A DNA stretch of 64,000 nucleotides, taken from a virus. Lineage: Duplodnaviria > Caudoviricetes. Positions 1 to 64,000 of the stretch are shown piece after piece. A program made the position numbers and the translations under genes. Location of the stretch: IMG/VR virus record IMGVR_UViG_3300037067_021960, positions 7,061-71,060 of that record; one strand, given 5' to 3'. The notes under the pieces are model-generated. The model was not told where the DNA came from and ran no database searches. It saw nothing but the letters and a program-made list of their open reading frames with translations. Positions within the stretch are counted from its first letter, which is position 1. Every line of letters starts with the position of its first letter.

Positions 1-1
1 T

Positions 2-505
2 GTGGGTCCGGATACGGCCTTCGGCGTAGTACTCGCGGCTCGTGATCGGCGTTCCCTCACCATCGCCCCACTCAATGAAGTAGAAATCGAGGTCCGCACC
101 CCACTGCTCGACCGAGATTGTCATCCCCGCGTGCTCGCCGAGGCGGACGTAGCCACGTGGATTCTCCACCGGCACGATCACGGCGTCGTGCTCTTCCTCA
201 CCAATGAAGATGCGCACACCGTAGACCCCTGCCTGCTTGTAGTAATGCGAGTACACGCCGACGCCGCGGACGATGGTGTACGCGTCCTTGTCAAATGAGT
301 CGCCCCAATGCACGTCGCCTCCGGCCGTCGCAACATACACCTCGACCCAGCCGGAGATGACGCTCTCAACGGTCAGGATCCCACCGTCGCCCGTCCGTGC
401 CGCATCGCGCCCGGAGAGCCCAAGGATGTCGGTACATCCACCGACCAGGAACAACACCGCGCACAGCCCGACCACTGCCCCTAGAACCACCGCTCTTCGC
501 ATCAT
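2..505 (-). CDS. Lipoprotein with PKD-like motifs (partial, runs off the left edge)
   Basis: Manually translated, not in the ORF track: MMRRAVVLGAVVGLCAVLFLVGGC (lipobox-like), then HWGD..YSHYYKQAGVY and IEWGDG motifs. Confidence 0.7.
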   Translation of the reverse strand, partial: MMRRAVVLGAVVGLCAVLFLVGGCTDILGLSGRDAARTGDGGILTVESVISGWVEVYVATAGGDVHWGDSFDKDAYTIVRGVGVYSHYYKQAGVYGVRIFIGEEEHDAVIVPVENPRGYVRLGEHAGMTISVEQWGADLDFYFIEWGDGEGTPITSREYYAEGRIRTH

Positions 506-536
506 CGTTCCCCCTTTTCACGTCTCACTGAGTTGA

Positions 537-1214
537 TCATACAACCTCGAACGCAAGCACCCACACCCATGGGTTCGCGTCCCGACCGCGACCGCGCTCG
601 GCGTACATCTCGTCCCACAGATCGGAGAACTGACCGGACGCTGTGAAACTCCAATCCACAACTGGAGGATGACCATCCCCAAACCGCGGATCGATCCCCT
701 CCGCCCGGGCATCAGCATCGCTGATCTCCTGGATCCGCTCCGCTCGCACATCCATGTACAGCAGGACCGTGCGGCCAGCCTCGGTCGGCATGTGGATCGA
801 CGAAAGCGTGTCGCGCTGCCACCGCCACGGAATCGGCTCGCCGGTACGCAGGCTCACGACGAGCGCTCCGTCATCGGCGTAGTGTGCGAGGCCGTCCTTG
901 CCCCGCTTCAGCGGCTCAGGCATCACGCGGAAGTCGCCAATCTTGCCGTAGTCACACCACAGCCACCGCTGCATGGCCAGGACATCTTGCCTGCTGAGGC
1001 GCGGACCACGATTGGCCCAGAAACTGCGCAACTTAGCTGCCTGGGCGTCCGTCAACTCAGGCTGCAGTTTCATCGGCCGCCGCGTCTGCGTCTTCCGCCC
1101 CGTACGCACCGCATCGCGCAGCTCGCGGACAAACGGCGGCGTGCGGCCAGCGATCTCGAGGCCGTGGTAGAGGAGAACCTGTTCCCCAACACACCTACAT
1201 TGCGGCGACATCAA
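537..1214 (-). CDS. ASCH/PUA-like phage protein (start uncertain)
   Basis: GRKTQTRR, SIHMP, VRAERIQEISDADARAEG and NPWVWVLAFEVV motifs typical of this phage family. Confidence 0.8.
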   Translation of the reverse strand: MMSPQCRCVGEQVLLYHGLEIAGRTPPFVRELRDAVRTGRKTQTRRPMKLQPELTDAQAAKLRSFWANRGPRLSRQDVLAMQRWLWCDYGKIGDFRVMPEPLKRGKDGLAHYADDGALVVSLRTGEPIPWRWQRDTLSSIHMPTEAGRTVLLYMDVRAERIQEISDADARAEGIDPRFGDGHPPVVDWSFTASGQFSDLWDEMYAERGRGRDANPWVWVLAFEVV

Positions 1215-1390
1215 GTACTCCTCCTGTAGAGCCTAAGAAGTACGCGCTTCCACTGGTCGTACTCCTTCATACCACGGACGATTCCCGGCTCGACCGTCCA
1301 CACCTCATCCGTGAGGAACGTGTCGCGTGACAGCCATGCCCACCGACCTCGTACCCAAGAGAACAACTGCGCTTCCGGCAGCTCAGGCAT
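1211..1390 (-). CDS. Small hypothetical protein
   Basis: MPELPEAQ... fills the gap between neighbouring minus-strand genes. Confidence 0.45.
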   Translation of the reverse strand: MPELPEAQLFSWVRGRWAWLSRDTFLTDEVWTVEPGIVRGMKEYDQWKRVLLRLYRRST

Positions 1391-1394
1391 CAGA

Positions 1395-1598
1395 TTACTC
1401 CTTCTCCTGCCGCGCGCTGGCTGCACTCCATCCAGCATCGAACGCAGCTCGCAGTCTTTTGTCCAGGTCGTCCCATAATGCATGATCTCCACTGATTGGG
1501 AACTTAGGCAGAGAGCATGCCCGGCCTTCCGAAGAACGCTTCCACGCTCTCCAAGCCCTTTCGTACGGGGTCTGCACGCGCGATCGTCCGTCAGGCAT
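1395..1598 (-). CDS. Small hypothetical protein
   Basis: MPDGRSR...AFDAGWSAA; abuts the upstream gene. Confidence 0.5.
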   Translation of the reverse strand: MPDGRSRVQTPYERAWRAWKRSSEGRACSLPKFPISGDHALWDDLDKRLRAAFDAGWSAASARQEKE

Positions 1599-1600
1599 CA

Positions 1601-2197
1601 CTAGCACCTCCCCGGACCGGCCGGCCCCGAAGGCCCCGCTGGCGGATCTACCTCGTACACGGTCCGCGACTGCACGATGTGGCCGGGAACAACGGGAAGC
1701 GGATCCTTCGCCAAGATTGCCTGCATCTCCGCGCTCCCCTCGAGCGTCATAAGGCGACGTAGCGTCTCGTAACGCACATGCGGCACGGCCAGGTGCTCGA
1801 CGATCTCCTTGGGCCACGGAACGTCAGTGTCCCGCATGCGGTGTTGGTGTTCCGCCTCTTCCTTGGTGAAGAGCCGTGCCTCACGAATGTCGCAGACGTA
1901 CCCAGCGTTGTTCTTCGCCCACCACACAGTGCAGTTGCCGCAGACCGCACCACGACGTGTGTCCTCCATGTAGAAGAGCTCCCCCAGGGCAACTTCGAAC
2001 ATCCCGAGGCATGTCTGTTTGTCGAACCCAAGGATGATGGGAGACTGCCATCCTGCAGGGAGAAAACTCACCCCAAACCACGTACCGTGGTCTTCGGTGA
2101 TCGTGCCCTCCATGCCTGCGTGGACCTGCTCCTTGTACTCGATGTCGCCCGACAAGAGACGCACCCGCGTCCCGACGACGATGTCGCACCTATCCAT
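1601..2197 (-). CDS. Hypothetical phage protein (SH3/KOW-like N-terminus)
   Basis: VGTRVRLL N-terminus; WWAKNNAGY...ARLFTKEEA...DVPWPK motif. Confidence 0.7.
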   Translation of the reverse strand: MDRCDIVVGTRVRLLSGDIEYKEQVHAGMEGTITEDHGTWFGVSFLPAGWQSPIILGFDKQTCLGMFEVALGELFYMEDTRRGAVCGNCTVWWAKNNAGYVCDIREARLFTKEEAEHQHRMRDTDVPWPKEIVEHLAVPHVRYETLRRLMTLEGSAEMQAILAKDPLPVVPGHIVQSRTVYEVDPPAGPSGPAGPGRC

Positions 2198-2540
2198 CCC
2201 CCACCACCTTCATCACGAGCCCGCGGCGGCCGGGCAAGGCCGCCCAGGTAATCTCCGTTCCGAACGTCAGCCCGACCATGTGCGCGATCGCGATCGGCAC
2301 GGTAGCCCTGAGCGACCTTCGCTCGCCTTCGATCGATGGGTCGAGAACGACGACGACGTTGCTCGCCCCTGCTGCGGCTTGTTTCACCACCCGGAGAACG
2401 AGCGTGCCGTCGACGCCCTTGCCCGGCAGCTCGGCCGCGAGGTGCGTGCCGCCCTCGATCCCTTGGCTCTCGCAGAGGTCACGCGGCAGCGTCAGCCGCA
2501 GCGTGCCACCCGTCGTGCTCGAGCGCGTGATCCTGTACAT
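2190..2540 (-). CDS. Tandem AbrB/MazE-like DNA-binding protein
   Basis: Two repeats: TLRLTLPRDLCESQGIEGGTHL and SLRATVPIAIAHMVGLTFGTEI. Confidence 0.65.
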   Translation of the reverse strand: MYRITRSSTTGGTLRLTLPRDLCESQGIEGGTHLAAELPGKGVDGTLVLRVVKQAAAGASNVVVVLDPSIEGERRSLRATVPIAIAHMVGLTFGTEITWAALPGRRGLVMKVVGDG

Positions 2541-3960
2541 TCGCTCCCTGTGCTCCTTCACCGTTCGCCTCCTGCATGCTGCTCTCGGCAGAGATCCCCT
2601 CCGCAGGGTGCGACACGATCTCTCCTTCCTCGATGACGATGCCCGTCCCCTTGCCGGGCTCCGCGACGACTTCCATGAGCACTGTGTACCCCCGTGCGAT
2701 CGCTCGCTCGACAATCCGCTGGCGCTTGGTCTCGTCAAGTAGCGAACCTGCCTTGATCCGCATGAACTTGAGCCGTGGGTTGAGCGCCATGCCGATGTCG
2801 ACGCTCAAGTCGATCAGCTCGCCGTCCGAGCACTGGTCGACGGGGATCCCGCGACACGTCACGAGACCGTCGTCACTGATCCCCATCCCTTCGACGGGGA
2901 TGTTGGCGCGGTCGAGCATCTCACGCCGCTGACGTCGCAACTCGCCAAGCTTCTCGTCCAGCGTCTGCCACGTCCGCTGCTGCTTCCCGAGCTCCTCGGT
3001 GAGAGCCTCGCTCCGCTCGCGGGCCCGCAGGGCATGCTGGTACGCTTCGTTGATCTGCGCTGCGCTCTTCAGCTCTTCCTGGAGTGGCGTTGTGTCCACG
3101 TCGATCAAGCTGGCCACGTCACGAGCGAGTCCTCTCTGAATCTCGTCGTCCTGGTCCTGGTCGTGGCGCAGCTTCTCGAGCTTGTGCGTCAGCTGGGCAA
3201 TCGACTCCTCGACCTCGCCAATCGCCGCCTTGCGCGTGGCCATGATGTCTTCGAGCCGCTGCAGTGCCGCCCGGCGCTCGCCGTGGGCCTTGTTGATCCG
3301 CTGTGCCTGCGCCAGCTGTTCAACGAGACCGGAGACATCCACGGCAGCCGCTGGCGCTCCCGCAGGTATCGGCTCCAAGGCACCCGCCTGAGCCTCCAGC
3401 CGATCGAGGAGCACTTTCGCGTCGTGGCGCTCCTTGTAGAGTGCCTTCTCCCGCGACTCAAGCTCGCCGAGGCTGATCGGCAGGTGGACAAGCTTCTCGA
3501 AGATGGCACGCCGCTTGGCCTCGGACATCCGCCCGAACTCGACAGGATCGAACGCAAGGTCCCCAGTGAAAGTGTCGAGGAGGGCCTGCGGTGCCTGCTC
3601 GTCTTCCTTCTTGTTCGCCGCGCGCACCGAGAGGCGGATCCGCTCGCGGTCGAGGATCGTCTTCTTGACCTCGTACGCCGTGGTCAGCCCGGGCCCCTCA
3701 AGCCGGAGCCACACCTCGGCACGCTCCGCGCCCTCGCGCACCGGCATCGGATCGATCCCGCGGTCCCCCGTCAACGCCCACGGGATCGCATCGGAGAAGC
3801 TCGACTTTCCGGCGCCGTTCGGGCCGCTGATGATGATCAGCCCACCATGCGGAAGCTGCGCCTCCGCCTCCTTGATGCCCTTCAGGTTCTTCACCCGCAG
3901 CGCGGCAACGTACAGCGCGCCCTGGTTCTCCGTTGCGACAGCCTGAGCCCCTTGTGTCAT
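2479..3960 (-). CDS. SMC/RecF-like AAA ATPase with coiled coil
   Basis: Walker A GPNGAGKSS, long coiled coil, C-terminal signature (CSDGE) and GSLLD. Confidence 0.85.
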   Translation of the reverse strand: MTQGAQAVATENQGALYVAALRVKNLKGIKEAEAQLPHGGLIIISGPNGAGKSSFSDAIPWALTGDRGIDPMPVREGAERAEVWLRLEGPGLTTAYEVKKTILDRERIRLSVRAANKKEDEQAPQALLDTFTGDLAFDPVEFGRMSEAKRRAIFEKLVHLPISLGELESREKALYKERHDAKVLLDRLEAQAGALEPIPAGAPAAAVDVSGLVEQLAQAQRINKAHGERRAALQRLEDIMATRKAAIGEVEESIAQLTHKLEKLRHDQDQDDEIQRGLARDVASLIDVDTTPLQEELKSAAQINEAYQHALRARERSEALTEELGKQQRTWQTLDEKLGELRRQRREMLDRANIPVEGMGISDDGLVTCRGIPVDQCSDGELIDLSVDIGMALNPRLKFMRIKAGSLLDETKRQRIVERAIARGYTVLMEVVAEPGKGTGIVIEEGEIVSHPAEGISAESSMQEANGEGAQGANVQDHALEHDGWHAAADAAA

Positions 3961-4047
3961 GTCCTACACCACCACCTTCTCATCCTTCAGCCAGACGACG
4001 TCGATGTCACCGTCCTCCCGCGTTGCGATCCTGACCCCAGTGAACGG

Positions 4048-4218
4048 TCAATCCTTGATGAACTCTTCGATCGGTTGCGATGCTATCCCCTCGAGCAATT
4101 GAACCCGCATAGGATCGACGATCGCCACAACGTGCGGGTGGCAGTTGTCGTTCAGCCACTTCACGAGCGGAGCGGCTACTGCTCTCAGCTCTGCGAACTG
4201 CTTCTCATTGAGCCTCAT
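4048..4218 (-). CDS. Small phage protein (56 aa)
   Basis: Manual translation MRLNEKQFAELRAVAAPLVKWLNDNCHPHVVAIVD...EFIKD; GGAG RBS and promoter upstream. Confidence 0.75.
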   Translation of the reverse strand: MRLNEKQFAELRAVAAPLVKWLNDNCHPHVVAIVDPMRVQLLEGIASQPIEEFIKD

Positions 4219-4240
4219 TCCGATCTCCCTCCTCTGTACC

Positions 4241-4270
4241 AGTATAACCTCACAAGAGGTTATCCGACAA
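4241..4270 (-). promoter_or_regulatory. Sigma70-type promoter with palindromic operator (site A)
   Basis: TTGTCG-18-TATACT; perfect ATAACCTC-ACAA-GAGGTTAT at 4244-4263. Confidence 0.75.
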
Positions 4271-6517
4271 CTCTCCCACCATCGACGACACCAGGCCGCC
4301 GAGGATGCTCGTCCCGTCTGCCTCTCCGCCCTCAGTGGCTGCGTCGACGACGGCGCGCTTCTCGTCGATCAGCTTGGCGATCCGCTCATCGATCGTCCCT
4401 CTGCCGACCAGGTACCAGCAGTTCACCGAGTCGGTTTGGCCGATGCGGTGACAGCGGTCCTCTGCCTGGTCGTGGTCCGCCGGCGTCCACCCGAGCTCGA
4501 CGAAGACGACGTTCGACGCCGCGGTGAGCGTGAGGCCCACTCCCGCGGCCTTGAGCGAGCAGACGATAAGCCGGCAGCGATCGTCACGCTGGAAGCGGTC
4601 AACGCTCGCCTGGCGCGCGGCCGCGTCGTCCTCGCCAAGTACGTGCGCGGCATCGCGGAACTTCGCAAGGAGCGCCTTCTGCACGTCGATGTGGTGGGCG
4701 AATACGACGAGCTTCTCACTCGTCTCGAGGAAGTCCTCGATCCACCCGCCGACGGCCGCGAGCTTGCCATCTGCCGACAGACGCTTGAGGACCTCGATCT
4801 TCACCATCTGCTCGGCCTTCGTCGCCCGTGCCGCCTTCTCCTCCGAGGCGTTGTCGCGCAGCCAGGCGACAACATCGGCCTCGGCTTCCCGGTACTCGTC
4901 CAGGTTGTCGATCTCGACCTCGACCATCGACCGTTGCTTCGCCGGCAGCTCGCTGAGCACGTCGGCCTTGTTCCGCCGGATGTAGCACGCCTCGCGCATC
5001 CGTTGGTTCAACTCGCTCAGGTTCGATGCCCCGGACAGGTCCCAGCCCCACTCGCCCTTGTACGCGTCGCAGTACCGCTTGGCGAACGGCCAGAAGCCGC
5101 CGAACTCGTCGAGCCGCCCGAGGATGCCGAGCTGACTGATCAACTCGACCGGACGGTTGAGTACCGGAGTCCCCGTGAGGGCGAGGCGCACCTCGGCGTG
5201 CGCGGCGATCGTCCGTGCCGCTTTCGAGCGGACCGCGCGCCCGTTCTTCAGGTAGTGCGACTCGTCGAACACCACCGCCCGCAGACCAGCCTTCATGAGC
5301 GCGTCCTTGTGGCTCGACAGGATGTCGTAGTTGATGACGAGGAGGTCGGCTTCGTAACTCGCCGCGCGCTTCGTCCCTGCGATCGTCTTGATCGACCGCG
5401 CCGGCAGCCATTTGATGGTTTCGCGGATCCAGTTCAGCTTGAGCGACGCCGGGCAGACGACGAGCGCCGGAAACGCGTGCAGGTGTTCGAGCGTCGCGAG
5501 GGCTTCGACCGTCTTTCCAAGCCCCATCTCGTCGGCGATGAAGCAGCGCTTGGCCCGCGCCGCGTACGCGACCCCCGCCTTCTGGAACGGACGGAGCGTC
5601 CCGCCGAGGCCGGCAACCTCGAACTCGTCCCCCGTCGCCCGCGATGCCGCCTTCGCCTCCTCCCGCTCGACGAGGGCCCTGGCGATCGCCTCGTGCACCT
5701 CCGGCGCCACGTCGAACTGGTAGACCTCGGCGACTTCCTCAAGCGCCTTCACCGCTGTAGGGATGAGCTTCACCTTCCAGGCGTGGACTATCTTGTCCCA
5801 CCGCGCTCCCGGGATTTGCCGCACCGCACCGACGACACGCTCGTCGAACGGGAAGCGGATCTGCGCCACGCCGTCGCGATCAAGGGTCACCTGACGCGGC
5901 AGGATCGCCTCATCACCAAGCGTCCAGGCCTCCGTCGGCTGCACGCGGGCCCGCTCTTTGGCTATCTCCACCCAAGCTGCGACCTCCGGCTCGATCGTGA
6001 AGCCGAACGTGTCGGCGAACGCCTCAAGACCGAGAAGGAGCTCGTCGGTGCGCGGGACGATCCATTGCTGCGAGCCCTGACACCAATGGCGCCCGGGCAT
6101 TGTCTTGACCGCGGCGACGAGCACCTGATCGTATGGGAACCGTAAACGAATCGCCTCGCCGGAGTTGTCGATCGAGATACGGCGCATCGCCTCGGGATCC
6201 GCCGCCCACGGCACGGAGTCGTCTGGGTATGGGATCTCGACGATGTCGATGCCCGCCGCTTCGACCTGCCGGCGGTACTTGAGGACCAGCTTCCAGCCAC
6301 GCTCTGCCTGGCGCTTCGTCCACTGCGCCGGGTCGAGCTCAGCCAGCGTGTGGCCGAGGTAGACGTCGGCCATGCTGAAACCCTGGCCATCCTGCGCTCG
6401 GGCCCCGTCGCAGCCATCGCGAACGACCTTGAGTGCCCGCTGGATCGCCTCGACCGTCGAGTTCGACTGTACCGCGGAGAAGAGGTCGCTAGCTGTGGCC
6501 GTACGCTCGTCAGGCAC
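4250..6517 (-). CDS. SNF2/SMARCAL1-like helicase with N-terminal accessory domains
   Basis: ADEMGLGKT, DESH, LTGTP and QAEDRCHRIGQ motifs; two N-terminal repeats RFP(Y/F)D..V.AV+..PG..W. Confidence 0.92.
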   Translation of the reverse strand: MPDERTATASDLFSAVQSNSTVEAIQRALKVVRDGCDGARAQDGQGFSMADVYLGHTLAELDPAQWTKRQAERGWKLVLKYRRQVEAAGIDIVEIPYPDDSVPWAADPEAMRRISIDNSGEAIRLRFPYDQVLVAAVKTMPGRHWCQGSQQWIVPRTDELLLGLEAFADTFGFTIEPEVAAWVEIAKERARVQPTEAWTLGDEAILPRQVTLDRDGVAQIRFPFDERVVGAVRQIPGARWDKIVHAWKVKLIPTAVKALEEVAEVYQFDVAPEVHEAIARALVEREEAKAASRATGDEFEVAGLGGTLRPFQKAGVAYAARAKRCFIADEMGLGKTVEALATLEHLHAFPALVVCPASLKLNWIRETIKWLPARSIKTIAGTKRAASYEADLLVINYDILSSHKDALMKAGLRAVVFDESHYLKNGRAVRSKAARTIAAHAEVRLALTGTPVLNRPVELISQLGILGRLDEFGGFWPFAKRYCDAYKGEWGWDLSGASNLSELNQRMREACYIRRNKADVLSELPAKQRSMVEVEIDNLDEYREAEADVVAWLRDNASEEKAARATKAEQMVKIEVLKRLSADGKLAAVGGWIEDFLETSEKLVVFAHHIDVQKALLAKFRDAAHVLGEDDAAARQASVDRFQRDDRCRLIVCSLKAAGVGLTLTAASNVVFVELGWTPADHDQAEDRCHRIGQTDSVNCWYLVGRGTIDERIAKLIDEKRAVVDAATEGGEADGTSILGGLVSSMVGELSDNLL

Positions 6518-6845
6518 TCGCTCTCACCCTCTCTTTCTTCGCACGCTTCCGTTTGGGCGTCGAGACAAGTTCCCTCACAGCGAGTTCTCGCGGCGTAAGG
6601 TCCAGCTTCGGCTCCGTCGCTTGGGCTGGCGTGACCACAGCAGCCTCCTGCCAGCGGTATCCACAACGGTGACAGCGGCGATCGATGAAATCGGCCTCGA
6701 CGCGTAGGTGCCGCCACTCGACCTTCTGCTGGGTCGCGTAGTCGAAGCGCACCTGCGATCCAGCGCCGACGAACAGCGTCGCGACAGAGTCGCCACCGCA
6801 CTTCGAACAGGTCGCGTCAGGATCGAAGGCAGGCAGAGCAGTCAC
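6510..6845 (-). CDS. Zn-ribbon hypothetical protein
   Basis: CSKC...CHRC. Confidence 0.6.
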   Translation of the reverse strand: MTALPAFDPDATCSKCGGDSVATLFVGAGSQVRFDYATQQKVEWRHLRVEADFIDRRCHRCGYRWQEAAVVTPAQATEPKLDLTPRELAVRELVSTPKRKRAKKERVRASA

Positions 6846-6867
6846 GTCCTCACTCCAGTAGCGCGCT

Positions 6868-8064
6868 TCATCCCTTCACTACGCCAAGCGGTGTGAGTTT
6901 GACGATCGCCTCAACAAGATCTGCCTGGTCAGCCATGACTCGCTCGATTGGCTTGTAAGCAGCGGGTGCCTCGCTCAGGTCGACGGGCCTACCGTAGCGG
7001 TCCTTTCCATCAGTGATGTCGTCCCAGCCTGAGAAGACGACACCTTTCATTGACTCCCGGCACTCCTCGACGGTGTGTGTGCGGTTGAACTCAGCCCGGC
7101 CAGATGCCCGCCCGGCACCGTGGCTGCAACTCTCGAACGAGTTCTTGTTCCCGAGGCCGCGGACGATGTAGCTCGTCGTTCCCATGCTGCCGGGGATGAT
7201 GCCGATCTCGCCAAGCTTGGCAGATGTCGCTCCCTTGCGGTGGACCCACACGTTGCGACCGAAGTGGTTCTCGATCTGCGCGTAGTTGTGGTGGACGTCG
7301 TAGGAATTTGCATGGCCGCAGAATCCGAGGACGTCGATGAACTCGCTGATGACGACATCCATGATCCTGGCGCGGTTCTCCCTCGCAAACGCAAGGGCAA
7401 ACTGCATCGCGTCGATGTAGTCTTTCGCCTCCGGCGTCCCGATCGGTAGGAAGGCCAGGCTGTCGTCACCCTTCCCGGGAGGTAGCGAAACATGCCAACG
7501 CTCGCACAGCTTGGATGCCGTCGCGACGTAGTGCTTCGCGATCATTAGCCCGAGGTGGCGGCTCCCACTGTGGACCATCGCCCAGATGTACCCGTCACTT
7601 CCTTGCTGGATCTCGATGAAGTGGTTCCCGCCACCGAGCGTTCCAAGCTGGTAACGAGCCGACTCTGATTCCTCGCGCACTGCCTCGACGTCTGGTGCGT
7701 TGTCGAATCCACCCCACTCTTGCGGGCTCTCGTGGTGATCGAACCCAACAGGGACACGGCGTTTGATTCCTTCCAAAACGGCACGCACATCGTCTGTGTT
7801 CATCGGGCCGGCGTGTAGCCTAGCTGCTCGCATCCCGCACCCAATGTCGACGCCAACCGCGTTTGGGATCACGGCACCTTCGCACGCGACTACCCCGCCG
7901 ATCGGCATCCCGTACCCGCTATGGCAGTCGGGCATCAGCGCGACGTGGTGGACCGTGACAGGATGGTTGGCGAGGTTCATCGCTTGCTCCATCGCCTTCG
8001 GCTCCACGTCGGCGCACCAAGAGAAGATCGGCAGCCTTGTGTTTCCTGACTTCACAAACAGCAT
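6868..8064 (-). CDS. rtcB: RtcB-family RNA ligase
   Basis: MPDCHSGYG.PIGG, VGVDIGCG, GTLGGGNHFIE, HHNY, VHRKGAT, IIPGSMG, SCSHGAGR, EAPAAYK. Confidence 0.95.
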   Translation of the reverse strand: MLFVKSGNTRLPIFSWCADVEPKAMEQAMNLANHPVTVHHVALMPDCHSGYGMPIGGVVACEGAVIPNAVGVDIGCGMRAARLHAGPMNTDDVRAVLEGIKRRVPVGFDHHESPQEWGGFDNAPDVEAVREESESARYQLGTLGGGNHFIEIQQGSDGYIWAMVHSGSRHLGLMIAKHYVATASKLCERWHVSLPPGKGDDSLAFLPIGTPEAKDYIDAMQFALAFARENRARIMDVVISEFIDVLGFCGHANSYDVHHNYAQIENHFGRNVWVHRKGATSAKLGEIGIIPGSMGTTSYIVRGLGNKNSFESCSHGAGRASGRAEFNRTHTVEECRESMKGVVFSGWDDITDGKDRYGRPVDLSEAPAAYKPIERVMADQADLVEAIVKLTPLGVVKG

Positions 8065-8065
8065 C

Positions 8066-9163
8066 TCATGCCACCTCCGGGGACTCGTTCCACTCACGCC
8101 CGTCGAGCAGTCGGCCAGCGGCCTTCTTGCCGACCTTCTCCATGAGCCAGGTCTGCGGATCGCTCGGCTGGCCCTCGCCGTCGCGCCAGATGTGGCCGCT
8201 GGAGTCAACGGCCTCGAGGGCGCCACGCTCGTCCTCAGCGGCCTCGTCGCGCCTTCCGTGGAGAGGCGTTACGGGTTCCCAGTCTCCGTGGCTCTTGAAG
8301 AAGAACCGCACGCCTGCTGCCTTGCACTGATCGCGCAGGCTCCGCGCCCAGTCCGGGTGAAGCGGCCGCGCGCCGGGGCCGGTCTCGCCGCCGCAGATCA
8401 CCCAGTCGAGGCTAGGGAGCGCCTCGAACTCAGCGGGCTTGATCCCCAGGGGCCCGCCAGGCGTTTCCACAGCCAGTGCGCCGTGCCGATTTGACTGCGC
8501 GCGATATACACCGCGGAGAGCCACCGCTTTCGGATTCAACACACCGAAGTCCGCACGGACCATCCCGTGGAGACGGACCCAACGGCTTGAAACCCGCGGG
8601 CAACAGTCACACGTTTCCGAGTTCAGGCCAAGGTCCACGGGCCCCAGTAGTGGCTCGCAACTCACGAACCGCTTCGCCGCGGGCACCTGCAGAAGCACCG
8701 GGATCCGCTCGTCCGCCGCTGCCTGGTTCTCGGCCGTCACGCCCACCCACACGTTTGGCAAGAAGTCCCCGCCGCCGAGGAGTCGCGGGCTCGTCCCGAT
8801 CTGCTCGTAGAGCTTGGCCTGGATGTTCTGCGGCCGCTTCGTGAGAACGAGGAAGCAGTGCTGGCGGCACTGTGACATGACCTCGAACACGTCCTCGACG
8901 AATTCTGCTGGAACGTCGTCGTGGAACAGATCCCCCATGCTCACGACGAACACGCGCTGCGGCTTCTTCCAGTGCAGCGGCTCGTCGAGACGCTCGGGGT
9001 GCAGTGTCACTCGGAACGGCTCGTCTGCCAGGTACCCGTACCTCCCCCGGAGGCGCTTCGCCATCCGCGCTGCGTAGCAGTGGTCGCACGCCGCGCTGAC
9101 TGGCGTGCATCCAGTCACGGGATTCCATGAGGCGGTTGCCCACTCAATCTTCGTCGCGCCCAT
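8066..9163 (-). CDS. DUF5131 (Gp37/Gp68) family protein
   Basis: TKIEW...WNPVTGC...CDHCYA, SMGDLFH, LTKRP, FVSCEPLLGP, WVICGGETG, FFFKSHG. Confidence 0.92.
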   Translation of the reverse strand: MGATKIEWATASWNPVTGCTPVSAACDHCYAARMAKRLRGRYGYLADEPFRVTLHPERLDEPLHWKKPQRVFVVSMGDLFHDDVPAEFVEDVFEVMSQCRQHCFLVLTKRPQNIQAKLYEQIGTSPRLLGGGDFLPNVWVGVTAENQAAADERIPVLLQVPAAKRFVSCEPLLGPVDLGLNSETCDCCPRVSSRWVRLHGMVRADFGVLNPKAVALRGVYRAQSNRHGALAVETPGGPLGIKPAEFEALPSLDWVICGGETGPGARPLHPDWARSLRDQCKAAGVRFFFKSHGDWEPVTPLHGRRDEAAEDERGALEAVDSSGHIWRDGEGQPSDPQTWLMEKVGKKAAGRLLDGREWNESPEVA

Positions 9164-9170
9164 CAGTCCG

Positions 9171-9335
9171 TCACGACCTTCGCAACACAGGCCACGTTAC
9201 AACCTCATCCGAGTAGTCCGGATCCATTCCGTAGATGCGCTTCTTCTCTTGGACTGCGAAGATCGGACACGCCGTGATCCGGTTGTCCTGTGTCTTCAAC
9301 TCGTGCGCAATGACCTCCAGCTCTTGATCAGACAT
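9171..9335 (-). CDS. Short, possibly truncated phage protein
   Basis: TQDNRITACPIFAVQEKKRIYGMDPDY motif followed by an early stop. Confidence 0.5.
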   Translation of the reverse strand: MSDQELEVIAHELKTQDNRITACPIFAVQEKKRIYGMDPDYSDEVVTWPVLRRS

Positions 9336-9534
9336 CCTTTCGCTCACCGCCTTCCTTGGCCATCTCCGCCGCACTCCGCAAAGGGCTCTTCCCGGGTTTG
9401 AGGATGTGGTTGTACTTCCCCTCGCGGATCCGCTTGGTGATGCACGTTATGCAGTACCCGCTGTCGGTGGCCCCGCCTTTGCCGCAGCGCTTGCACTCCC
9501 TGTCTAGGTCGATGTTGATCGTGAACTCAGCCAC
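9328..9534 (-). CDS. Small Zn-finger protein
   Basis: CKRC...CITC. Confidence 0.6.
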   Translation of the reverse strand: MAEFTINIDLDRECKRCGKGGATDSGYCITCITKRIREGKYNHILKPGKSPLRSAAEMAKEGGERKDV

Positions 9535-9791
9535 CGCCTACCCCCTCCCCACGTGTTGCTCAAGAGTTGCGGCACCGGACGGCTTACCCAGGGTGACTGG
9601 ATGCCATTGTCGTAGACGTAGTCCATCTCGTCGCGGAATTGCCTGTCGCTTGAGCAGTAGCCGCAGTGCCAGAACCACCTTGTTCCGCGCGCCTTCGTCC
9701 AAACCCGCACGATCGTCCAGCCCTTACGGGACGCAGCCCGTGGCGCGGGAGTGCCGCAGATCAGGCAGCGACGCGCTTCTAGCTGCATCAC
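9504..9791 (-). CDS. Small Zn-finger protein
   Basis: CLIC...CGYC. Confidence 0.5.
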   Translation of the reverse strand: MMQLEARRCLICGTPAPRAASRKGWTIVRVWTKARGTRWFWHCGYCSSDRQFRDEMDYVYDNGIQSPWVSRPVPQLLSNTWGGGRRWLSSRSTST

Positions 9792-10022
9792 TCACCCCCC
9801 AATTGCCTTGCTGGCCGCGACATGGACGTCGTTTCCCTCTGACTCTCTCCTCTCCCGCAGGCGCTTGGAGTAGTACTCGCCAACCAGGCGCTTGGAGTAG
9901 TACTCGCCAACCTCGCCCTGGAAGAACGGATCGCCCGCTGGAGCGAACCGCCACTTGCGCAGAAGAGCCTCGTACGGTGCGGTGTCGATCCAGTGCTTCA
10001 TCTCGGCTTGCGTCACGTTCAC
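9792..10022 (-). CDS. Small phage protein with an internal 9-aa duplication
   Basis: WIDTAPYEALLRKWRFAPAGDPFFQGE; VGEYYSKRL occurs twice. Confidence 0.7.
   Translation of the reverse strand: MNVTQAEMKHWIDTAPYEALLRKWRFAPAGDPFFQGEVGEYYSKRLVGEYYSKRLRERRESEGNDVHVAASKAIGG
9858..9911. repeat. Perfect 27-bp tandem duplication
   Basis: caggcgcttggagtagtactcgccaac x2. Confidence 0.97.
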
Positions 10023-10321
10023 CCCTCCTTGCGTGGGTGCGGTCCAGTGTTAGCCAAGTGCCTGTTCGCTTGCTCTGGGCTCAGTACCAACAGCATCCGC
10101 CCATCCTGTAGGTGGATTTCGCCTCGCCTCTTTCCGTGGCCACAACAGCTTCCTCTCATCGGGACTCCGCCGTCCGATAGAGCGCGGACAATGGGAGCAA
10201 TGCACGCGTCGATCCCTACAACCTTCCAATGAGCCTTGCCATCACACGACAGATCCTTCGGAACGATAACCCTCACGGGAACGTCGTTCAGCCTACAGTG
10301 CCGGCAGTTGCTGTTCATCAC
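10019..10321 (-). CDS. Hypothetical phage protein
   Basis: GIDACIAPIVRAL...SCCGHGK motif. Confidence 0.65.
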   Translation of the reverse strand: MMNSNCRHCRLNDVPVRVIVPKDLSCDGKAHWKVVGIDACIAPIVRALSDGGVPMRGSCCGHGKRRGEIHLQDGRMLLVLSPEQANRHLANTGPHPRKEG

Positions 10322-10653
10322 CCCTCCCCGCGTGCGAGCGCGATGCGCTCCTCAACGTTCTTGCGGGCCCGCTGCAGCGCCCGTAGGCCGTTCCACCGCT
10401 CCATATCCTCTGCGATACGGATCGCGTCGTCGAGGGCGTCGCTCTCGCGGTACAGGGCCGTGACCTCAGCCCGAGTGTGCCCCGGCGCGAGAACGTGAAG
10501 AGAGGCGGCCCCGGAGAGCCGCCCCCCTTCCCCCTCAACGGCGACCCGTGGTCGCCCATGCTCGAGGCTCCGTAGCAGACTCTCTCCACTGATGGGTTTG
10601 CTGGTAGGCTCGTCCGTGAATCGGACAGACTCGTGCGACTGCGCTGCGACCAT
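10318..10653 (-). CDS. Hypothetical protein, first gene of the leftward early operon
   Basis: GGAGG RBS; lies just downstream of promoter site B. Confidence 0.55.
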   Translation of the reverse strand: MVAAQSHESVRFTDEPTSKPISGESLLRSLEHGRPRVAVEGEGGRLSGAASLHVLAPGHTRAEVTALYRESDALDDAIRIAEDMERWNGLRALQRARKNVEERIALARGEG

Positions 10654-10683
10654 CTCTGCCTCCCGCCGTTGAGTGTTCGAACC

Positions 10684-10712
10684 ACCATAACCTCACACGG
10701 GGTTATTGTCAA
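10684..10712 (-). promoter_or_regulatory. Sigma70-type promoter with palindromic operator (site B)
   Basis: TTGACA-17-TATGGT; ATAACCTC-ACAC-GGGGTTAT at 10687-10706. Confidence 0.85.
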
Positions 10713-10725
10713 GAGGCGAAGTGTG

Positions 10726-10749
10726 GCAACAAAAGAACCCTTTTGTTGC
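10726..10749. repeat. 10-bp perfect inverted repeat (terminator or protein-binding site)
   Basis: GCAACAAAAG-AACC-CTTTTGTTGC between the divergent early and par units. Confidence 0.6.
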
Positions 10750-10997
10750 GAGAACGGCACAAGACTAGAACTGGACTGCATCCGTGCAGCGATCGAGCCA
10801 AACGGCCCGCGAATCGCCTCGGATGTCTCGACGGGGCTCCACTGTGGCCCCGATCGCTCACTTTTGGGGCCCGTTCTGGACAAGCGTCCCATCGCAGCGT
10901 GACAGGCGTCCACTGAGGCCTCGGCGACCATCGGGCGGCCGATGACGGCCAGGCGTCTTACCCTCTTTCCACGTTCGCGGGTTACCATGAACCCGTC

Positions 10998-11747
10998 ATG
11001 CCGACGATCGCGATCGCGAACCAGAAGGGTGGGGTGGGGAAGACAACAACGACAGTCACCCTGGCCGCTGCACTCACGCGGAAGCGGAAGCGAGTGCTGT
11101 GCGTCGACCTCGACCCGCAAGCCGGCTTGACGCTTTCCTGCGTTGCCCCCGAGCGGACGCCGACCGAGACGATCTACTCGGTCCTCATCCACCCGGAGAA
11201 GCTTGCCGGCGCGATCGCTCCCTCCGAGGAGGGGTTCGACGTCGTGGTAGGCTCTCAGCACCTCGCCGCGGCCGAGCTCGAGCTGGCGAGCCGCCAAGAC
11301 CGTGCGAGCCGCCTGGCGACCCTCCTGCGCGGCGACAGCCACGACTACGTCCTCATCGACTGCCCGCCGTCGCTCGGGCTCCTGTCGATCAACGCCCTCG
11401 TCGCGGCGCGCTACGTGCTCGTCCCGGTGGCCACCGAGTACCTCGCTCTCCAGGGCCTGGCGCTCCTCGTCGACACGATCGAGCGGACGAAGGCCCTCAA
11501 CCCGGCGCTCGAGCTCCTTGGGATCCTCCCAACGATGATGGACCGCCGGACGCTCCACTCCCGCGAGGTTCTCGACGTCCTCCAGAAGCGGTTCCCGGGT
11601 GAGGTCTTCCAGCCTGTCTACCGCACGGTGCGGTTCAACGAGGCGCCCTTGCTCCGTCGGTCGATCATCTCGTACGCCCCGCGATCGCAAGGGGCGAAGT
11701 CGTACACCCATCTTGCGAAGGAGGTCATCCGCCATGCCAGGGGCTAA
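10998..11747 (+). CDS. parA: ParA/Soj-family partition ATPase
   Basis: NQKGGVGKTTT, VDLDPQ, IDCPPSLGLL, GILPTM. Confidence 0.95.
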   Translation: MPTIAIANQKGGVGKTTTTVTLAAALTRKRKRVLCVDLDPQAGLTLSCVAPERTPTETIYSVLIHPEKLAGAIAPSEEGFDVVVGSQHLAAAELELASRQDRASRLATLLRGDSHDYVLIDCPPSLGLLSINALVAARYVLVPVATEYLALQGLALLVDTIERTKALNPALELLGILPTMMDRRTLHSREVLDVLQKRFPGEVFQPVYRTVRFNEAPLLRRSIISYAPRSQGAKSYTHLAKEVIRHARG

Positions 11748-12036
11748 GCGCGCGACGCTGTCGGAAGCAGGCATCGATGCGATGTTCACGAAGCCGGCCG
11801 CGACCGCCACGGCCGCCAGCGACGATCTGACGGAGAAAGAGACGCTCTACCTCTCGGCCGAGGCCCGCGACTGCCTCGAGGACCTGCACCGCGAGCTCCG
11901 CCGTGGCGCCGACGGCCGGCCGGCGATCGCCCGTTCGGTCGCTTCGAAGTCGCGGATCCTCGACGCGTTGCTTCGTCTGTACTCGACGAACGTCGACGAG
12001 ATCGCCCGCCAGATCACGAACTCGCCCGGTCTCTAG
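11734..12036 (+). CDS. Small ParA partner (ParG/RHH-like centromere-binding candidate)
   Basis: Overlaps the parA end; KETLYLS...SKSRILDALL fits a ribbon-helix-helix pattern. Confidence 0.6.
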   Translation: MPGAKRATLSEAGIDAMFTKPAATATAASDDLTEKETLYLSAEARDCLEDLHRELRRGADGRPAIARSVASKSRILDALLRLYSTNVDEIARQITNSPGL

Positions 12037-12063
12037 ACACAACGACACAACAAGGTGTACACT
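12034..12063 (+). promoter_or_regulatory. Promoter for a probably leaderless transcript
   Basis: TAGACA-18-(TG)TACACT; ATG begins after a 7-nt gap. Confidence 0.6.
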
Positions 12064-12070
12064 GCCCGGT

Positions 12071-12364
12071 ATGAGACAGTTCGATGTCTTTGAGGAACAG
12101 GGACGCCTAGAGCGGCGGAAAGAGGAGAAGCCCCGCGCGATCGGCCTCGGGGTAATCGCGCTCCTGGCTTTCTTCCTTGGGCTCGGCATCGGCGAAGCCA
12201 CACACGTCTACGCGCTCTCGGTGATCGGCTGCCTGGCAGGGATCTTCCTCGCCATGATCGCAATCGACAACCGCGACACCAAGGGCACCGCGGTCACGAC
12301 CATCGTCCTTGCGGCCCTCTACCTCATCTACACGCTCAGCGGGCAGATCCAGGCAATGCAGTAG
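12071..12364 (+). CDS. Small membrane protein (about 3 TM)
   Basis: Three hydrophobic segments in 97 aa. Confidence 0.75.
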   Translation: MRQFDVFEEQGRLERRKEEKPRAIGLGVIALLAFFLGLGIGEATHVYALSVIGCLAGIFLAMIAIDNRDTKGTAVTTIVLAALYLIYTLSGQIQAMQ

Positions 12365-12384
12365 GACAGGCAGGCCGCCGTCAC

Positions 12385-13620
12385 TCACTCCGCAACCAAG
12401 TGCGGCTCGAGACCCATCTCGGAGAGCCTCTCCAAGGTAACAGCCACAAAGCGAGGATCAAGCTCCATTCCCACGCCGGTTCGACCGATAGCCTCGGCCG
12501 CGGCGATCGCTGTCCCCGTGCCGAGGAAGGCGTCCGCCACGAGGTCCCTGGGCACGGTGTGGTTCCGGAACGCGCGGATGTACAACTCCGCTGGCTTCTG
12601 GGAGACATGGCCGCCGTCGAACGCGTCGAGCTCGTCGTCCCCACGTTGCACTGCCCCCTGGTTCGCCACCTCCCAGACGGTCGTCTGCTTGCGATCGCCG
12701 TGCCACGAGGCCGTCTCACCGCTCCGGACCGCGTACCAGCACGGCTCGTGCCGCCAGTGGTAGTGCCCGCGGGACAGGACGAGCGCCTGCTTCACCCAGA
12801 CGATCTGCGAGCGGATCTCGTACCCGGACCGAATGAGCGACTCGGCCACGACATGGGCGAACACGCCGGCGTGCCAGACGTACAGGATCGGCGCATCCCA
12901 CAGCGGCCACGCCTCGGACCAGTCAACACGGTCGTCGTTCTGGATGGTTCCCACCGTCTGCTGCCCGCCGAGGACCTCCTCGCGCCACGCGCTGTCGTAG
13001 TCGACCCCGTACGGGGGATCCGTCATCATGAACGCCGGACGCGCGTCGCGAAGTAGCTTCGATACGTTGTCCGCGCTGCACGCGTCACCGCACATGACCC
13101 GGTGGATGGCACCAAGGCTCACTTTGGAGGCCATCTCCCACACCTGGCCGCGCTCGACCTTCCACTTCGCCTGGAGTTCGTCCGCTCGCTCCGTCGGGGC
13201 CGGCGGGATCTTCTCGGCCGCAGAGTCCACCGTCTCGATCGCGTCGATGTCGAACCCGAGCATGTCGACGGAGAAACCCTCATCGAGAAGGAACTTCAAC
13301 TGCCCGTGCACAACCTCGTCGTCGAACCACGACAGATCGCCCGAGCGGTTGTCGGCCAGCGCGAACGCCGTCGCCGTGGCCTCATCGTCGTCCGCGTACA
13401 CCACGGCAATGGTCTCCCAGCCGAGGTCTTCCACGGCCTCGTGAAGGCCATTGCCCTTCTCGATGACGTTGGTCCTGCGGTTCACGACGATCGGAACACG
13501 CTGCCCGAACCTCTCCAAGAGGCCCTGCAGAACCTTGATCTGCTCGGGGCTATGAACTCGCGCGTTGTTCGGGTCCCGGGTGAGTGACGCTACCGGCACC
13601 TGATGCACCGTGAGGTCCAT
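12385..13620 (-). CDS. ParB-like domain fused to an N6/N4 DNA methyltransferase
   Basis: DPNNARVH...GNGLHEA...ADNR (ParB-like); TDPPY, QKP, DAFLGTGT, GMELDP. Confidence 0.9.
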   Translation of the reverse strand: MDLTVHQVPVASLTRDPNNARVHSPEQIKVLQGLLERFGQRVPIVVNRRTNVIEKGNGLHEAVEDLGWETIAVVYADDDEATATAFALADNRSGDLSWFDDEVVHGQLKFLLDEGFSVDMLGFDIDAIETVDSAAEKIPPAPTERADELQAKWKVERGQVWEMASKVSLGAIHRVMCGDACSADNVSKLLRDARPAFMMTDPPYGVDYDSAWREEVLGGQQTVGTIQNDDRVDWSEAWPLWDAPILYVWHAGVFAHVVAESLIRSGYEIRSQIVWVKQALVLSRGHYHWRHEPCWYAVRSGETASWHGDRKQTTVWEVANQGAVQRGDDELDAFDGGHVSQKPAELYIRAFRNHTVPRDLVADAFLGTGTAIAAAEAIGRTGVGMELDPRFVAVTLERLSEMGLEPHLVAE

Positions 13621-13823
13621 GCTCACCGCCTCGCAAGGAGCCGCTCGACCCACACGAACGGCGTCCAGCGGCCGCGCCAGTAGATCCGGCTCGTCACAGT
13701 GGTCGGTGTGGACATGGTTCGAAAGGTGCGCCAATCAATACTGAGTCTGCGTCTGCGACGTTTCACGGCAAGCCCCCTTGGTGGTTTCCCGTCTTCCCGC
13801 CTAGACGGGTTCCTGTCTCTCCG

Positions 13824-14816
13824 TCATAACGCCAGGCGCACTTGCTGGCGCGTCGTGCGCTGCTTCCCATACACGGACAGAACCTCCCCCTCGACGACCT
13901 CTCGGAAGCAGCGGCAAAGGATCGCCTCGCCGGGGTGGCCGTCCTCGGGAGGCTCGTCGATCGAGTAGATCTGGCCCTCGCGGTCCCAGTGCGACGGCCG
14001 GGCACGCGGATAGCGCCCGTTCGGGTTGCCGCGTACGCGTTCGTCGCCCATGTTCCGCCAGATGTAGGTTGTGAGCCCGGCTTGGTGCCAATGCTCGTCG
14101 GACACCGCTGCGGTGAAGGATCCGCACTGGTCACGGGCGATGATCCCGGCACGCTTCCAGGTGACCGGGTAGACCTCCTGGATCGCCTTCTTGATGTCCT
14201 TCAGCATCGACCCCGAGCGCATGCCGTTCAGGACGACGCGCTCGATGTCACCGAAGTAGGTCTGCGGGATCGTCTTGATGAGGGAGACCTGCTCCTTCAC
14301 GTGCGCGGTGACGATGTCGTACAGCCGTGCGTTCTTGATGAGCGGGTCGATGCCGGTGATCGACTTGATGGTCTTCTTCCACTGGCGCTCGCAGTACGCC
14401 CGGATCTGGTGAGCGTACTCGTACATCTCCTGCTCGAGGATCGCGTCGTCGAGGGCGCCGAGCATGATCGCCTTGAGGCGCTCGAGCGCCGCGACTACCT
14501 CCTCGATGTCATCCGTTCGCACCGCAGACGCCGCGTCGTCGGTCCGGCGTTCCCTCTCCCATCGCTCGATCGCCGGCAGAAGCTCTGTCTCGAGGGCAGC
14601 CGCGAGGAGCCTCTTCTGGTTCTCGATCAGCTCGCGCAGGTAGCGCATGTATTTATAAGCGTAGGCTGTTGGGAAACGGATCCCGCGCGCGCGGCGCCGG
14701 CGCACCCGGCGGACCGTCGGCTCGTCCGCGTCGAACAGCGCCTCGTAGGCGTCGTTGACCTGCCCGACGTCAGCGAGGAGCTCAATGAGTAGACGAGACC
14801 GAGTACTTAGCGACAT
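13824..14816 (-). CDS. Phage head morphogenesis protein (SPP1 gp7/MuF family)
   Basis: IARDQ, YIWRNMGDERVR, HPGEAILCRC. Confidence 0.9.
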   Translation of the reverse strand: MSLSTRSRLLIELLADVGQVNDAYEALFDADEPTVRRVRRRRARGIRFPTAYAYKYMRYLRELIENQKRLLAAALETELLPAIERWERERRTDDAASAVRTDDIEEVVAALERLKAIMLGALDDAILEQEMYEYAHQIRAYCERQWKKTIKSITGIDPLIKNARLYDIVTAHVKEQVSLIKTIPQTYFGDIERVVLNGMRSGSMLKDIKKAIQEVYPVTWKRAGIIARDQCGSFTAAVSDEHWHQAGLTTYIWRNMGDERVRGNPNGRYPRARPSHWDREGQIYSIDEPPEDGHPGEAILCRCFREVVEGEVLSVYGKQRTTRQQVRLAL

Positions 14817-14984
14817 CGCGCACCTTCGCTGTCTCTGTGACACACCCACGCCCCACCGGCCAGATCTCCCGGACGCGCTGGCCGCGTCGCGCCTTTGGAC
14901 CGACGGTCGACGACACGTACTGGACGTCCTGCCAGCGGCCGCAGGAGCGCTCCTGGATGGCCCACTGGCGCACGGCCTTGTCAT

Positions 14985-15737
14985 TCATGTCCGGCTCCCG
15001 GCAAAGAGGCGCGTCCGCGACATGAACACCTTGCGGTTCCGCTCGATGTTCGCGTAATGGTCCCGGCCGCGCGGGTGGTAGAGGTGAGTCACGCCGGCCC
15101 GCGGCTCGTAGAGGACATCCCCGCCCGCCTGGTAGACACGGACGGCGTAGTCGGTCTCCTCCCAGCCAAAGCCGCCGTCGTAAGAGGTCTCGAAGACCCC
15201 GACCGTGTCGAATGCGGCCGCCGTGACGAGCATATTCCCGCCCCCGCCGCGTTCGAACAGGCTCACTTCCCGCCGGCGGAGCGCCCCGCGGTCGTGGACG
15301 CGCGGATCCTCGTCGACCGTTCCATCCGCACGCTCATGCTCCGTAGAGCCAAACAGCATCGTTACGCCCGCTGGATCGACGTCGCGATAGGCGTCGAGCC
15401 ATCCAAGGCCCGGCAAGCAGTCAGCGTCGAGGAACACGTACGCAGCCATATTAGGGACCGCACGGACCCCGTCATTGCGCTGCGATGCCAGCCGCCACTG
15501 CCGGCCGACAGAGGCCTGCCGGCAATCCACAATCCGGCACGCGATCGCTTCCTCGCCCATCATAACCATGACGTCAGGCAGCCACCATTGGTCGTCCGAT
15601 GCCGAGAGGACAAGGCAATCACTCTCTGTCATCTGCCGCGTTACCTCATCGAGCACCGCGACGAGCGCATTCAGGCGTGTCGTGTCTCCAGGAGGAACGT
15701 GAACAGGGATGACAATCCCTAGCGACGGTGCCCTCAT
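14985..15737 (-). CDS. Glycosyltransferase family 2
   Basis: IVIPV, RNDGV, FLDADCLP (DxD), GFGWEETDYA, HLYH. Confidence 0.88.
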   Translation of the reverse strand: MRAPSLGIVIPVHVPPGDTTRLNALVAVLDEVTRQMTESDCLVLSASDDQWWLPDVMVMMGEEAIACRIVDCRQASVGRQWRLASQRNDGVRAVPNMAAYVFLDADCLPGLGWLDAYRDVDPAGVTMLFGSTEHERADGTVDEDPRVHDRGALRRREVSLFERGGGGNMLVTAAAFDTVGVFETSYDGGFGWEETDYAVRVYQAGGDVLYEPRAGVTHLYHPRGRDHYANIERNRKVFMSRTRLFAGSRT

Positions 15738-16132
15738 GCCTCTTTCTCCCCCTCGCTCTCGGCAGGCTCGGCCGGCTCGCACACAGGCACCATGCCAAGC
15801 GCCTGGAACGGCATCGAGATCGCGAGCTCGTCGGCTCCCATCTGTCCGAATCGAGCGTCACGGAAGAACCGCAACACGTGCGACATGCAACAGAACTCGA
15901 ATTGCAGCTTCTTGGGCGATTGCAGCACAGGCCGGTACTCGACGCTGATGAACACCCGCCCTTCGGATGACGGGAAGATCATCCTCACGTCCGAGGAGAT
16001 CCCGCGCCCGAACACGTCGATCGTCCGCGGGCACTCGGTCACGATCAGGCCGCCGCAGAAGTCGCAGTAGATCTTCTCCTGCACGACGTGCAGACAACCC
16101 CGATCGCAGCGTTCCGTGACCCGTTCGCGCAC
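15734..16132 (-). CDS. Hypothetical Cys-containing protein
   Basis: GGAGG RBS; YCDFCGG...FCCMSH. Confidence 0.55.
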   Translation of the reverse strand: MRERVTERCDRGCLHVVQEKIYCDFCGGLIVTECPRTIDVFGRGISSDVRMIFPSSEGRVFISVEYRPVLQSPKKLQFEFCCMSHVLRFFRDARFGQMGADELAISMPFQALGMVPVCEPAEPAESEGEKEA

Positions 16133-16157
16133 CGTGCCTCCCGGCCGCCATCCTACG

Positions 16158-16394
16158 TTACCCGTCGACTGCCGACAAAGCGGGTTCCTGGGATGCCATC
16201 TTCCCGGCTTTCCTCTCGGCTTCCGGCGACAGGATGATCGTCGCGACTCGCTCCAACCCGAGCACGATGGCCTCAGCAAGCGCCTGCACCTCAAGAGAGT
16301 TCCGCATGTTGACGTAGCCGCCGTGGCTCTTGCACGTTCGCACCACGCTCTCTTTGAGCACCTTCCGGCGGTTCCTTCTCAGAGCGTCATGCAT
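16158..16394 (-). CDS. Small hypothetical protein
   Basis: Coupled to the epimerase stop. Confidence 0.5.
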   Translation of the reverse strand: MHDALRRNRRKVLKESVVRTCKSHGGYVNMRNSLEVQALAEAIVLGLERVATIILSPEAERKAGKMASQEPALSAVDG

Positions 16395-17334
16395 GCACGG
16401 CCTCCTTCCGCGACAGCTCCGCGGCCATGCGTTCCAGACCGTCCGCAAGCTCGACCTGAGTCCAGAACCCCAGCATGCCGAGGATCAGGTTCGAATCCAG
16501 AACGCTGTGCACGATGTCTGCCTCCCGCGGCTCATCGCGCTCGACAACGATCTCCTGGTACTTCTGCTGGAACCAGTCGACAAGCGTGTTGATCGTCGTT
16601 CCTTTGCCCGTGGAGACGTTCAAGATGGCGTTCTTGATCGCCGCTTCGCCTGATGTTGGCGCGCGCAGACAGGTATAGATCGCGCGGACGATGTCATCCA
16701 CGTGGACGAAATCGCGCACCTGCTCGCCAGTGCCATACACCCGCAGCGGCAGATCCCCAGCTACCGCCCGGAAGAACTCCGGGATCACGCCCGGCACGTC
16801 GAGGGCGCCGTAGACATTGCCGAACCGCAGTGAGATGACACTCGGCCGCGCTGCCTTCTGGCGTACGATCTGCTCGTCCCACAGCTTCGTGTTGCCGTAC
16901 ACCCCCGCCGGCGAAAGCACGGCCGTCTCATCTGCCCGTTCGCTCTCCCCGTATACCGCAGCCGACGAAGCAACGATGACTCGCTGTACGCTCTCACAGA
17001 GCCGTGCCGCCCGGAACACAGCCGCCGTGCCGAGCACGTTCACGCCAATCGCCCGCTCACGGTCGTCCTCGCACGTCTGCACGTCGGAGACCGCTGCAAG
17101 GTGAACGATCGCTTCGACCTGCAGGAGATCGACCAGGCGCTCAAGCTGGTCGGAGTCCAGTATGTCGAACGGAGAGAGAAGCACTCGCCCAACACGGAGC
17201 AGGTCCTCGATCCGCTCGCTCTTTCCGGTGGAGAGGTTGTCTACGACTGCAACCGCGTGTCCCTCCTCTACCAACGCCCGTACCAGCCTTGAGCCAATGA
17301 ACCCCGCGCCGCCTGTCACGAGGATCCTCACCAT
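16387..17334 (-). CDS. NAD-dependent epimerase/dehydratase (GalE-like)
   Basis: VTGGAGFIGS, VDNLSTG, HLAA, SSAAVYG, YGNTK, LRFGNVYG, RDFVHVDD. Confidence 0.93.
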   Translation of the reverse strand: MVRILVTGGAGFIGSRLVRALVEEGHAVAVVDNLSTGKSERIEDLLRVGRVLLSPFDILDSDQLERLVDLLQVEAIVHLAAVSDVQTCEDDRERAIGVNVLGTAAVFRAARLCESVQRVIVASSAAVYGESERADETAVLSPAGVYGNTKLWDEQIVRQKAARPSVISLRFGNVYGALDVPGVIPEFFRAVAGDLPLRVYGTGEQVRDFVHVDDIVRAIYTCLRAPTSGEAAIKNAILNVSTGKGTTINTLVDWFQQKYQEIVVERDEPREADIVHSVLDSNLILGMLGFWTQVELADGLERMAAELSRKEAVHA

Positions 17335-17365
17335 TCCCTCCTTGCCGTCTTCACGGCTTCTCGTC

Positions 17366-18022
17366 TTACCAGCGCTGGAACACGCGTGCATCCACTTCAC
17401 GACAGCGCGCGATTCCGGCCTTCGTGTCGATCCGTCCCCACTCCGCGTTGTAGAACGCGTACTGGTCCACGATGTCATTCGGCAGCGCTCGCAGTCCGTC
17501 GACGAGCCGTACGCCACCCGCCTCCTCGGCTTTCGCTACGGTGGACCAGAAGCGCGGACAGCGGTTCACCCGGACGGCGCCGACAATGAACTGGCCACCT
17601 TCGTAGAAGCGCTCAGTCGCCCCATCGACTGTCTCCCCCGTGACGAGCGCCGCTATCGTGTTCTCCCGCACGTCGAAAAGGCTGTCGAGGTCAGTCACAT
17701 ACACGCCCGGCTGGAGGATGATCACGTCCTCCAGGCGGTACTCGAAGAGGAGCGACAGCGCGTGGAGGTCGCCCTGCTCGTCGTAGTCGATCACGATCTC
17801 GGTGCTATCTAGGATCCGACCCGTCAGAGCGTCGCGCAGCGCGAGCGTGTCCTTCTGCCCAGCGACGAGCACGATCCTCGTACAGCCTGCCTGCTGCAGA
17901 ACGAGTCCCAACCGCTGGATGAACAGCACACCTGGCTGCGCTTCGCCAAGCAGCGCTCCCGCACCGTCTTTGGCAACAAGGAGGATCCCCGTCCGCTCAC
18001 GCTCTTCGTTGTCGCCGGACAT
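17366..18022 (-). CDS. Divergent nucleotidyltransferase-fold protein
   Basis: ILLVAKDG...RLGLVLQQAGCTRIVLVAG and WGRIDT echo NTP_transferase/LicC-like folds; the catalytic G-rich motif is eroded. Confidence 0.55.
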   Translation of the reverse strand: MSGDNEERERTGILLVAKDGAGALLGEAQPGVLFIQRLGLVLQQAGCTRIVLVAGQKDTLALRDALTGRILDSTEIVIDYDEQGDLHALSLLFEYRLEDVIILQPGVYVTDLDSLFDVRENTIAALVTGETVDGATERFYEGGQFIVGAVRVNRCPRFWSTVAKAEEAGGVRLVDGLRALPNDIVDQYAFYNAEWGRIDTKAGIARCREVDARVFQRW

Positions 18023-18677
18023 GGCACCCCCTCCCCAGCTCGAGATCGCCCACTCGGTCGTCCAAGTCGACCGTAAGAACCAGTGGCTTCGCCTGCATGA
18101 CTATGACGCGGTACAGGCCCGACGCTACACCCAAGTCGACCAACTCTCGCTTGCACCGCAGGTGCCTGTCCTTCACATTCTTCGACGCGAAGTTGACCTT
18201 GTAGTCACCCTCGCCATCCGTCCGGAGGTCAAAGCGCAGCACTCTCTCCTTGCGGTAGACATCCATGCTGCGGAATCGCGTCAGCTGGTGCTCGGCGACC
18301 GTGGCCACCGGGAAGACCACCTGTCCCGCTTTCGTCACGCTGATCGTCCCCGCAGGATTGCGCGGGCCGCCGCCACGCCGCACACGCACCCGCTCCCACC
18401 CGTCGCCGGCCGCAACGGCCGGCTCTGTCTTCCTCCGCCCCTTACGCGGATGGATCTGGACCTCTTTCCTGATGTGCTTGGTCCGCAGAATGGAGTCGAT
18501 CTCCGCAACCGTGATCATGCTCGCCGCGATCTCCGCCTCCGACTTCTTCGTGTGGAGGCGTCGCTCCTTCTCACGCCACTCGTCCACCCATGCCTGCTTC
18601 TCCTCCTGTGTCACCGGCGGCGGATCCGTAGCATCGAGCGCCTTGATGAGACTGCTCAGGCACTTCACCTCAGGCAT
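17997..18677 (-). CDS. Hypothetical protein
   Basis: 226-aa ORF coupled on both sides. Confidence 0.65.
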   Translation of the reverse strand: MPEVKCLSSLIKALDATDPPPVTQEEKQAWVDEWREKERRLHTKKSEAEIAASMITVAEIDSILRTKHIRKEVQIHPRKGRRKTEPAVAAGDGWERVRVRRGGGPRNPAGTISVTKAGQVVFPVATVAEHQLTRFRSMDVYRKERVLRFDLRTDGEGDYKVNFASKNVKDRHLRCKRELVDLGVASGLYRVIVMQAKPLVLTVDLDDRVGDLELGRGCHVRRQRRA

Positions 18678-19206
18678 GCCGTGCCCTCCTCCGGCGCCAG
18701 GCACGGATCCCAAGCCATCCGAGGGCCATCGCGGCCAGCCCGCCGAACACGATCCCCACCGTGCGCCACACAACCGTCGATGCCGGCCACATCGGAGCGA
18801 CATCCTCCACGAGGTCGCGGGTGATCGTCGCGATCGCTGTCGTCCGCTCCTCGACGTGCTGCACGGTCGTCTCGAGCGCCGCGGCCCGTTGGTCGATCGC
18901 CGTCACGCGCACGTCGATGCTCGCCTTCGCCTGTGCCGACGCCGCTGACACGCTCGCCGCTACTGCTCCCGCGATCGTTCCCCCTGCCTCCAGCTCCGCT
19001 CCCACGACTTCATGCACCCGTTGCGTCACGTACGGGTCCAGTAGGCCGTACAACGCCTCCGGGTCCACGGGGATCTGCTCGGTGCGTGTCAGCTGCTCGC
19101 TGTAGGAGTACTGCAGCACGGGCGCCGGTGGCATCACGAGGACCGCAACCGCCCCGGCCACCAACGCGACCCACCCAATCAGAAACAGCCTGCCCGTCCA
19201 GTCCAT
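18670..19206 (-). CDS. Membrane protein (2 TM flanking a coiled coil)
   Basis: Hydrophobic N- and C-terminal segments and a basic tail. Confidence 0.75.
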   Translation of the reverse strand: MDWTGRLFLIGWVALVAGAVAVLVMPPAPVLQYSYSEQLTRTEQIPVDPEALYGLLDPYVTQRVHEVVGAELEAGGTIAGAVAASVSAASAQAKASIDVRVTAIDQRAAALETTVQHVEERTTAIATITRDLVEDVAPMWPASTVVWRTVGIVFGGLAAMALGWLGIRAWRRRRARHA

Positions 19207-19254
19207 AGTCTGAGCCCCCTTCGTGCGCTTGCGCGCCTTGCCGTCTTTCCGCCT

Positions 19255-19392
19255 TTACGGCTTCACCAGTTGCTGCTTCCCGAGGATGCGACGTACCTCG
19301 TTCTCGCGGTACCACCACTTTCGCTGCTCACGGCTGTACTCTTTCCACGTCTTCTTCCTGCTGCCCCTGAACTCATACCACACGATCGGCAC
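19255..19392 (-). CDS. Small basic hypothetical protein
   Basis: Manual translation MPIVWYEFRGSRKKTWKEY... Confidence 0.45.
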   Translation of the reverse strand: MPIVWYEFRGSRKKTWKEYSREQRKWWYRENEVRRILGKQQLVKP

Positions 19393-19552
19393 GCTTCTTC
19401 CTCCTCTCCGGAAGCTTGATCGCCAAGAGCCAACGCAGAACGAGCAGGCCCAGCATGACGAAGATCGCGATGCTTGCCGCCCGTCGGGGATCGACTCCCC
19501 ACGCCATCCCGATCACGAGTGCCAGAAACCCGCACGCCAGGAGCCCCTTCAC
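19373..19552 (-). CDS. Small membrane protein (2 TM)
   Basis: Manual translation MKGLLACGFLALVIGMAWG...IAIFVMLGLLVLRWLLAIK. Confidence 0.55.
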   Translation of the reverse strand: MKGLLACGFLALVIGMAWGVDPRRAASIAIFVMLGLLVLRWLLAIKLPERRKKRADRVV

Positions 19553-20106
19553 GGCTTACCGCCTTCCCGGCTTGCTGGGTTTCGACGAGCCAGCTCCTCG
19601 TAGAATGCAACGACCTCATCCACGCTCATTCCGCTATCCCAAACGTGCAGGTCGTCGTAATCGGGATACGTCAGCAGCCAGTACACGTCGTCGAGCGTGA
19701 GCCGGTTCCAGTCCGGCTCCCTCATCCCGAGCGACACGGGGTTGGGGTCCCGGTACTTGAGGACGAACGTGCGGAGCATCTCGTAGGCATCACGCTTGCG
19801 AATCACCCGCGCTGGGTTGCCGGCAACGATCGAGTACGGCGGCACCGTCCCCGCGACGACGGCCAGCGTGCCGACGATGCACCCCTTCCCGATCTCGGCC
19901 CCGAGAAGGATCCGCGCACCGTCCCCGATGTAGCAGAAGTCGCCGATGGTGATCCGATCATGCTCGAACGGACGAGTCGGCCCATGGCGAATGATCCGGG
20001 CCCCCTCCCCGAGGACGACGTAGTCACCAATCGTCAGGTCGCCGCACGGTGTTGGGTCGATCCAGCCAGCGTCGCGGAAGAAGTCGCCGATCGTCACACT
20101 AGGCAT
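19549..20106 (-). CDS. Hexapeptide-repeat (LbH) sugar O-acetyltransferase
   Basis: IGDFCYIGDGARILLGAEIGKGCIVGTLAVV...PYSIVAGNPARVIR. Confidence 0.9.
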   Translation of the reverse strand: MPSVTIGDFFRDAGWIDPTPCGDLTIGDYVVLGEGARIIRHGPTRPFEHDRITIGDFCYIGDGARILLGAEIGKGCIVGTLAVVAGTVPPYSIVAGNPARVIRKRDAYEMLRTFVLKYRDPNPVSLGMREPDWNRLTLDDVYWLLTYPDYDDLHVWDSGMSVDEVVAFYEELARRNPASREGGKP

Positions 20107-21133
20107 GGATCGCCCTCTCGATGAACTGCGCCATGAGGCGACCCGACACCGCCGGCTGAGTGTAGTGCTCTTCGTTCCAGCGGACAGACGCAGTGAGCGG
20201 TCGTGCTTCCCGGACCGCCGCGACAACGGAGGCCACCGTCATGTCCTCATAGTTGCCCGCGTAGCATTCGCCGATCTGCAGCGTGTCAACCATCGCCTCG
20301 CACTTCGGTTGGCCAAAGAAGACAGCTCGGCCGCCGCCGCCAAGCACCGGGATCGCCATGTGGAGCCTACTCGTGATGATGAGATCAACTTCGGCCAGCC
20401 TGATCCGCAGGTCATCGAAGTCCTTGGGCCACACGAGATCGCACTCTGGGAAGAGGCGAACGAGCTTCCGATGCAGCACATGGTCGTTGTCCCAGTCAGT
20501 GGTCTCCGACCAACTCGCAGGAATGGCTATCCAGTGACCGTCGAGTGCCTCCAGCGCCTTGGCAAGCACACCAAGGACGTGGTCTTGCACGCTCTCCGAT
20601 TGCCGCGCGAGGTGCCACGAAACACAGATCGCGTGCTTCGTTCTCTGGGCCCACGCCGTTTCGAGGAACATCGGATCTGGAACAAGCCGCTCGTCTTGTC
20701 TATGCTGCGACACTGCGTACCCGGCGAACGTATCCCGCACTGTCACCGCGGCCGCTGCCTTCACGACCTTCGCACCATCCGACTCCGGCGGGATCATGTC
20801 CCACGAGCCGGCACCCCAGATGATGAACGGCTTCCCCATCGCCATGAGGTCGAGCGTCTTTGGCATCGGGTTCGGGCCGAGAACGGTCCCCGGGCCGTAG
20901 ATCCAGAGGTCGGCCTTGGCCATGAGCGCCTCGACCTTCGACCAGTTGTCGCGCGTGGCCCAGTCGGTGACGTCCTTGTGCTCCTTCTGGATGGCGGCCG
21001 CGTCCGAGCCAATGAGGTAGAACTCCGCGTCGGGGTGCGTCTGGCGAACCAGCGTCCGGACCGCGAGGGCGCTGCGCTCGTCACCGTAGTTTCTTGTTCC
21101 CAGACACCCATGCTGGAGGATTCGGAGGGTCAT
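20099..21133 (-). CDS. Polysaccharide pyruvyl transferase family (CsaB/WcaK-like)
   Basis: GTRNYGDE, VTVRD, VPDPMF, ITSRLHMAI. Confidence 0.88.
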   Translation of the reverse strand: MTLRILQHGCLGTRNYGDERSALAVRTLVRQTHPDAEFYLIGSDAAAIQKEHKDVTDWATRDNWSKVEALMAKADLWIYGPGTVLGPNPMPKTLDLMAMGKPFIIWGAGSWDMIPPESDGAKVVKAAAAVTVRDTFAGYAVSQHRQDERLVPDPMFLETAWAQRTKHAICVSWHLARQSESVQDHVLGVLAKALEALDGHWIAIPASWSETTDWDNDHVLHRKLVRLFPECDLVWPKDFDDLRIRLAEVDLIITSRLHMAIPVLGGGGRAVFFGQPKCEAMVDTLQIGECYAGNYEDMTVASVVAAVREARPLTASVRWNEEHYTQPAVSGRLMAQFIERAIHA

Positions 21134-21327
21134 CTTCCATCAGCCCACAACGCGAACACGATGAACACGAACGGACCGCACAGCAATCCCGTTCTCATCA
21201 CTCGCACCTCGGTCCTGTCATCCTGCACTCCCAGCCGCCTAAGCACCTCGCACCACCGCAGCGCAGGAAAGAACCCACACACGACCCACATGCACACAGC
21301 GAACCCCGCCCATCCCCACAACGGCAT
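21130..21327 (-). CDS. Small membrane protein
   Basis: Two hydrophobic stretches; coupled to its neighbours. Confidence 0.55.
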   Translation of the reverse strand: MPLWGWAGFAVCMWVVCGFFPALRWCEVLRRLGVQDDRTEVRVMRTGLLCGPFVFIVFALWADGR

Positions 21328-22383
21328 CTAACTCACCGCCTTGCGGAAGTCGTCCACCCAGCAGGCGACCGTCGCCGACCAGGTATGGTTCTCCTTCATG
21401 AAGCGAATCGCCCCGTCGCGCATCGTGCGCGGCGCAACGGGCTCGTTGAGGTACCACTCGACAGCGGCTCTGTACTCAAGCCCATCGTCCTTGGGAACGA
21501 TCGTTCCCAGACCCGTCGCCTTGACGAGCTCGTCGCCGCCGGTCGCACCGTCCATGACAACGGGGACTCCGCAGGCGAGGTAGTCCCACAGCTTGCAGTT
21601 GTTCACGAGCCGCGCCTCGCCCGCTGTGCCGGAGTCAAGGGCCACGTCGGCGTAGTACAAGTAGTGCTGGAACGTCCCGTGTGGCATCCGGCCGAGGAAG
21701 CGCACGTTCGGGATCTGCGCAAGATCGTGCTCAATCTGCTCGTGCCCGGGCTCGACGTTGGCGATGACCCACACGGTCGCGTACGGGAACGCTGCGGCCA
21801 CCTCCCGGATCCACTGATAGACCCGGTGTGTGGCCGTGAGGCGCCCGGCGTAGACGATGTTCTTGGTCCCCGGCTCATACGGGTTCGGCTTCACCGGCGG
21901 GAACGTCCACCAGTCGGGGACACCCCACTCGGCAACCCACATTCGAGAGAACAAGCTCGGAAGTTGCTTCGGATCCTCTGTCGGCCCGAAGAGATCATGA
22001 GTGAACTTCTCGAACGCTTTACGCCGCGTGAAGCAGATCCCGCGGTACATCGAGAGGAGTTCGCTCCGCGAATGGCGCCGCCCAGGTGAGTCGCTGTGGA
22101 GCAAGAGCACGGCCGGCTTCTTGAAGTCCCACAAGCCGTTCTCCTCCACGTACTCAGCGAGGTTCCACTCGGACACGAACATCACGTCGGCCGTGTCGAA
22201 CGGCTCACGATCACGAAACCCCTTGAACGGGTACGCATCGAAGCCATGCTGCGAGAGCGCGGCCGCAATCCCATAGGTCGAGCCGCAGATCGAGTGTGCG
22301 TACCAGCGATCGCGGGTCCCCATCTCCTCGCTCGGCGGCCCCTCTGGATGAAGACCGCCCACCACAACTACTCTTTGGGACAC
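21328..22383 (-). CDS. Glycosyltransferase, GT-B (GT4-like)
   Basis: VYAGRL, FLGRMP, ADVAL, CKLWDYLACGVPVV. Confidence 0.88.
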   Translation of the reverse strand: MSQRVVVVGGLHPEGPPSEEMGTRDRWYAHSICGSTYGIAAALSQHGFDAYPFKGFRDREPFDTADVMFVSEWNLAEYVEENGLWDFKKPAVLLLHSDSPGRRHSRSELLSMYRGICFTRRKAFEKFTHDLFGPTEDPKQLPSLFSRMWVAEWGVPDWWTFPPVKPNPYEPGTKNIVYAGRLTATHRVYQWIREVAAAFPYATVWVIANVEPGHEQIEHDLAQIPNVRFLGRMPHGTFQHYLYYADVALDSGTAGEARLVNNCKLWDYLACGVPVVMDGATGGDELVKATGLGTIVPKDDGLEYRAAVEWYLNEPVAPRTMRDGAIRFMKENHTWSATVACWVDDFRKAVS

Positions 22384-23126
22384 GAGAACACCCCCTGGAA
22401 GTGGTTGTGCAGCCGTACGAGCTCCGCAGGGATCACCAACGCGTTCTTCTCCCCCTCGTCGACCTCCAGAGGCGCCAGCATCCCCGCCACGGCACCGAGG
22501 AGAACGTAGAGGTTCGCCTCGTTCGGATCTCTGATGAGCCGCTGCAAGAACTCAGCCGCGTACGGCCGCACCCAGTCAATGCCCTCGCTCTTGCGTGCTC
22601 TCCGAAACAGCGTCCGGTAGCGCTCATAGCACGCCTGCGGGCTCTGCGTGGCCTTGTGGACACCTGCCACACCGATGTCCTTACCGATGCGCGCCACAGT
22701 GTGGTAACCATCCGCCTCAGCCCGCCGGAACTGGTCGGTCTCACAGCCTTGCACGGCACGGAACGGGTACTTCTTCGCGATCTCGTGCCGAACGATCCGC
22801 ACGCCGAGGATGTCACGTCCAAGGTGCTCGTCGTGGAGCGAGATCAGCGCCTGGTAAACGCTTGGTGGCTGGCTCTCGATAGTACGATAGAGCCGCTGCA
22901 CGGCGTCCTGGTAGAGGACCATGTCCGCGTCGACCTGGATAAAGTACGGCGTCGTGCAGCGATCGAGCATCGCCTGTAGTGCCCGATCCATCGGCGCCAC
23001 GTTCTCGATCCGCTCGATCTTCACCCGGTGCGTCTGTCGCTCGAGGGCCACAATGCACTCAAGCGTCGTCGGCTCACCGACGGTGAGCACGAACGCCGTC
23101 ACTTTGTCTCGCAGATCCTCAGACAT
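22368..23126 (-). CDS. Glycosyltransferase, GT-A (GT2-like)
   Basis: CTTPYFIQVDADMVL (DxD). Confidence 0.78.
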   Translation of the reverse strand: MSEDLRDKVTAFVLTVGEPTTLECIVALERQTHRVKIERIENVAPMDRALQAMLDRCTTPYFIQVDADMVLYQDAVQRLYRTIESQPPSVYQALISLHDEHLGRDILGVRIVRHEIAKKYPFRAVQGCETDQFRRAEADGYHTVARIGKDIGVAGVHKATQSPQACYERYRTLFRRARKSEGIDWVRPYAAEFLQRLIRDPNEANLYVLLGAVAGMLAPLEVDEGEKNALVIPAELVRLHNHFQGVFSCPKE

Positions 23127-24208
23127 CAGGCCACCCCCAGTCGGCGCGCACCTTCGCGCAGGAACTCAAGCCATGCACCCACCGCATTCGGCCACTGGTA
23201 CGGCCGCGCCAGCTCCGCAATGTGCAGGCCCATGACGTTGAGCGTGGCTTCATCGCAGGCAAGAACCGTGAGCGCATTCCGCAACTCCATTGGAGACTGG
23301 TCAATGAGGAACCCTGAGTGTCCCGAGACGACGATCTCCGACGTGATCCCGACGCGTGTTGAGACGACCGGAACACCGCACAGCGAGCATTCGACCGCTG
23401 GCGTCGGCAGTCCCTCGTGGTCGCTCATGCAGACGTAGACGTCGATGTCGTTACGGTAGTAGTCGGCGATCTCGGCCCGCGTGCGGGGAATCGCGTTTCC
23501 CACCCCACGCCAGAGCACCGGCCGCAGGCTGACGTTCGGAAGGCCTGACACGCCCTCCTCGACGAGGGCGTACCGCTTGAACGGCTTCTGCGGGTTGCCG
23601 ACCCAGCCCACGCGGAGGACTCGGCGCGTACCTCGCCCGTCCTGCACTAGCTCGACAGTCTTTCCCCTCGCTGCGACGTCCTTGTTGACAAGCACGCCTG
23701 GCGGATTCCACGGTGGGTAGAACATCGCCGGATCCCCCGCCACGCTCACCCGAAAGACGTCGCCGCCCCGTGCCGGGCCCCACACGGCCATGAGTGGAGG
23801 GCAGATCGTCGACAGCGCTGTGGCCGCAAGCCCGGCGTCGCGGAAGTTGCTCCAGTAGAGCGAGAACGGAATCGGCTGGTCGACCTTGGCCTCAACCGGG
23901 GCCATGTGGACGGTCGTGATGTACGGCAGTCCAAGCGGCCGGATGTGGATCGCTTCGTACAGACAGAACGGCCACAGGACATCGTACGTGCTGAGCCGTT
24001 CCTTCACCCGGCGCGTTGGCACGCCACGCAACTCCTCGTGCCAAGCAATGACGTCGATGTCGAACTCACAGTCACCGAACCACCGCACAAGGTCGTTCGC
24101 GATATGCTCGAGCGCCCAGCCCCGCACATCAACGATGATCGCGACCGTGATCTTTCCTGCGGTCTTGGTCGTCTCTCCCCCCACCAAGCCGTCACCTCCC
24201 CGGTTCAC
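23126..24208 (-). CDS. Glycosyltransferase, GT-B (GT4-like)
   Basis: GWVGN...KR, DVYVCMSDHEGLPTPAVECSLCGVPVVSTRVG. Confidence 0.9.
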   Translation of the reverse strand: MNRGGDGLVGGETTKTAGKITVAIIVDVRGWALEHIANDLVRWFGDCEFDIDVIAWHEELRGVPTRRVKERLSTYDVLWPFCLYEAIHIRPLGLPYITTVHMAPVEAKVDQPIPFSLYWSNFRDAGLAATALSTICPPLMAVWGPARGGDVFRVSVAGDPAMFYPPWNPPGVLVNKDVAARGKTVELVQDGRGTRRVLRVGWVGNPQKPFKRYALVEEGVSGLPNVSLRPVLWRGVGNAIPRTRAEIADYYRNDIDVYVCMSDHEGLPTPAVECSLCGVPVVSTRVGITSEIVVSGHSGFLIDQSPMELRNALTVLACDEATLNVMGLHIAELARPYQWPNAVGAWLEFLREGARRLGVA

Positions 24209-24214
24209 TCGCGT

Positions 24215-25660
24215 CTACCCCTCCGTCGGTGCCTCCAGGAACAGGTCCTCCATGAGCGGCAGGCTCGTCAGATCGCCGCCGAGGAGCTTCTGAATCATGT
24301 CGTCCTTCACACCGACGTCGACGAAATTGAGGAGCGCCGTCGAGATCGAAAGGAGCGCCTGGCCGCGCTGCTGCATCGCCTGCGTGCGCTTCACCTCGAG
24401 GTCCTCCTGCTCAAGCCGCGTCAGCGTCTCCGCCGGGTTGAACACGAGCCGGAACCGCAGATCCTCTCTCCAGCCCTTCTCGGCACGCAGCGTGTCCGTG
24501 GCGAGCACCATCTGCACAAGGCGCCGTAGCGGCTGGCGGAGGTACGCCTCCTGGCGTGCGTTGATGTAGTCGTAGTACCGCCGCAGGTCGCTCATCGCGC
24601 TCGCGAGCTCGCCGCTCTGGGCACCGATGAGCCGCGAGCGGTTGATGCGCGTCGCCGCACCGAGGACATCCCACACCCAGTCGACGAACCAGCCGAGATC
24701 GCCAGGAGAGTTCGACCCTGTCTCCATCTTCTCGTCCTGGTCGAGGACGACAACCGAGAGAGAGTTGAACTTGGCCTCGATCTCGTCCATCCACGACAAG
24801 CGCTCGGAGAGGTTGTCGGTCAGGAAGCGGCTCGTGACCTTGCGGGTCGCCATGTTGAACGCCGTCTGGCCGAGCGACCAGATCGTGTTCTCGATCAGCT
24901 GCGCGACCGTCCAGAAACGACAGTAGAACGACATCCCCATCCGCGAGCCGACACGTGGCCGCGTGAGGAAGAAGAGCGCTCGCGACGCGTCGAGGTTCAC
25001 TTCCTCGCCGGAGAGTCGCTTGATCGTGAATGCCTGCGGCTTGCCGTAGGTCAGCGACTCCTCATTCGTGTCGAGGATCACGTCGGAGAACCGCGCATCG
25101 CGCGGGATGGGCTCGATGTAGCGAATCTCCTTGACGTTCTCGATCTCGAGCGGCTTCGCCGGATCCGGCTTGCCCTTGCGCTGCACGACTCCGATCGCCG
25201 CTAGGCCGACGCCGTAGACAATCTCGTGGCACAACGAGGTCTGGAGATAGTCCTTGTACCCGAGATTCTCCATGTACAACTGCACTGTGCGCGACAGCGT
25301 CTTCAGATACGGATTCTCTTCGTCGTCTTCGAAAGCGACGGACACGCCAGACTTGAGCATGTCCTCGCTCATGATGTCGGCGACGTGGCCGCAGATGAAC
25401 ACACCCTCGTAGAGGGCCGTCTGGGATACCGGATCATGGAGCCACTCGGGTACACCCAGTGGGCGCTGTTTGGCGAGCGGATCGCGGGCCCCCATCTGCG
25501 TGCCGCTGGGAACGAAGACCCCCGCGTCCGTGCGTGCAACACGGCCTTCCTTCTCGAGGCGCGCTGACTGCTGCACCAGCTCCGCGGCGCCCGGCCGTCG
25601 TCTCTCTCCGTCCGTCACGCTCGCTCCTTCGTCAGACCGCGGAAGTAGAGATCGATCCAC
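24215..25660 (-). CDS. Portal protein (DUF1073-like); real start probably GTG at 25618
   Basis: Follows TerL; RLIGAQSGELASAMSDLRRYYDYINARQEAYLRQPL motif. Confidence 0.85.
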   Translation of the reverse strand: MDRSLLPRSDEGASVTDGERRRPGAAELVQQSARLEKEGRVARTDAGVFVPSGTQMGARDPLAKQRPLGVPEWLHDPVSQTALYEGVFICGHVADIMSEDMLKSGVSVAFEDDEENPYLKTLSRTVQLYMENLGYKDYLQTSLCHEIVYGVGLAAIGVVQRKGKPDPAKPLEIENVKEIRYIEPIPRDARFSDVILDTNEESLTYGKPQAFTIKRLSGEEVNLDASRALFFLTRPRVGSRMGMSFYCRFWTVAQLIENTIWSLGQTAFNMATRKVTSRFLTDNLSERLSWMDEIEAKFNSLSVVVLDQDEKMETGSNSPGDLGWFVDWVWDVLGAATRINRSRLIGAQSGELASAMSDLRRYYDYINARQEAYLRQPLRRLVQMVLATDTLRAEKGWREDLRFRLVFNPAETLTRLEQEDLEVKRTQAMQQRGQALLSISTALLNFVDVGVKDDMIQKLLGGDLTSLPLMEDLFLEAPTEG

Positions 25661-27096
25661 CCTCGCGATCGCCCCACGGTCTTGGCGGCGAAGACGGCCA
25701 GCGCGTTAGACCAGAACGAGTCTCCGTGGCCATGCGGCGTCTCCATCGCATCAAGTGCCCCATCCACGGCGAGGATCTGCTCCAGTTGACGGTCGTATCC
25801 GTCATCGCCTGTCTCATCCAACAGATGCAGCCGGCGGTTCGTGACCTCGATGTCGAGGTCCGTTGCGATCTTCCACTCGTTTCGGCTCGACAGAACGACG
25901 GGAACCATCTGGCTCGGCAGCTCGCTCCGCTCCGCGAGCGCCTCGAGCTCGCCGCGGGTGTTGTCATAGGCGAACGAGCGGATGTGGTACTTCGCGATCA
26001 GGCGCTTCACGAGCTCGAGCTGCTGGCTGTACTCCCAACCGTCCATCCAGATCGACCGCCGCTGCCACTCGTGACCGTTGGGCAGACGCCGCAAGACCGA
26101 GATGTGCGCCGGGTGCCGCTTCTTGCCGAGGTCCCAGCCGCCGACGACGAAGCCGCCAAACTCGGGGTAGCCGTCCGACTTCGGCGTCACGATCAGCCCG
26201 TTGAAGTCCGAGCGCTGGAAGAACCCCTCCACCGAGCGCGCCGGCTTGCACAGCATCTCCTTGGCAAAGGCGATCCGCCCCATCGCCTGCAGATCCTCCG
26301 CCAACACCTCCGAGGTCAGCACCTCGGGCCAGAGGAGCCGTCCGCCCTCGTCCACCGCCGGGTAGATCTGCCAGTCGCACTTTGGATTCTCCCGCACGTG
26401 GAAGAGGAGGTCCGTCTCGTCCTGCGGCGTGCCCGCGATGTGAATCTCCGAGCGACCGACCTTCGCGATCTTGCGGATCTCCTGCTGGAAGATGCGCGTG
26501 ATCTTGGCGATCTGACTGACGTCGAGCGGCTTGCGCGGGTCGGTGAGAACGTCGTCGAGGAGAAGCACGTCAGCACGGAGGCCGCGCTTGAACGCCATCA
26601 TGCCCACCGGCTGGCAGGACAGCCGCTTTCCCGTTCGGCGGTCCATGTAGCGCAGCACCGTCTTCCCGGCACGCAGAGGGACGATCCCACGCATCAGGTA
26701 GAGCGGGTTCGTGTCGATATACTGCTTCGCCTTCTCCGTGTGCTGGCCGGCGAACTTCTGAATGTAGCTGAAGTAGAGCGCCTCGATGTTCCGGCCGAGC
26801 ACGGGAAGCTGCCACACGCAGTAGGCGAGGTACGCGCGGAAGAGCGTCGACTTGAGCGACCCACGCGGCGCGATCGTGCAGGTGAGAGTCGACCGTGGCA
26901 AGCGGCGGCACCACTCGTGATGGTGGGCACCCATCCCGAACACGCCCTCCTCCTCCATGTAGCCGATGCTGAAGACGTGCTCGTAGAACTCCTCGAACGT
27001 CAGGTCGTCGCACGATGCCAGAGCCTGAAGCGCCGCGTGCTCCTCGGCGGTGGCCACCCGATGCCCGCGCTCAGCCGCTGCTACGCCCGTCGGCAT
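25615..27096 (-). CDS. terL: Terminase large subunit
   Basis: APRGSLKST (Walker A), GLRADVLLLDD (Walker B), GWDLG and HGDSFWSNALA (nuclease). Confidence 0.9.
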   Translation of the reverse strand: MPTGVAAAERGHRVATAEEHAALQALASCDDLTFEEFYEHVFSIGYMEEEGVFGMGAHHHEWCRRLPRSTLTCTIAPRGSLKSTLFRAYLAYCVWQLPVLGRNIEALYFSYIQKFAGQHTEKAKQYIDTNPLYLMRGIVPLRAGKTVLRYMDRRTGKRLSCQPVGMMAFKRGLRADVLLLDDVLTDPRKPLDVSQIAKITRIFQQEIRKIAKVGRSEIHIAGTPQDETDLLFHVRENPKCDWQIYPAVDEGGRLLWPEVLTSEVLAEDLQAMGRIAFAKEMLCKPARSVEGFFQRSDFNGLIVTPKSDGYPEFGGFVVGGWDLGKKRHPAHISVLRRLPNGHEWQRRSIWMDGWEYSQQLELVKRLIAKYHIRSFAYDNTRGELEALAERSELPSQMVPVVLSSRNEWKIATDLDIEVTNRRLHLLDETGDDGYDRQLEQILAVDGALDAMETPHGHGDSFWSNALAVFAAKTVGRSRGWIDLYFRGLTKERA

Positions 27097-27175
27097 CCCG
27101 CTCCCTTCGCGCCAGGGCAGCCACTACCGCAAGGCGGTAAACCAGCAAGACGCCAATCACGGCACGAGGCATCAG

Positions 27176-27691
27176 TCACCACCGCTCCGCACGGATGAGG
27201 ATCTGCTTGCCCCAGTTGCCGACGACCTTGACGTACGTGAACCCGGCACGTGAGAAGAGGTCGAGTAGCTGCGGCGTCGTGTAGGCATTCACCCAGTTGT
27301 TCTCCCCCCGGACGGCAGGATTCGCCAGACGCCCCTCAGCCGGCGCGTACGACGCGAGGATCGTCGTCACCGCGTTCGACAGCTTGCCCAATAGCCGCGG
27401 CAAGTCTTCGACGTACTCGAGCACTCCGCCGAACACAGCCACGTCGTGTGGCGGAAAGTCCGGCAGCGTCTTGGCGTTGAGGTCGCAGACGAACGTACCT
27501 GAGCCACGGTCGTACACGTCCGACGGCGTGTACATGCACCCACGCGGCACCCGCTCGCGCAACGCCATCGTCCACGCCCCGAACTCAATTACCGAGCGCG
27601 CGTCGGGTTCGATCAGCGCGGCCAAGAGCTCTGTCCTCGCGTCCCATTCCGGAACAGGCCGCGGCCGCTGCCACCGTTTCGTATCGCTCAA
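27176..27691 (-). CDS. Class I SAM-dependent methyltransferase-like protein
   Basis: SVIEFGA, YTPSD, CDLN, DVAVFGGVLEY. Confidence 0.75.
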   Translation of the reverse strand: MSDTKRWQRPRPVPEWDARTELLAALIEPDARSVIEFGAWTMALRERVPRGCMYTPSDVYDRGSGTFVCDLNAKTLPDFPPHDVAVFGGVLEYVEDLPRLLGKLSNAVTTILASYAPAEGRLANPAVRGENNWVNAYTTPQLLDLFSRAGFTYVKVVGNWGKQILIRAERW

Positions 27692-27906
27692 TGTCTCACA
27701 ACCTTTGCCACCAATTCCTTTCTGCGATTCCTCCGGATCTGAGCTGTCGAACGCTTATTCCTCCGTGCTCGCAGTTCAACAACACCATCGACAACCCGAA
27801 AGTCGATCTCGTGAACAAGGCCGCAGTCGCAGCACATCATTCGATAGCTCGACATCACCGGGCGCACCCACTCGTCATCCACGACCACTGGGTAGAGCCT
27901 GCTCAC
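27688..27906 (-). CDS. Small phage protein
   Basis: CCDCGLVH motif. Confidence 0.7.
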   Translation of the reverse strand: MSRLYPVVVDDEWVRPVMSSYRMMCCDCGLVHEIDFRVVDGVVELRARRNKRSTAQIRRNRRKELVAKVVRH

Positions 27907-28421
27907 CCTTTCACCCCGCTCGTTGGCTCAATGATCAACAGGACGATGGAAAACGGAGGTCGCTCGTTCGGTCCGACTTCGGTACTACCAGGTTTGATGA
28001 AGCGCCACCGACCTCGTTGAAACTCGGTGTGTAGGCGAGATCCGTCCCTGTCCCTGATCGGCTCGACCAGCTCTTGCCACCAGTCCTGTTCCGTGCGGTT
28101 GGCCGGAAGCAGCATGACGATCAAGTCCGCATCCGTCTCTCTCAGGGCCTTCTCGACCCACGGCCGAATACTCGAGTACGGCGGGTTCACGTAGACTCTC
28201 TCACCGCTCCAGCTCTGCGATAGCCCATTGACATCTACTGACCAGTACCGTGGCAGGCGTGCATTCACGGCGGACGCTGCCGCGTCGACCGTAAAGCCGA
28301 ATCTCTGTTGGAGCGTCGCAAACAGGTCGTCTGGTAGCGTCCGATCGTCGGGGTCAACGTAGTTAGAGAACAGCTCTGGATATCCCGGTCGTGTCTGCCT
28401 ACAGTACCGATGAAGCGTCAC
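27903..28421 (-). CDS. Phage Dam-type N6-adenine DNA methyltransferase
   Basis: FTVDAAAS..NA, VYVNPPYS, MLLPANRT. Confidence 0.9.
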   Translation of the reverse strand: MTLHRYCRQTRPGYPELFSNYVDPDDRTLPDDLFATLQQRFGFTVDAAASAVNARLPRYWSVDVNGLSQSWSGERVYVNPPYSSIRPWVEKALRETDADLIVMLLPANRTEQDWWQELVEPIRDRDGSRLHTEFQRGRWRFIKPGSTEVGPNERPPFSIVLLIIEPTSGVKG

Positions 28422-29303
28422 ACCGCCTCCATGTACGCCATCACGAACTCCGCCGCGACTTGCGACACGATTGCATTGCCCGCTCCCCGCAGGAGGCCCA
28501 CTCTGCCGGGTACCCCATGAGCCAAAGGCTGAATCGTGGGTTCAATGCGCCGCGCGACGATCTTCCCGGTACGTGGTTCGCGGCAATAGACAACGCGGTA
28601 CTCTGACCAGGGAGAATGCTCGCCACCTGCTGATGAAGAGGGATCCCCGTGTCCTGCAGACGGAATGTCCCCGTCCCTCTCCGGTGGTCGGATACCGTCG
28701 GAGTGGACCAGCCCACAAGGACCGTGGCTGCTTGGTCCTCGAGACGACTCCCTTTCCCCGTATGTTCCAGGCACGGTATGCCTCCGTTCGTTGTCACTCT
28801 GGGCGTCCCCCCACCCAGAAAAGACGGAGCCTCGGTTGCGGGGCACCGACGGCCGCAGCAGGAAGAGCTGACGTCCCGACGGCATAGCCACATGCTTCCA
28901 GGTCAGTCTGTACTCCATCGAGCCATAGGCGCCCATCCGTGCTCTCAACCTGCTCTCCAAACACGACTGTAGGGCGGCACTCCGCGATGAGGCGTCGGAA
29001 CTCGGGCCACAGGTGGCGCTCGTCTCGCTCTCCGCGTCTTTTCCCAGCGACGGAGAACGGCTGGCAAGGGCAACTCCCAGTCCACACGGCTCTGTCGTCT
29101 GGCCATCCAGCAAGTCGAAGAGCGTAGGACCAGCCTCCGATGCCCGCGAAGAAGTGGCATTGCGTGAACCCATCAAGGTCGCCGGGGCGCACGTCAAGGA
29201 TGCTTCTCTCGTCCACCTCTCCATCAGCGATCAGCCCTGCCTTGATGAGTTCGCGCAGCCACGAACAGGCCTTCGGGTCGTTGTCGTTGTAGTAGGCCGG
29301 CAT
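28418..29303 (-). pseudogene. C5-cytosine methyltransferase, alpha frame, frameshifted at the C6 run 28807-28812
   Basis: FFAGIGG, SCPCQPFS, GEQV and RLRLFWV upstream; LRGAGNAIVSQVA (motif X) downstream in another frame; removing one base gives an 885-nt ORF. Confidence 0.85.
28441..29224 (-). pseudogene. Overlapping beta polypeptide of the C5 methyltransferase (alternative frame), broken at the same base
   Basis: ...SGW|GTPRV...GWSTP...LNPRFSLWLMGYPAEW (motif IX); removing one base gives a 783-nt ORF. Confidence 0.75.
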
Positions 29304-29307
29304 CTAA

Positions 29308-29709
29308 TCAGGACGTCCCCTCCCTCTTCTCAATTACGTACGCCCAGGTGATCCTCTCCAAGCCCCCGCCGTCTGGGTGCGGGTCATGGACCACGTCCGA
29401 GCCGCGCATGACGACCGCGTGCTTCCGTCCGCGCGGTCCGGGGCCCGCTGCGATCCACCACGCCACAGCCGCCTCGCCTGCGACCGTCTCCGCCCAGTCC
29501 TCTACGTCGAACGCCGCCAACTCGTGCGCCGGAACCGCCACAAGGCGGAGGCCGCGCTTTGCCAGCCAGGCTTGCGCCAGGTCGAACCATCGCTCTCCCT
29601 TCTCCGCGAAGTTGGGAACAACGCCGATCGCCAGCTCGAGGATCGACGCCAGACACGCCGAGAAGCAGTTGCCCCCGTCCTTAAACCGCGTCTGCTGCAC
29701 GGGGATCAT
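29308..29709 (-). CDS. Small papain/C39-peptidase-like protein
   Basis: GNCFSACLASIL...HAVV...VHDPHP (Cys-His-Asp). Confidence 0.55.
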   Translation of the reverse strand: MIPVQQTRFKDGGNCFSACLASILELAIGVVPNFAEKGERWFDLAQAWLAKRGLRLVAVPAHELAAFDVEDWAETVAGEAAVAWWIAAGPGPRGRKHAVVMRGSDVVHDPHPDGGGLERITWAYVIEKREGTS

Positions 29710-31436
29710 TCGGAAGCCACCTTCTCGCCGCGACGCGCTAGGTACTCGGCCGCAAGGCGCTTGATTCCGCCGTCCTTCGTCGTCACGGCCTCAACCCGTG
29801 GCGCGTGCGGATCCCGGAGGCCTTCGATCTGCCCCTTCTTGATCCCAAGCACATCGGCCACTACAGGATCCGACCCGGAGTCCGAGAGGAGGTAGTAGAC
29901 CGCGACCGGATCCACCTGACCGTCACGGTGGACACGGCCGATGCACTGCTCGTGCACACCCGGTGACCAGTCAAGCTCACCGAACACAACGGTCCGGCTG
30001 ACCTTCTGCAGGCCATCGATGCCCTGTCCGGCTCGCAGGCTCATCACGAGCACCTTGGCGTGGCCGTCGATGAAACTGTCGCGCGCTGCGTCCTTCTGCG
30101 TAACCGACTCCGAGCCCGTGAACATGACCGGATCGAGGTCTTTGAGGAGGTCCATCCAGATCGAGTACACCTCGCGGTGCCACCCGTAGAGCACGACGCG
30201 CTCGCCCGACTCGACAAGAAGCCGCACGAACGCTGCCACATACGGAGCCTTTGCGATCCCCGTCGCCTGACGTAGCTTCCAGTCCAACTCGCGCGCCGCC
30301 TGCCCGCGCTTGGTGAACTCCGACGCCGGGCCGAGGATCACGCGCGCCAGCTCGGCCACGTCCACGGAGACGCGGTTCAACGCCTCCATGTCCGCGTCGA
30401 CGTGCTGCGGAATGACCATGACCTCTGGCAGCTCGCGGGAGACGTCGGAGCGCGTTCGGCGAATCATGAGCCCCGCCTCGCGCACGTACGACCCGAACGC
30501 GACAGGCTCTCGCACCGACGCCCGCTCCGGCCGGTCGTACCGCTCGTGGCACCACTCACGCAGGAACTCGTCGAGCGAGCCGAGGGCGCCCGGGAGGAGG
30601 GCCTCCATCACGTGAAAAAACTCGCCGCCATAGTTGTAGACAGGCGTCGCCGAGAGCCCGAGACGGTACTGCGCGGCCGCGGCGATCTCCTGGGCCGCCT
30701 CGCCCTTCGCGCTAGCGTCCCCACGGCGAAGCTCCTGCACCTCGTCGAAGATCACGGTTCGGACCGTCCCGGCGAGCGTGTCCGCCCAGCCCGCGAGCTT
30801 GTGGTAGTTGGTGACCAGGACATCGGGGAAGCAACCTTCGCCCGCCTTGCCTCTCTTCTGCCTCCTGCCGGCTACGTCGTACGGTGTGCCCTTCTTGATG
30901 ACATGCACGACGAGGTCCGGAGCGAAGCGGTGCAGCTCACGCTCCCACTGCGTCGTGAGGTGCGTCAACGTCACTACGAGCGCCGGCCGCGTCGACGGCT
31001 CGGTGAGCATGGCGATCGCACAGACGGTCTTGCCAAGGCCAACGTCGTCAGCCACGAGGAGTCCGCGGGTCCGCAGTGCTGCCTCTGCAGCCACTCGTTG
31101 GTAGTCACGCGGCGGAAGCACAAGCTCGAACGCCCGCGGCTCGATCGTCCCCGAGAGAAGACGCTCAACGTCGATGACACGCTGCTCGTACGCCGCCGAA
31201 CGGAACTCGAGCTCGTCGCGATCGCGTTCCTTCATCTGGAGCGGGTAACGCTCGAGAAGCCAGCGGATGTCCAGTGACGTCTCGTCCGTCGCCAGGATCT
31301 CGATGTGTCCCGGTGTCCCGTTCTTCGCCGCACGCCCGAACAGCCGCTTGACGCGAAGAGACACGTGAGGCTCCGTCTGGATCACCCAGCACTCCTTGGC
31401 GCCTCGTTCGAGCGTCAGCGTGCCGTAGGTACGCAT
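29706..31436 (-). CDS. Second SNF2-family helicase
   Basis: ADDVGLGKT, FDEVQ, LSATP, EQCIGRVHRDGQ. Confidence 0.92.
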   Translation of the reverse strand: MRTYGTLTLERGAKECWVIQTEPHVSLRVKRLFGRAAKNGTPGHIEILATDETSLDIRWLLERYPLQMKERDRDELEFRSAAYEQRVIDVERLLSGTIEPRAFELVLPPRDYQRVAAEAALRTRGLLVADDVGLGKTVCAIAMLTEPSTRPALVVTLTHLTTQWERELHRFAPDLVVHVIKKGTPYDVAGRRQKRGKAGEGCFPDVLVTNYHKLAGWADTLAGTVRTVIFDEVQELRRGDASAKGEAAQEIAAAAQYRLGLSATPVYNYGGEFFHVMEALLPGALGSLDEFLREWCHERYDRPERASVREPVAFGSYVREAGLMIRRTRSDVSRELPEVMVIPQHVDADMEALNRVSVDVAELARVILGPASEFTKRGQAARELDWKLRQATGIAKAPYVAAFVRLLVESGERVVLYGWHREVYSIWMDLLKDLDPVMFTGSESVTQKDAARDSFIDGHAKVLVMSLRAGQGIDGLQKVSRTVVFGELDWSPGVHEQCIGRVHRDGQVDPVAVYYLLSDSGSDPVVADVLGIKKGQIEGLRDPHAPRVEAVTTKDGGIKRLAAEYLARRGEKVASE

Positions 31437-31792
31437 CAGAGAGCACGCTCCGAGAGCCATAGGATGACGACCCTCTTCCGCTTCAGCAGGTTCGGGATCC
31501 CGAGGTGACCGCACCGGCTCGTAACGACGAGCAGCTCGTGTATGCACTCGTCAGTGAGGTAGGCATGGATCTGCCGAACGAGCTTCGCCATGCTCCCGTC
31601 AACCTTGACCTCGATCCCAACGCCGTCCTGGCAGAGGAAGTCGATCCGGCCACCATGGACCACCACCTCGCGCTCGAACTGGATGCCGGCCGCCGTGAGC
31701 ACTTGCGCAATACCATCCTGAAGCTCGCGCTCCGATGAGAATCGGAACCGATTCCCGACAAGCGCATCTCGGACGGCCACGGCGTCCGTCAT
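31436..31792 (-). CDS. PD-(D/E)xK nuclease-like protein
   Basis: RIDFL...GIEVK...QIHAY. Confidence 0.75.
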   Translation of the reverse strand: MTDAVAVRDALVGNRFRFSSERELQDGIAQVLTAAGIQFEREVVVHGGRIDFLCQDGVGIEVKVDGSMAKLVRQIHAYLTDECIHELLVVTSRCGHLGIPNLLKRKRVVILWLSERAL

Positions 31793-31901
31793 GAAACCAC
31801 CCGCCGCTCGCTCCACCGCGCGTAGAGAGCCGCTACACCGACACCAAAGAGGCCGCTGGCAAAGGCGAGCCCTGCATTCATCGCCGCGAAGCCGAGCGCG
31901 G

Positions 31902-32264
31902 TCACCGCAACCTCCGAGCAAGCCGCGGGTCGGCGAAGTCTTCTACACCAGGGCGGATCCCGGAACGATGGAGAAGCTCCCATGTAGCGCGCACGGAGAG
32001 ATGAAGCGCCAGCGCAAGGAAGCCGAATGGCGACGTCCGGTACGCTTCTTTGCTGCCGCACTTCGGACAGCGCATAGGCCGCGGCGACCACCACACATGC
32101 TGACAGCTTGCGCACGTCACCCGCTGCCAGGGAACGCTGCGAGGCAAGAGCGGCTGTGCTGTGGACGGAATCGCGACCTCCGTCGCCTGCCCGGCCTCCG
32201 CTGACCTGCTTAGGCCCTCCGCAGAGCCAGGCCGAGGAAACGGCCTCTCATTCGATTGCGACAC
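31902..32264 (-). CDS. Zn-ribbon hypothetical protein
   Basis: CASC...CPKC; GGAGG RBS; downstream of promoter site C. Confidence 0.55.
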   Translation of the reverse strand: MSQSNERPFPRPGSAEGLSRSAEAGQATEVAIPSTAQPLLPRSVPWQRVTCASCQHVWWSPRPMRCPKCGSKEAYRTSPFGFLALALHLSVRATWELLHRSGIRPGVEDFADPRLARRLR

Positions 32265-32294
32265 GGTGCCTCCCGCCTGTCGGTTGAGCCCCTT

Positions 32295-32324
32295 ACTATA
32301 ACCTCCCGCGGGGTTACTTGTCCA
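32295..32324 (-). promoter_or_regulatory. Sigma70-type promoter with palindromic operator (site C)
   Basis: TGGACA-18-TATAGT; ATAACCTC-CCGC-GGGGTTAC at 32298-32317. Confidence 0.75.
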
Positions 32325-32538
32325 CCCCTCCGCCGCTCGCTTCCGCTTCTCGCCTGCCCCGCGTGGCCATCTTGGTGTTGTACGTCACACCCACGCGCGG
32401 CGGAGACCACACTGCAGGTCCGTGGCAGTTCCGACACACGATCTCTCTATCCACAGCCGCGAACCGCTTGACCGTGACCATCGTCTCGTGGCCACACTTC
32501 AGGCACACGTAGCGCACGCGCTTCGTCTCTCCCGCCAT
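32314..32538 (-). CDS. Small Zn-ribbon protein
   Basis: CLKC...CRNC. Confidence 0.65.
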   Translation of the reverse strand: MAGETKRVRYVCLKCGHETMVTVKRFAAVDREIVCRNCHGPAVWSPPRVGVTYNTKMATRGRREAEASGGGVDK

Positions 32539-33344
32539 CAGTCCCGCAGCACCTCCTCGAGCGTGTCACGCCGCTCGGCCTCGCTCGTCCCGCTCCCCGC
32601 CTTCATGACCTCGGACGGCAGGAGCGCCGGTACGTTAGCCGGCTCCTGGTAGAGCGGGATGTCGTCTGGTTCCGGAGCGATCCCGTCCATACTCCCCATC
32701 CGCTTGTGGAGCATCGCGTAGGCCGATCGCACCATCCTCTCGCGCTTCTCCTCGGAGATCTCGCCACCCTGGCCGGGTACTCCTCCGTCTCCCCCGGGAC
32801 GCTGCGCATCGAGGAACACGACACCGATTCGAAGGGCCAACTCCTCGACCTTGATCTTCTGAGCAATCGCCTGAATCGCGGCACGGTAGTCTGGATCGTC
32901 GACCTCGATCGGCTTCTGACCGCGCCGGACGTTGTAGACGACCTTCTGCTTCCCACCGACGCTCATCACCTGCGGCTCTTGCACTTCGGCGTTGGTGAGC
33001 ATCGTGGTCCGCCGGCTCAGAGCGTCCTGACGCACCAGTTCGGACTGGTCGCGCAGACTCTGCAGGCGGCTGAACGCTTGGGCGAAGTAGTCTTCGAGAT
33101 GGGCCGGATCGGCCTGGATGATGTCCTTGATCCAGTCGCGCCGGAGCGTCCAATCCTGATAGACGGTGTTCCGCTTGACCCCGAACTCGGCCGCGATCTT
33201 GTGCGCCGCGTCGACGAGCTCCATCCCCGAGCCAATGAGATCGAGGAGGCGCCGCCGCCGCAAGAGGGTTATCTCGTGCCGCTTGAGTCCCTGGAGCGCC
33301 TTGATCGAGCCGGATGCCCCGCTCTTCTCGTCCTTCCCCGCCAT
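32538..33344 (-). CDS. Probable terminase small subunit (HTH)
   Basis: N-terminal HTH (AAHKIAAEFGVKRNTVYQDW), helical oligomerisation region, acidic tail. Confidence 0.55.
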   Translation of the reverse strand: MAGKDEKSGASGSIKALQGLKRHEITLLRRRRLLDLIGSGMELVDAAHKIAAEFGVKRNTVYQDWTLRRDWIKDIIQADPAHLEDYFAQAFSRLQSLRDQSELVRQDALSRRTTMLTNAEVQEPQVMSVGGKQKVVYNVRRGQKPIEVDDPDYRAAIQAIAQKIKVEELALRIGVVFLDAQRPGGDGGVPGQGGEISEEKRERMVRSAYAMLHKRMGSMDGIAPEPDDIPLYQEPANVPALLPSEVMKAGSGTSEAERRDTLEEVLRD

Positions 33345-33418
33345 GGTGTGATGTGGGAACGCGCATTCCGCCGCCCTCGCGAGAGTCTCCCTCTATGACG
33401 CGCGCTCCTTCTCTCCCA

Positions 33419-34567
33419 TCACTCTGTTCCGCCACCGTCCTCGTCTGCCCCTGCTCCCTCTCCCGCAGATTCGCCTCCGCCGTCCGTCTCCTCGTCCGTG
33501 TCCTTCCTGGCCGTCTTCTTCGCTTCCTTTGCGGCTTTGGCGTCGACGAGCGCGTGGATCTCCTCGCACAGCCCTTCGGGTAGGAGTTTCTCGGAGATGA
33601 CGACTCCGTTGCGGACGTACCGTCCCTCGCCGTCGACCGTGTACTCCTTCGCCAGCTGGCGGTAGCGCTTCCGGTCCTCGGTCTTCGCCTTCTCCTCGCG
33701 CTCGGCGAACAGCTGCACCGTGAAGGTGTCGAGCGCCTGGAGTTGGTTCTGGTCGAGGTACGTGTAGACGTCGTCGACCGTCCACTCGTCGAGCAGCGAC
33801 GCGACCTTGATCCCCGCTTCCGTGTAGAACTCCGCTACGTTGACTGCCGGGTCCTTGCGTGCGACCGCGCAGACCACCGTTCGAACACCGTCTCGCCCCT
33901 TGAGGAGTCGCGCCGCTTCCTGCCAGAAGCCTTCGGCGCCTTCGCTCGTGAACGCAGCCACCGTTTCCGGCGTCTGGATCACAAGTGGATCCAACCCGTA
34001 GTAGAGCCGATACTCTTCCAAGTACTGGTCGAGTCCCGCCACCGGCTCCTGTGGCAGCTGCGCGAACAACACGAGCGTCTTCAGGCGCCCGTGGAAGTAG
34101 CGTGTGACCAGGCTCGCCAGTGCGATGCTGTGCGGCGACCCCGTGATCTCGAGCGCGATTTCGCCAGGCTCGAGCTCGACCATCGCCTGGTGGAACTCCT
34201 GCTCGAACTGCCGCAAGAGCTCCGTCATGCGCCGGTCTTCCGTCTGTGTGTACGGCACTCTGGCCTCCTTCCGTATGCACGTCACATCCATCCCAGCAGC
34301 GTCCGCCAGCGCGCGGAGAAGCTCAGGCCTCCGACGCAGCACCTCCGGAAGACGCTCCCGGACCAACCGCTTCACCCCATTCGGGTCGTCGTAGCCCAAC
34401 CGCTCGGCCAGGTGTCTCCACATCCCCCTCCCCGACCCGGGCGACGCCGCGATCTCCTCGAAGATCTGGCGGAGGCTGTGTCCATCGATTTCGACATCCT
34501 CCCGCCGCAGCACGTCATCGAGGACAAGCCGCGCGACCTCTCGGTCCACCTCGGTGATCAGCCGCAT
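33419..34567 (-). CDS. Sigma region-4-like HTH fused to a degenerate PAPS-reductase-like domain
   Basis: DREVARL...LAERLG...VKRLVR; ALEITGSPHSIAL, YGLD and EWTVDDVYTYL resemble the PAPS reductase fold. Confidence 0.6.
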   Translation of the reverse strand: MRLITEVDREVARLVLDDVLRREDVEIDGHSLRQIFEEIAASPGSGRGMWRHLAERLGYDDPNGVKRLVRERLPEVLRRRPELLRALADAAGMDVTCIRKEARVPYTQTEDRRMTELLRQFEQEFHQAMVELEPGEIALEITGSPHSIALASLVTRYFHGRLKTLVLFAQLPQEPVAGLDQYLEEYRLYYGLDPLVIQTPETVAAFTSEGAEGFWQEAARLLKGRDGVRTVVCAVARKDPAVNVAEFYTEAGIKVASLLDEWTVDDVYTYLDQNQLQALDTFTVQLFAEREEKAKTEDRKRYRQLAKEYTVDGEGRYVRNGVVISEKLLPEGLCEEIHALVDAKAAKEAKKTARKDTDEETDGGGESAGEGAGADEDGGGTE

Positions 34568-35058
34568 CCAATCACCGTCCGGCCGTGGGACTGCGCCTCG
34601 GCTGCGAGGTCGAACCGTTCGCTCGCATCAGCGAACTCGCCGTCCTCACTCGCTACGGCCTCCATCGATTCGATCGAGCGACCGAACTTGACCCGTGTGC
34701 GGCGCTTCCAGCCACGCATGTCGGGCGGGAACATCCACTCGCGTGCCTGCTCGACGCCGTAGCGATTCACGTTGCGGGTCCAGTTGCGCGCGAGGTTCGT
34801 CGCCCAGCGGCGCAGGTAGTCGAGGTTCTCGTCCCCCGTCACCCACGGCTGCGGTTCGAACGTGGGGAGGTAGATGAAGATGCGGGTCACTACATCATGC
34901 AGAACGACATCGAAGTCCCGCGGGGTCGAGAGACACTTGCCCACCACGTTGCGCAGGTGAGGACGCAGGTACTCGTAGATAACCTCCAACGCATCCTCAT
35001 CGCGACGACGGGCCCGCTCGATCAGGCCACGCCCATCCCACACCGCTCCGCGCGTCAT
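34558..35058 (-). CDS. ECF-sigma region-2-like protein lacking region 4
   Basis: RDEDALEVIYEYLRP...HDVVTRIF...LRRWATNLARNWTRN. Confidence 0.7.
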   Translation of the reverse strand: MTRGAVWDGRGLIERARRRDEDALEVIYEYLRPHLRNVVGKCLSTPRDFDVVLHDVVTRIFIYLPTFEPQPWVTGDENLDYLRRWATNLARNWTRNVNRYGVEQAREWMFPPDMRGWKRRTRVKFGRSIESMEAVASEDGEFADASERFDLAAEAQSHGRTVIGCG

Positions 35059-35173
35059 GAGCCCCCTCATCCGTTCGCCGAGCCTGGAAAGGCAAAACCC
35101 ACCCAGGGTCGAAGGTCTTGTGGACCCTCTTCCCTGAGTGGGTTTCTCCCTACTCAGTTATCGTCTCGCGGCC

Positions 35174-35203
35174 AGTCTACATACTTGCCTCTCTCGCTGT
35201 CAA
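35174..35203 (-). promoter_or_regulatory. Sigma70-type promoter of the sigma-like gene
   Basis: TTGACA-18-(TG)TAGACT. Confidence 0.75.
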
Positions 35204-35213
35204 CAACCCGCGC

Positions 35214-35648
35214 CTAGCTGCCACCAAAGAGCACCGTCTGCTCAGCAACCTCCCATGACTTGATTTGCCCGGCGATGATGGTCACGAGCACCGTCCCAAA
35301 CCCCACATCCAAGCACGTCCGCACGAACAGCCGCTCCGGCAACGAGAACGACTGCCATGGGATGGGATCGCCGATACCGACGGACGCGAGCGGCATATCC
35401 GTACACGCCGGCTTCGTCACCCGAAGGAGCCGCGGACAGCCATCCTGCAGCTTGACCTCACCCCCGATGATGCACTCGATCTTGCGGACGTGGGCGAGGA
35501 ACCAGCCGAACTTCCGCAGGACATCCCGCTCGATGGGCATCGGCTCGTACTCCGCGCTCTGTTCACGCAAGACCGTCTCCCCGGGGAGGGCCCCCTTCAT
35601 CGCCCCGACGACGTCACGCAGCGTTCCACCAACACCTCGTTCGGGCAT
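35214..35648 (-). CDS. Hypothetical protein with two DUF2292-like repeats
   Basis: GEVKLQDGCP and GFGTVLVTIIAGQI repeats. Confidence 0.5.
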   Translation of the reverse strand: MPERGVGGTLRDVVGAMKGALPGETVLREQSAEYEPMPIERDVLRKFGWFLAHVRKIECIIGGEVKLQDGCPRLLRVTKPACTDMPLASVGIGDPIPWQSFSLPERLFVRTCLDVGFGTVLVTIIAGQIKSWEVAEQTVLFGGS

Positions 35649-36628
35649 CAGGCTCCCTTCCGCGAAGCTGCCTGGCTCGGTAGAGTCCGCCATGCCTCCA
35701 CGCCAATGCCGTAGTCCGAGCCGTACTGGGTGATGTCCGTGTCCGCAAACACCTGCGGCGAGACGTGCGTTCCGAGAATGCCGTTCGTGATGCACACCTG
35801 CCAGACGGCCGCCTTCGCCGCCACACACAATGGGACATCCTCGCCCTGGTGGTGGGCTCCGTAGCGGGCGCCCTCCCCGAGCACCTCCCGGCGGATCATC
35901 GCCGCGCCGCCGCCGCCCGTGGTGTCGATGTGGACGATGTACGGCACATTCACGTCGTTCCAGAGAAGTTCGAAACCCTCCGGGTCGACATGCGTAGCAA
36001 GGCCCACAAAGACAGTGTGGACACGCTCTTCCGGCACGAGACCGCTGCGGTCAGGGTGGTTGTAGATCCCCTCTCCGACATGCACCATGCCATTGTGGAA
36101 CTTCCCCCCGCAGCCAGGGTGCTCGACGTCGGCCGCGAGGATCCCGATCCTTGGGAAGTGCTCCATGATCCAGACGAGCGTTGGCCACTTCCCAGAATGT
36201 CGGCCCACCAAGGCGTAGCGCGGCATCAGAATGTCGGAATCCCACATCAGGAGATAGTCGCCGTCACGTCGCAGGAACTCGTCGACGATCATGTTCCGGA
36301 GGAGCGCCAACTCGCGCTTGTCGTTCCGCGGGTTCACACGCTCCTTCACGACGAGCCCCGGCACCTGCGGCGCCGTCTCCTTGTAGTGGGCGTAGCCGAA
36401 GTCGTGGCTGAGAACAACCATCCACCCCGGGTGCTCCACGTTCCAACGCACCGCTCGCTCCTCGAGCACGGCCATGGTGTCGTCCTCGGAGTCGTTCTCG
36501 AGGGCGATGATCGACACCTTATCGCCGTTAGCCTCGGCTTCAACGGCCGCGCGGTCGACGCAGCGGAACCAGTGCGGAAGGATCCACGCCCGGTCGCGCA
36601 CCGGCACTCCAATCACGATGTGCGACAC
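35648..36628 (-). CDS. Glycosyltransferase, GT-A (GT2/Anp1-like)
   Basis: IGVPVRDR, ENDSEDDT, LRN, MWDSDIL, GEDVPLC. Confidence 0.85.
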   Translation of the reverse strand: MSHIVIGVPVRDRAWILPHWFRCVDRAAVEAEANGDKVSIIALENDSEDDTMAVLEERAVRWNVEHPGWMVVLSHDFGYAHYKETAPQVPGLVVKERVNPRNDKRELALLRNMIVDEFLRRDGDYLLMWDSDILMPRYALVGRHSGKWPTLVWIMEHFPRIGILAADVEHPGCGGKFHNGMVHVGEGIYNHPDRSGLVPEERVHTVFVGLATHVDPEGFELLWNDVNVPYIVHIDTTGGGGAAMIRREVLGEGARYGAHHQGEDVPLCVAAKAAVWQVCITNGILGTHVSPQVFADTDITQYGSDYGIGVEAWRTLPSQAASRKGA

Positions 36629-37152
36629 AGGAGCCTCCTCACGAACCGCGACACGCGCCGTCCCTCCGCCCGCTCCAACGCCATGTTTGGATCCTCCGCG
36701 CTCCCCACCAGCACAGGAACGTGCTCCGTCCGCGCCCGCATCGCCTGCACCTTCGTGTAGAGCGGCAGGAGGTCGATGACGAACTCGGGTCCCCCGTCCA
36801 GCCCAGTCACCATCTGCTGCCTGACCTCGAGGGTTCGGTCCTTCAGGTCCAGGCCGGACAGATCATTCGCCGTGATCCCTCCGTTGGGCAAGAGCAGCAG
36901 CGACCCCGCGATGTAGAACCTCCGTCGCGACCGGATGGCCTTCCCCGTCTCCGACTGCACGTAGCGCAGCACGAGGTGGAGACGCAGCCAACGCATGGGT
37001 CGGTTGCTGTTGAGCACCCCTACGCCAATCGAGACCGTCGGATCGAACGAGATGTACCCGCCGGCATGCTCGGCGATCTCCCGCGGCAGCTGGATCTCGC
37101 CCTTCGTGCAGAGCACCACCTTCCACGTCTTGGGCTTCACGGCATCGTTCAT
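36613..37152 (-). CDS. Hypothetical protein
   Basis: 179-aa coupled ORF. Confidence 0.6.
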   Translation of the reverse strand: MNDAVKPKTWKVVLCTKGEIQLPREIAEHAGGYISFDPTVSIGVGVLNSNRPMRWLRLHLVLRYVQSETGKAIRSRRRFYIAGSLLLLPNGGITANDLSGLDLKDRTLEVRQQMVTGLDGGPEFVIDLLPLYTKVQAMRARTEHVPVLVGSAEDPNMALERAEGRRVSRFVRRLLCRTS

Positions 37153-37679
37153 CGGCCACCTCCCTCCCAGTGCGGGATCCCGAGAAGCGCACCCCACTGC
37201 AGGAACACCGACAGCGAGCCGACCCTCACGCCGCTCTCACGCAGCCTCTGGTTGAGCTTCGGCGTCCACCGCTCCCGCTCGCCGCGGCGCAGGTCGCAGA
37301 GGAGAACGAGGCGCTCCGCATCCTTGGAGTAACGCTCGCAGAACCGCGTGAGCTTGGTCTGCGACTTCGGATCCATCCAGCCTTTGAGCTCGACGAACCA
37401 CTCGCCGGCGTCGAGCCCGCCAAGCGGCTCCGGCCACTGCATCGGTCGCTTGCTGCGGTCGGGAACCTCGATCAGAAAGTCCGGGGTGTAGAACCGTTCC
37501 CCGTGCTCAATGCCCTCGAACTTGAACGTGATCGGCTCAAGACTCCACGGAACGCGAATCCGCGTCATGAGCCGCGCGAAGTTGGCCTCGGCCTGCGAGC
37601 GCACCGCAATACCGAGGTCCTCACGGTACCCGCCCCGTGCCGTGGCCTTCGGGTTGACGTAGGTCGTCGCTCCGGGCAT
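37149..37679 (-). CDS. DUF1064-like PD-(D/E)xK endonuclease
   Basis: RSQAEANFA, EP..F, YTPDF, FVELKG. Confidence 0.8.
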   Translation of the reverse strand: MPGATTYVNPKATARGGYREDLGIAVRSQAEANFARLMTRIRVPWSLEPITFKFEGIEHGERFYTPDFLIEVPDRSKRPMQWPEPLGGLDAGEWFVELKGWMDPKSQTKLTRFCERYSKDAERLVLLCDLRRGERERWTPKLNQRLRESGVRVGSLSVFLQWGALLGIPHWEGGGR

Positions 37680-39121
37680 CACGCACCACCCCCGGGAGCA
37701 CCGATCAGATCGTCGACCGTCGTCGGCTCGCCTGTGGGCTCCGGCTCTGAAGCGCCCGCGCTGCCAGCCCCGTCGTCCACTCCATCGCTCGCGGCCTCCG
37801 GCTGCGGTTCCGCCGCCTTCTTCTCGGCTTCGTGCTTCTCGAACTCCGAGCATGCCTTGGCGATCGCGACGGCGCGCGGGAAGACCTGCGTTCGCACGCT
37901 GATGACACGTCGCTTCAACCCACACGCCCATGCCGGCGACTCCTCGTCGACAAACAGGACCCTCCCGTCCGTTTTCACCACTGCGAGGCGGTTCGTGCTG
38001 TCATCTCCCGGGCCAACCCTCCGGCACCTCTTGCACTCGTAGCAGTTGACCTCATCGACGGCCGCCGCGACTGGCTCCGTAACAGGCTCAGGTACGCACG
38101 GTTCCGGCTGTGGCGCGGGGGTTGGCGTCTCAGCCTGCTTCGGGATCAGGCTCTCGATTGCCAGCACACCCACCGCGACACGGCCGTCGCCGAACTGCAT
38201 CGCGCGGAACGCCTGCTCGCCACCACGGGAGATGGCCACCGCGGCGTCCACCGATGCTCGATCGCCCTCGATCTCGACTCCGTGCGGTTCCTCGTCGGAC
38301 AGAATACGCACGTCTTCAACGACAAACGCCCCGTTCTCGTCGTCGGGGTCCTCCCCCTCCGGCGCCGCGCTCAGGTAGACGAGCGTGCCCGCGGGGATGA
38401 CAAGCCCCTTCTCACCCCACACCTCGACGCGCCCCGTCTTGCACTCGACATCGAGTTCGTCGGGCTGCCTGTCGGCGTTGGCGGTAACGTTACTGCCATC
38501 GCCCTTCCCCGGTGCGGGCGGTTCTGGCTTCTGGACCTTGCTCTTGATGTCGACCGTGGGCGGCTGCGCTTCGTGGATCATGCTGCGAAAACCGTCGAGG
38601 GTGAGCCGCGGCGCGTGCTCCGGATCGCGCTCGTGCTTCTCGATCCGCTCCTGTGCGGTCTCGAGGACGTCGAAGTACTTCTCGGGCTTGGCACGGAGCG
38701 CGACCACGAAGAAGCTCGGCGTCAGGCACGGGAAGTCACGGGTGATCCGCCGGTCTGCATCGACGAACCGACCACCAACGCGCGACAACTCCTTCGCGTA
38801 CTCGTAGGCCACCGTCTTCAGCCGCTTCTCGCGGGCCCACGCGTTGTACTGGTCGATCCACTCGTGGAGCTGGCGATCGCTGGCGAAACTCGCACAGATC
38901 GCGCAGCGCAGCTCGAACGCCTGCCCCTCCGCCTCGAGCGAGATGGCGAACACGCCCTGTTTCTCGCCCGGGCTCATGTCTCCGATGCTCTGGTAGAGCC
39001 GCTCGAGCGCGTCGTCCAGACCGCGCGCGCGGAGCTCCTCCTGCAGCCACTGTGACGGGCTGGCGACTGCCGTCCCGCTACCGTTCTGGGTCTGATCCCC
39101 TTCCTGCTGATCTTGCGACAT
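37679..39121 (-). CDS. Hypothetical protein (helical N-terminus, acidic Pro-rich linkers)
   Basis: 480-aa ORF with phage-like codon use and RBS. Confidence 0.75.
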   Translation of the reverse strand: MSQDQQEGDQTQNGSGTAVASPSQWLQEELRARGLDDALERLYQSIGDMSPGEKQGVFAISLEAEGQAFELRCAICASFASDRQLHEWIDQYNAWAREKRLKTVAYEYAKELSRVGGRFVDADRRITRDFPCLTPSFFVVALRAKPEKYFDVLETAQERIEKHERDPEHAPRLTLDGFRSMIHEAQPPTVDIKSKVQKPEPPAPGKGDGSNVTANADRQPDELDVECKTGRVEVWGEKGLVIPAGTLVYLSAAPEGEDPDDENGAFVVEDVRILSDEEPHGVEIEGDRASVDAAVAISRGGEQAFRAMQFGDGRVAVGVLAIESLIPKQAETPTPAPQPEPCVPEPVTEPVAAAVDEVNCYECKRCRRVGPGDDSTNRLAVVKTDGRVLFVDEESPAWACGLKRRVISVRTQVFPRAVAIAKACSEFEKHEAEKKAAEPQPEAASDGVDDGAGSAGASEPEPTGEPTTVDDLIGAPGGGA

Positions 39122-39368
39122 GGTTCTGAGCCCCTTTCTCGTTTTGGATGCGATCAGCGATGGTCCGCACGCCGCGGATCATGTCGATCTCGTCTACCGT
39201 CGCCGGGCGACTGCGCCGCCGCGCACGCCGTTCGGCCCACTCCGTTGCTGACTGCTTCACAACCTCGTCCGGATAGCCGAGGTCCACGCGCAGAAACTCG
39301 AGCACGCGAGCCGCCGCCTGCAGGCTCGACGTCATCCGTTCTCGCTCTTGCTTCTTGCCCCCGAACAT
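39078..39368 (-). CDS. Hypothetical protein
   Basis: Coupled to the rep stop. Confidence 0.55.
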   Translation of the reverse strand: MFGGKKQERERMTSSLQAAARVLEFLRVDLGYPDEVVKQSATEWAERRARRRSRPATVDEIDMIRGVRTIADRIQNEKGAQNHVARSAGRGSDPER

Positions 39369-40573
39369 CACACCCTCACCTTCTCCGCCACATGGCACCC
39401 CGCCTTTTCCAGCTTCGCCGCGATGTCCCGTGCCCGCTCCTCGAGCTCGCCGCGCCGTGCCTCCATCTCCGCGATGCTGTCCCCGGCATCCCCCTCCCCG
39501 GCATCGTCGAGGAGCTTACCCATCTTCTGACGCAACCCTGCGGGGATCTCCTCCGCCTGCGCTCGCTCCTGCGCTGCTCGGCGCTCGAGCGCGATGTCGG
39601 CCTCGATCCCGCGAATACGGCTCATGATTCGCCGGTACTGGTCTCGCAGGTCGTCGATCCACTCCGGCGAGTCCGAACCCGCCGATCCCGAGTACTCCGA
39701 ACGTAGCTCCTGCAACTTCCCGGCGCGGTAGTCGGGAAGCCACCGCCGCACCGTGTTGATCGTCCACGTCCACCCCAGCGCCGCGAGCTGCCGCATGCAG
39801 CCCTCAATCTGCTCGACCGTGTTGCCATCGAGGAGCGCCTGGCGAACCCCCTGCTGGATCGGGAGCCACTCCTTCCCCTGCGGGCGGACCCCGCGCAGCT
39901 CCGCGTACGCCTCGGTGAGGTGGTCAAGCTGTTCCTTGTCGACCTTCACCCTCGGCGCCGGCTTCTCGGCCGGCGAGGAAGGTTTCTCTCTCACTCCTTT
40001 CTCACTTCTAATCTCTACTGGCGCCCGGGCGACGGAGGTCCGGCGCTCGGGTGACGGACCCTCCGGCGCTCGGGTGACGGAGGGGGTCCGGCGCTCGGGT
40101 GACGGAGGGGGTGTTGGCAGTGGATCCTTGGAAGATTCCGTAGGCCACACCGGGTACAGTCGACGTTCGACGACCGCCCCCTTGTCGCCATTGGTGACGA
40201 TCGCGCCGTTCTCGTCGATGCGGTCAATCGAGCTGCGCAAGAGCCCCTTGTCCACGAGCACCCTGATGTGCTCACGTACGGTCCGGGCTTCCATGAGCAG
40301 GTTCTCGCCGAGCCACTTGTTCGTTGCCCAGCAGTAACCGTGTTTGCCCGAGAGGCCGCAGATTTTTCCCCAGACCAGCTTCTGAGCGTGGGTTAGGTCT
40401 GACCGTGCGATGATGAACGCCGGAATGAACGCCCCACCGAGCTCCTTGGCCCGCTCGACGGTGAAGTTGTCTTCGGTGGGCTCGGCGTCGCCATCTCGTC
40501 GTGCAGCCGTCACGGTTTCACCACCCGGTTCGTTCCCCCCACTTGACATCCCCCTCTCGCCGGCTACAATCAA
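39368..40573 (-). CDS. Phage replication initiator (N-terminal wHTH, O-like)
   Basis: IPAFIIARSDLT...GYCWATNKWLGENL...TVREHIRVLVDKGLL; internal DNA repeats. Confidence 0.82.
   Translation of the reverse strand: MIVAGERGMSSGGNEPGGETVTAARRDGDAEPTEDNFTVERAKELGGAFIPAFIIARSDLTHAQKLVWGKICGLSGKHGYCWATNKWLGENLLMEARTVREHIRVLVDKGLLRSSIDRIDENGAIVTNGDKGAVVERRLYPVWPTESSKDPLPTPPPSPERRTPSVTRAPEGPSPERRTSVARAPVEIRSEKGVREKPSSPAEKPAPRVKVDKEQLDHLTEAYAELRGVRPQGKEWLPIQQGVRQALLDGNTVEQIEGCMRQLAALGWTWTINTVRRWLPDYRAGKLQELRSEYSGSAGSDSPEWIDDLRDQYRRIMSRIRGIEADIALERRAAQERAQAEEIPAGLRQKMGKLLDDAGEGDAGDSIAEMEARRGELEERARDIAAKLEKAGCHVAEKVRV
40017..40106. repeat. Iteron-like array (putative origin) inside rep
   Basis: TCCGGCGCTCGGGTGACGGA at 40039, 40062 and 40087, plus a degenerate copy at 40017; next to a comparatively AT-rich tract at 39981-40016. 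Confidence 0.8.
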
Positions 40574-40584
40574 AAGCGTTCCGG

Positions 40585-40699
40585 GTCGGCGCTCACCGAC
40601 TCGTCAACACCAACACACACGCGCCCCGCTCAAGGGCACTTCTCCCGCATCCTCGCTCAAGGATGCACTTTGCCTAGCGATCGGTTGCTCAGACCGACC
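40585..40699 (-). ncRNA. Structured leader or sRNA: four hairpins with UGAGC loops
   Basis: Stems differ in sequence but all pair; loops are CUGAGCA, UGAGCG, UGAGC, UGAGCG. Confidence 0.65.
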
Positions 40700-40705
40700 G
40701 GGTCC

Positions 40706-40735
40706 ACGATAGCATGGAACCCGCGCCGCGGTCAA
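40706..40735 (-). promoter_or_regulatory. Promoter upstream of the rep leader
   Basis: TTGACC-18-TATCGT with extended TG. Confidence 0.65.
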
Positions 40736-40757
40736 CGGCCTGGCCAGGCACAGCGCA

Positions 40758-40967
40758 TCAGCACGCACGTCGGAATTGCCTCCCCGGACCGCGGCCGGCG
40801 TTCGTCCAGCGATCGACAGCCTCCTCGCCGTGCGTACGCAGGAGTGACGCCTCGATCGCGTCACGGATGGCCTCTTCGCCGCGCACGTCCTCCGAGAGAA
40901 CGATCGCCTTGATGACCTCGACGTCGTCGAGCTCGCTGATGCAGATGGCCTCATACACAGGCGCCAT
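40758..40967 (-). CDS. Small hypothetical protein
   Basis: GGAGG RBS; MAPVYEAIC... Confidence 0.5.
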   Translation of the reverse strand: MAPVYEAICISELDDVEVIKAIVLSEDVRGEEAIRDAIEASLLRTHGEEAVDRWTNAGRGPGRQFRRAC

Positions 40968-41334
40968 GCGCCACCTCCTCGTGTGTTGGGTTAGCCTCTT
41001 CCCACCATCGGACGTTCGCCGGCCGCTCAAGGTGGTGGATCCAGACATGCGGGTCCGGCCGGTGCAGCGACGGATAGCGGGCGAGCAATCCCGCTTCCAT
41101 CAGCGACGGCGACACGAACCCGCACGCTGTATGGAACAGAGCACACGCTTCTCGTAGGGGATAACGGCGCGTGGCCGTGATGCGATAAGGAACGTTCACA
41201 GCCGCGACGACGAGCAGGTCGCCGACCACACCCTCGAGGCGAGGACGGGCCACGGCACGAATCGACCAATTCACAATGTCGACAGGCCGGTTTGGAAACG
41301 CAGACAGCGCTATGCGTACGACACGTTGCGACAC
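40951..41334 (-). CDS. Hypothetical protein
   Basis: AAGGGGG RBS with a GTG start. Confidence 0.5.
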   Translation of the reverse strand: MSQRVVRIALSAFPNRPVDIVNWSIRAVARPRLEGVVGDLLVVAAVNVPYRITATRRYPLREACALFHTACGFVSPSLMEAGLLARYPSLHRPDPHVWIHHLERPANVRWWEEANPTHEEVAHGACV

Positions 41335-41361
41335 GGTCGAGCCCCCTTAGTGCCAGCTATT

Positions 41362-42165
41362 CTAGAACGGAACTTCCTCCTCGCCAACCCCACTGCCTTG
41401 AGGAGCGCTCGCCGCGGGGCCTCCCGGCGCACCGTCGACATCCGGCACGTCGGCCGTCGCCCCGAGGCCGTAGCTGCGGAAGCGGCTGTACATCTCCTCG
41501 TACGGCGCCATCTCCTCCGGCGTCAGCCACTGGATCTGGCCGAACTTGGCGACGTAGAACGTGCCCTTCGCGTTCTGCTGCTTGTCGAGCGTGACCGTGA
41601 CCCGCGCCGAGAAGAGCGGCCGGCCCTTGGAGATGAAGAGCGACAGGAACCGCCGTGCCGGGAAGGACGACATCCCGTGGAACGAGATGTTGAACGGGCC
41701 GACGTCGTCATGGACGCCGAGGAGGTTGTAGCGCACACCACACTGTGGCGGCTTGCGCTTGTTCGTCTTGGGGTCCGTCGTCCACTGCGCATACGAGCAC
41801 TCGCCGCACAACACCATCTCGCCGTCCGGGTTCACGCCGTTGTCCGGGTTGGTGAAGTTCGCCGAACGGCAGACGAGCGCGCCGTCCTGGAACATCGCCC
41901 GCGACTTGTCCTGAATGACGAACACGCAGGTGAGTTCCTTCATCTGCACGCTGTCGCTATCGCTCACGAATTCGCCGGCCGTGAGCCCGTCGCCCGATCC
42001 CGACGGCTGCACGATCCGTACCTGCGGGAGGACGATGTCCTCCGGGTCGAGGTGCTCGATCCCCCGCGTGTCACGCCCTGGCACCGCCACCGCCCTTCCG
42101 CTTGGCCGCTCTACCACCAGAGCGGGTGCTCCTCCTACGCCCTCGCAGGGCTCGTTCTCTGCCAC
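41362..42165 (-). CDS. Phage single-stranded DNA-binding protein (probable)
   Basis: DIVLPQVRIVQ, CxxC...C Zn motif, KG.FYV, acidic EEEVPF tail. Confidence 0.75.
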   Translation of the reverse strand: MAENEPCEGVGGAPALVVERPSGRAVAVPGRDTRGIEHLDPEDIVLPQVRIVQPSGSGDGLTAGEFVSDSDSVQMKELTCVFVIQDKSRAMFQDGALVCRSANFTNPDNGVNPDGEMVLCGECSYAQWTTDPKTNKRKPPQCGVRYNLLGVHDDVGPFNISFHGMSSFPARRFLSLFISKGRPLFSARVTVTLDKQQNAKGTFYVAKFGQIQWLTPEEMAPYEEMYSRFRSYGLGATADVPDVDGAPGGPAASAPQGSGVGEEEVPF

Positions 42166-42473
42166 GTTCCGACCTCCTGACTGACCTTGTGGGTATCCCC
42201 GTTTCCGGGCTCGATGAGCTTCTCCAGCCGCTTCAGCACCGCCGCTTGGCGCTCGCTTTTCGCAGCACGAGCGACGAGGCGACGGATGACGGAAAGACGT
42301 CCGCCCGTCGTCACCGGCCCGCAGTGGGCGATCCCCTGCGCGAGAGCGATCGCCCGAACAAGGGCGCTGTCACGCGGATGCTCGCTCGCCAGCAAGCGAA
42401 CGTCGTACGCCAACAGCGTGAGTGACAAGAAGCGACTGCGGCTAAGAGATTGTGTTGAAACAAGGTTCGCCAT
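42135..42473 (-). CDS. Hypothetical protein
   Basis: GGAGG RBS; 112 aa. Confidence 0.45.
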   Translation of the reverse strand: MANLVSTQSLSRSRFLSLTLLAYDVRLLASEHPRDSALVRAIALAQGIAHCGPVTTGGRLSVIRRLVARAAKSERQAAVLKRLEKLIEPGNGDTHKVSQEVGTWQRTSPARA

Positions 42474-42497
42474 CGTTGCGCCCTCCCGCCCGATCAG

Positions 42498-42526
42498 TTG
42501 ACAAGGCAGGAGACGGCGACTACGAT
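42498..42526 (+). promoter_or_regulatory. Plus-strand (antisense) promoter
   Basis: TTGACA-17-TACGAT with no plus-strand gene downstream. Confidence 0.6.
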
Positions 42527-42626
42527 AGAATCCGTCTCAGCTGCCGTTTGCGACACGGTAGTTTGAGCCCCTTGAGGGGTCCTCGTGTCTCCCGCCTGGA
42601 GTGCCGAGGGCCTCTCTCTTTGTGCG

Positions 42627-42860
42627 CTACCTCGCGCTTTCACTATCCACGCCTTTCCGGCGCCGCGGCCGTTTCTCGTTGTAGCTCCTCAGCGGTTCCC
42701 GCACCTCTTCGGGGGCCCGCTGAGCCCGTTCGAGGAACTCCATCACCGCCTCGCTCGCCAGCTCGTGCATCAGCCGGTTCCTGGAAACCGACAAGAGCTT
42801 GAGCCTGCGGTGAAGATCACCCTCGATCTTCACGTACTTCTTGTCCCCGTTTCCCGACAT
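42627..42860 (-). CDS. Ribbon-helix-helix transcriptional regulator
   Basis: KYVKIEGDLHRRLKLLSV...LASEAVMEFL. Confidence 0.75.
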   Translation of the reverse strand: MSGNGDKKYVKIEGDLHRRLKLLSVSRNRLMHELASEAVMEFLERAQRAPEEVREPLRSYNEKRPRRRKGVDSESAR

Positions 42861-42891
42861 CCATTCCCTCCTCCCCGCAGACAACGATGCA

Positions 42892-42921
42892 ACTATATAC
42901 CACGCCCGGCACAGGAGTCAA
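42892..42921 (-). promoter_or_regulatory. Promoter of the RHH gene
   Basis: TTGACT-18-TATAGT. Confidence 0.7.
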
Positions 42922-42949
42922 GTCCCCTTCATGATGAATGCAGAGAAGA

Positions 42950-44287
42950 TCAGACGAGGTCGAGGTAGAAGGTTTTCTGAAGGTGCAATCCCGTGACGGG
43001 GTGAATGAGGAACGCGCACTGTGCCGGCCGCGATGTCGATAGCATCTGCGTCTCGCCGTACTCGTCGCCACCGACGAGCGATGGGCAGTAGTACCACTCG
43101 GCGCGGTTGCCCTCGAGCGACACGCCGGCGCGGCGGTGGTGCACGTGGCCAGCGAACACGTAACGGTGTGGGAAAAGCCCGCTGCCGTGTCCGATCTCCG
43201 CCAGGGCGGCCACCTGCTCGGCACGGCCTGGCGTGAGAGCGCGCGCCGTCCCCGCGCCGTGGAGGAACACGCACAGACTCGTCCCCACCGCATGGGTCGA
43301 GACGAGATTCGGTCGCGCAGACACGGTGATCCTCTCCGTCCCAGCGAAAGCGCTCCTGAGGAGCGGGTCGAACAGGAACTCGTCGAACACCCCCGACAGC
43401 GGCTTGCCGCCGCGGCCGTGGTTCCCCACCTTGGCGATGACCTCAACGTGGAGCGGGAGCTCGGCCAGAAGGCGGGTGAAGAACCCGACGAGGACCTCGA
43501 GCGCCAGGCGCACCTGCGCCGTCGAGTGCACCGCTTGCATCTGTGCCTGCCCCGCGTACGTGTCGGAGAACGGGTTGTCGACCATGTCGCCGAGCGAAGC
43601 GACGACGAGGCGATCGATCGTCTTCACGTGCGTAGCCGCGAACTCGATGACCTGCCCGGCAAGAGAGTCGACACGAGCGCGCAGCACTTCCACATCGAAC
43701 CGATTCGGCGCAGTGAGCATCGACTCGACGACGAGCTTACCAACGTGCCAATCAGTGATTGGGAGGAGGAGCTGCGAGCGTACTGTGCCATGCCCTTTCC
43801 GCGCTCCTCTCGATTCGCGCAACGCCGCGGGGTCGACCAGGCTCATCTCCCGCACCGCTTGCGCCACCGTACGTGCGAAGATCTCCGAGCGACGCAACTC
43901 CTCACGTGCCTTCTGCCACTCCGTTCGATACCACCCTGCCGACCGCTGCTGCAGCTTGCGATCGTAGTCGTCCTCGCGCTGCTCGAGCGTGCGCTCGACG
44001 AGCTCGTCCGTCGGCGTCTCTGCGGTCACCCACGGAGGATAGGGAATCGACGTGTGGGTCAGACCGAGAACGCGCTGGATCTTCGTGAACAGAGCTCGCT
44101 GGATGTTGAACCGCCGGCAGACCTCGTTGACCTGCAGCGGCCCCGTCTCGTTGGCGTAGGCGTGCCAGATCTCCTCCCAGAGGGCCCTCGGAGCTTTGTA
44201 GACACGGTCAGCGCGGTAGTAGACGAGAAGCGTCTTCCCATCGCCAGAGATCTGCCACCACGGTTCGAAACGATCGGGTTCGGTCAT
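42950..44287 (-). CDS. Calcineurin-like metallophosphoesterase with an N-terminal HTH/coiled coil
   Basis: TDWHVG, GDMVDN, GNHG, HG, GHVHH. Confidence 0.88.
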   Translation of the reverse strand: MTEPDRFEPWWQISGDGKTLLVYYRADRVYKAPRALWEEIWHAYANETGPLQVNEVCRRFNIQRALFTKIQRVLGLTHTSIPYPPWVTAETPTDELVERTLEQREDDYDRKLQQRSAGWYRTEWQKAREELRRSEIFARTVAQAVREMSLVDPAALRESRGARKGHGTVRSQLLLPITDWHVGKLVVESMLTAPNRFDVEVLRARVDSLAGQVIEFAATHVKTIDRLVVASLGDMVDNPFSDTYAGQAQMQAVHSTAQVRLALEVLVGFFTRLLAELPLHVEVIAKVGNHGRGGKPLSGVFDEFLFDPLLRSAFAGTERITVSARPNLVSTHAVGTSLCVFLHGAGTARALTPGRAEQVAALAEIGHGSGLFPHRYVFAGHVHHRRAGVSLEGNRAEWYYCPSLVGGDEYGETQMLSTSRPAQCAFLIHPVTGLHLQKTFYLDLV

Positions 44288-44419
44288 AGAATGAGGCGCG
44301 GAGAGGGGCGAGGGTCCGATCGTTGCGCCGTCATCAGCGTTTCGATGGGTGAGACGAACCCCTCTCCGCGTTGCACGTCACCATGCGCGCCAGGTCTCCG
44401 ACGCGCTTCACTCCAACGG

Positions 44420-44746
44420 CTACTTCGAAGCGACGATCGACTCGAAGTTCGGGAGCTTCTTGAAGATCGTCTCCTCGAACCAGGTGTAGATCTTGTGAGC
44501 GGCGGCGAACACCGTCACCGCCGACCCGATGAGCCATCCGAACCACTCGGCAGACCACGCCATCCCCGTTGCCGTACCGGCCACGCCGGACAGAAGGACC
44601 CACGTGACCGCGATCACCGTCGAGACAGCGATCGCAAACCACCGGGCCTTCCACGCCTTCCAGGTCTTCTTCTTCAAGAACTGGATCAGGAACGGCGCGA
44701 CGACCGTGACGGCGAACCCGGTCAGCGCCTGGAGGAGGACGGTCAC
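44420..44746 (-). CDS. Holin-like membrane protein (3 TM)
   Basis: Three hydrophobic helices, a basic loop and a charged tail. Confidence 0.65.
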   Translation of the reverse strand: MTVLLQALTGFAVTVVAPFLIQFLKKKTWKAWKARWFAIAVSTVIAVTWVLLSGVAGTATGMAWSAEWFGWLIGSAVTVFAAAHKIYTWFEETIFKKLPNFESIVASK

Positions 44747-45309
44747 GGTGCGTCACCTACTGTGTCCGTTCTGCGGAACAACGACTCCAGGCCGAACAGG
44801 TCGAAGCTTCCACCCAGCGCCCATCCGAACCCCTTCGCGCTGTAGAAGACCTCGCCGCGGATCGTGAACTCATACGGCAAGATCAGTGCCGCGCTCGCCA
44901 CGAGTCCAGGGTCGTTGATCCCAAACGCAAAGGTCGGCAGGACGGCGAGTTCGAGCGGTAGCACGAATCCGCAGCCTGGTCGGAACACGATCACCGGCAC
45001 GTCGTCGACCGCAAACAGGGTGATGTCGTAGGTCGCCTGGACGTCCAGGTAGCCTGCAAACGCGAACTCCCACGGATGGACGACGTGAAACACGACGTCC
45101 GTGATCTTGAAGTCGCCCCAGCCGCCCAGGGAACGCCCGAACTCATGCACGTAGCTGATCCCGTACGCTGGCAGAAGCATCGCTTCGCCCACGTCCTCGT
45201 CGTAGTTGAGATACGTGAACCCGACCGTCGGCCCGGCCCACGCCGTCATCACGCTGCCCATGAGCAGCCCCAGCATCACGCAGAGTGAAAGCGCCAACGC
45301 CCTCTTCAC
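44743..45309 (-). CDS. Secreted, outer-membrane beta-barrel-like protein
   Basis: Signal peptide ending AWA, then alternating aromatic/hydrophobic beta-strand patterns. Confidence 0.55.
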   Translation of the reverse strand: MKRALALSLCVMLGLLMGSVMTAWAGPTVGFTYLNYDEDVGEAMLLPAYGISYVHEFGRSLGGWGDFKITDVVFHVVHPWEFAFAGYLDVQATYDITLFAVDDVPVIVFRPGCGFVLPLELAVLPTFAFGINDPGLVASAALILPYEFTIRGEVFYSAKGFGWALGGSFDLFGLESLFRRTDTVGDAP

Positions 45310-45362
45310 GATGAACCTCCTCTGAGTACCTTGCCGGTATCGCGCCGGCTGCTTGTCTCCCA

Positions 45363-46271
45363 CTACTCGTCACACGTCGACGAGCAGCCCCCTCCGTAGT
45401 AATCTTCGAACCACGATTCCCGTACCGCGCGCTCCGGCGGAGTCACACGGTCGATCGCTTCGCAGACAAACAGGATCCTTTCCCCTGTCGGTACCGGGGG
45501 TGTGTACGGATCGTCCGAGTCGTCACCGCAGCCGCGTGGGGTGTATGGATCGAACGGCGGCGCGATCGAGCAACGGCTGCCGCTGTTCCCGACCTCGATG
45601 TACGAGAGGTCGTAAACAGAGATCCACTCCCCGTTGATCACCTCGCCGAGGCGATTCCAAATCGTGTATGACACCGACTGGCCGCGGCTGTCGGGCCCCG
45701 TGACCGTCAGGCGGTAGAGCACCTCATCGCCCTGATGTGTGTTCACATCCCAGATTCCCGAGACGGACTCCGTACGCCCGGTCGAGCTCTCGCAGCCGTG
45801 CTCCAATGGCGAAGCGTCCAGCCGTACGAGCTGCCGGTAGAACAGAGGCACCGCGTGCCACGACGGGTAGATCACAGGCGGATCGTTCAACACGACGACG
45901 CGGCCGGTCTTTGTCTCCCGTCCCGATGTGACCGTAACGGTGAACGACCCCGCTTCGGTGTAGGTGTGCTCGAACGTGTAGTAGCCCGTTGTCGGCAACG
46001 CTTCGGGCGAGGTCGCCGACGTGCCGTCACCGAACGCGATCGCGTAGCCCTTGGTCCGATTCCCTCCGGAGACGAGAATGCTGACCTCGAGGCCGCCGAG
46101 CGCGTAGTCGGGGTAGGATTCGACGTGTGTCCCGTGGGACACCCCATGGATCTCGATCTTGAGTAGGATAGGGCTGTCCGGCTGCAACCAGTCCAACAGA
46201 TCGCAACCCGCTCCCATCAGGATGAAGCAGAGTAGCGCAACTAGAAAAACGCCGCGATGGCGCATGCGCAT
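45363..46271 (-). CDS. Lipoprotein with a PKD domain
   Basis: Lipobox MGAG-C; AFGDG...HTYTEAGSFTVTVT. Confidence 0.8.
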   Translation of the reverse strand: MRMRHRGVFLVALLCFILMGAGCDLLDWLQPDSPILLKIEIHGVSHGTHVESYPDYALGGLEVSILVSGGNRTKGYAIAFGDGTSATSPEALPTTGYYTFEHTYTEAGSFTVTVTSGRETKTGRVVVLNDPPVIYPSWHAVPLFYRQLVRLDASPLEHGCESSTGRTESVSGIWDVNTHQGDEVLYRLTVTGPDSRGQSVSYTIWNRLGEVINGEWISVYDLSYIEVGNSGSRCSIAPPFDPYTPRGCGDDSDDPYTPPVPTGERILFVCEAIDRVTPPERAVRESWFEDYYGGGCSSTCDE

Positions 46272-46328
46272 CTCCTCCTCGTCTTGGCCGCCGGACCGCG
46301 TCTCACAAAGCAGCCCCTGCGGTCTGGG

Positions 46329-46670
46329 CTAGTTCGGCGCCTGTCCCCGGGCCCACGCCCAGAAGACGTTCAGCGCCGTACTCACAGCCAACAGGACAAG
46401 GGATACGACAAATCCGATGCGGGTTTGAGCCGCACGCGCCGTACGGTCGAGAGACGCTTTGCGGAACGCGGTGTTCTCCCGTACCTGCGCCATCAGGCAG
46501 GGCTCGTTGTTCGGGCCCTCGAGGGTGAGCAGGTCCTGAGTCTCCTTCTGCGCGACGCGAAGATCCTCGATCTCGTTGTGCAGTCCGGAGAACTGGCCTT
46601 CGAGGTACGTGCGCAGCCACGCGTCGTCGGCCGCTCCCTCGGAGACCATCGAGTGCTTGCGGGGGGGCAT
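46329..46670 (-). CDS. Coiled-coil protein with a C-terminal TM (holin/lysis accessory-like)
   Basis: Coiled coil followed by IGFVVSLVLLAVSTALNVFWAW. Confidence 0.65.
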   Translation of the reverse strand: MPPRKHSMVSEGAADDAWLRTYLEGQFSGLHNEIEDLRVAQKETQDLLTLEGPNNEPCLMAQVRENTAFRKASLDRTARAAQTRIGFVVSLVLLAVSTALNVFWAWARGQAPN

Positions 46671-46672
46671 CG

Positions 46673-47137
46673 TTACAGCTCCTCGACCGTTAGGAGAACG
46701 TCCTGCTCGAACTTGTGGCCGTCCGTCGTCGTCGCGGTGACCGTGATCTTGTAGCGCTGCTCGGCCGTGCCGCCCAAGACCTTGAAATAGACAGTCGTCG
46801 TGTCCCAGCCAACCGAGTCGATCATCCCCGCGGCCGCCTCCCAGGCGTTCTCGTTCGACGCCTTCACGTTCAGAAGCGTCAGAGCGTCGGCCAGCGACTG
46901 CTCGACGCGATCGAGGAGCTCGCCGGCGGCATAGATTGCGATCTCGACCGTGTCGGCGCCCGGGTAGTCCTCCTCGAGGTCGAACTCAAGGCTCACCTGG
47001 TCGCGGTCGTTCCATTGGTAAGCAACGACCGTCGCGCTCGCGATCGTTTCTCCTTCGGACAGACCGTCGGAGAAGTCGACCACGAGCGGCTTGATCTCAG
47101 CAGGCTGCTTCGACTGGATCTCAGCGACTTCGGCCAA
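46673..47137 (-). CDS. Fibre/tail adaptor-like virion protein
   Basis: KQPAE..PLVVDF...GETIASATV...GGTAEQRYKITVTATTTDG. Confidence 0.65.
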   Translation of the reverse strand: MAEVAEIQSKQPAEIKPLVVDFSDGLSEGETIASATVVAYQWNDRDQVSLEFDLEEDYPGADTVEIAIYAAGELLDRVEQSLADALTLLNVKASNENAWEAAAGMIDSVGWDTTTVYFKVLGGTAEQRYKITVTATTTDGHKFEQDVLLTVEEL

Positions 47138-47176
47138 GGGAACCCCCTACGGTGAGAGGTATTGCCTCTCTACGCC

Positions 47177-47422
47177 TCAGTGCTTCTTCGGCTTGTTTCG
47201 TTCCCAGGCCACCGCGCAGACCTTTGCGTTGCCGCTCTGGCATGGCAGGCCGGCCGCGAGGAGCTTGCAGCCAGCACACGCGCCGTGCTTCCAGCCCTTG
47301 ACCTTGGCCTGTGCGCTCAGGCAGTACTTGAGGTTCCCCGGGGCGCACGGCTTCCCGTCGACGTCGACTGCCACGCACCCGGGACACCCGGCGTGGCTTG
47401 TTGCGCGATTCAGCTCCGGCAT
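47177..47422 (-). CDS. Small Cys-rich protein
   Basis: Multiple Cys in 81 aa. Confidence 0.5.
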   Translation of the reverse strand: MPELNRATSHAGCPGCVAVDVDGKPCAPGNLKYCLSAQAKVKGWKHGACAGCKLLAAGLPCQSGNAKVCAVAWERNKPKKH

Positions 47423-47447
47423 CTCATCCTCCCTGAGCAGTGAACCC

Positions 47448-48119
47448 CTAGCTCAGCGTGATCTCTTCGGTGAGGACCCACACCTGGCCGGACGTCTTCG
47501 TCCCCTGAGCGCTCACCTTGCGGTTCAGGGCTGTCGCGGCGGACGCGTGGTTCGTGGTGATGAACTCCGCCCACGTGTAGTTCGCGGTGTCACCGTCAAA
47601 GCTCGACTGGAAGGTGGCCTTCTGGCTCGACCCGTAGGTCGGGTACCCGTCTTCCATCCCGACGCGGATCTTGTTCACCGCGGCTTGCAGGTCGGTCTGA
47701 GCCGCAGCCGCTGCGGTGTCGCTGTCGCCGACGCCGAGGTAGGCGTTGGCGTTGCTCATCGCCGTGCCGGCGCCGCCGCAGATGAGGGTCCACATGATGT
47801 CGTCGATGCCGTCGTTCAGGAGCAGGTTGCCGTCGAAATCCGACAACTGGAACGCAATCCGGCGGGCGATCTCGCACTGCAGCGTGTGCGGAACACAGGC
47901 CATGGCCACGGCCTCGATCGGCTGGCGCTGGGCAACGGCAAGCTTCGACACCCAGTCACGCCACTTTGGATCAGCCTTGAACAGGGCCTTGGCTTCGATG
48001 AGGAGGGCGCGCTTGAATGCACGGACCGCCTCGGGGTTCTCGAATCGCTTGATCGTGAAACGGGGATGCCAGTACGCGCGGTCTCGGACAACGGGTGCAG
48101 CAGACAGTTGCGTCTTCAT
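47448..48119 (-). CDS. Virion structural protein (tail-collar/fibre-associated)
   Basis: NLLLNDG, YLGVGDS.TAA...QTDL, ATFQSSF...AN..WAE, LNRKV. Confidence 0.7.
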   Translation of the reverse strand: MKTQLSAAPVVRDRAYWHPRFTIKRFENPEAVRAFKRALLIEAKALFKADPKWRDWVSKLAVAQRQPIEAVAMACVPHTLQCEIARRIAFQLSDFDGNLLLNDGIDDIMWTLICGGAGTAMSNANAYLGVGDSDTAAAAAQTDLQAAVNKIRVGMEDGYPTYGSSQKATFQSSFDGDTANYTWAEFITTNHASAATALNRKVSAQGTKTSGQVWVLTEEITLS

Positions 48120-48221
48120 GGGTACGTGCCCTCCTGATCAGGGTGGTGGTCGTGCGCTTGCGCACTACACCCAACAGCAGAAGGCGACTGAGAGGACTAC
48201 GCTTCGAGAGGTCTGTGCAGG

Positions 48222-50564
48222 CTACGCGTTGAGGTCGTACTCGACCGTCGCGTCACGGCCGTGGTACTCGATCGGCGTGTCTTTCGGCGGGTAGTGAACA
48301 ATCGTGATGTCGACGTCAGGGATCCATGGTGCCTTCGAGATCACCTCGTCCGCGTTCCCGCCAGCGTCCGCGAGGTCGATCCACGCCTGGATGAGCTCGA
48401 GGAGATCAGTGGCCACCCCTTCGTCCGCAATCCCTACCGGACGGATGTGCGAGATGAGCTCCTCAGCGAGGCCGGCGTCGGCGAGGTTCACCCGTGCGAG
48501 GATCCCAGCGATCGAGTCGGCCGCGGCCCCCGCATCGGCAATCGGTACGTTCACGTGGAAGGAGAGGGCCTCTTGGCCCGTTGCCGCATCCGTCACCGCA
48601 AAGTGGACGCGTACGGCGATTGCGTCAGTGCCCACTCCGACGTCGGACAGCGTCGGCAGTGTGACCTTGACCGACGGCGAGTCGACGGCCACACCCGCAT
48701 CGGTCACCGGCACCGCAACGTGGAGTACGTGGTCCTCGGCACCCACGCCAGCGTCGACCACGCTCAGGTGGTTCACAACGAGAAGGATCCCCTCGGCCGC
48801 AGCGCCCTGGTCGGCGAGCGACACCTGCGCGACGAGCGCGAGCGTCTCCTCGCCTCCACCGATGTCGGTCAGCTCGAGGTGCGCAGAGACGGCGATCGTC
48901 GTCACTGCCTGGCCGGCGTCGGGGATGAGGATCTGGCCCTGTACCGAGTGCGCTGACTCGACGCCGGCACCCTCGTCCGTGATGAGGACAGGACGAAGGA
49001 TGGGCAACAGCGCGTCTGTGGCCGCCCCGACGTCGCTCAGGTCCACCGCGACAACGATCGACAGCACGGCCACACCTTGGCCGCTATCGGGGATGGACAC
49101 GGAAGCGTGAACGGATGGCATCTCTACCCCCGCACCGGTCTCGGTGAGGAGGATGTGGCCGACGATCGCAAGTGCCTCGTCGAGCGCCGCGCCGGCGTCG
49201 GCGAGAGGCACCTGCACGGTGCACTGAATCGTGTCCGTGGCCACGCCGGCATCGGTCAGCGTTGGCATGCTGGCAACGATTGACAGCACCGTCGCGCCAC
49301 TGCCTGAGTCGGGGAGAACGATCCGCGCTTGCACCGCGTGGGCGCTCTCCGTCCCCGCGCCGGACTCCTCGAGCAGAATCTGCGCGATCACCGCAACAGC
49401 GTCAACCGCGCTCCCGAGGTCGACGAGCGACACGTGCACCTCGACCTCGCCCGACTCAGCGCCAGTACCGGCGTCCTCGAGCGTTGGAAGGTTCGCCACG
49501 ACGAGGAGGACTGTCTCCCCCTGGCCGGCATCGGCCAGCGTGAGGAGTGCCTGGATCGCCTGGGCGGTCTCGGAACCAACACCTACGTCGGAGATCGACA
49601 CCCCCGCGGTGATCGCGACGATCGTGTCCACAGCCTGTCCAAGGTCATCCACCGGGATGTAGATCGTGCGGTCGACGACCTCGCTCCCCGCGCCGTTATC
49701 GCTCAGCATGAGCGGCACACGGATGGCGATCGACGTCGCACCCACGCCGGCATCAGCGATCGCCGCTTGGATGACCAGGCTCAACGCCTCGGCCAGCGCG
49801 GCGCCCGTCTCGGTGACAAGCAGCGTCCGCAACCACGCCACCGCGTCGGCGCCCTGACCAGCATCGACAAGGGACACACCAACCTGTGCTTCGACTGACT
49901 CCGTTGCACTGCCCGTGTCTGTGATCCCGATGGCCAACGTTGTCGGCGGATACAGCCCCGCCGCAATCTTGAACTCGTCCAGGTGCGTGATACGGTCGTT
50001 CGTCGTGTAGCCGTACTGCCGCAGGAAACATCTACCTGCGGTGAGCGTGCCAGTATAGTTGCAGTCGACGTTCTCAAGGAGCTTGGTGTACGTGACCCCG
50101 TCGGGGCTGTAATACACCGAGCACGTCAGCTCGGAGTAGTCAACCACGACACGCAGCCACACGAACGCGGCGTCTCCATTGCAGGGAATCACGCTCTCAG
50201 AGTAGGTGTACGCAGCGCCTAGGACACCGACGCGCGCTCGATCAGGATCATCACCGTATTGCCCTATGTTGAGCCGGATTCGCTGAGATGTCGTCAGGTA
50301 TAGAAGGATCTGAAACAAGTCAACATCGCCTACCGTTCCCACCGCATCGAGTTTGACCTTCGCTTGGATCGTCAGGTCCTGGTTCAGCGTGAGTGAGCCA
50401 CGCCAGCGCATCGCGTAGTTTGTCGATGCCGCGGTGTTCGTATCGAACTCGAGCTGACCCGAGGGGTTTTCCTGACTGACACCGTTGACGTTGTCGACGT
50501 CAGACCAGTCAGAGATGTCCTCGAAATCCTCGTCTAGGATGTCCCAACTCGCAGGATCAGGCAC
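48222..50564 (-). CDS. Long fibre protein: lectin-like head, ~18-19-aa repeats, C-terminal anchor
   Basis: About 28-30 (I/L)xD.G.G.E repeats; PPKD...YD.NA terminus. Confidence 0.7.
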   Translation of the reverse strand: MPDPASWDILDEDFEDISDWSDVDNVNGVSQENPSGQLEFDTNTAASTNYAMRWRGSLTLNQDLTIQAKVKLDAVGTVGDVDLFQILLYLTTSQRIRLNIGQYGDDPDRARVGVLGAAYTYSESVIPCNGDAAFVWLRVVVDYSELTCSVYYSPDGVTYTKLLENVDCNYTGTLTAGRCFLRQYGYTTNDRITHLDEFKIAAGLYPPTTLAIGITDTGSATESVEAQVGVSLVDAGQGADAVAWLRTLLVTETGAALAEALSLVIQAAIADAGVGATSIAIRVPLMLSDNGAGSEVVDRTIYIPVDDLGQAVDTIVAITAGVSISDVGVGSETAQAIQALLTLADAGQGETVLLVVANLPTLEDAGTGAESGEVEVHVSLVDLGSAVDAVAVIAQILLEESGAGTESAHAVQARIVLPDSGSGATVLSIVASMPTLTDAGVATDTIQCTVQVPLADAGAALDEALAIVGHILLTETGAGVEMPSVHASVSIPDSGQGVAVLSIVVAVDLSDVGAATDALLPILRPVLITDEGAGVESAHSVQGQILIPDAGQAVTTIAVSAHLELTDIGGGEETLALVAQVSLADQGAAAEGILLVVNHLSVVDAGVGAEDHVLHVAVPVTDAGVAVDSPSVKVTLPTLSDVGVGTDAIAVRVHFAVTDAATGQEALSFHVNVPIADAGAAADSIAGILARVNLADAGLAEELISHIRPVGIADEGVATDLLELIQAWIDLADAGGNADEVISKAPWIPDVDITIVHYPPKDTPIEYHGRDATVEYDLNA

Positions 50565-50784
50565 GTTCGACTCCTAGAAACTCTGCAACGTGTTTGCACC
50601 AGCAGTCCATCTGCAAGTAGCCCTTCTGTCGCAGCCACGCGACGAACGCTCCCATGCAGGCCGGGCAGAGGGCGTCGCGCGTGTAGCTGAACGAGGCGCG
50701 AGTGTCCGTTGCCTCGTCGTCCGGGGCGATGTCAGGGACGAATGGTTGGCCGCACCGTGCGCATGTGGTCATGTTCTGACTCAC
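50557..50784 (-). CDS. Small Zn-finger protein
   Basis: CARC...CPAC. Confidence 0.5.
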   Translation of the reverse strand: MSQNMTTCARCGQPFVPDIAPDDEATDTRASFSYTRDALCPACMGAFVAWLRQKGYLQMDCWCKHVAEFLGVERA

Positions 50785-51857
50785 GCTCCTGCGTTCGGGT
50801 CGTAGTGGATAACGTCGTCCTTGCCGGAGTGCGGTACGGGCTCGTCCTTCGGCGGGAAGATGATGGTGATTCCAACGTTGTGGCCAGGCTGGCGCGGTGA
50901 CATAGTCTCGGCACCTGCGCCGGCGTCGGCAATCGTGATGAGACGGAACGCGACTCGGATGTGTTCGATGCTCGCCTCTCCCTGATCGGTCACGGCAACC
51001 TCACGCTTCCACGAAGCGCTCTCGGCGCCCGCGCCGGCGTCGCTGACGAGGAACTTGCGCAGCCACGAGATGAGTTCTGAACCACTGCCCGCGTCGGAGA
51101 TCCCGACCTGCTTCGGCGCCATCGTAAACGTCGCCGACGAGCTCCACGTGCCCTCTGTGCCTTCGTCATCCTTCGCACGGATCCGGAAGTAGAACGTCTG
51201 TCCGGCTTGCTCGATTGCGTCACCTGCATAGGACACGTCCGCACAGCGGTTGCCCTGCACGATGTCAGCGATGTCGAGCCAGCCGGAATCCCAGACGAGG
51301 TTCGAGAAGCCGTCGTCCGTCGCTACCTGGACCGCAACGTGGGTGAGCGTGTCCGACGGATCGGGGTCATTCAGAATCGCCGACAGTTCGGGAGTCGTAT
51401 CGGTCACTCCCGTCGGGTTCGTCTCGCCTTCACACAAGAGCTGCGTTGGGGCTATTGGCGCGGACGGAACAGCGTAGAACTCCACTTCATACAGATAGAA
51501 TGTTTGTACCCCTGAAGTACTGACAGCCCGAACACGCATAGCTGTTACATGCGCCGTCGTACCAAGGTTCCCTGTGTACCAAGCTGGAGTACCAGTTGGT
51601 TGTGCGCCGAACACCAAGTGCCAAGCAGCGTCGTAGTAAGCATCTACGTAGACATACAGATTCAGTCCCAGTCCAGCTTTTGAGCAATAGAGACGGACAG
51701 CGTTACACCACACGTAGTCACGATCGAACTGGCACGAGCACCATTCGTTGTAGTTGAGACTTGCATAATCGCCTGTCTCTACACTGCCATCGTACGCATT
51801 GGTAGGGTTGCTCCAGCCGTCGTTGTTGCTGTGACTCGTCGGGCTGACCCACCCCAT
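50781..51857 (-). CDS. Fibre protein: discoidin-like head, FN3-like domain, short repeats, shared C-terminal anchor
   Basis: WSNPTNAYDG, YFRIRAKD, four xDxGxG repeats, PPKD...YDPNA. Confidence 0.7.
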   Translation of the reverse strand: MGWVSPTSHSNNDGWSNPTNAYDGSVETGDYASLNYNEWCSCQFDRDYVWCNAVRLYCSKAGLGLNLYVYVDAYYDAAWHLVFGAQPTGTPAWYTGNLGTTAHVTAMRVRAVSTSGVQTFYLYEVEFYAVPSAPIAPTQLLCEGETNPTGVTDTTPELSAILNDPDPSDTLTHVAVQVATDDGFSNLVWDSGWLDIADIVQGNRCADVSYAGDAIEQAGQTFYFRIRAKDDEGTEGTWSSSATFTMAPKQVGISDAGSGSELISWLRKFLVSDAGAGAESASWKREVAVTDQGEASIEHIRVAFRLITIADAGAGAETMSPRQPGHNVGITIIFPPKDEPVPHSGKDDVIHYDPNAGA

Positions 51858-51880
51858 GACAGCCTCCGCGTTCTACCGCG

Positions 51881-52567
51881 TTACGTGACGCTGATTGCCT
51901 GCGTGTCCGGGTTGTAGCAGAACCACGCTTTGGTGTAGCCGCCAGACGTCACAGTGCCGGCCGCCGTACACGCGTAGATGACGAGAAGGGTCGACGACTC
52001 CCAGATCTTCGTCAGCGTGGCCGTACCCCCGGGAGTCGTTCCCGACGGGAACACCGCAAGCCCGTGGAGCAAAAGCGACACCGATGCGTCTTGCGGACCA
52101 CCGCCGGCCGACGATAGGAGGTACGCGAGGCCGCTAAGCGTGTATCCCGCGTCGACAGGAAGCTCCTGTTGACCAACCGTGACCAAACTCGTGGCTAGTG
52201 ATGGCACGAGCGCTGCTCCGTAAACACGGGCTGTTCCGCTCCCTGGATCGAAACGCAGCTTGCCCCCGGTCTTGATCTGCAGAACGGTGACCTGGCGATC
52301 AGGTTCCCCAAGGTCGTCGCCCGTCATCCACGTGGGGTACTGCGCCTGAATCTCCGCTCCGTTGATGGGGTACGGAACAAGCTGACAGCTCGTTCCGCCC
52401 GCTCCGGAGCACTCCGCCCTGAAGATGATGAGGTCGTTGGCGAGCACGGTGACGTCGTAGTTGGCGCCAACACCACTCACGCCGGACAGATCGGCACGCA
52501 CAACCCATCCCGCAATCTGGGTCGAAGGGACAGCAACCGGTGGCCGCGCTAGGTCAACTTGGCGCAT
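51881..52567 (-). CDS. Putative virion protein
   Basis: 228 aa, Gly/Thr-rich, within the fibre block. Confidence 0.6.
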   Translation of the reverse strand: MRQVDLARPPVAVPSTQIAGWVVRADLSGVSGVGANYDVTVLANDLIIFRAECSGAGGTSCQLVPYPINGAEIQAQYPTWMTGDDLGEPDRQVTVLQIKTGGKLRFDPGSGTARVYGAALVPSLATSLVTVGQQELPVDAGYTLSGLAYLLSSAGGGPQDASVSLLLHGLAVFPSGTTPGGTATLTKIWESSTLLVIYACTAAGTVTSGGYTKAWFCYNPDTQAISVT

Positions 52568-52579
52568 GAGCCCTCCTCG

Positions 52580-52909
52580 CTAGGACGCAGCCTGAACCTC
52601 GACAGCGTCGTAGCCGATGACCATCGACACGCCGCTCGAGTTCTTGAGGCGGATCCACGAGGTGGAGTCGACGAGCCACGGCATGTTGTGGTACCCGTTC
52701 TTCGCGGCCTCGGACGACTCGACCTCGATCTCGTTCGTTCCGTCGGTCCGCACAACGCGGAGGTCGCCGGCGACGGTTGTTGCGCCACCCACGCGGCCGA
52801 AGTAGGCGCCCTTCACCCGCCACGTCTCGCCAGCTGACGCCGGCTTGACGTCGAGGTATGCGCCGTTGGCCGTGACCTGATGATCTCGATGCGGTGCTCC
52901 AAGCGACAT
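52580..52909 (-). CDS. Small putative virion protein
   Basis: 109 aa, beta-rich. Confidence 0.6.
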   Translation of the reverse strand: MSLGAPHRDHQVTANGAYLDVKPASAGETWRVKGAYFGRVGGATTVAGDLRVVRTDGTNEIEVESSEAAKNGYHNMPWLVDSTSWIRLKNSSGVSMVIGYDAVEVQAAS

Positions 52910-52933
52910 GGTCTATCCTCCTGGCCTAACGGC

Positions 52934-53359
52934 CTAGCTGAACACCTCAACAGCAAGCAGCATCAACTGCGCAGCCGAGTACCCACCGACGAGGTTCGAA
53001 TCATCGGCCAGCGCCGCTGTTTTCGCCTTGCGGCTGTGGACAGCCGTCGTTGAGCTCGCAAGGTCGGAGTGGTCCTCCTCGTGCGTGTGATCGAGCAGCG
53101 AGTAGCGATCGTCATGCAGGTGACCGATCGCCGAGTACGGGTGGGTGTGGGCCACCGGCGCATAGGCGGAGTGGGTGTGCGCCCGCACGGGGTACACGAT
53201 CCAACCAGCGCCCGTGCCACGGTAGATCTCGCCGGCGTGTGCTTGGCCCTCTTCGTCGGTGCAGAAGTAGAGCTGCTCCAGTTCCCCGATCGTCGGCCGG
53301 TTCGCATGAAGGTCGAACGTCAGGATGTTGAACCGATCGCGCCAACCTCGATCGGACAT
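52934..53359 (-). CDS. Fibre-like protein with His-x-His repeats
   Basis: HTH/HLH repeats (AHTH, AHTH, GHLHDDRY, DHTH). Confidence 0.65.
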   Translation of the reverse strand: MSDRGWRDRFNILTFDLHANRPTIGELEQLYFCTDEEGQAHAGEIYRGTGAGWIVYPVRAHTHSAYAPVAHTHPYSAIGHLHDDRYSLLDHTHEEDHSDLASSTTAVHSRKAKTAALADDSNLVGGYSAAQLMLLAVEVFS

Positions 53360-53360
53360 G

Positions 53361-54020
53361 CTAGATCACCTCGATCGCGTGGATGCAGACGGCCGAGGCG
53401 ATGTCGTCCGACTCGTGCGTGCCGAGGTGGGCGAGCGTGATGTCGAGCGAGTTTCCCTGAACGAGCACGCCTAGTTGAATCTCGGTGACAACACGGCCGT
53501 GGCGGACGACGGAGTCGCTCGCGGTCTTCTGGATGACCGTTGGCGTTCCGGTGAACGTGGATCCGGAGGCCACACTCGACACACTGGCCTGGAACACGGC
53601 CGTCTTGATCTCCTCAGCCGCGGTGGACCAGATGACGCGCAGAAGGGTCTGTGTGGGGGTGGTGACAGCGTTGTTCCGCTTGACCCGCGCTTTGACCTGC
53701 AACTCCTGGTCGACACCTGGTTCGAGCTGGACGACAGGAATGTACTTGGCCGTCGCGCCCTGGATGTAGCCGAACGCCCCAGCGTCGTCGCCAATGAGCG
53801 AGATCCCGCCGTCGGGGTAGAACGCCTGCGGCAAGAGGTACGTCTCGACTGCGGTGACGAAGTTTTCAACGTCCTTCTGGGTCCAGTAGCGGTCGAAGTT
53901 GAAATGGTCGGGCGGCGGTTCCTGGCCGACAATCCACGTCCGCGTGCTCACCGGACGCTCTGCGCCAGTGCTCTCCCACGGAGACAGATGGAGGTCGAGA
54001 AGTGCTTTGCTGATCGGCAT
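53361..54020 (-). CDS. Baseplate-anchored tail fibre N-terminal protein
   Basis: WESTG...W..GQEPP..HFN motif directly after the baseplate genes. Confidence 0.65.
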   Translation of the reverse strand: MPISKALLDLHLSPWESTGAERPVSTRTWIVGQEPPPDHFNFDRYWTQKDVENFVTAVETYLLPQAFYPDGGISLIGDDAGAFGYIQGATAKYIPVVQLEPGVDQELQVKARVKRNNAVTTPTQTLLRVIWSTAAEEIKTAVFQASVSSVASGSTFTGTPTVIQKTASDSVVRHGRVVTEIQLGVLVQGNSLDITLAHLGTHESDDIASAVCIHAIEVI

Positions 54021-54035
54021 CGTGCTCCCCCTCGA

Positions 54036-54761
54036 TTACGAACTCAGAACACCGCTCCACTTGCCTTGGCCGAACCCGCGGTCGCTGTCGAGCGTGTCTG
54101 TCGTCGCGTGGTCCGAGAACTTGAATCCGCCATGAACGGCGATCACGTACTGCACACCGGTGGCGAGGATCCGCTCCAACCAGTAGCTGATCGTGGCGAC
54201 GACCGTCTCGGGCGTCATCCCGTCGCCACGCCACTTGCCGCGTCCGAACCCATACGGGCTATCGAAAGCGGATGCCGTGGCCTGGTCGGAGAACTTGAAC
54301 CACTGCGTCCCTCCACCCAACAGAAACGCTCCGTAGTTGAGCGAGACCTCAACGAAGAAAGGCAGGCCTTCCAAGGCCTGCGACGGCGAGGCATTGTTGG
54401 TGACCTGGATCTGTGACGGCGAGATCTCAAGCGCCTCGGCGAGGATCTCGCGCACCTCTTCGACCGTTCCCGCGGAGGTGAGGACCATGATCTCGAGACG
54501 GAGGCGCGTGCGGTAGCTCTCGTCTGTCTGGCCTACCTGTCGGCCGCAGCGGATCTGGTCGCCAATGAGGTCGAGTGAGTACCCAAACGCAGTCTCAAGG
54601 TAGCGGCTGTCGCGGATCGCCTCGATCGTCTCGGTCTCGAGCTCCTCGAGCGCCAGGTACGGGTAGAGGAGCTTGCCGATGCCCGACGTCGGGCGCTCGT
54701 CGTACACGTAGCCGAACGCCCGTACGAGTTCGCGGCTTCGCGTGTCGATGTCGTAGCTCAT
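54036..54761 (-). CDS. Baseplate wedge protein (DUF2612-like)
   Basis: LETAFGYSLDLIG...R..GQTDESYRTRL. Confidence 0.8.
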   Translation of the reverse strand: MSYDIDTRSRELVRAFGYVYDERPTSGIGKLLYPYLALEELETETIEAIRDSRYLETAFGYSLDLIGDQIRCGRQVGQTDESYRTRLRLEIMVLTSAGTVEEVREILAEALEISPSQIQVTNNASPSQALEGLPFFVEVSLNYGAFLLGGGTQWFKFSDQATASAFDSPYGFGRGKWRGDGMTPETVVATISYWLERILATGVQYVIAVHGGFKFSDHATTDTLDSDRGFGQGKWSGVLSS

Positions 54762-56446
54762 CCCACAACCTCGATCGTGATGAGCGCGCCGCTTGTCTCA
54801 GCGACTTCATCGACGTCGATCGCGACGTTCGTCGTCCCTACGCCGGGGGCCGTCGTGCCGATGTGCAGGGTGACGTCCTCGATGCCGTCGACGGACAGGA
54901 TGGCAGCGAGGACCTTGGCGAACACGACGTCGTCGCCTGGCATGAGGCCGACGTGGAACTCGCTTTCGCTGTCGTAGCCACCGATGTACTCGACGATCGC
55001 GTCGCGAATCGCCGCCAGACCGAGGTCGTAGGAGAACGCAGCGTTGACGGTGAGATCGATGTCGGCGTAGATGCTGACACGCGTCGCCTTGTTGAAGCGG
55101 ACTGTGTGCGCTTGGCCGATCGAGTCGCGGACGACGACGGCCGAGCTGCCGACGAGCTCGCACCCGGCCGGCGCCGCAGCGAACAAGGCCGCGGCGATCT
55201 CGTCGGGATCCCCGCCGTAGGTGGTCACTTCGAGCGAGTGCGGCGGCAGGTCGTCCACCTCGTAATCCATGCGGTTCTGGCGCGTCGAGAGCGAGTGGAC
55301 ATCAGGAATGCGAGCGATCTGCGAGTAGACAGCCTCCTCGGTGGCGTTCCCGAACGAGGCGGCCGCGTTGCGGTAGCGGGTACGCAGCGCGACGTCCGTC
55401 TCGCCGTCCGCGCCGCCCGAGGTCGCCCCAGGGAGCCGTGTCGTGATCGCGAGGACCATGTCCTTCGTCGCGTCGGGCACGCTGTTGACGACAAGGTCGC
55501 CCTGCTGGTACGAGCCGCTGGTGTCGTACACCACACCGAGGTCACCGTCGCTGCCGTCCTCGACGACGACGGCCACGCGAATGTACTCGCCGATCGCGTT
55601 GTGCACGTCGATGCCCTGGTAGGTGAACGCGAGCGTCGTCTCCTCATCCGCGTCGAGCGTGAATGTCTGCGTCTCGGTCCGGCCGAGCAGCTCGCCGGAC
55701 AGATGGTCGACAACACGCAGGTGCACGCGGAAGGTCCGCGTATCCGGAACGCCTTCGACGTCGTTACGGACGAGGATCTCGAGGTCATCGAGGGTGTGCG
55801 GGTGACGGAGCGACGCGATCTTGACGATCTGGTAGTCGTCCGCTTCGCCGTCGTTGGCCACAGTGATCGTCCCGTCGTCACGGCTGCCAAGGATGATCTT
55901 CGTCCCGGGGTCGGCTTCGTTCTCGACCGAGTCGACGCCGGACGGCACGGTGACCATGGTCGTGATCGTCCCCGCAGCAACGTTGCCAGCCGGGCCGGCT
56001 TCCTCGGCGCGGATCAGAACGTCGGCGCGGCCGCTCGCCGCGATCTGAGCCACTTCCGTGGTCTCGAACACCTCGCCGTTGTCGGCCTGGATGCGCATCC
56101 CCGCAGCGACGACGGTCCCGCTCTGACCGCGGAGCGTCGCGATGCCCTCGGCATGCGCAGCCGGAGTGCGGGTGAACGCGAGCTCGCCGACGATGAGCGA
56201 TAGCTGCTCGTCTGACGCCGTTGCGAGGAACCCTGACTTGTAGAGGACCTCGAGCGCCTGCCAGCGGAGGTCCTCCGCGTCCGCGAGCTGGGCGTAGAAC
56301 CGTCCGAGCGGCGACGCGGCGCCGAGGTCGGCGTGTGGACCAAAGCCGCGCGACTCGTCGAGCGCGCTCACGCGCATCATGTCGAGAATCTCACTCCGCG
56401 ACGGCCGGCGGAACCCGGTTGCCAGAACACCGTATTGGTCAGTCAC
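54758..56446 (-). CDS. Baseplate J/gp47-family protein with an inserted domain
   Basis: ATASDEQLS, GTVVAAG, AEEAGPAGN, GGADGETD.ALR.R. Confidence 0.9.
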   Translation of the reverse strand: MTDQYGVLATGFRRPSRSEILDMMRVSALDESRGFGPHADLGAASPLGRFYAQLADAEDLRWQALEVLYKSGFLATASDEQLSLIVGELAFTRTPAAHAEGIATLRGQSGTVVAAGMRIQADNGEVFETTEVAQIAASGRADVLIRAEEAGPAGNVAAGTITTMVTVPSGVDSVENEADPGTKIILGSRDDGTITVANDGEADDYQIVKIASLRHPHTLDDLEILVRNDVEGVPDTRTFRVHLRVVDHLSGELLGRTETQTFTLDADEETTLAFTYQGIDVHNAIGEYIRVAVVVEDGSDGDLGVVYDTSGSYQQGDLVVNSVPDATKDMVLAITTRLPGATSGGADGETDVALRTRYRNAAASFGNATEEAVYSQIARIPDVHSLSTRQNRMDYEVDDLPPHSLEVTTYGGDPDEIAAALFAAAPAGCELVGSSAVVVRDSIGQAHTVRFNKATRVSIYADIDLTVNAAFSYDLGLAAIRDAIVEYIGGYDSESEFHVGLMPGDDVVFAKVLAAILSVDGIEDVTLHIGTTAPGVGTTNVAIDVDEVAETSGALITIEVVG

Positions 56447-56841
56447 AATTCCACCTTCACCTTCGATCCGTCACGGCAGATCACATAGGCTGTCACGGCC
56501 ACACTGCGGCGTTGCTCGTCGACCGTGACGTCGAGCGATTCGACTTGGCGGACGCGTGGCTCCATCTGGAGCTGCCGCAGAACGAGCCACAAGACGTACT
56601 CGCGGCTCCCGGGACGCATGCCGCGCAGCTGCAGCCACGGCAGGCCGCACGTCGGCTCCTCCCACGCCTCACCGACGACCATGAGCAGTCGCAGGGTGAG
56701 CGCCTGAGCGAGTTCGGCGGAGCCTTCGACGAGCTGTGGAGCGCCGTCGTCGCCGAGGTCGAGGTCGAACACCGGCCCAAGGACGCCGACGGTGGTCACT
56801 CGCTTCAGCTTGAAGCTCGTCGTGGGATAGCTCGTAGGCAT
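56443..56841 (-). CDS. Baseplate wedge/sheath initiator (gp25/gp46-like)
   Basis: FDLDL...LAQAL.LRL...GE.W....GLPW. Confidence 0.8.
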   Translation of the reverse strand: MPTSYPTTSFKLKRVTTVGVLGPVFDLDLGDDGAPQLVEGSAELAQALTLRLLMVVGEAWEEPTCGLPWLQLRGMRPGSREYVLWLVLRQLQMEPRVRQVESLDVTVDEQRRSVAVTAYVICRDGSKVKVEL

Positions 56842-56857
56842 CGTCGACCTCGCTTGG

Positions 56858-57559
56858 CTACTCGCCGACCTTGACCGTCTGGCTTGGCTCCGGCAACGCC
56901 ACAAGCGGCGGGCTCGTTGGATTTCCGCACGCCGGACAGGTGTGGCGGTGCTCGTCGTACGCCGTCTTCGTCCGCACACCCAACAGGATTCCCTCGACAG
57001 CAACGTCGTTTGGCGTGGCGCCCAGCGCACCGGGCCCGAGGTGGATCGTCTGCCCAGGCTCGACTTGGATGACAATCTTCTTGTCAGGCAGGAGCCGGAT
57101 GGCCGTGGCCTCGCTGTCACGGCAGTAGAGGATCAGCTCGTCGGTCCACACGCTGGGGAGTGGCCGCGACTCGCCCTCCTTGTCCGTCATCCGCCCGTGG
57201 ATGACGATCGCGTCGGTCAGGTGGTGTTTGCGCTTGAAGAACGGCTTCCGCGGGTCGAGGTCGCGCAGGATCCGCTCTTTCGACCGCTCGTAGAAGCCAA
57301 GCGTCACTGCATCGCCCTCGGCGTACGGCGGACGGATGACGAACGCATCGGTGATGAGGATGTCAACGGGGGTCGCTTCAATCGGCAGGTACTCAAGCTC
57401 TGTCTCATCCGGTCCGACCACCTTCTTCAGCACCGGGACGACGACGGCGCGCAGGGTAGTCGCGTCAAAGCTCACGACCTTGCCCGGGAGGAAGGTATGG
57501 ACTTGCTCGAGGCGTGCTTCGAGCATCTGCCGCACGACCGACGCGATGTTCTCGTTCAC
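56858..57559 (-). CDS. Baseplate spike (gp138-like N-terminus)
   Basis: HTFLPGKVVSFD, GDAVTLGF.ER, HHLTDA; C-terminal HRHTCPAC metal site. Confidence 0.85.
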   Translation of the reverse strand: MNENIASVVRQMLEARLEQVHTFLPGKVVSFDATTLRAVVVPVLKKVVGPDETELEYLPIEATPVDILITDAFVIRPPYAEGDAVTLGFYERSKERILRDLDPRKPFFKRKHHLTDAIVIHGRMTDKEGESRPLPSVWTDELILYCRDSEATAIRLLPDKKIVIQVEPGQTIHLGPGALGATPNDVAVEGILLGVRTKTAYDEHRHTCPACGNPTSPPLVALPEPSQTVKVGE

Positions 57560-57577
57560 GGATCTCTCCCTTGGCCT

Positions 57578-58489
57578 TCAGCTCGCCTTGGCGGCACGGA
57601 CGGTGGTCAGGAATCGCTGCCCGTCACAGCGATGGTTGCCGAGCACGGCACGCCATTGCCCGGTGACGTCCTCCGAGTCGACCTCGAAGATCACGTCGGA
57701 GTAGAGCTTCGGCGTGAGCAGGGCACGGATCTCGTACACCATCGGTGTATCTGCTTCGTTGAACGTGACCCCGTACTGAAAGTCGCTCGGCAGCGACATC
57801 GCCGGCTTCGCCGCGAGGAGCCCGTTCTCGCCGGAGAGGACGACGTCACTCGGGATCCCTTGGTCCGGAGCGAGCACGTAGGCAGCTCGTCGGCTGATGT
57901 GGATCTTCGAGCGCATGTCGCGAACCACCATCTCGACCTCAGGCCGCACCGGGCCACACACGGTGAGGCCCTTGTCGTACGTCGGATCCTCGGCTGGCTC
58001 CATCATCTCGATCGGGATCTCCGCGGCGTCCAAGAGGTCACGGCAGATGACGCTTGCAAGGGTCCCCGCGCCGTAGCGCTTGCTCGCCACCGCAGCCGCC
58101 CACAGCTCGGAGCCGTCGCCGACGTAGACGGTCAGCGTCCGCGTGACCTTGCTCAACTCCTCGACGATGATCTCCTGAATCGTGCCCTCGAGGACGAGCT
58201 CCTTGTGTTTGTCGAACGGCTCGTACCCCGCTTCGAGCTTCAGGAGCTCGCCGCGCACGAACAGAGCCACGTTCTCCTTGCGCACGTTCATGATCTGGAT
58301 TTTCCCGATGTTCACATCGGCCGAGGTGTCGAACGGAATATCGAAGCGGATGTCGTACTTGGCGTTCCCCGAGTCGATGCCGCGGTCGGGCTGCTGTGCT
58401 TCCTGCGAGAAGAACTCGACGCCCTGGACGATGACCTTGGAGCGCCAGCCCCCGCCTTCGAGCTTGAACTCCTCGCGTCGTTTAGCCAA
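57578..58489 (-). CDS. Baseplate hub (gpD-like)
   Basis: IQIMNV, LEAGY, GDGS, LLTPKL. Confidence 0.82.
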   Translation of the reverse strand: MAKRREEFKLEGGGWRSKVIVQGVEFFSQEAQQPDRGIDSGNAKYDIRFDIPFDTSADVNIGKIQIMNVRKENVALFVRGELLKLEAGYEPFDKHKELVLEGTIQEIIVEELSKVTRTLTVYVGDGSELWAAAVASKRYGAGTLASVICRDLLDAAEIPIEMMEPAEDPTYDKGLTVCGPVRPEVEMVVRDMRSKIHISRRAAYVLAPDQGIPSDVVLSGENGLLAAKPAMSLPSDFQYGVTFNEADTPMVYEIRALLTPKLYSDVIFEVDSEDVTGQWRAVLGNHRCDGQRFLTTVRAAKAS

Positions 58490-59453
58490 CGGCGGCCTCC
58501 GAGAGAACGATGAGGCCGACGGTGCGCCCGAGCGTCTCCGGGGTCACGTCCTCGACCATGCCGATCGCACCGATGTGCAGGCCCGCACACGCCGGGTCGA
58601 CGACACCGGCAAGGAGGTCCTCGCCGTACTCGATCGGCCGCTCGCGGACGAACCACACCCCGCGCCGCCCGAAGGAGAACGTGCAGAACTGACCCGCCTC
58701 GTTCGTCCGCAGCTCGACGTCGTAGAGTAGGCCGTTGATGCGCACCGAGTACGACTGCCGCGGCACACTGCCGGTCGCAATAGATAGGGCCCCAACAATC
58801 GCGATCCCCATGCCTATCAGCATTCCAATGGGTCCACCTAGGATCATGCCAACTGCTCCGCCCACCAGCCCTGCGCCGATTGCTGTCCATGCCTGGCCTG
58901 CTAGATACTCTGACATTTCCTGCTCGCCGTAGGAGTACGCGTCGTCCGGCGAGGTGTAGGCATTGCCGCTCTCGTCGGTGTAGACAACGCTCTGGAACTT
59001 GATCCGCGCGCCGATGATGTTCGTCGCCCCGCCACGCGTTGTCGTCCCCTTCACCGCCTCGTACTCGGCCATGGCGAGGAAGTACGTCGGGATCCCAGGC
59101 TGGATGTTCATCCCGTTCGCCGTCTGGTTCGCAAATAGGAACGACTGGTACGAGAACGTGGTCTTGCGGTTGACGAACTCGCACAGCTTCTGGTGTTGAA
59201 TCAGCTCGTACCCCGCGCCGCCGAGCGACCCGAACGCGACGCCGGGGTCCCCGGTGAGGTCAACGGTGATGTCGATCTCGAGCGGGTTGAAGTGGATGTT
59301 GTCAGCGATCTCCTTCGACGGGGTCGACCCGCGGGTGTCGATCGGCTCGCTCGTGATCTCGTTCGTGAACCGCAGTCGCTCGCTGTTGACGGCCCAGACG
59401 AGGATGTAGTCGCCGCTCTGTTCGTCGGTGATGATCGCGTTGTATTGGGGCAT
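58482..59453 (-). CDS. Dit-like tail protein fused through a Gly-zipper TM segment to a baseplate-plug-like domain
   Basis: EITSEP...IADNI..NP.EI N-terminus; GAGLVGGAVGMILGGPIG; RINGLLYDVELR.NE C-terminus. Confidence 0.7.
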   Translation of the reverse strand: MPQYNAIITDEQSGDYILVWAVNSERLRFTNEITSEPIDTRGSTPSKEIADNIHFNPLEIDITVDLTGDPGVAFGSLGGAGYELIQHQKLCEFVNRKTTFSYQSFLFANQTANGMNIQPGIPTYFLAMAEYEAVKGTTTRGGATNIIGARIKFQSVVYTDESGNAYTSPDDAYSYGEQEMSEYLAGQAWTAIGAGLVGGAVGMILGGPIGMLIGMGIAIVGALSIATGSVPRQSYSVRINGLLYDVELRTNEAGQFCTFSFGRRGVWFVRERPIEYGEDLLAGVVDPACAGLHIGAIGMVEDVTPETLGRTVGLIVLSEAAVG

Positions 59454-59454
59454 G

Positions 59455-61725
59455 CTAGTACTCCTGCGCCTCGCGTGACGTCATTCCCGCCCGTAGGCCG
59501 CGTGCCATCGCCCGGGTGGAGATCTCCTCGCTCTTCGCGATCTCGGACGCCGCGGCCTTGCCGGCCGTCTCGCCGTCGCGATAGCCCTGGACGTTCAGGT
59601 TCTGAATCTGCACGCCGCCACCGTTGTAGCTCGTACCCCCCGCGCCGGCAGGCGCGTAGGCGAACTGGCCCTGCGCCGCGGTGCGGCCCTCCTTGTAGTC
59701 TTCGCCACCCGTCAAGCCGACGAGGATGTCGAGAATCGACGTGACACCGACAAGCAGGAAGTCGAACTTGTGGAGCACGTTCGAAGTCAGAGTTCCGAGT
59801 CGGCTCGACATCGGCTCCAGCCACTCCTCGAGCTCCGAGGTGATCGGTTCGGTGACCGCGGAGAGGAGCGTCGACTCGAGTGCGCCCAGCCCCTGCGACA
59901 GGAACGATGTGAGCGGGTCCTCTTCGCTTGCGGTGTCACCGGCGAGATCGGACGTGTTCTCCTCAGTGTCCTCCGACACACCAAGCAACCGCCGGATGTA
60001 GTCAACGCCCTGGGTCCAGAGCGCACCGAGGCGGCCCCAGAAGGTCAGCTTTGGTTCTTCGGTAACCGTAGGTGCGTTCTCCTCGGGCAAGCGCAGAGGT
60101 CCCACTGGAGGCTTCTCAGGCAGACCGGGCAAGTAGGGCGACGTGGCGCCTGCGTTGACACGGTTGACCAACGCCTCGGCCCATGCATTCGTCGCCGGTT
60201 GCGCGTCACGAAATGTACGCCCTGGGTCGTAGCCTTCTCCACCTGACATGTCGTAACCGTGGGGGAAAAGACGCACGTACGGACCGATGAGTTGGTCGGC
60301 GCCCTTGGCAAGAGCCTTGGGCAGCCCGAACAACCACCCCTCGGCCGCAGTCTTCACAACTGTCCACAGACCTTTGGCCAGTCCGCTCAGGACGGCGGGG
60401 ACTGCTGCATCGACGACTTCCGCCATGATTCCGACCAGTTCCGGCGTCCAGTCGCGGATCATCTGCCCGAGCATCTCGAGGCCTGTCTCCATTGCCGGAG
60501 CGAGCACGTTCTTGAAAACGGACGTCATCTTCTCGCCCCACGTGTCGCCACCGCGCTCCCACTCGCGAGTGATCCGGTCGATGAACGGCTTCATCTTGGT
60601 GTCGAGGAAGCGAATGAAGTCTGGAGCGACGGTGCGCATGAGGGCGTTGGTCATCGTGAGCACGGAGTTCTTGATCCGCTTCATGCTGCCAGAGACCGTG
60701 TCCTCGAGCAGTCCGCCCGCCCGCTCGGTGAACCCAACCGCGTTCTCGAGTGACTCGACGTACTCGTCGAACACGGTGGCGGCGCCCTGCGCGATCGCGA
60801 GCATCGTCTGCCCGGCACGCTGGCCGAACAGGATGTTCATGTGCCCGATCTCAGCGCCGGCTTCGCTCAGCCGACCGAGGAACCGCACGAGGTCGAGCTC
60901 ACCGGAGGCGATCTTCTTGGTCAACGCGTCGGTGCCGATGCCGAGTGTCTTGAGGATCGTTTTCTGGACGGCCGTATACTGGCCGAGGCCGAACTCGGAG
61001 AACGCCGCCGCGCCGGAGCGGAGGGCCGTACCAGCCATCGATCCCTCAATCTTGAATTGCGACAGCATCGACATCAGGGCGACGGCCTCTTCGAGCGAGT
61101 ACCCCATCTCACTCGCCGTGTAGCCGACCATCTTCAGCCCTTCAGCCAGACCGGGCATGTCGGTGAGCGCGATGTTCGCGCCCTTGGCGAGGACGTCGGC
61201 GGCGCGTGTCGCCTGGTCCGCACCAAGCTTGAACATGGCGAGAGCCGAAACAACGATCTCGCTCGCCGTCGCCAGGTCGAGCTCCTCGACGATCGCAGCG
61301 TTCAGCACGCCGGGGGTCGCCGCGACGATGGCGTTCACGTCGTAGCCGGCCTTGGCGAGTTGCAGCATCCCCTCGGCCGCCTCCGTCGCGCTGTAGATCG
61401 TGTCCTGACCAAGGTGAATCGCGAGGTCCTCGAGCAGCTGCATGTCTTCGGCTGTGCCGCCAAGAGCGATGCGTGTACGCACGAGGGCCGTCTCGAGCTT
61501 GGCGTATGGGAGAACGACAGCGGCGCCAATCGCGGCCGCGGCCGCCGTGATGAGAAGCTTGTGGTGCATGAACCAGCTGCCGAAGTCCCTGAGCTTGCTC
61601 GTGATCTTGCCGAGGCCGGACGAAACGCGATCGCCGATCTTGTCGAGCTTGTTGAGGTCGGCGGCCACGGCGTTGATGCCACGGCTGTCGACGATCACGG
61701 ACATGCGGCGGGCTTCGGTGCTCAC
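59455..61725 (-). CDS. Tape measure protein (TP901 family)
   Basis: LGQDTIYSATEAAEG..LAKAG, ADVLA, GSMAGTALR. Confidence 0.92.
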   Translation of the reverse strand: MSTEARRMSVIVDSRGINAVAADLNKLDKIGDRVSSGLGKITSKLRDFGSWFMHHKLLITAAAAAIGAAVVLPYAKLETALVRTRIALGGTAEDMQLLEDLAIHLGQDTIYSATEAAEGMLQLAKAGYDVNAIVAATPGVLNAAIVEELDLATASEIVVSALAMFKLGADQATRAADVLAKGANIALTDMPGLAEGLKMVGYTASEMGYSLEEAVALMSMLSQFKIEGSMAGTALRSGAAAFSEFGLGQYTAVQKTILKTLGIGTDALTKKIASGELDLVRFLGRLSEAGAEIGHMNILFGQRAGQTMLAIAQGAATVFDEYVESLENAVGFTERAGGLLEDTVSGSMKRIKNSVLTMTNALMRTVAPDFIRFLDTKMKPFIDRITREWERGGDTWGEKMTSVFKNVLAPAMETGLEMLGQMIRDWTPELVGIMAEVVDAAVPAVLSGLAKGLWTVVKTAAEGWLFGLPKALAKGADQLIGPYVRLFPHGYDMSGGEGYDPGRTFRDAQPATNAWAEALVNRVNAGATSPYLPGLPEKPPVGPLRLPEENAPTVTEEPKLTFWGRLGALWTQGVDYIRRLLGVSEDTEENTSDLAGDTASEEDPLTSFLSQGLGALESTLLSAVTEPITSELEEWLEPMSSRLGTLTSNVLHKFDFLLVGVTSILDILVGLTGGEDYKEGRTAAQGQFAYAPAGAGGTSYNGGGVQIQNLNVQGYRDGETAGKAAASEIAKSEEISTRAMARGLRAGMTSREAQEY

Positions 61726-62075
61726 GGCTCCGGCTCCTCTTCGGCGTCAGCCTCGGCTTCTAGTTGGTCGAGCAGTTGCTGGCGGCGGTCTTCGATGTAA
61801 CCGACGGAGTCGAACTTCTCCGGCTTCTTGCTGCGTCTGCGGCCACGCCGGCCACGCTCTCGGTCATCTGCGTGGCGTTCGTTCCAGGCACGACGAGCTG
61901 ACTGCAGGCGGTCCCACTCGTCGTAGGCGAGGTTCGCTTCCTGAACCTCGGCCTCGGTGAGTCCGGAATGACGCCGCCCCCACACGTCGGAGATCGTCGC
62001 GTAGCCCGCAAAGATCAGGCTCCACCAGTGGAGCCACCCCAGCGCGCGGAGGCGGAGGACGGTCTCGTTCCGCAC
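61722..62075 (-). CDS. Tail assembly chaperone (second ORF)
   Basis: Between the chaperone and the tape measure; EANLAYDEW. Confidence 0.65.
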   Translation of the reverse strand: MRNETVLRLRALGWLHWWSLIFAGYATISDVWGRRHSGLTEAEVQEANLAYDEWDRLQSARRAWNERHADDRERGRRGRRRSKKPEKFDSVGYIEDRRQQLLDQLEAEADAEEEPEP

Positions 62076-62112
62076 GATGCCCGTCGGAACGAGGATGTCG
62101 CCTTGGGCGAGG

Positions 62113-62457
62113 CTAGTACCCGAGAAACGACGTCAACGCCTCTTCCATCGCGTTGCACGCCGGGGCCAGCTCCTTCGACGGGTCGAACCGCGTGCCCTTG
62201 ATCGCGGTGGTCGTCGGCACGCCGTCCTTGTCCAACTCGGCCTTCCCAAGCACGATCGTCACGCACAGAAGCTCGAGGTACCGTGCCGAATCGAGGCGGT
62301 TCGTCCGCGGATTGCGGCACTTCGCCTCCATCCGCTTGAGCTCGGTCCCCGTCACTTGCTGGAACACCCACGGCGTTCCGCGCACCGTGACAACCTGAAT
62401 CGGGCTGTCGTCCGCCTGTCCCGCCTCGAAGGCGTCGTCCTTCGTCGTCTCACTCAT
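62113..62457 (-). CDS. Tail assembly chaperone
   Basis: Directly after the tail tube. Confidence 0.7.
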   Translation of the reverse strand: MSETTKDDAFEAGQADDSPIQVVTVRGTPWVFQQVTGTELKRMEAKCRNPRTNRLDSARYLELLCVTIVLGKAELDKDGVPTTTAIKGTRFDPSKELAPACNAMEEALTSFLGY

Positions 62458-62488
62458 GTCCCCCTCCGTTGCGCCTCACAGCGTCTCA

Positions 62489-62911
62489 CTAGATGATCGA
62501 GTCGTCGTCGTCGTTCGGATCTCCCGCTCCGCCCATGTCGAGATCGGTGGTGATGAACAGCCACTCCTCTTTGGCGGGGTTCGAACCCTGGCGGTCCATC
62601 GGAGCTACCTGCTCGCAGCGGCACGTGGCCGCGGTCGCCCGGCGGGTCGAGTCACTGCGGTCGATGGCCGACACCGGGAACGTGGAATCACTCCCAGCGA
62701 GGTTCTCCAACCGATTCGACACACCGTTCACGATCGGCATCTCGAGCTTGAACTTCCCGTTCTTGTTCGGGTTCTTCCCGAAGTACCCCGGGCCGTTCCC
62801 CGCGGCATGCGTGGCCCACTTCGGGTTGTCGTAGGCCACGTTGAGCGAGTCCCACATGGGGATGACGATCCCGTTCACGACGAAGTCGGTCTTCTCAGGG
62901 TCAAAGTGCAT
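62489..62911 (-). CDS. Tail tube protein (DUF3277-like)
   Basis: FDPEK..FVVNG; position after the sheath. Confidence 0.85.
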   Translation of the reverse strand: MHFDPEKTDFVVNGIVIPMWDSLNVAYDNPKWATHAAGNGPGYFGKNPNKNGKFKLEMPIVNGVSNRLENLAGSDSTFPVSAIDRSDSTRRATAATCRCEQVAPMDRQGSNPAKEEWLFITTDLDMGGAGDPNDDDDSII

Positions 62912-62928
62912 GCGTCATCCCTCCTGGG

Positions 62929-63999
62929 CTATTCCTCGAGACTCCAGTTCATGTAGATGAGGACCGTGAACGCTTCGAACGCGCCTTGCGGCCAGACGCG
63001 GATCCGGATCGTCTTCAGGTGGCGCGCTGCGAGCGACTGCGGGTCGTTCGCAGCCAACCATTCGAGCGTCGGGATATCAATCTCCCAGCGGCCGGCGCCT
63101 GTTCCGCCACGCTTCTGCAGCACACCCATCTCATCGGCGCGGACGAGGACGCCCTCGATGGCGTGCTGGACCATGTTCAGCCCGCGCTGCGTCTGCGGGA
63201 TCTTGCCGTGCTGCAGCTTGAGCCCGAACAGAGCCTCCTTCATCGTGGCGACGAGCCAGTCCTTGTCGCGCCGCATGTCGGCCGGCGCGCCGCTCGTCGT
63301 CCACCCGCCGCACAGGACGGCCACGCCGGCCTGCTTGACGTAGGGGATCGACGCCGGGTCGGTGTACGGGTTCGCCGGCATCAGCTCGGCCAGCTGCCCT
63401 GCGGTCCACGAGGCGGCAGAGACGCCGTTGAGCGGCTTCGCATCGAGAGTGATCGACCCGATCTCCGAGCCGGCCATGTACCCGGCGGCCGCGGCGCCCG
63501 GGCGCTCCTCGTCCGAGTCGTCGTGCGACACGATGACGACACGGTCCGAGTTGATCTCCTCGCACAGGTCGTTGATCGCCGACGGCGTCATGCCGGGCTT
63601 CGAGGAGGTGAACAGCATCGCCGTCATGGCGCTGACGGTATCGGACATCTCCTCGAGGTCGCCCTCGATCTCCTCGTGCTCGGTCGGGACGACGAAGTAG
63701 AACGGTGACCAGTCGTTCTCTTCCTGCTGTTCCTTGGCCTCGAGGATCGCCGCAGACAGGTCGGTGGGCGACGGTGTCGCGCCACGAGTCACGCTGAACA
63801 CGTAGATCGTGTCCGGGTGAACATCCTGCGACAGGATCTTGGCCACGGTCTTGTACTCCGGCGTGTCGACGGGAAAGTCCACCGCCACGGCGGCGAGGTC
63901 ATCGGCCGTGTACCGTTTGAGCGTGTCCTTGACCGCCTCGGGGTTGACGCTGGTCCCGAGGACGAGCGGGATGTTGAACGGCGCGACGCCCCACGGACG
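62929..63999 (-). CDS. Tail sheath protein (DUF3383-like), partial; frame open to the right edge
   Basis: ITLDAKPLNGV, DWL, KIPQTQRG, PQGA; the frame continues upstream as RPWGVAPFNIPLVLG. Confidence 0.9.
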   Translation of the reverse strand, partial: RPWGVAPFNIPLVLGTSVNPEAVKDTLKRYTADDLAAVAVDFPVDTPEYKTVAKILSQDVHPDTIYVFSVTRGATPSPTDLSAAILEAKEQQEENDWSPFYFVVPTEHEEIEGDLEEMSDTVSAMTAMLFTSSKPGMTPSAINDLCEEINSDRVVIVSHDDSDEERPGAAAAGYMAGSEIGSITLDAKPLNGVSAASWTAGQLAELMPANPYTDPASIPYVKQAGVAVLCGGWTTSGAPADMRRDKDWLVATMKEALFGLKLQHGKIPQTQRGLNMVQHAIEGVLVRADEMGVLQKRGGTGAGRWEIDIPTLEWLAANDPQSLAARHLKTIRIRVWPQGAFEAFTVLIYMNWSLEE

Positions 64000-64000
64000 C

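Follow-up and report, generated by a model that had tools for sequence, protein, structure and literature searches.

In this study, we analysed a window of DNA, 64,000 nucleotides in length, from an uncultured groundwater phage, in which about 9 kb of glycan-building and glycan-tailoring genes lie between the portal gene and the head-assembly genes. The order on the minus strand, on which all features between 13824 and 27691 described below are encoded, is TerL, portal, GT4, GT2, GT4, pyruvyltransferase, hexapeptide acetyltransferase, MobA-like NTP-transferase, GalE-like 4-epimerase, GT-A and MuF. The gene calls come from Pfam, NCBIfam and PHROG profile searches, and they bear out the initial annotation, which had placed a glycan cluster between portal and MuF: every gene named there is present, on this strand and in this place. 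The large terminase subunit TerL (25615-27096; phrog_38, 3e-29; 86% identical to that of the related lineage L002) is followed by a 467-aa portal protein (24215-25618; Phage_portal_3, 3e-40), which starts in a GTGA overlap with the terL stop and is at most 24% identical to portals of cultured phages. At the other end, the MuF-family head morphogenesis protein (13824-14984; Phage_Mu_F, 3.4e-15; phrog_324, 3.8e-48) starts directly after the stop of the last glycosyltransferase gene. The tight coupling reported earlier holds, and junctions from terL to MuF are ATGA or GTGA overlaps or gaps of 0-6 nt; operator-bearing promoter-like sites were found only at 32299, 10688 and 4245, none of them within the block. 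Misassembly of the cluster was excluded by a 20-kb contig of the source run that covers 12000-28555 with no differences; in addition, short contigs of a landfill metagenome from another study are identical over the pieces shown. The contig also carries contractile-tail baseplate genes and a ParA gene, the latter a hint of a possible plasmid-prophage lifestyle.

Four glycosyltransferases are encoded in the block. The first gene after the portal, a core gene of the related phages, specifies a GT4 enzyme (GT4a, 23126-24208; Glycos_transf_1, 5.8e-12), which has homologues at the same position in L002 (72% identity), L007 (38%) and L012 (40%) and whose PDB relatives are MshA, BshA and a tetrahydrobiopterin glycosyltransferase. 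It is followed by a GT2 enzyme (22368-23126; Glycos_transf_2, 25.1 bits against a cut-off of 23.3), which is homologous to the N-terminal part of a GT2::radical-SAM/SPASM fusion in L007, and by a GT4-like enzyme, GT4b (21328-22383; Glyco_trans_1_4, 29.3 bits; Glyco_trans_1_2), which is 83% identical in L002. The last gene before MuF, again a core gene, encodes a GT2-type GT-A enzyme (14985-15737) recognized by alignment and by the DxD motif 'DADC'; relatives of this protein match PF00535, PF10111 and PF02709, among curated families it comes closest to the mycofactocin glycosyltransferase MftF (1.8e-8, well short of the family cut-off), and in the PDB it weakly resembles chondroitin synthase and ppGalNAc-T. 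Of the families for which the initial annotation had proposed profile searches, GT4 was matched, and GT2 and PS_pyruv_trans were matched above cut-off. When GT4a and the last GT-A were compared by tblastn with 50,697 GenBank phage records, which would include those of the mycobacteriophages, we obtained no matches or only marginal ones, to uncultured gut phages.

The tailoring enzymes are a polysaccharide pyruvyltransferase (20099-21133; PS_pyruv_trans PF04230, 38.2 bits against a cut-off of 25.3; CsaB model at 1.4e-12, under the equivalog cut-off) and a left-handed beta-helix (hexapeptide) acetyltransferase of uncertain start (19549-20226; Hexapep, 6.7e-9), which matches the WbbJ and phn_thr-fam models at 1e-15 and is 71% identical in L002. 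The pyruvyltransferase belongs to a small clade of seven proteins at E<=1e-8, all on metagenomic contigs and four of them accompanied by a phage-type GT-A; it has no tblastn or PHROG relative among cultured phages in the 50,697 records searched. Two further proteins could supply sugar donors. A MobA-like nucleotidyltransferase (17366-18022), for activation of a sugar phosphate or another phospho-compound, has no Pfam match of its own, but the ESM Atlas links it to MobA-like NTP_transf_3/NTP_transferase clusters (feature score 0.96, TM 0.83) and its L012 homologue (tblastn 2e-8) passes Pfam NTP_transf_3 with 33.6 bits, which upholds the earlier description of an NTP-transferase-like gene. The second is a GalE-like, NAD-dependent sugar-nucleotide 4-epimerase of the SDR type (16387-17334; Epimerase, 1.2e-51; galE model, 3.4e-44; phrog_540, 5e-60), a core gene for whose product UDP-glucose 4-epimerases are the closest matches in the PDB (8e-37).

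Of the remaining proteins of the block, three are small membrane proteins: a 65-aa protein with two hydrophobic segments by hydropathy (21130-21327), replaced in L002 by a non-TM 60-aa protein; a 59-aa protein, also with two hydrophobic segments (19373-19552), whose start overlaps the acetyltransferase stop and for which L002 has no space; and a 178-aa protein (18670-19206) that belongs to no Pfam family and for which hydropathy indicates an N-terminal TM segment, an Ala-rich coiled coil and a C-terminal TM segment with an RRRR tail, an architecture found at the same position in an L002 protein of 26% identity. The listed ORF 17997-18803 really encodes about 226 aa (17997-18677), a member of a rare family with 24 relatives among 1.8 billion representatives. 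Its AF2 model (pLDDT 83.9) has a five-helix N-domain, a disordered basic linker and a beta C-domain that is weakly MraZ/AbrB-like; the best Foldseek matches in the PDB are MraZ (E 0.2-0.4), those in BFVD are uncharacterized phage proteins, and judged by this model the protein is probably not a sugar enzyme and has no known enzyme fold. A 78-aa protein (16158-16394) without a PHROG match is 67% identical to its positional counterpart in L002. Finally, a core gene encodes a putative Zn-binding CxxC protein (15734-16132), in which C9, H15, C23, C26, C81 and H85 are invariant in five lineages; it has no Pfam or PHROG match and a poor AF2 model. It is always encoded with the last glycosyltransferase, in four of the five lineages immediately before it, and here its stop overlaps the start of that gene (ATGA), that is, the two are translationally coupled. 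The CxxC, 78-aa and 226-aa proteins had been missed by the initial annotation, as had a C5 DNA methyltransferase considered below.

The cluster had been regarded as inserted, a view that the related phages contradict. Four lineages, with portal identities of 43-72% and a GC content of 53-65%, have a glycan island in the interval from portal to MuF, and share as its core the first GT4, the epimerase, the CxxC protein and the last glycosyltransferase, whereas the middle is swapped, with pyruvyl- and acetyltransferase genes in this phage and, in relatives, genes for radical-SAM/SPASM or sulfotransferase-like proteins or for phosphonate uptake. In G001 (L002) the whole set occupies the same slot and is 44-86% identical. 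L007 has GT4, GT2::radical-SAM/SPASM, a sulfotransferase-like gene, epimerase, CxxC, GT-A and MuF; in L012 (G004) the GT4 gene lies 0.5 kb and MuF 13.3 kb after the portal, and the island holds two LbH acetyltransferase genes, PhnD-like and permease genes, a kinase, an NTP-transferase, epimerase, CxxC and GT-A. A fifth lineage, L005, has other glycosylation genes behind the portal, namely a sulfotransferase-like gene, two GT2 genes and a UDP-GlcNAc 2-epimerase gene. The cassette is an ancestral, cassette-swapping feature of this clade of uncultured myovirus-like phages of groundwater and landfill and not a recent insertion. In L011 and L013, CxxC, GT-A, MuF, a DUF2213 prohead protease/scaffold and the major capsid protein follow in order as a classical head module and, together with the retention of the island by relatives, this strengthens the link of the cassette to head morphogenesis.

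We therefore put at about even the chances that the block 14985-24208 is a cytoplasmic system that glycosylates virion proteins and is part of the head-morphogenesis module. The block would most likely be transcribed together with terL, portal and MuF, presumably late in infection. The epimerase and the MobA-like nucleotidyltransferase would adjust the pool of activated donors, the four soluble glycosyltransferases would equip a virion protein with a short oligosaccharide, the last of them acting with its translationally coupled Zn-binding partner, and the pyruvyltransferase (using PEP) and the acetyltransferase (using acetyl-CoA) would decorate the product and make it anionic. We infer protein as the acceptor, and likewise the sugar chemistry and the benefit to the phage. 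Virion glycosylation had been proposed before; the glycan cassette in the head block and its conserved slot are in agreement with it, but we found no acceptor signature, such as Ser/Thr tags shared by the C-termini of capsid and tube proteins. The major capsid protein (contig positions 3520-4437) ends in GSTINSTD, just three residues longer than in relatives, and the tube and sheath candidates have no tag in common with it. It also speaks against virion proteins as targets that, in this phage, MuF is separated by DNA/RNA-metabolism genes from the capsid genes, about 17 kb further downstream, and that the immediate neighbours of the block are DNA methyltransferase, helicase and ParB-methylase genes.

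The published precedent is the O-glycosylation of mycobacteriophage virions, described for cluster O Corndog-type and cluster F1 Che8-type phages and for Myrna (PMC11600133, PMC12619734, PMC11256854, PMC13313380). According to the passages of these papers drawn on here, in cluster O phages three tandem glycosyltransferase genes follow an O-methyltransferase gene, and their products act on the proteins of the capsid and the tail tube (PMC11600133, citing Freeman et al. 2023); the glycans are attached at the C-termini of the subunits of both structures (PMC12619734, citing Freeman et al. 2023). Within that scope, both systems have tandem phage-encoded glycosyltransferases and a possible methyltransferase among virion genes, presumed cytoplasmic action on structural proteins and no export system. 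The likeness drawn in the initial annotation does not, however, extend to sequence, as GT4a, the last GT-A and the pyruvyltransferase show no detectable homology by tblastn to the 50,697 phage records. The phage is of a different type, with contractile-tail baseplate genes and a Phage_portal_3 portal, its cassette is fixed between portal and MuF, and its set is much larger, with four glycosyltransferases, pyruvyl- and acetyltransferase, NTP-transferase, epimerase and Zn-binding partner. The methyltransferase reported before terL is a 171-aa class-I methyltransferase-like protein (27176-27691), 61% identical to a homologue in L002; it is directly before terL and resembles Methyltransf_23, but only weakly (22.9 bits against a cut-off of 27), has a degenerate glycine loop and no NCBIfam, PHROG or PDB match, and its membership in the glycan system is uncertain.

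The enzymes could instead modify undecaprenyl-phosphate-linked intermediates of the host (O-antigen, EPS or a secondary cell-wall polymer), which host machinery would export, altering the surface of infected cells so that, for example, superinfection is blocked or progeny do not stick to debris. Lipid-linked envelope polymers are the substrates of all the nearest named families (CsaB, WcaK, WbbJ, EpsE, TuaC, with WcaI/WcaL-type GT4 enzymes and, among distant relatives of the GT-A, WbbL-like names), and GT4, GT2, PS_pyruv_trans, O-acetyltransferase and epimerase genes share one operon in bacterial ketal-pyruvylation loci as well (CsaB for SLH-anchoring cell-wall polymers, WcaK for colanic acid). 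The three small membrane proteins point the same way, as do the periplasmic binding protein and permease of the L012 cassette and the ParA gene. The topology of the 178-aa protein is also that of polysaccharide co-polymerases; it does not, however, match the Wzz Pfam model, and even the closest relative has no conserved counterpart of two of the three small membrane proteins. Unlike the bacterial loci, the cassette is part of a phage head module, and its pyruvyltransferase forms a small clade apart. Between portal and MuF, it has no promoter-like site of its own. As the initial annotation had found for Wzx/Wzy and GtrAB, no initiating phosphoglycosyltransferase, flippase, polymerase, chain-length regulator or GtrA/B was recognized by Pfam in the block, nor an ABC exporter or any protein with at least four hydrophobic segments in the 71-kb contig. 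Moreover, the slot is kept in relatives of 48-65% GC, presumably therefore in different hosts, each of which would need compatible lipid-linked acceptors. Taken together, we consider such remodelling of the host envelope unlikely.

A glycan on DNA, placed on a hydroxylated base before packaging to guard the genome from restriction, would follow clusters of C5 methyltransferase, 5mYOX (TET) and glycosyltransferase genes or pathways of thymidylate-synthase homologues with glycosyltransferases. The initial annotation had considered it weakened because no base hydroxylase or hydroxymethylase was recognized, and indeed the six-frame translations of this record and of five related ones, two of which are about 75% complete, gave no match to Tet_JBP (PF12851) or Thymidylat_synt (PF00303) at E<=1; it had overlooked, however, the dual-frame C5 DNA methyltransferase (28418-29303) three genes upstream of terL, and because this gene adjoins, the idea stays alive. 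Dam-type and ParB-N6/N4 methylases, SNF2 helicases and the possibly DNA-binding domain of the 226-aa protein would fit, and Pyle et al. (bioRxiv 10.1101/2023.12.21.572611) describe, in the part used here, DNA-modifying enzymes of the GT-A and GT-B types, relatives of envelope-polysaccharide glycosyltransferases, next to epimerases, secondary glycosyltransferases, ParB, methyltransferases and terminase genes, while rating contigs without a 5mYOX or ThyS neighbour less likely to act on DNA. The C5 methyltransferase is found only in this record (G000), where a frameshift breaks it and the glycan genes are intact, and in G001; of the five related records with a glycan island, four lack it. Four glycosyltransferases with pyruvyl, acetyl and, in relatives, sulfo-like tailoring imply a large anionic glycan, whose charge should hinder packaging; the DNA glycans reported in the consulted parts of this preprint and of PMC13326640, among them arabinosylated or glucosylated 5hoC/5hmC, are mono- to trisaccharides and do not include such tailoring. 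We give this possibility little weight. Equally improbable is an acceptor of another kind, whether a small molecule, a protein of the host or a phage protein outside the virion such as the CxxC protein, modified for takeover or counter-defence: the MftF match, the small-molecule acceptors of MshA, BshA and the tetrahydrobiopterin enzyme, the radical-SAM/SPASM fusion of L007, with chemistry typical for peptide-derived cofactors, and the constant pairing of CxxC protein and last glycosyltransferase favour it, but the MftF and PDB matches cover generic donor-binding regions far below family cut-offs, neither a precursor peptide nor a cofactor pathway was recognized, and the conserved head-module position is left unexplained.

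Glycosylation of virion proteins is thus the reading that we carry forward. Like bacterial surface-polysaccharide loci, the island has a cassette-like, variable organization, and its conserved core and replaceable middle, which resemble those of a serotype locus, suggest by analogy that an exposed glycan on the particles of these phages may be under diversifying selection.

Profile searches bore out the cluster of glycan genes that the initial annotation, made from the sequence alone, had placed between the portal and MuF genes and proposed as a virion glycosylation system. On the minus strand, TerL (25615–27096) and the portal protein (24215–25618) are followed by the first glycosyltransferase, GT4a (23126–24208), a GT2 enzyme (22368–23126), a second GT4 enzyme, GT4b (21328–22383), a 65-aa protein with two transmembrane segments, a PS_pyruv_trans enzyme (20099–21133), a hexapeptide acetyltransferase (19549–20226), membrane proteins of 59 and 178 aa, a 226-aa protein (17997–18677), a 218-aa protein (17366–18022), a GalE-like SDR (16387–17334), a conserved 78-aa protein (16158–16394), a Zn-binding CxxC protein (15734–16132), the last glycosyltransferase, a DxD-type GT-A enzyme (14985–15737), and MuF (13824–14984). 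The genes named in the annotation are present, but the 78-aa protein, the Zn-binding protein and the 226-aa protein had been overlooked. Almost throughout, the junctions are ATGA or GTGA overlaps or gaps of 0–6 nt, and the stop of the CxxC protein overlaps the start of the last GT-A. The CxxC protein keeps invariant Cys and His residues across five lineages; its AF2 model is poor (pLDDT 55.6). An ORF at 19263–19619 (minus strand), of low-complexity Arg/Gly/Ser composition and without a relative, was rejected as spurious.

With 38.2 bits, the pyruvyltransferase exceeds the Pfam gathering score of PF04230 (25.3), its match spanning profile positions 1–265 of 280. It reached 47.6 against the CsaB equivalog model, for which 213.1 is needed, and we therefore regard it as a PF04230 member and not as a CsaB orthologue. 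Its clade comprises seven proteins (E≤1e-8), four of the contigs also carrying a phage-type GT-A, and relatives were found neither in 50,697 GenBank phage records nor in PHROGs. The SDR has UDP-glucose 4-epimerases as its best solved relatives, in agreement with its earlier naming as an epimerase. The 218-aa protein, previously called NTP-transferase-like, gave no direct Pfam match even at E≤1 when the PF12804/PF00483 family was sought; in the ESM Atlas its neighbours are NTP transferases of the MobA type (0.96 by features, TM 0.83 by structure), and its homologue in the related locus L012 (2e-8) passes PF12804 (NTP_transf_3) with 33.6 bits. For the 226-aa protein, only 24 relatives exist among 1.8 billion representatives. 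A confident model (pLDDT 84) shows two domains, the N-terminal one helical and the C-terminal one a beta domain weakly like MraZ/AbrB, joined by a disordered, basic linker, and a Foldseek search of the PDB returned no match at E≤0.001; the protein is probably no sugar enzyme.

The record that holds the window (at its positions 7061–71060), IMGVR_UViG_3300037067_021960, is 71,060 bp long, is classed as linear and has a CheckV completeness of about 76%. The GC content is about 64%, and nearly all genes lie on the minus strand. That the gene order is no assembly artefact follows from the agreement of two sources: a 20-kb contig from the source run, a groundwater metagenome, covers positions 12000–28555 with zero differences, and short contigs from a landfill metagenome of a separate study are identical across the pieces shown. 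A contractile tail is probable, given the sheath-like (DUF3383), tape-measure, baseplate-J and Pam3-type baseplate genes at 53–64 kb. Among cultured phages no portal protein is more than 24% identical to this one, and the block has no megablast match in the 50,697 GenBank phage records. No tRNA genes were found in the window.

Upstream (5′) of terL lie genes for an SNF2 helicase, a C5 cytosine DNA methyltransferase (C5-MT; PF00145) and a Dam-type methylase. The C5-MT (28418–29303, minus strand) is frameshifted into two overlapping frames, the N-terminal half carrying the FAGIGG and PCQ motifs and the C-terminal half the GNAIV motif; in the related locus L002 it is a single intact ORF (6469–7782). 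Downstream (3′) of MuF are a ParB-methylase, ParA, DUF5131, RtcB, a second SNF2 helicase and an ATPase. The DUF2213 protease/scaffold and major capsid genes follow only after these, in the contig's first 7 kb. The RtcB RNA ligase (6868–8226, minus strand; 1.3e-104) adjoins the DUF5131 (Gp37/Gp68) protein (8066–9163, minus strand), both lying after the MuF block and before the capsid genes; DUF5131 also occurs in loci L009 and L012. The ParA-type ATPase (AAA_31, 6.5e-48; 10998–11747) is the sole clear plus-strand gene, and the antisense ORF at 10293–11810 (minus strand) was discarded as spurious. ParA is followed by a putative gene for a protein of 153 aa that has three hydrophobic stretches (11903–12364, plus strand) and lies near an operator-type site at 10688–10705; together these may point to a plasmid-prophage lifestyle. 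Comparison of ParA with plasmids gave no indication of the host.

The operator-type site is one of three copies of the palindrome TAACC-N8-GGTTA (4245–4262, 10688–10705 and 32299–32316; chance expectation 0.15), which bracket long transcription units. One promoter-like site has the 32299 copy in its spacer. Promoter-like sites that share this palindrome as an operator are confined to three positions (32299, 10688 and 4245), with neither such a site nor a copy of the palindrome in the glycan block; because of this absence, we infer that the block is most likely transcribed with terL, portal and MuF as one long unit.

Relatives were recovered with portal and GT-A profiles, and glycan islands between portal and MuF were seen in L002/L009/L015, in L007 and in L012/G004, the recurrence that the initial annotation had suggested looking for. 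A metagenome scan with the GT-A profile gave 80 loci, in which only L015 (the L002 contig) and L016 are members of the clade, the others being remote GT2 genes on loci that lack phage head genes. L002, L009 and L015 represent a single lineage that keeps the whole set at 44–86% amino-acid identity. In L007 (GC 53%; on a contig in a Bipolaricaulota MAG bin), the portal is followed by a GT4, a GT2 fused to radical-SAM/SPASM domains, a sulfotransferase-like protein, the epimerase, the CxxC protein, GT-A and MuF. The fusion is one 574-aa ORF (7668–9392) that joins a homologue of the GT2 at 22368–23126 to radical-SAM and SPASM domains, with the sulfotransferase-like protein next to it. In L012/G004 (GC 58%), a GT4 starts 0.5 kb past the portal and MuF lies 13.3 kb past it; the GT4 is followed by two LbH acetyltransferases, a PhnD-like binding protein, a permease, an AAA_33 kinase, an NTP-transferase, the epimerase, the CxxC protein and GT-A. 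The genes for the PhnD-like phosphonate-binding protein, ABC permease and AAA_33 kinase (L012 3998–6133) stand directly 5′ of the MobA-like NTP-transferase, which suggests that a phosphonate or phospho-compound may be imported, nucleotide-activated and put on the glycan. Past the portal, L005 (GC 48%) has a sulfotransferase-like protein, two GT2 enzymes and a UDP-GlcNAc 2-epimerase. The first GT4 enzymes of L007 (6794–7732) and L012 (36–1052) gave weak, sub-threshold matches to PF20706 (E 4e-4 and 0.024), the Pfam entry 'Family 4 glycosyltransferase in conflict systems'. From this recurrence and gene content we conclude that, as judged by sequence comparison, the island is an old and integral part of the head module of the clade, with a conserved core (GT4a, epimerase, CxxC protein and last GT-A) around a tailoring middle that is swapped.

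That the island keeps its place within the head module while its cassettes swap in a serotype-like fashion is what makes cytoplasmic glycosylation of virion proteins the best-fitting reading of the block (14985–24208), and we would give it roughly an even chance. To our knowledge, phage-encoded virion glycosylation has been demonstrated in a few mycobacteriophages only. There it alters antibody recognition. Phage enzymes glycosylate virion proteins in mycobacteriophages (PMC11600133, PMC12619734). As in systems of the Che8/Corndog/Myrna type, where glycosyltransferases are encoded with virion genes, four glycosyltransferases lie here between portal and MuF, and in loci L011 and L013 the order runs CxxC protein, GT-A, MuF, protease/scaffold and major capsid. 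The enzymes themselves are not close: when GT4a and the last GT-A were compared by tblastn with the 50,697 phage records, a collection within which the characterised mycobacteriophage enzymes would fall, there were only marginal matches (E 3–4e-4) to two uncultured gut phages, and PHROGs holds no family for GT4a, GT2 or GT4b. In cluster O an O-methyltransferase gene lies 5′ of the glycosyltransferases. Here the 'SAM methyltransferase' formerly noted before terL (27176–27691) was named too firmly; it scores 22.9 bits against a Methyltransf_23 cut-off of 27, has a degenerate glycine loop and is separated from the glycosyltransferases by terL and portal. In the mycobacteriophage systems the glycans sit on the C-termini of capsid and tail-tube subunits; here the capsid, decoration, tube and sheath candidates were compared for Ser/Thr-rich C-terminal tags in common, and nothing convincing emerged, the capsid having the C-terminal sequence GSTINSTD and the tube candidate DDDDSII. 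Candidate acceptors are the major capsid protein (contig 3520–4437), the protein encoded between scaffold and capsid (contig 4465–5079), the tube candidate (62489–62911), the sheath (62929–63888), portal, MuF and the CxxC protein.

Remodelling of the host envelope is the strongest alternative, though we consider it unlikely. The nearest named families of the block enzymes are all envelope-polymer enzymes, the block encodes small membrane proteins, and host carriers and exporters could serve. However, synthesis dependent on export by phage-encoded machinery is disfavoured, because Pfam searches of the block found no initiating phosphoglycosyltransferase, flippase, polymerase, ABC exporter or GtrA/GtrB, consistent with the earlier failure to recognize Wzx/Wzy or GtrAB, and because the 71-kb contig encodes no polytopic membrane protein (zero proteins with at least four hydrophobic segments). 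DNA glycosylation is in principle a serious rival, since glycosyltransferase clusters near C5-MT/5mYOX or ThyS genes are reported in their thousands, often with ParB, methyltransferases, epimerases and terminase close by (Pyle et al., bioRxiv 10.1101/2023.12.21.572611). Here it appears improbable: as the initial annotation had it, no base hydroxylase was seen, six-frame searches with PF12851 (Tet_JBP) and PF00303 (ThyS) giving zero matches at E≤1 in this record and five relatives (viral records 19–76% complete), and the C5-MT is frameshifted in the window, intact in G001 (the contig of L002) and absent from the other four relatives, G002–G005. In addition, pyruvyl, acetyl and sulfo tailoring on a glycan built by four glycosyltransferases is out of keeping with known DNA glycans, which are mono- to trisaccharides. 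An acceptor other than virion protein, envelope or DNA has an equally small chance.

A further and more doubtful proposal is that the head module of the clade holds a true 'serotype locus', in which a priming and finishing core (GT4a, the epimerase, and the Zn-binding protein with GT-A) surrounds an exchangeable tailoring cassette. The capsid glycan would then be made anionic in various ways, by a pyruvate ketal here and, in the related lineages, by sulfate, phosphonate or radical-SAM-modified groups, and the particle glycan would be diversified like bacterial O-antigens and capsules, perhaps mimicking the pyruvylated host wall polymers bound by SLH-domain proteins.

Self-glycosylation by phages is of a known kind; what is new here is its candidate machinery in an uncultured clade unrelated to the mycobacteriophages, with a far richer and chemically different toolkit, in a fixed portal–MuF slot whose tailoring genes are exchanged among lineages. 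Should DNA or the host envelope be the target, the cassette would add pyruvyl and acetyl tailoring to those systems. Should it be the particle, the block would be a source of compact, soluble and export-independent protein-glycosylation enzymes for glycoengineering, and it would follow that surface glycans are common among phages, vary in their chemistry and evolve under diversifying selection, which would bear on how virions adsorb, aggregate, stay stable in groundwater and are recognised by lectins of hosts or predators.

Follow-up and report, generated by a model that had tools for sequence, protein, structure and literature searches.

The locus described here is, with good confidence, a phage orphan C5-cytosine DNA methyltransferase gene of a two-frame (alpha/beta) type that carries an unprogrammed homopolymer indel. 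Its value lies in the family rather than in the broken copy itself: some 300 codons of same-strand dual coding would give rise to the two halves of one enzyme, in a layout conserved in hundreds of phage sequences.

Methyltransferase motifs in three overlapping frames

The source is a 71-kb linear viral contig from IMG/VR, estimated to be 76% complete. The window, by which we mean the whole 64,000-nucleotide stretch analysed, has a GC content of 64% and carries almost all of its genes on the minus strand. Pieces of a C5-cytosine methyltransferase are spread over three minus-strand frames (A, B and C) at 28418-29303, with the following features.

28797..29303, minus strand: alpha head, frame A, a 169-aa ORF with motifs I, IV, VI and VIII; stop 28794-28796
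29133-29150, minus strand: motif I, FAGIGG, frame A
29052-29069, minus strand: motif IV, PCQPFS, frame A
28947-28961, minus strand: motif VI, FGEQV, frame A
within 28812-28838, minus strand: motif VIII, QPRLRL, frame A
29224 to 28421, minus strand: frame B, open over this span and holding the beta head and the alpha tail
28811..29224, minus strand: beta head, frame B, with its ATG at 29224 and ending ..SGW
28940-28972, minus strand: conserved LQSxLESRL helix of the beta head, frame B
28892-28915, minus strand: conserved EYxLTWK hairpin of the beta head, frame B
28807..28812, minus strand: G6 run of the coding strand (C6 on the plus strand), the frame-break site; in-frame lengths G5 or G8
28418..28810, minus strand: alpha tail, frame B, with a low-complexity linker, PLAHGVPGRVGLLRGAGNAIV (motif X) and a C-terminal helix; stop 28418-28420
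28466-28489, minus strand: motif X, RGAGNAIV within PLAHGVPGRVGLLRGAGNAIV, frame B
28441..28809, minus strand: beta tail, frame C, with TPRVTTNGG.., a GWSTP module and motif IX; stop 28441-28443
28696-28713, minus strand: GWSTP module of the beta tail, frame C
28498-28545, minus strand: motif IX, LNPRFSLWLMGYPAEW, frame C
28466..28545, minus strand: doubly constrained overlap, in which beta motif IX (frame C) and alpha PLAHGVPGRVG..GNAIV (frame B) share the same bases

Frame A matched Pfam PF00145 with 72 bits (cut-off 22, E 7.8e-20) and corresponds to positions 10-214 of 327 in the phrog_363 profile. With the chain split, it reaches only 52.5 bits of the 100.65 required by TIGR00675, a partial match, and the frame-A stop lies four codons past the G6 run. 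The ATG of the beta head sits within alpha 'DG' codons and is followed by a Ser/Pro-rich N-terminus that is not conserved and then by the conserved helix and hairpin; this head aligned with phrog_1008 positions 10-126 of 329. The alpha tail corresponds to phrog_363 positions 231-315, and the beta tail, in a frame that is open from 28902 to 28444, matched phrog_31772 as well as phrog_1008 positions 254-281. As assembled, motifs IX and X are therefore each off the frame of motifs I-VIII and in different frames from one another; the frame translations bear out the statement of the initial annotation that motif IX lies in a frame overlapping alpha.

The second frame is conserved in intact relatives

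A scan of IMG/VR yielded at least 599 relatives, and the retained IMG/VR loci with an intact alpha numbered 73. Motifs I-VIII and X of these relatives lie on alpha, and the +1 frame holds motif IX together with GW-x-TP modules. In 73 of 73 the +1 frame contained motif IX and was open for 80% or more of the alpha length (median 90%), compared with a median open share of 23% for the +2 frame and 31% for control ORFs. Motif IX was always in +1, starting 56 nt ahead of motif X. The two-frame layout was also present in 59 of 63 parsed metagenome loci and in 65 of 67 further viral loci and, because it recurs across these three sets, the split of motifs between two frames lies far beyond chance. Dual coding by alpha and beta, as proposed in the initial annotation, is thus supported: loss of the beta frame in homologues had been set beforehand as the refuting test, and the frame proved to be kept in every intact homologue examined.

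The arrangement can be seen in two distant homologues from deposited phage records, those of Xanthomonas phage phiXaf18 and Klebsiella phage KPN N137, each annotated in a single frame only. There the gene labelled methylase combines motifs I-VIII with motif X, and the +1 frame harbours a second ORF, absent from the annotation and 267 aa and 312 aa long, respectively, with ..SLTWK.., WPTP modules and LNPxxSRWLMGYP.

Third-codon-position diversity shows selection on both frames. Among relatives, the alpha third position is free in the N-terminus (diversity 0.5-0.7), is reduced to 0.31-0.44 across motifs VI-VIII, which correspond in beta to LQSSLESRL..EYxLTWK..ICALRAS, and falls further to 0.26-0.31 over the overlap of motifs IX and X. 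Within the GW-x-TP modules the most variable position is the third position of beta, which marks beta as the frame under selection there. An ATG within the alpha 'DG' codons occurs at a single alignment column in 39 of 62 sequences, and this internal ATG is the likely start of beta.

We considered a reading without any beta protein, under which the gene would be an ordinary single-chain methyltransferase hit by two frameshifts (A to C, C to B), its open second frame being no more than a consequence of high GC content. The 64% GC of the window would accommodate such an effect, but intact relatives, including a member of 53% GC, keep motifs I-VIII and X together and motif IX in +1; moreover, the beta frame is under purifying selection of its own, and its ATG is shared at one alignment column by 39 of the 62 sequences. 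We regard this reading as extremely improbable. A single-chain gene joined from A to C to B is ruled out by the Xanthomonas and Klebsiella phage genes.

Predicted properties of the two chains

The two chains are held in PHROGs as separate families, phrog_363 (alpha) and phrog_1008 (beta). Public sets contain more than 2,000 beta-like protein clusters; among those listed, 120 of 120 had no Pfam domain and, where a name was given, it was 'hypothetical protein'. AlphaFold predicted a confident Rossmann core (residues 1-170) and a C-terminal helix for alpha of the closest intact relative (L004), with residues 171-268 at pLDDT below 50 and lacking secondary structure. Across relatives, alpha is unalignable between motifs VIII and X. 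The family profile matched M.HhaI residues 76-175 (E 5e-16), and over this stretch alpha is, as judged by the profile match, homologous to the M.HhaI catalytic domain. The beta profile gave no match to PDB sequences even at E 10, and the beta monomer model (mean pLDDT 55) was too poor for a fold search. Such poor folding in isolation may faintly hint at a chain that folds on its partner.

In the intact enzyme, alpha would act as the catalytic chain, comprising motifs I-VIII, a disordered linker and motif X. Beta would be read in +1 over almost the whole alpha gene from the internal ATG, and would comprise the conserved helix-hairpin head and motif IX, with one or more GW-x-TP modules, which probably read the target sequence. 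Since M.EcoHK31I needs both its alpha and its beta, with beta in another frame of the alpha gene, we infer that the beta head and motif IX dock on alpha and that the two chains form one enzyme.

A single base interrupts both subunits

The reading frames of both chains change at the G6 run. Deleting one G in silico gave two uninterrupted chains: alpha with 885 nt (294 aa plus stop, ..FWVG/DAQ.., the slash marking the join) and beta with 783 nt (260 aa plus stop, ..SGW/GTPRV..), with 0 internal stops in each. These are the lengths given in the initial annotation, which had claimed that removing one base from the C6 run mends both frames at once.

We used L004 as the reference for locating the break. 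The window's alpha head is 76% identical to it and, in BLASTP comparisons, L004 alpha 197-324 matched the frame-B tail (49% identity, E 2e-28). L004 beta 5-139 matched the frame-B head and stopped at GW (62%, E 1e-37), and L004 beta 172-290 matched the frame-C tail, beginning at TPRV (55%, E 8e-37). Because homology flanks the G run on both sides, these alignments imply that the shift must be confined to the run itself, between ..TGGGTG and ACGCCC... The window is without one GW-x-TP module that is present in L004 (beta residues 140-171), and the break falls at that module boundary. In the window, phrog_363 and phrog_1008 each divide over two frames, with the division at one shared point; the unsplit L004 chains cover phrog_363 positions 10-315 (alpha) and phrog_1008 positions 11-284 (beta).

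An extra G, making G6 instead of G5 in a lineage-specific run, would move everything downstream by one base. In the assembled sequence, alpha ends after motif VIII and the beta head runs on into the alpha tail, so that the remainder of beta, comprising its module and motif IX, has no start of its own. The assembled gene is accordingly a null allele of both subunits. Past the break, both frames are still open. Read through the break, alpha departs from 2 of 62 highly conserved columns (those at least 95% conserved) and beta from 0 of 16, which is inside the range of intact relatives. Because both downstream frames remain open and conserved, the lesion is recent, reversible or an artefact.

Recent mutation, sequence error or switch

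The initial annotation had offered a choice between a slippage switch and a sequencing error. The double knock-out by a single base on which that choice was built stands; the choice itself was incomplete and leaned the wrong way, since a simple null mutation of recent origin is no less likely than either of the two. We put a genuine, very recent indel in the sampled phage population at close to an even chance, and an error in the consensus sequence is a possible but more doubtful explanation. A further four runs of at least six bases (27304, 30615, 36104 and 59636) occur within long ORFs that are intact. When 20 ORFs from neighbouring overlapping pairs were compared with PHROGs in search of a second split gene, none shared its neighbour's family, with only 7 matching anything. 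Given these four runs and the lack of another split gene among the pairs compared, the contig does not seem generally error-prone, which lowers the odds of an assembly error without removing them. One junction that had looked like a homopolymer break in a 'split sigma factor' was rejected, being an ordinary ATG..TGA overlap. An exact-flank pattern search of viral and metagenome contigs for the same phage with G5 or G6 gave 0 matches, and in a protein-seeded scan of metagenome contigs no relative exceeded about 50% identity over the full match; the identities of 76-85% seen in that scan cover only about 33 residues around motif IX.

A rival view treats the run as a contingency tract, in which replication slippage toggles G5 (ON) and G6 (OFF) for both subunits at once. 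Such a toggle could serve as a bet-hedge, with classical restriction favouring methylated phage DNA and methylation-dependent restriction favouring unmethylated DNA. In favour of this view, both subunits depend on a single indel, the frames past it show no decay, in line with a reversible state, and broken copies elsewhere in the family occur at G6, G7, G8 and G9 runs; in the first viral sample alone, three broken copies had their breaks at or near G6, G8 and G7 runs. In addition, two near-identical loci from different samples (L164 and L200) differ as G8 versus G9, the only indel in 3.2 kb. These broken copies and the G8/G9 pair suggest that tract slippage recurs in the family and could be exploited. 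Against an evolved switch in the window, the tract has 6 bases (5 when ON), below the PhasomeIt cut-off of at least 7 G/C for calling phase variation (PMC6321876). The site is not conserved either: G6 at the homologous position was found only in the window and the run is absent from 70 relatives; of 71 sequences, 68 have a longest G run of 2-3 and two a run of 4. The window contains eight other G/C runs of six or more, several of them inside intact ORFs, and family genes show no clear enrichment of G runs of this length (11 in 74 kb of genes; in the flanks, 31 runs of G or C in 291 kb). An evolved switch is thus unlikely at the window site.

A broader proposal concerns the family, namely that slippage, during replication and possibly transcription, takes place at G runs where two-frame methyltransferase genes are doubly coding, so that one tract would set the state of both subunits; we consider this improbable as well. 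If it were true, the states of a tract would be ON, a fusion of beta head to alpha tail and a fusion of alpha head to beta tail, and the G6 of the window would be one such state, beside the G8/G9 of L164/L200 and the G7 of a further locus, L078.

The G6 state might also be expressed as it stands, through a +1 ribosomal slip, RNA-polymerase stuttering or assembly of a three-piece enzyme. A slip on G-GGG-GGA, with GGG in the P site and the rare GGA in the A site, or polymerase stuttering on the run would restore some alpha and some beta; the three pieces would be the ORFs for motifs I-VIII, for the beta head plus motif X, and for the module plus motif IX. The same +1 slip would mend both frames, no structural element has been lost from the coding sequence, an ATG is available in frame C at 28893, and split C5 methyltransferases tolerate fragmentation (PMC2836561). 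Yet we found no stimulatory element, a run of 6 is short for transcriptional slippage and the frame-C ATG is without a good ribosome-binding site. Nor is the broken layout inherited by diverged relatives, each broken copy being a singleton or one of a near-identical pair. Expression of the G6 state is therefore very unlikely, and a recent indel or a consensus error remains the preferred account of the assembled gene.

Over the whole window, the plus strand carries 60 C5 and 8 C6 homopolymers against 11 G5 and one G7. With plus-strand homopolymers so strongly biased towards C, G runs are concentrated on the coding (minus) strand.

Gene neighbourhood

Three further genes frame the locus.

29709-31547: SNF2-family helicase, upstream of the C5 gene
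27903..28421, minus strand: Dam-like N6-adenine methyltransferase (Pfam PF05869, E 9.2e-22), downstream of the C5 gene
27179-27691: SAM-methyltransferase-like ORF (Methyltransf_23-like, weak match)

The region 27179-31547 thus contains three methyltransferase-like genes in a row, directly downstream of the helicase. The GTG start of the Dam-like gene overlaps the alpha stop (GTGTGA), and the Dam-like gene is probably translationally coupled to the frame of the alpha tail. Since no restriction endonuclease was found among the five neighbouring ORFs scanned against Pfam, the C5 gene looks like an orphan methylase of the anti-restriction type. Elsewhere in the window, 6871-8268 holds a phage-encoded RtcB-like tRNA splicing ligase (phrog_1075, E 6e-117), which is adjoined by a conserved protein of unknown function (phrog_2045) at 8069-9196.

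Comparison with known systems

Two-polypeptide C5 methyltransferases are known in more than one form. M.AquI consists of two polypeptides divided within the variable region; its subunits are encoded in succession and are not known to be overprinted along their full extent. The phage family resembles M.AquI in its predicted two-polypeptide make-up and differs from it in that beta is overprinted on alpha.

The closer counterpart is M.EcoHK31I from E. coli HK31 (recognition sequence YGGCCR; Lee, Kam and Shaw, 1995), described in PMC2836561. This enzyme has two polypeptides, with beta in another frame inside the alpha gene, and both are required for activity (PMC2836561); the initial annotation had cited its beta, read from an alternative frame of alpha, as established, and the paper states it so. 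In the two-frame type that M.EcoHK31I represents, motifs I-VIII and X belong to alpha and motif IX to beta, and the phage family shows this division. They differ in that the phage beta is nearly the size of alpha (260 versus 294 aa), starts about 80 nt after the alpha start, and has a conserved head and repeated GW-x-TP modules, whereas phage alpha is disordered from motif VIII to motif X and shows no alignable sequence there. Because beta carries the modules and this part of alpha is disordered and unalignable, the target-recognition part of the phage family apparently resides in beta; in M.EcoHK31I it is described as part of alpha. Furthermore, the window gene is a frameshifted phage orphan beside a Dam-like gene, in contrast to the restriction-modification pair of M.EcoHK31I.

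In PHROGs, phrog_363 (alpha) and phrog_1008/phrog_31772 (beta) are both annotated as 'DNA methyltransferase' and are both matched by window frames. The alpha and beta families are listed as unrelated, with their common DNA origin not recorded.

Campylobacter, Helicobacter and Neisseria are familiar examples of bacteria whose mod or Type II methylase genes contain homopolymer tracts. Like such bacterial phase-variable methyltransferases (PMC6321876), the window gene has a G homopolymer within the reading frame whose length decides whether the protein is made. Unlike them, its tract is 6 bases long, unconserved, located in a phage and placed over two overlapping genes.

The architecture as such is already known from M.EcoHK31I, and the window copy is a new, broken member. 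M.EcoHK31I was the single enzyme with a two-frame architecture in the literature searched, where we found no published description of a widespread phage two-frame family. Mechanistically, the double knock-out by one base is ordinary. As a natural case in which a single base removes both subunits, it indicates that an indel anywhere in a gene of this kind carries a double cost and makes homopolymer runs in two-frame genes natural switch candidates. For annotation, the locus is best recorded as one frameshifted two-frame gene and not as three unrelated ORFs.

Unusual members of the family

Several other members depart from the intact layout. The contigs L164 and L200 (region 2137-2200 in each), from two IMG/VR metagenomes, are 99.5% identical over 3.2 kb with 15 mismatches and one gap. 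Their G8 and G9 runs fall where the gene is doubly coding, and neither length keeps the frame that a run of G7, as expected from relatives, would give; the tract is a candidate hypervariable tract or, alternatively, reflects a systematic sequencing problem at long G runs. In L078 (2501-3544), L127 and L200, a shift of opposite sign joins alpha motifs I-VIII in frame to the beta modules and motif IX, giving the canonical single-chain order minus motif X, which lies in a different frame. These fusions could be errors, OFF states or hints to the origin of the two-frame layout. Two metagenome contigs (L099 and L100) carry an insertion of about 1 kb after alpha motif V, downstream of which alpha and beta resume with their frames shifted; the insertion looks like a mobile element or intron in a two-frame gene. 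In L018 (2734-3106), an internal deletion takes out the modules together with motifs IX and X and leaves the C-terminal helix in frame.

Follow-up and report, generated by a model that had tools for sequence, protein, structure and literature searches.

Conserved facing promoters enclose a hairpin block upstream of a phage replication-initiator-like gene, most likely a sense/antisense control cassette

The DNA analysed here (the window; 64,000 nucleotides, 64% GC) is part of a 71-kb linear IMG/VR viral record that is estimated to be 76% complete. Its rep gene encodes a replication-initiator-like protein with profile matches to Pfam HTH_36 (5e-10) and PHROG 270 'replication initiation protein' (9e-12); the best PHROG matches also include 'replication initiation O-like'. 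Searches with Rep using tblastn returned only distant matches in phages, all to the N-terminal HTH of Firmicutes phage initiators, and no match in plasmids. An exonuclease-like and a nuclease-like gene are found in the neighbourhood of rep. Between rep and an upstream 69-aa ORF, which is also called as a gene in the related loci L004 and L006, lies a non-coding gap of ~215 nt on the minus strand. This gap contains the hairpin block studied here, for which a blastn search against GenBank phages gave no match (Table 1). The start codon of rep is uncertain and may be the annotated ATG at 40549 or a GTG at ~40511. The bases around it (40509-40556 in the window, 1330-1345 in L004) are conserved, but the reading frame differs between the two loci. 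In L004, five codons separate the same ATG from an in-frame TAG, and the called gene begins at a GTG six bases further on; the true start in the window may likewise be the GTG near 40511.

Inside rep, four iterons of repeat family D1 mark the probable origin. They are direct repeats that read TCCGGCGCTCGGGTGACGGAGGGGG on the plus strand and carry a GAGCG core. Iterons are present at the equivalent place in L004 and in the more distant locus L007, where they have a common start (CCCCCTCCG / CCTCCCCCG) and differ in the rest of their sequence. The window also encodes a ParA-type ATPase (10998-11747, plus strand), and no tyrosine or serine recombinase, integrase or resolvase was detected in the 71-kb record (76% complete). 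Since ParA is present and neither an integrase nor a resolvase was found, a plasmid-like maintenance that needs copy control is possible, and the phage may be maintained as a plasmid-like prophage.

Table 1 Features of the rep locus in the window. Hairpins are written as RNA of the minus strand, with the loop set off by hyphens.
Feature	Position	Strand	Description
Upstream 69-aa ORF	40966..40758	-	Stop codon at 40758; ends ~22 nt before the -35 box of the sense promoter
Sense promoter (P_sense)	40735..40706	-	-35 TTGACC (40735-40730), 18-nt spacer, TG-extended -10 TATCGT (40711-40706)
Hairpin H1	40678..40700	-	CGGUCGGU-CUGAGCA-ACCGAUCG; 5'-terminal hairpin of the predicted sense leader
Hairpin H2	40646..40667	-	GCAUCCU-UGAGCG-AGGAUGC
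Hairpin H3	40621..40639	-	GUGCCCU-UGAGC-GGGGCGC; two G.U pairs; followed by a GU-rich tract (40601-40620) on the sense strand
Hairpin H4	40585..40600	-	GUCGG-UGAGCG-CCGAC; first hairpin of the predicted antisense RNA
Predicted antisense RNA	40577..40675	+	~100 nt (H4', H3', H2'); both ends inferred, the start from the -10 box and the end from H2' and its T-rich tail
Antisense promoter (P_anti)	40543..40570	+	-35 TTGACA (40543-40548), 16-nt spacer, -10 TACAAT (40565-40570); sigma-70-like
rep, replication-initiator-like gene	39368..40549	-	N-terminal HTH_36; C-terminal domain matches no known family
Four iterons	40017..40111		~23-25 nt each; inside rep; repeat family D1

The four hairpins with UGAGC in their loops are present on the minus strand as the initial annotation had described them. 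Their clustering is beyond chance. We generated 200 first-order Markov shuffles of the window and recorded the largest count of TGAGC-loop hairpins per 130 nt, which was one in 181 shuffles and two in 19, compared to the four observed; of all 1024 pentamers, TGAGC is the only one to reach four loop hairpins. The hexamer TGAGCG as such is not enriched in the window (68 copies, 69 expected). A fifth UGAGCG hairpin that had been proposed at 10846-10871 has a loop of 14 nt and, because the word is not enriched, is most likely a coincidence. The four hairpins fall into two pairs of similar elements: H1 and H4 both contain GUCGGU..GAGC..CCGA, and H2 and H3 have in common an AAGUGC flank, a CCUUGAGCG core and the 12-nt direct repeat D9, with copies 27 nt apart. 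These likenesses suggest that part of the loop sameness may stem from duplication, and the stems are thus less freely variable than had been assumed.

A promoter scan placed this block between two facing promoters. The predicted start of the sense transcript (~40699) falls at H1, in agreement with the initial annotation, which had overlooked the conserved, near-consensus promoter on the opposite strand. This antisense promoter matches the consensus at 11 of 12 positions, with a predicted start at ~40577, whereas shuffled sequences yield an expected 0.3 promoter-like sites (at least 9 of 12 matches) per 3.5 kb. Its -35 box overlaps the annotated ATG of rep (40549-40547). The two predicted starts bracket the block at 40585-40700, so that the hairpins fill the ~120-nt overlap of two predicted converging transcripts, and the facing promoter accounts for the length of the structured region. 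It also accounts for the two best-conserved motifs of the leader: ATTGTAGC corresponds to its -10 box and ATGTCAAG to its -35 box, each read on the opposite strand. The positions of the P_anti hexamers are among the invariant columns of alignment A1.

No plus-strand gene that follows P_anti is conserved across the loci compared. The sequence opposite the promoter is taken up by an HNH gene in L007 and, in the window, L004 and L006, by the 69-aa ORF of the minus strand; a plus-strand ORF at 40714-41157 was discarded as a target of P_anti since it is the shadow of the conserved 69-aa ORF. We also considered GGGGGATGTCAAG, which we take to resemble the stoperator of Cluster A mycobacteriophages. 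TGTCAAG occurs only twice in the window, which is less than expected, and the likeness is that of a TTGACA -35 box read backwards, so this reading was rejected. The only other TGTCAAG of the window (10707-10713) is located in the divergent intergenic region 10640-10990 between a 111-aa minus-strand ORF and parA. The same region includes the GGCCCC/GGGGCC hairpin (10846-10871) and may control partition or immunity.

Rep is rare, with 14 proteins found among 5.8 billion searched. DNA of the relatives was obtained from IMG/VR, by look-up of the encoding contigs and from one metagenome scan. Together with the window, eight loci of six lineages were compared (the window, L004/L006, L007, L114, L120/L132 and L124), all of them metagenomic; identical records exist for L004 (L002, L115), L007 (L009, L116), L114 (L149) and L132 (L164). 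A script that used the criteria of the promoter scan found one convergent promoter pair upstream of the rep homologue in each of the seven relatives, and no such pair before any other rep homologue. P_anti has 11 of 12 matches at all loci (TTGACA or TTGACT with TACAAT, TATAAT, TATACT, TATCAT or TAGAAT), and P_sense of the relatives has 9-10 of 12 with a spacer that is always 18 nt long (TTGAC[CGT]-18-TA[TG][CGA]GT). The distance between the two -10 boxes ranges from 120 to 243 nt and the GC content of the loci from 54 to 66%. In L007, a 100-aa ORF sits between the leader and rep; elsewhere the promoter pair directly precedes the rep homologue. The leaders behind these promoter pairs are only ~64-67% identical to that of the window, L004 excepted (85.6%), and the retention of the pair despite this divergence indicates that it is under selection. 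When the window is compared with L004, identity is higher in the non-coding leader (85.6%) than in rep (78.8%) and the upstream ORF (69.4% at the nucleotide level). By these sequence comparisons, the leader is under purifying selection, which supports the initial view of the hairpins as a real, selected and non-coding element in the leader of an initiator-like gene. No facing promoter was found before the more distant rep homologues L110/L118 and L112/L113, where the leaders differ.

Several further features were noted among these loci. A second copy of GGGAGAAGTCAAG, the -35 region of P_anti, lies right before rep in L007 (2950-2985) and has no matching -10 box. L120 (2136-2164), L124 (2041-2069) and L132 (1599-1627), and only these, carry a third promoter-like site (TTGTCG-17-TATACT), which stands back-to-back with P_sense and is directed away from rep. 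In L006 (496-2279) and L005 (1-1784), the rep region is doubled: a 235-aa ORF with HTH_36 and HNH domains overlaps by 4 nt the following 359-aa rep, which has its own HTH_36, and the leader is located upstream of the first, 235-aa ORF. This looks like the insertion of an HNH homing endonuclease into the N-terminus of rep, or a fusion with it. The 68-kb contig L164 (CAZORQ010000009.1), assigned to a MAG with the label 'uncultured Thermotogae', has the same leader sequence as L132. It probably represents the phage genome of L132 that was binned together with a bacterial MAG, which makes the host label doubtful. L038, L060 and L095 share a short upstream similarity in a different context and were not retained as relatives of the leader.

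RNAalifold, applied to a MAFFT alignment of the eight leaders, gave no consensus structure; loop lengths differ and the hairpins are out of register. Hairpins were therefore compared one by one with a script, and compensatory changes are reported for individual hairpins. The positions of H2, H3 and H4 keep hairpins in the relatives, and their stems differ by many two-sided changes. The H2 stem is GCAUCCU/AGGAUGC in the window, AGCUCCU/GGGAGCU in L007, CUCCCU/AGGGAG in L120 and L132 and UCUCCCU/AGGGAGA in L124, while the hairpin at this position in L114 is weak. H3 occurs with the stems GUGCCCU/GGGGCGC, GCCCU/AGGGC, GGUCUC/GAGACC and GCCCUC/GAGGGC, and H4 with GUCGG/CCGAC, CUCGG/CCGAG and GCAGAUGC/GCGUCUGC, besides a 10-bp form in L120. 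H1 of L004 (GCCGGU/ACUGGC) has the same loop as that of the window and one compensatory pair change. Loop conservation in relatives, which had been set beforehand as the criterion for the proposed fixed loop, extends only to L004/L006 and partly to L007, where the UGAG motif shifts between loop and stem; by this criterion, the fixed loop does not hold as a trait of the family. In L114, L120, L124 and L132 the loops are different (GGCAG, GGCGA, AAAA, UUGGCGA, UUGGCUG and UUGGUGG), also at the H4 position, where a hairpin is present in all four. The sameness of the UGAGC loops is hence lineage-specific, and part of it may derive from duplication.

H4 is the best-conserved hairpin. Its 16-mer is identical in the window, L004, L006 and L007, lineages that are ~35% diverged elsewhere. 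An exact search for it in IMG/VR gave 102 matches, nearly all of them chance occurrences within coding regions of high-GC phages; only two, both known relatives, are real. Wobble pairs lie consistently on the sense strand and the minimum free energy of the sense strand is more negative than that of the antisense strand in 8/8 loci, which suggests that selection may act mainly on the structure of the sense leader itself. An exception is H4' of the window, which folds slightly better on the antisense strand. The leaders of L120, L124 and L132 are longer and contain a series of helices that exclude each other, and covariation is seen in two of these: GCAACUG/CAGUUGC alternates with GCAACCG/CGGUUGC (a compensatory change from U-A to C-G), and changes also occur in AGCAACUG/CGGUUGCU. 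These patterns suggest a folding switch. The overlapping alternatives that are kept in all three (L120 2320-2400, L124 2215-2280, L132 1775-1850) are H2, GGGAGAA/UUCUCUC, UCUCUCGG/CUGAGAG and GCAACUG/CAGUUGC.

On the plus strand, the predicted antisense RNA would run through the complements of H4, H3 and H2 and end after H2', which is followed in the window by ACTTTGCC with just 4 T in 8. The standard terminator scan reported no plus-strand terminator at the hairpin block of the window. Across the loci, a T-rich tail follows a terminator-like hairpin in 8/8 cases (H2' in seven, H3' in L114) and is strong in L120 (TCTTTGTGTTTT) and L132 (TCTTTGTCTTCA); read backwards, this tail is the conserved CAAAG that immediately precedes H2 on the sense strand. 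The predicted RNA stops short of P_sense and of the upstream ORF, and the ribosome-binding site of rep lies under the -35 region of P_anti and thus outside it. No conserved leader peptide or leader ORF and no consistent attenuator was found in the leaders compared. Terminator-like sites on the sense strand are weak and inconsistent; they comprise H3, which the terminator scan had marked, with its GU tract, and GAGCG..CGCUU followed by UUGAUUGU.

Taken together, we read the hairpin block as the overlap of a face-to-face promoter pair that would serve sense/antisense RNA control of rep, with a probability of roughly 60%. P_sense would give rise to a rep mRNA with a structured untranslated leader of ~150 nt (H1 to H4). 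P_anti, the stronger promoter, would be transcribed back through H4, H3 and H2 and yield a ~100-nt antisense RNA that is non-coding and has three stem-loops, in which H2' would act as a weak intrinsic terminator. This RNA could contact the nascent leader by loop-loop ('kissing') pairing, probably with H4 and H4' as the primary recognition pair, and duplex formation together with collisions of converging polymerases would lower the amount of functional rep mRNA. Two routes are plausible: the duplex may be cleaved or decay, in the manner of oop and cII, or the converging polymerases may interfere with each other, which has been proposed for pR and pO of lambda (PMC3985674). As the dose of antisense RNA would track the genome copy number, the result would be a negative feedback on the supply of Rep, which in turn would limit the firing of the iteron origin inside rep. 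In the L120, L124 and L132 leaders, a folding switch would suit triggering by antisense binding. The loops are compatible with such pairing: the complement of UGAGC is GCUCA, each antisense loop in the lineage of the window reads (C)GCUCA and thus contains CUCA, a YUNR motif, and by our own reading of the hairpin comparison H4 has a YUNR motif on one strand or the other in 5/6 lineages. According to the account of Franch et al. 1999 given in PMC4485353, YUNR U-turn loops are a general enhancer of loop-loop antisense recognition. Binding sites for a protein or RNA had been proposed initially; the RNA part of this idea fits, and the partner is most likely the antisense transcript.

Control of this kind is well described for rep genes, so the element cannot be called undescribed, as it had been at first. 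The pO/oop region of lambda consists of a convergent promoter and an antisense RNA beside O (PMC3985674). In the lambda record, analysed with the same tools, the -10 box of the leftward promoter overlaps the ATG of O, the oop terminator lies ~55 nt further and iterons are located inside O. The rep locus is similar in that a backward sigma-70 promoter extends over the start of the O-like initiator gene, here with its -35 box, in that the iteron origin is inside the initiator gene, and in that this promoter faces early transcription and gives a short hairpin-ended RNA, which is made in lambda and predicted here. In contrast, oop overlaps the 3' end of the upstream cII and targets cII, whereas the RNA predicted here stops before the upstream ORF and overlaps an untranslated leader, which has a dedicated sense promoter at a distance of ~130 nt. 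The oop terminator is also clear-cut, unlike the weak H2' tail of the window, there is no sequence or Rfam similarity, and Rep shares merely its general HTH-initiator character with O.

Plasmid countertranscripts are small antisense RNAs that arise from a constitutive promoter and have stem-loops with recognition loops and YUNR-type motifs, and their dose follows the copy number (PMC4485353). As in pT181 (RNA I/II), pIP501 (RNA III), R1 (CopA), ColE2 (RNA I) and pMV158 (RNA II), a promoter inside the rep leader would produce a leader-complementary RNA, a likeness of geometry. The element differs from them in its location in a tailed-phage genome instead of a plasmid, and because it has no clear attenuator, leader peptide or overlap with the ribosome-binding site, the attenuation, translation-coupling and RBS-blocking subtypes are not assignable. 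No Rfam family, including ctRNA, RNA I, CopA and other antisense families, reached the gathering score in the window, and three matches at E up to 10 in 40300-41000 were spurious. In ColE1, RNA I is a ~100-nt RNA with three stem-loops that is complementary to the 5' end of RNA II and pairs with it by kissing loops; RNA II is the replication primer and no Rep protein is involved. The predicted antisense RNA has the same size and number of stem-loops and the origin likewise lies several hundred nucleotides downstream, whereas the sense RNA of the rep locus is an mRNA for an initiator protein and its origin is defined by iterons. Unlike oop, which acts on cII, the predicted antisense RNA would target a dedicated leader, untranslated and served by its own promoter, and the element therefore appears closer to the plasmid countertranscripts or to ColE1 RNA I/II than to oop.

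The hairpins might instead be repeated protein-binding sites in the sense leader. A phage regulator, Rep or a host RNA-binding protein would then read the UGAGC loop and act on the rep operon at the level of antitermination, translation or stability, and P_anti would be secondary. Four hairpins with one loop core, far above chance, a strictly identical H4 16-mer in four loci despite ~35% divergence around it, and wobble pairs that favour the sense-strand fold are all in line with this idea. We nevertheless regard it as unlikely, as the loop is lost in L114, L120, L124 and L132 while the hairpins and both promoters stay, UGAG slides between loop and stem in L007, and the pairwise likeness of H1 with H4 and of H2 with H3 accounts for part of the sameness. 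Moreover, Pfam and PHROG annotation identified no candidate RNA-binding protein nearby. The nut sites of lambda (boxA/boxB) and put of HK022 are comparable as promoter-proximal hairpins at the head of an early operon; however, the loops UGAGC(G) and CUGAGCA are not GNRA-like pentaloops as in boxB, the sense strand lacks a linear boxA, Rfam gives no match, and the nut/put systems have no conserved facing promoter. A sponge of the CsrB/RsmZ type is contradicted by the lack of GGA in any of the four loops (0/4). Of the roles suggested initially, a function in replication or copy number is thus plausible, while nothing points to antitermination or a sponge. One observation leaves room for a protein beside the antisense RNA: a cis-encoded antisense pair does not need the identity of the H4 16-mer, so an additional sequence-specific partner is possible. 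The UGAGC loops, and especially this 16-mer, would then make the rep leader, or its antisense counterpart, a multivalent docking array for an RNA-binding protein of the phage or the host. Such a protein, by analogy with Rom, which acts on the kissing complexes of ColE1, would set the rate of sense/antisense pairing or itself gate replication; we consider this quite unlikely and offer it as a speculation.

It is also conceivable, though improbable in our view, that the hairpins have no effect beyond the rep mRNA that carries them, where they would, in cis, stabilise the 5' end, be sites of processing or form a folding switch, and that P_anti works mainly by transcriptional interference through polymerase collision or a roadblock of bound polymerase, with little role for the antisense RNA molecule. 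The position of H1 at the predicted 5' end, the preference for the sense fold and the covarying, mutually exclusive helices of L120, L124 and L132 would fit such a model, and for lambda a tuning of replication by interference and not by the oop RNA has been proposed (PMC3985674). However, the terminator-like antisense hairpin in 8/8 loci would halt most antisense polymerases before P_sense, and its recurrence fits a discrete small RNA better than pure interference; in addition, the folding energy of the whole leader is ordinary compared to shuffled sequences (z -0.8 to -1.3). We find it very improbable that the inverted repeats act as DNA, that is as operators of a dimeric repressor, cruciforms or single-stranded priming or initiation hairpins, or that the sense RNA is a ColE1-like primer. 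Shortly after the P_anti start, H4 does form a clean palindrome (GTCGG-N6-CCGAC), and the distance of ~590-680 nt from the sense start to the iteron origin further downstream resembles that in ColE1 RNA II. On the other hand, the arms vary and the centres are alike, which is the reverse of dimer operators; spaced by 32, 27 and 37 nt, the hairpins are out of helical phase; G.U pairs, meaningless in duplex DNA, lie consistently on one strand; and Rep together with the iterons makes an RNA-primed origin unnecessary. The palindrome occurs a single time in the window, for which reason we also rejected H4 as a repeated operator. Finally, the initial annotation had connected the loops with the rep iterons through their GAGCG core. 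This core is present in the four iterons of the window, but the iterons of L007 lack it and are unrelated although H4 is identical there. The common GAGCGCCG is restricted to the lineage of the window, and H4 was therefore dismissed as an iteron-related Rep operator.

Overall, the promoter pair and its hairpins form a real, conserved regulatory cassette, which most likely places a phage replication initiator under sense/antisense control. Antisense control of initiators is known for plasmids and lambda and rarely documented in uncultivated phages. The present comparison describes such a compact cassette of two facing promoters and three or four hairpins across six metagenomic phage lineages with 54-66% GC. 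This suggests that phages other than the lambdoid ones also have the layout of lambda pO/oop or a copy-control loop of the plasmid type. With ParA present and no integrase found, the cassette could be the copy-control device of a plasmid-like prophage. If the docking of a protein on the UGAGC loops were true, it would constitute a three-component RNA-RNA-protein replication switch in an uncultivated phage lineage. In practical terms, the cassette is a ready test case for how convergent promoters and kissing hairpins tune the supply of Rep.
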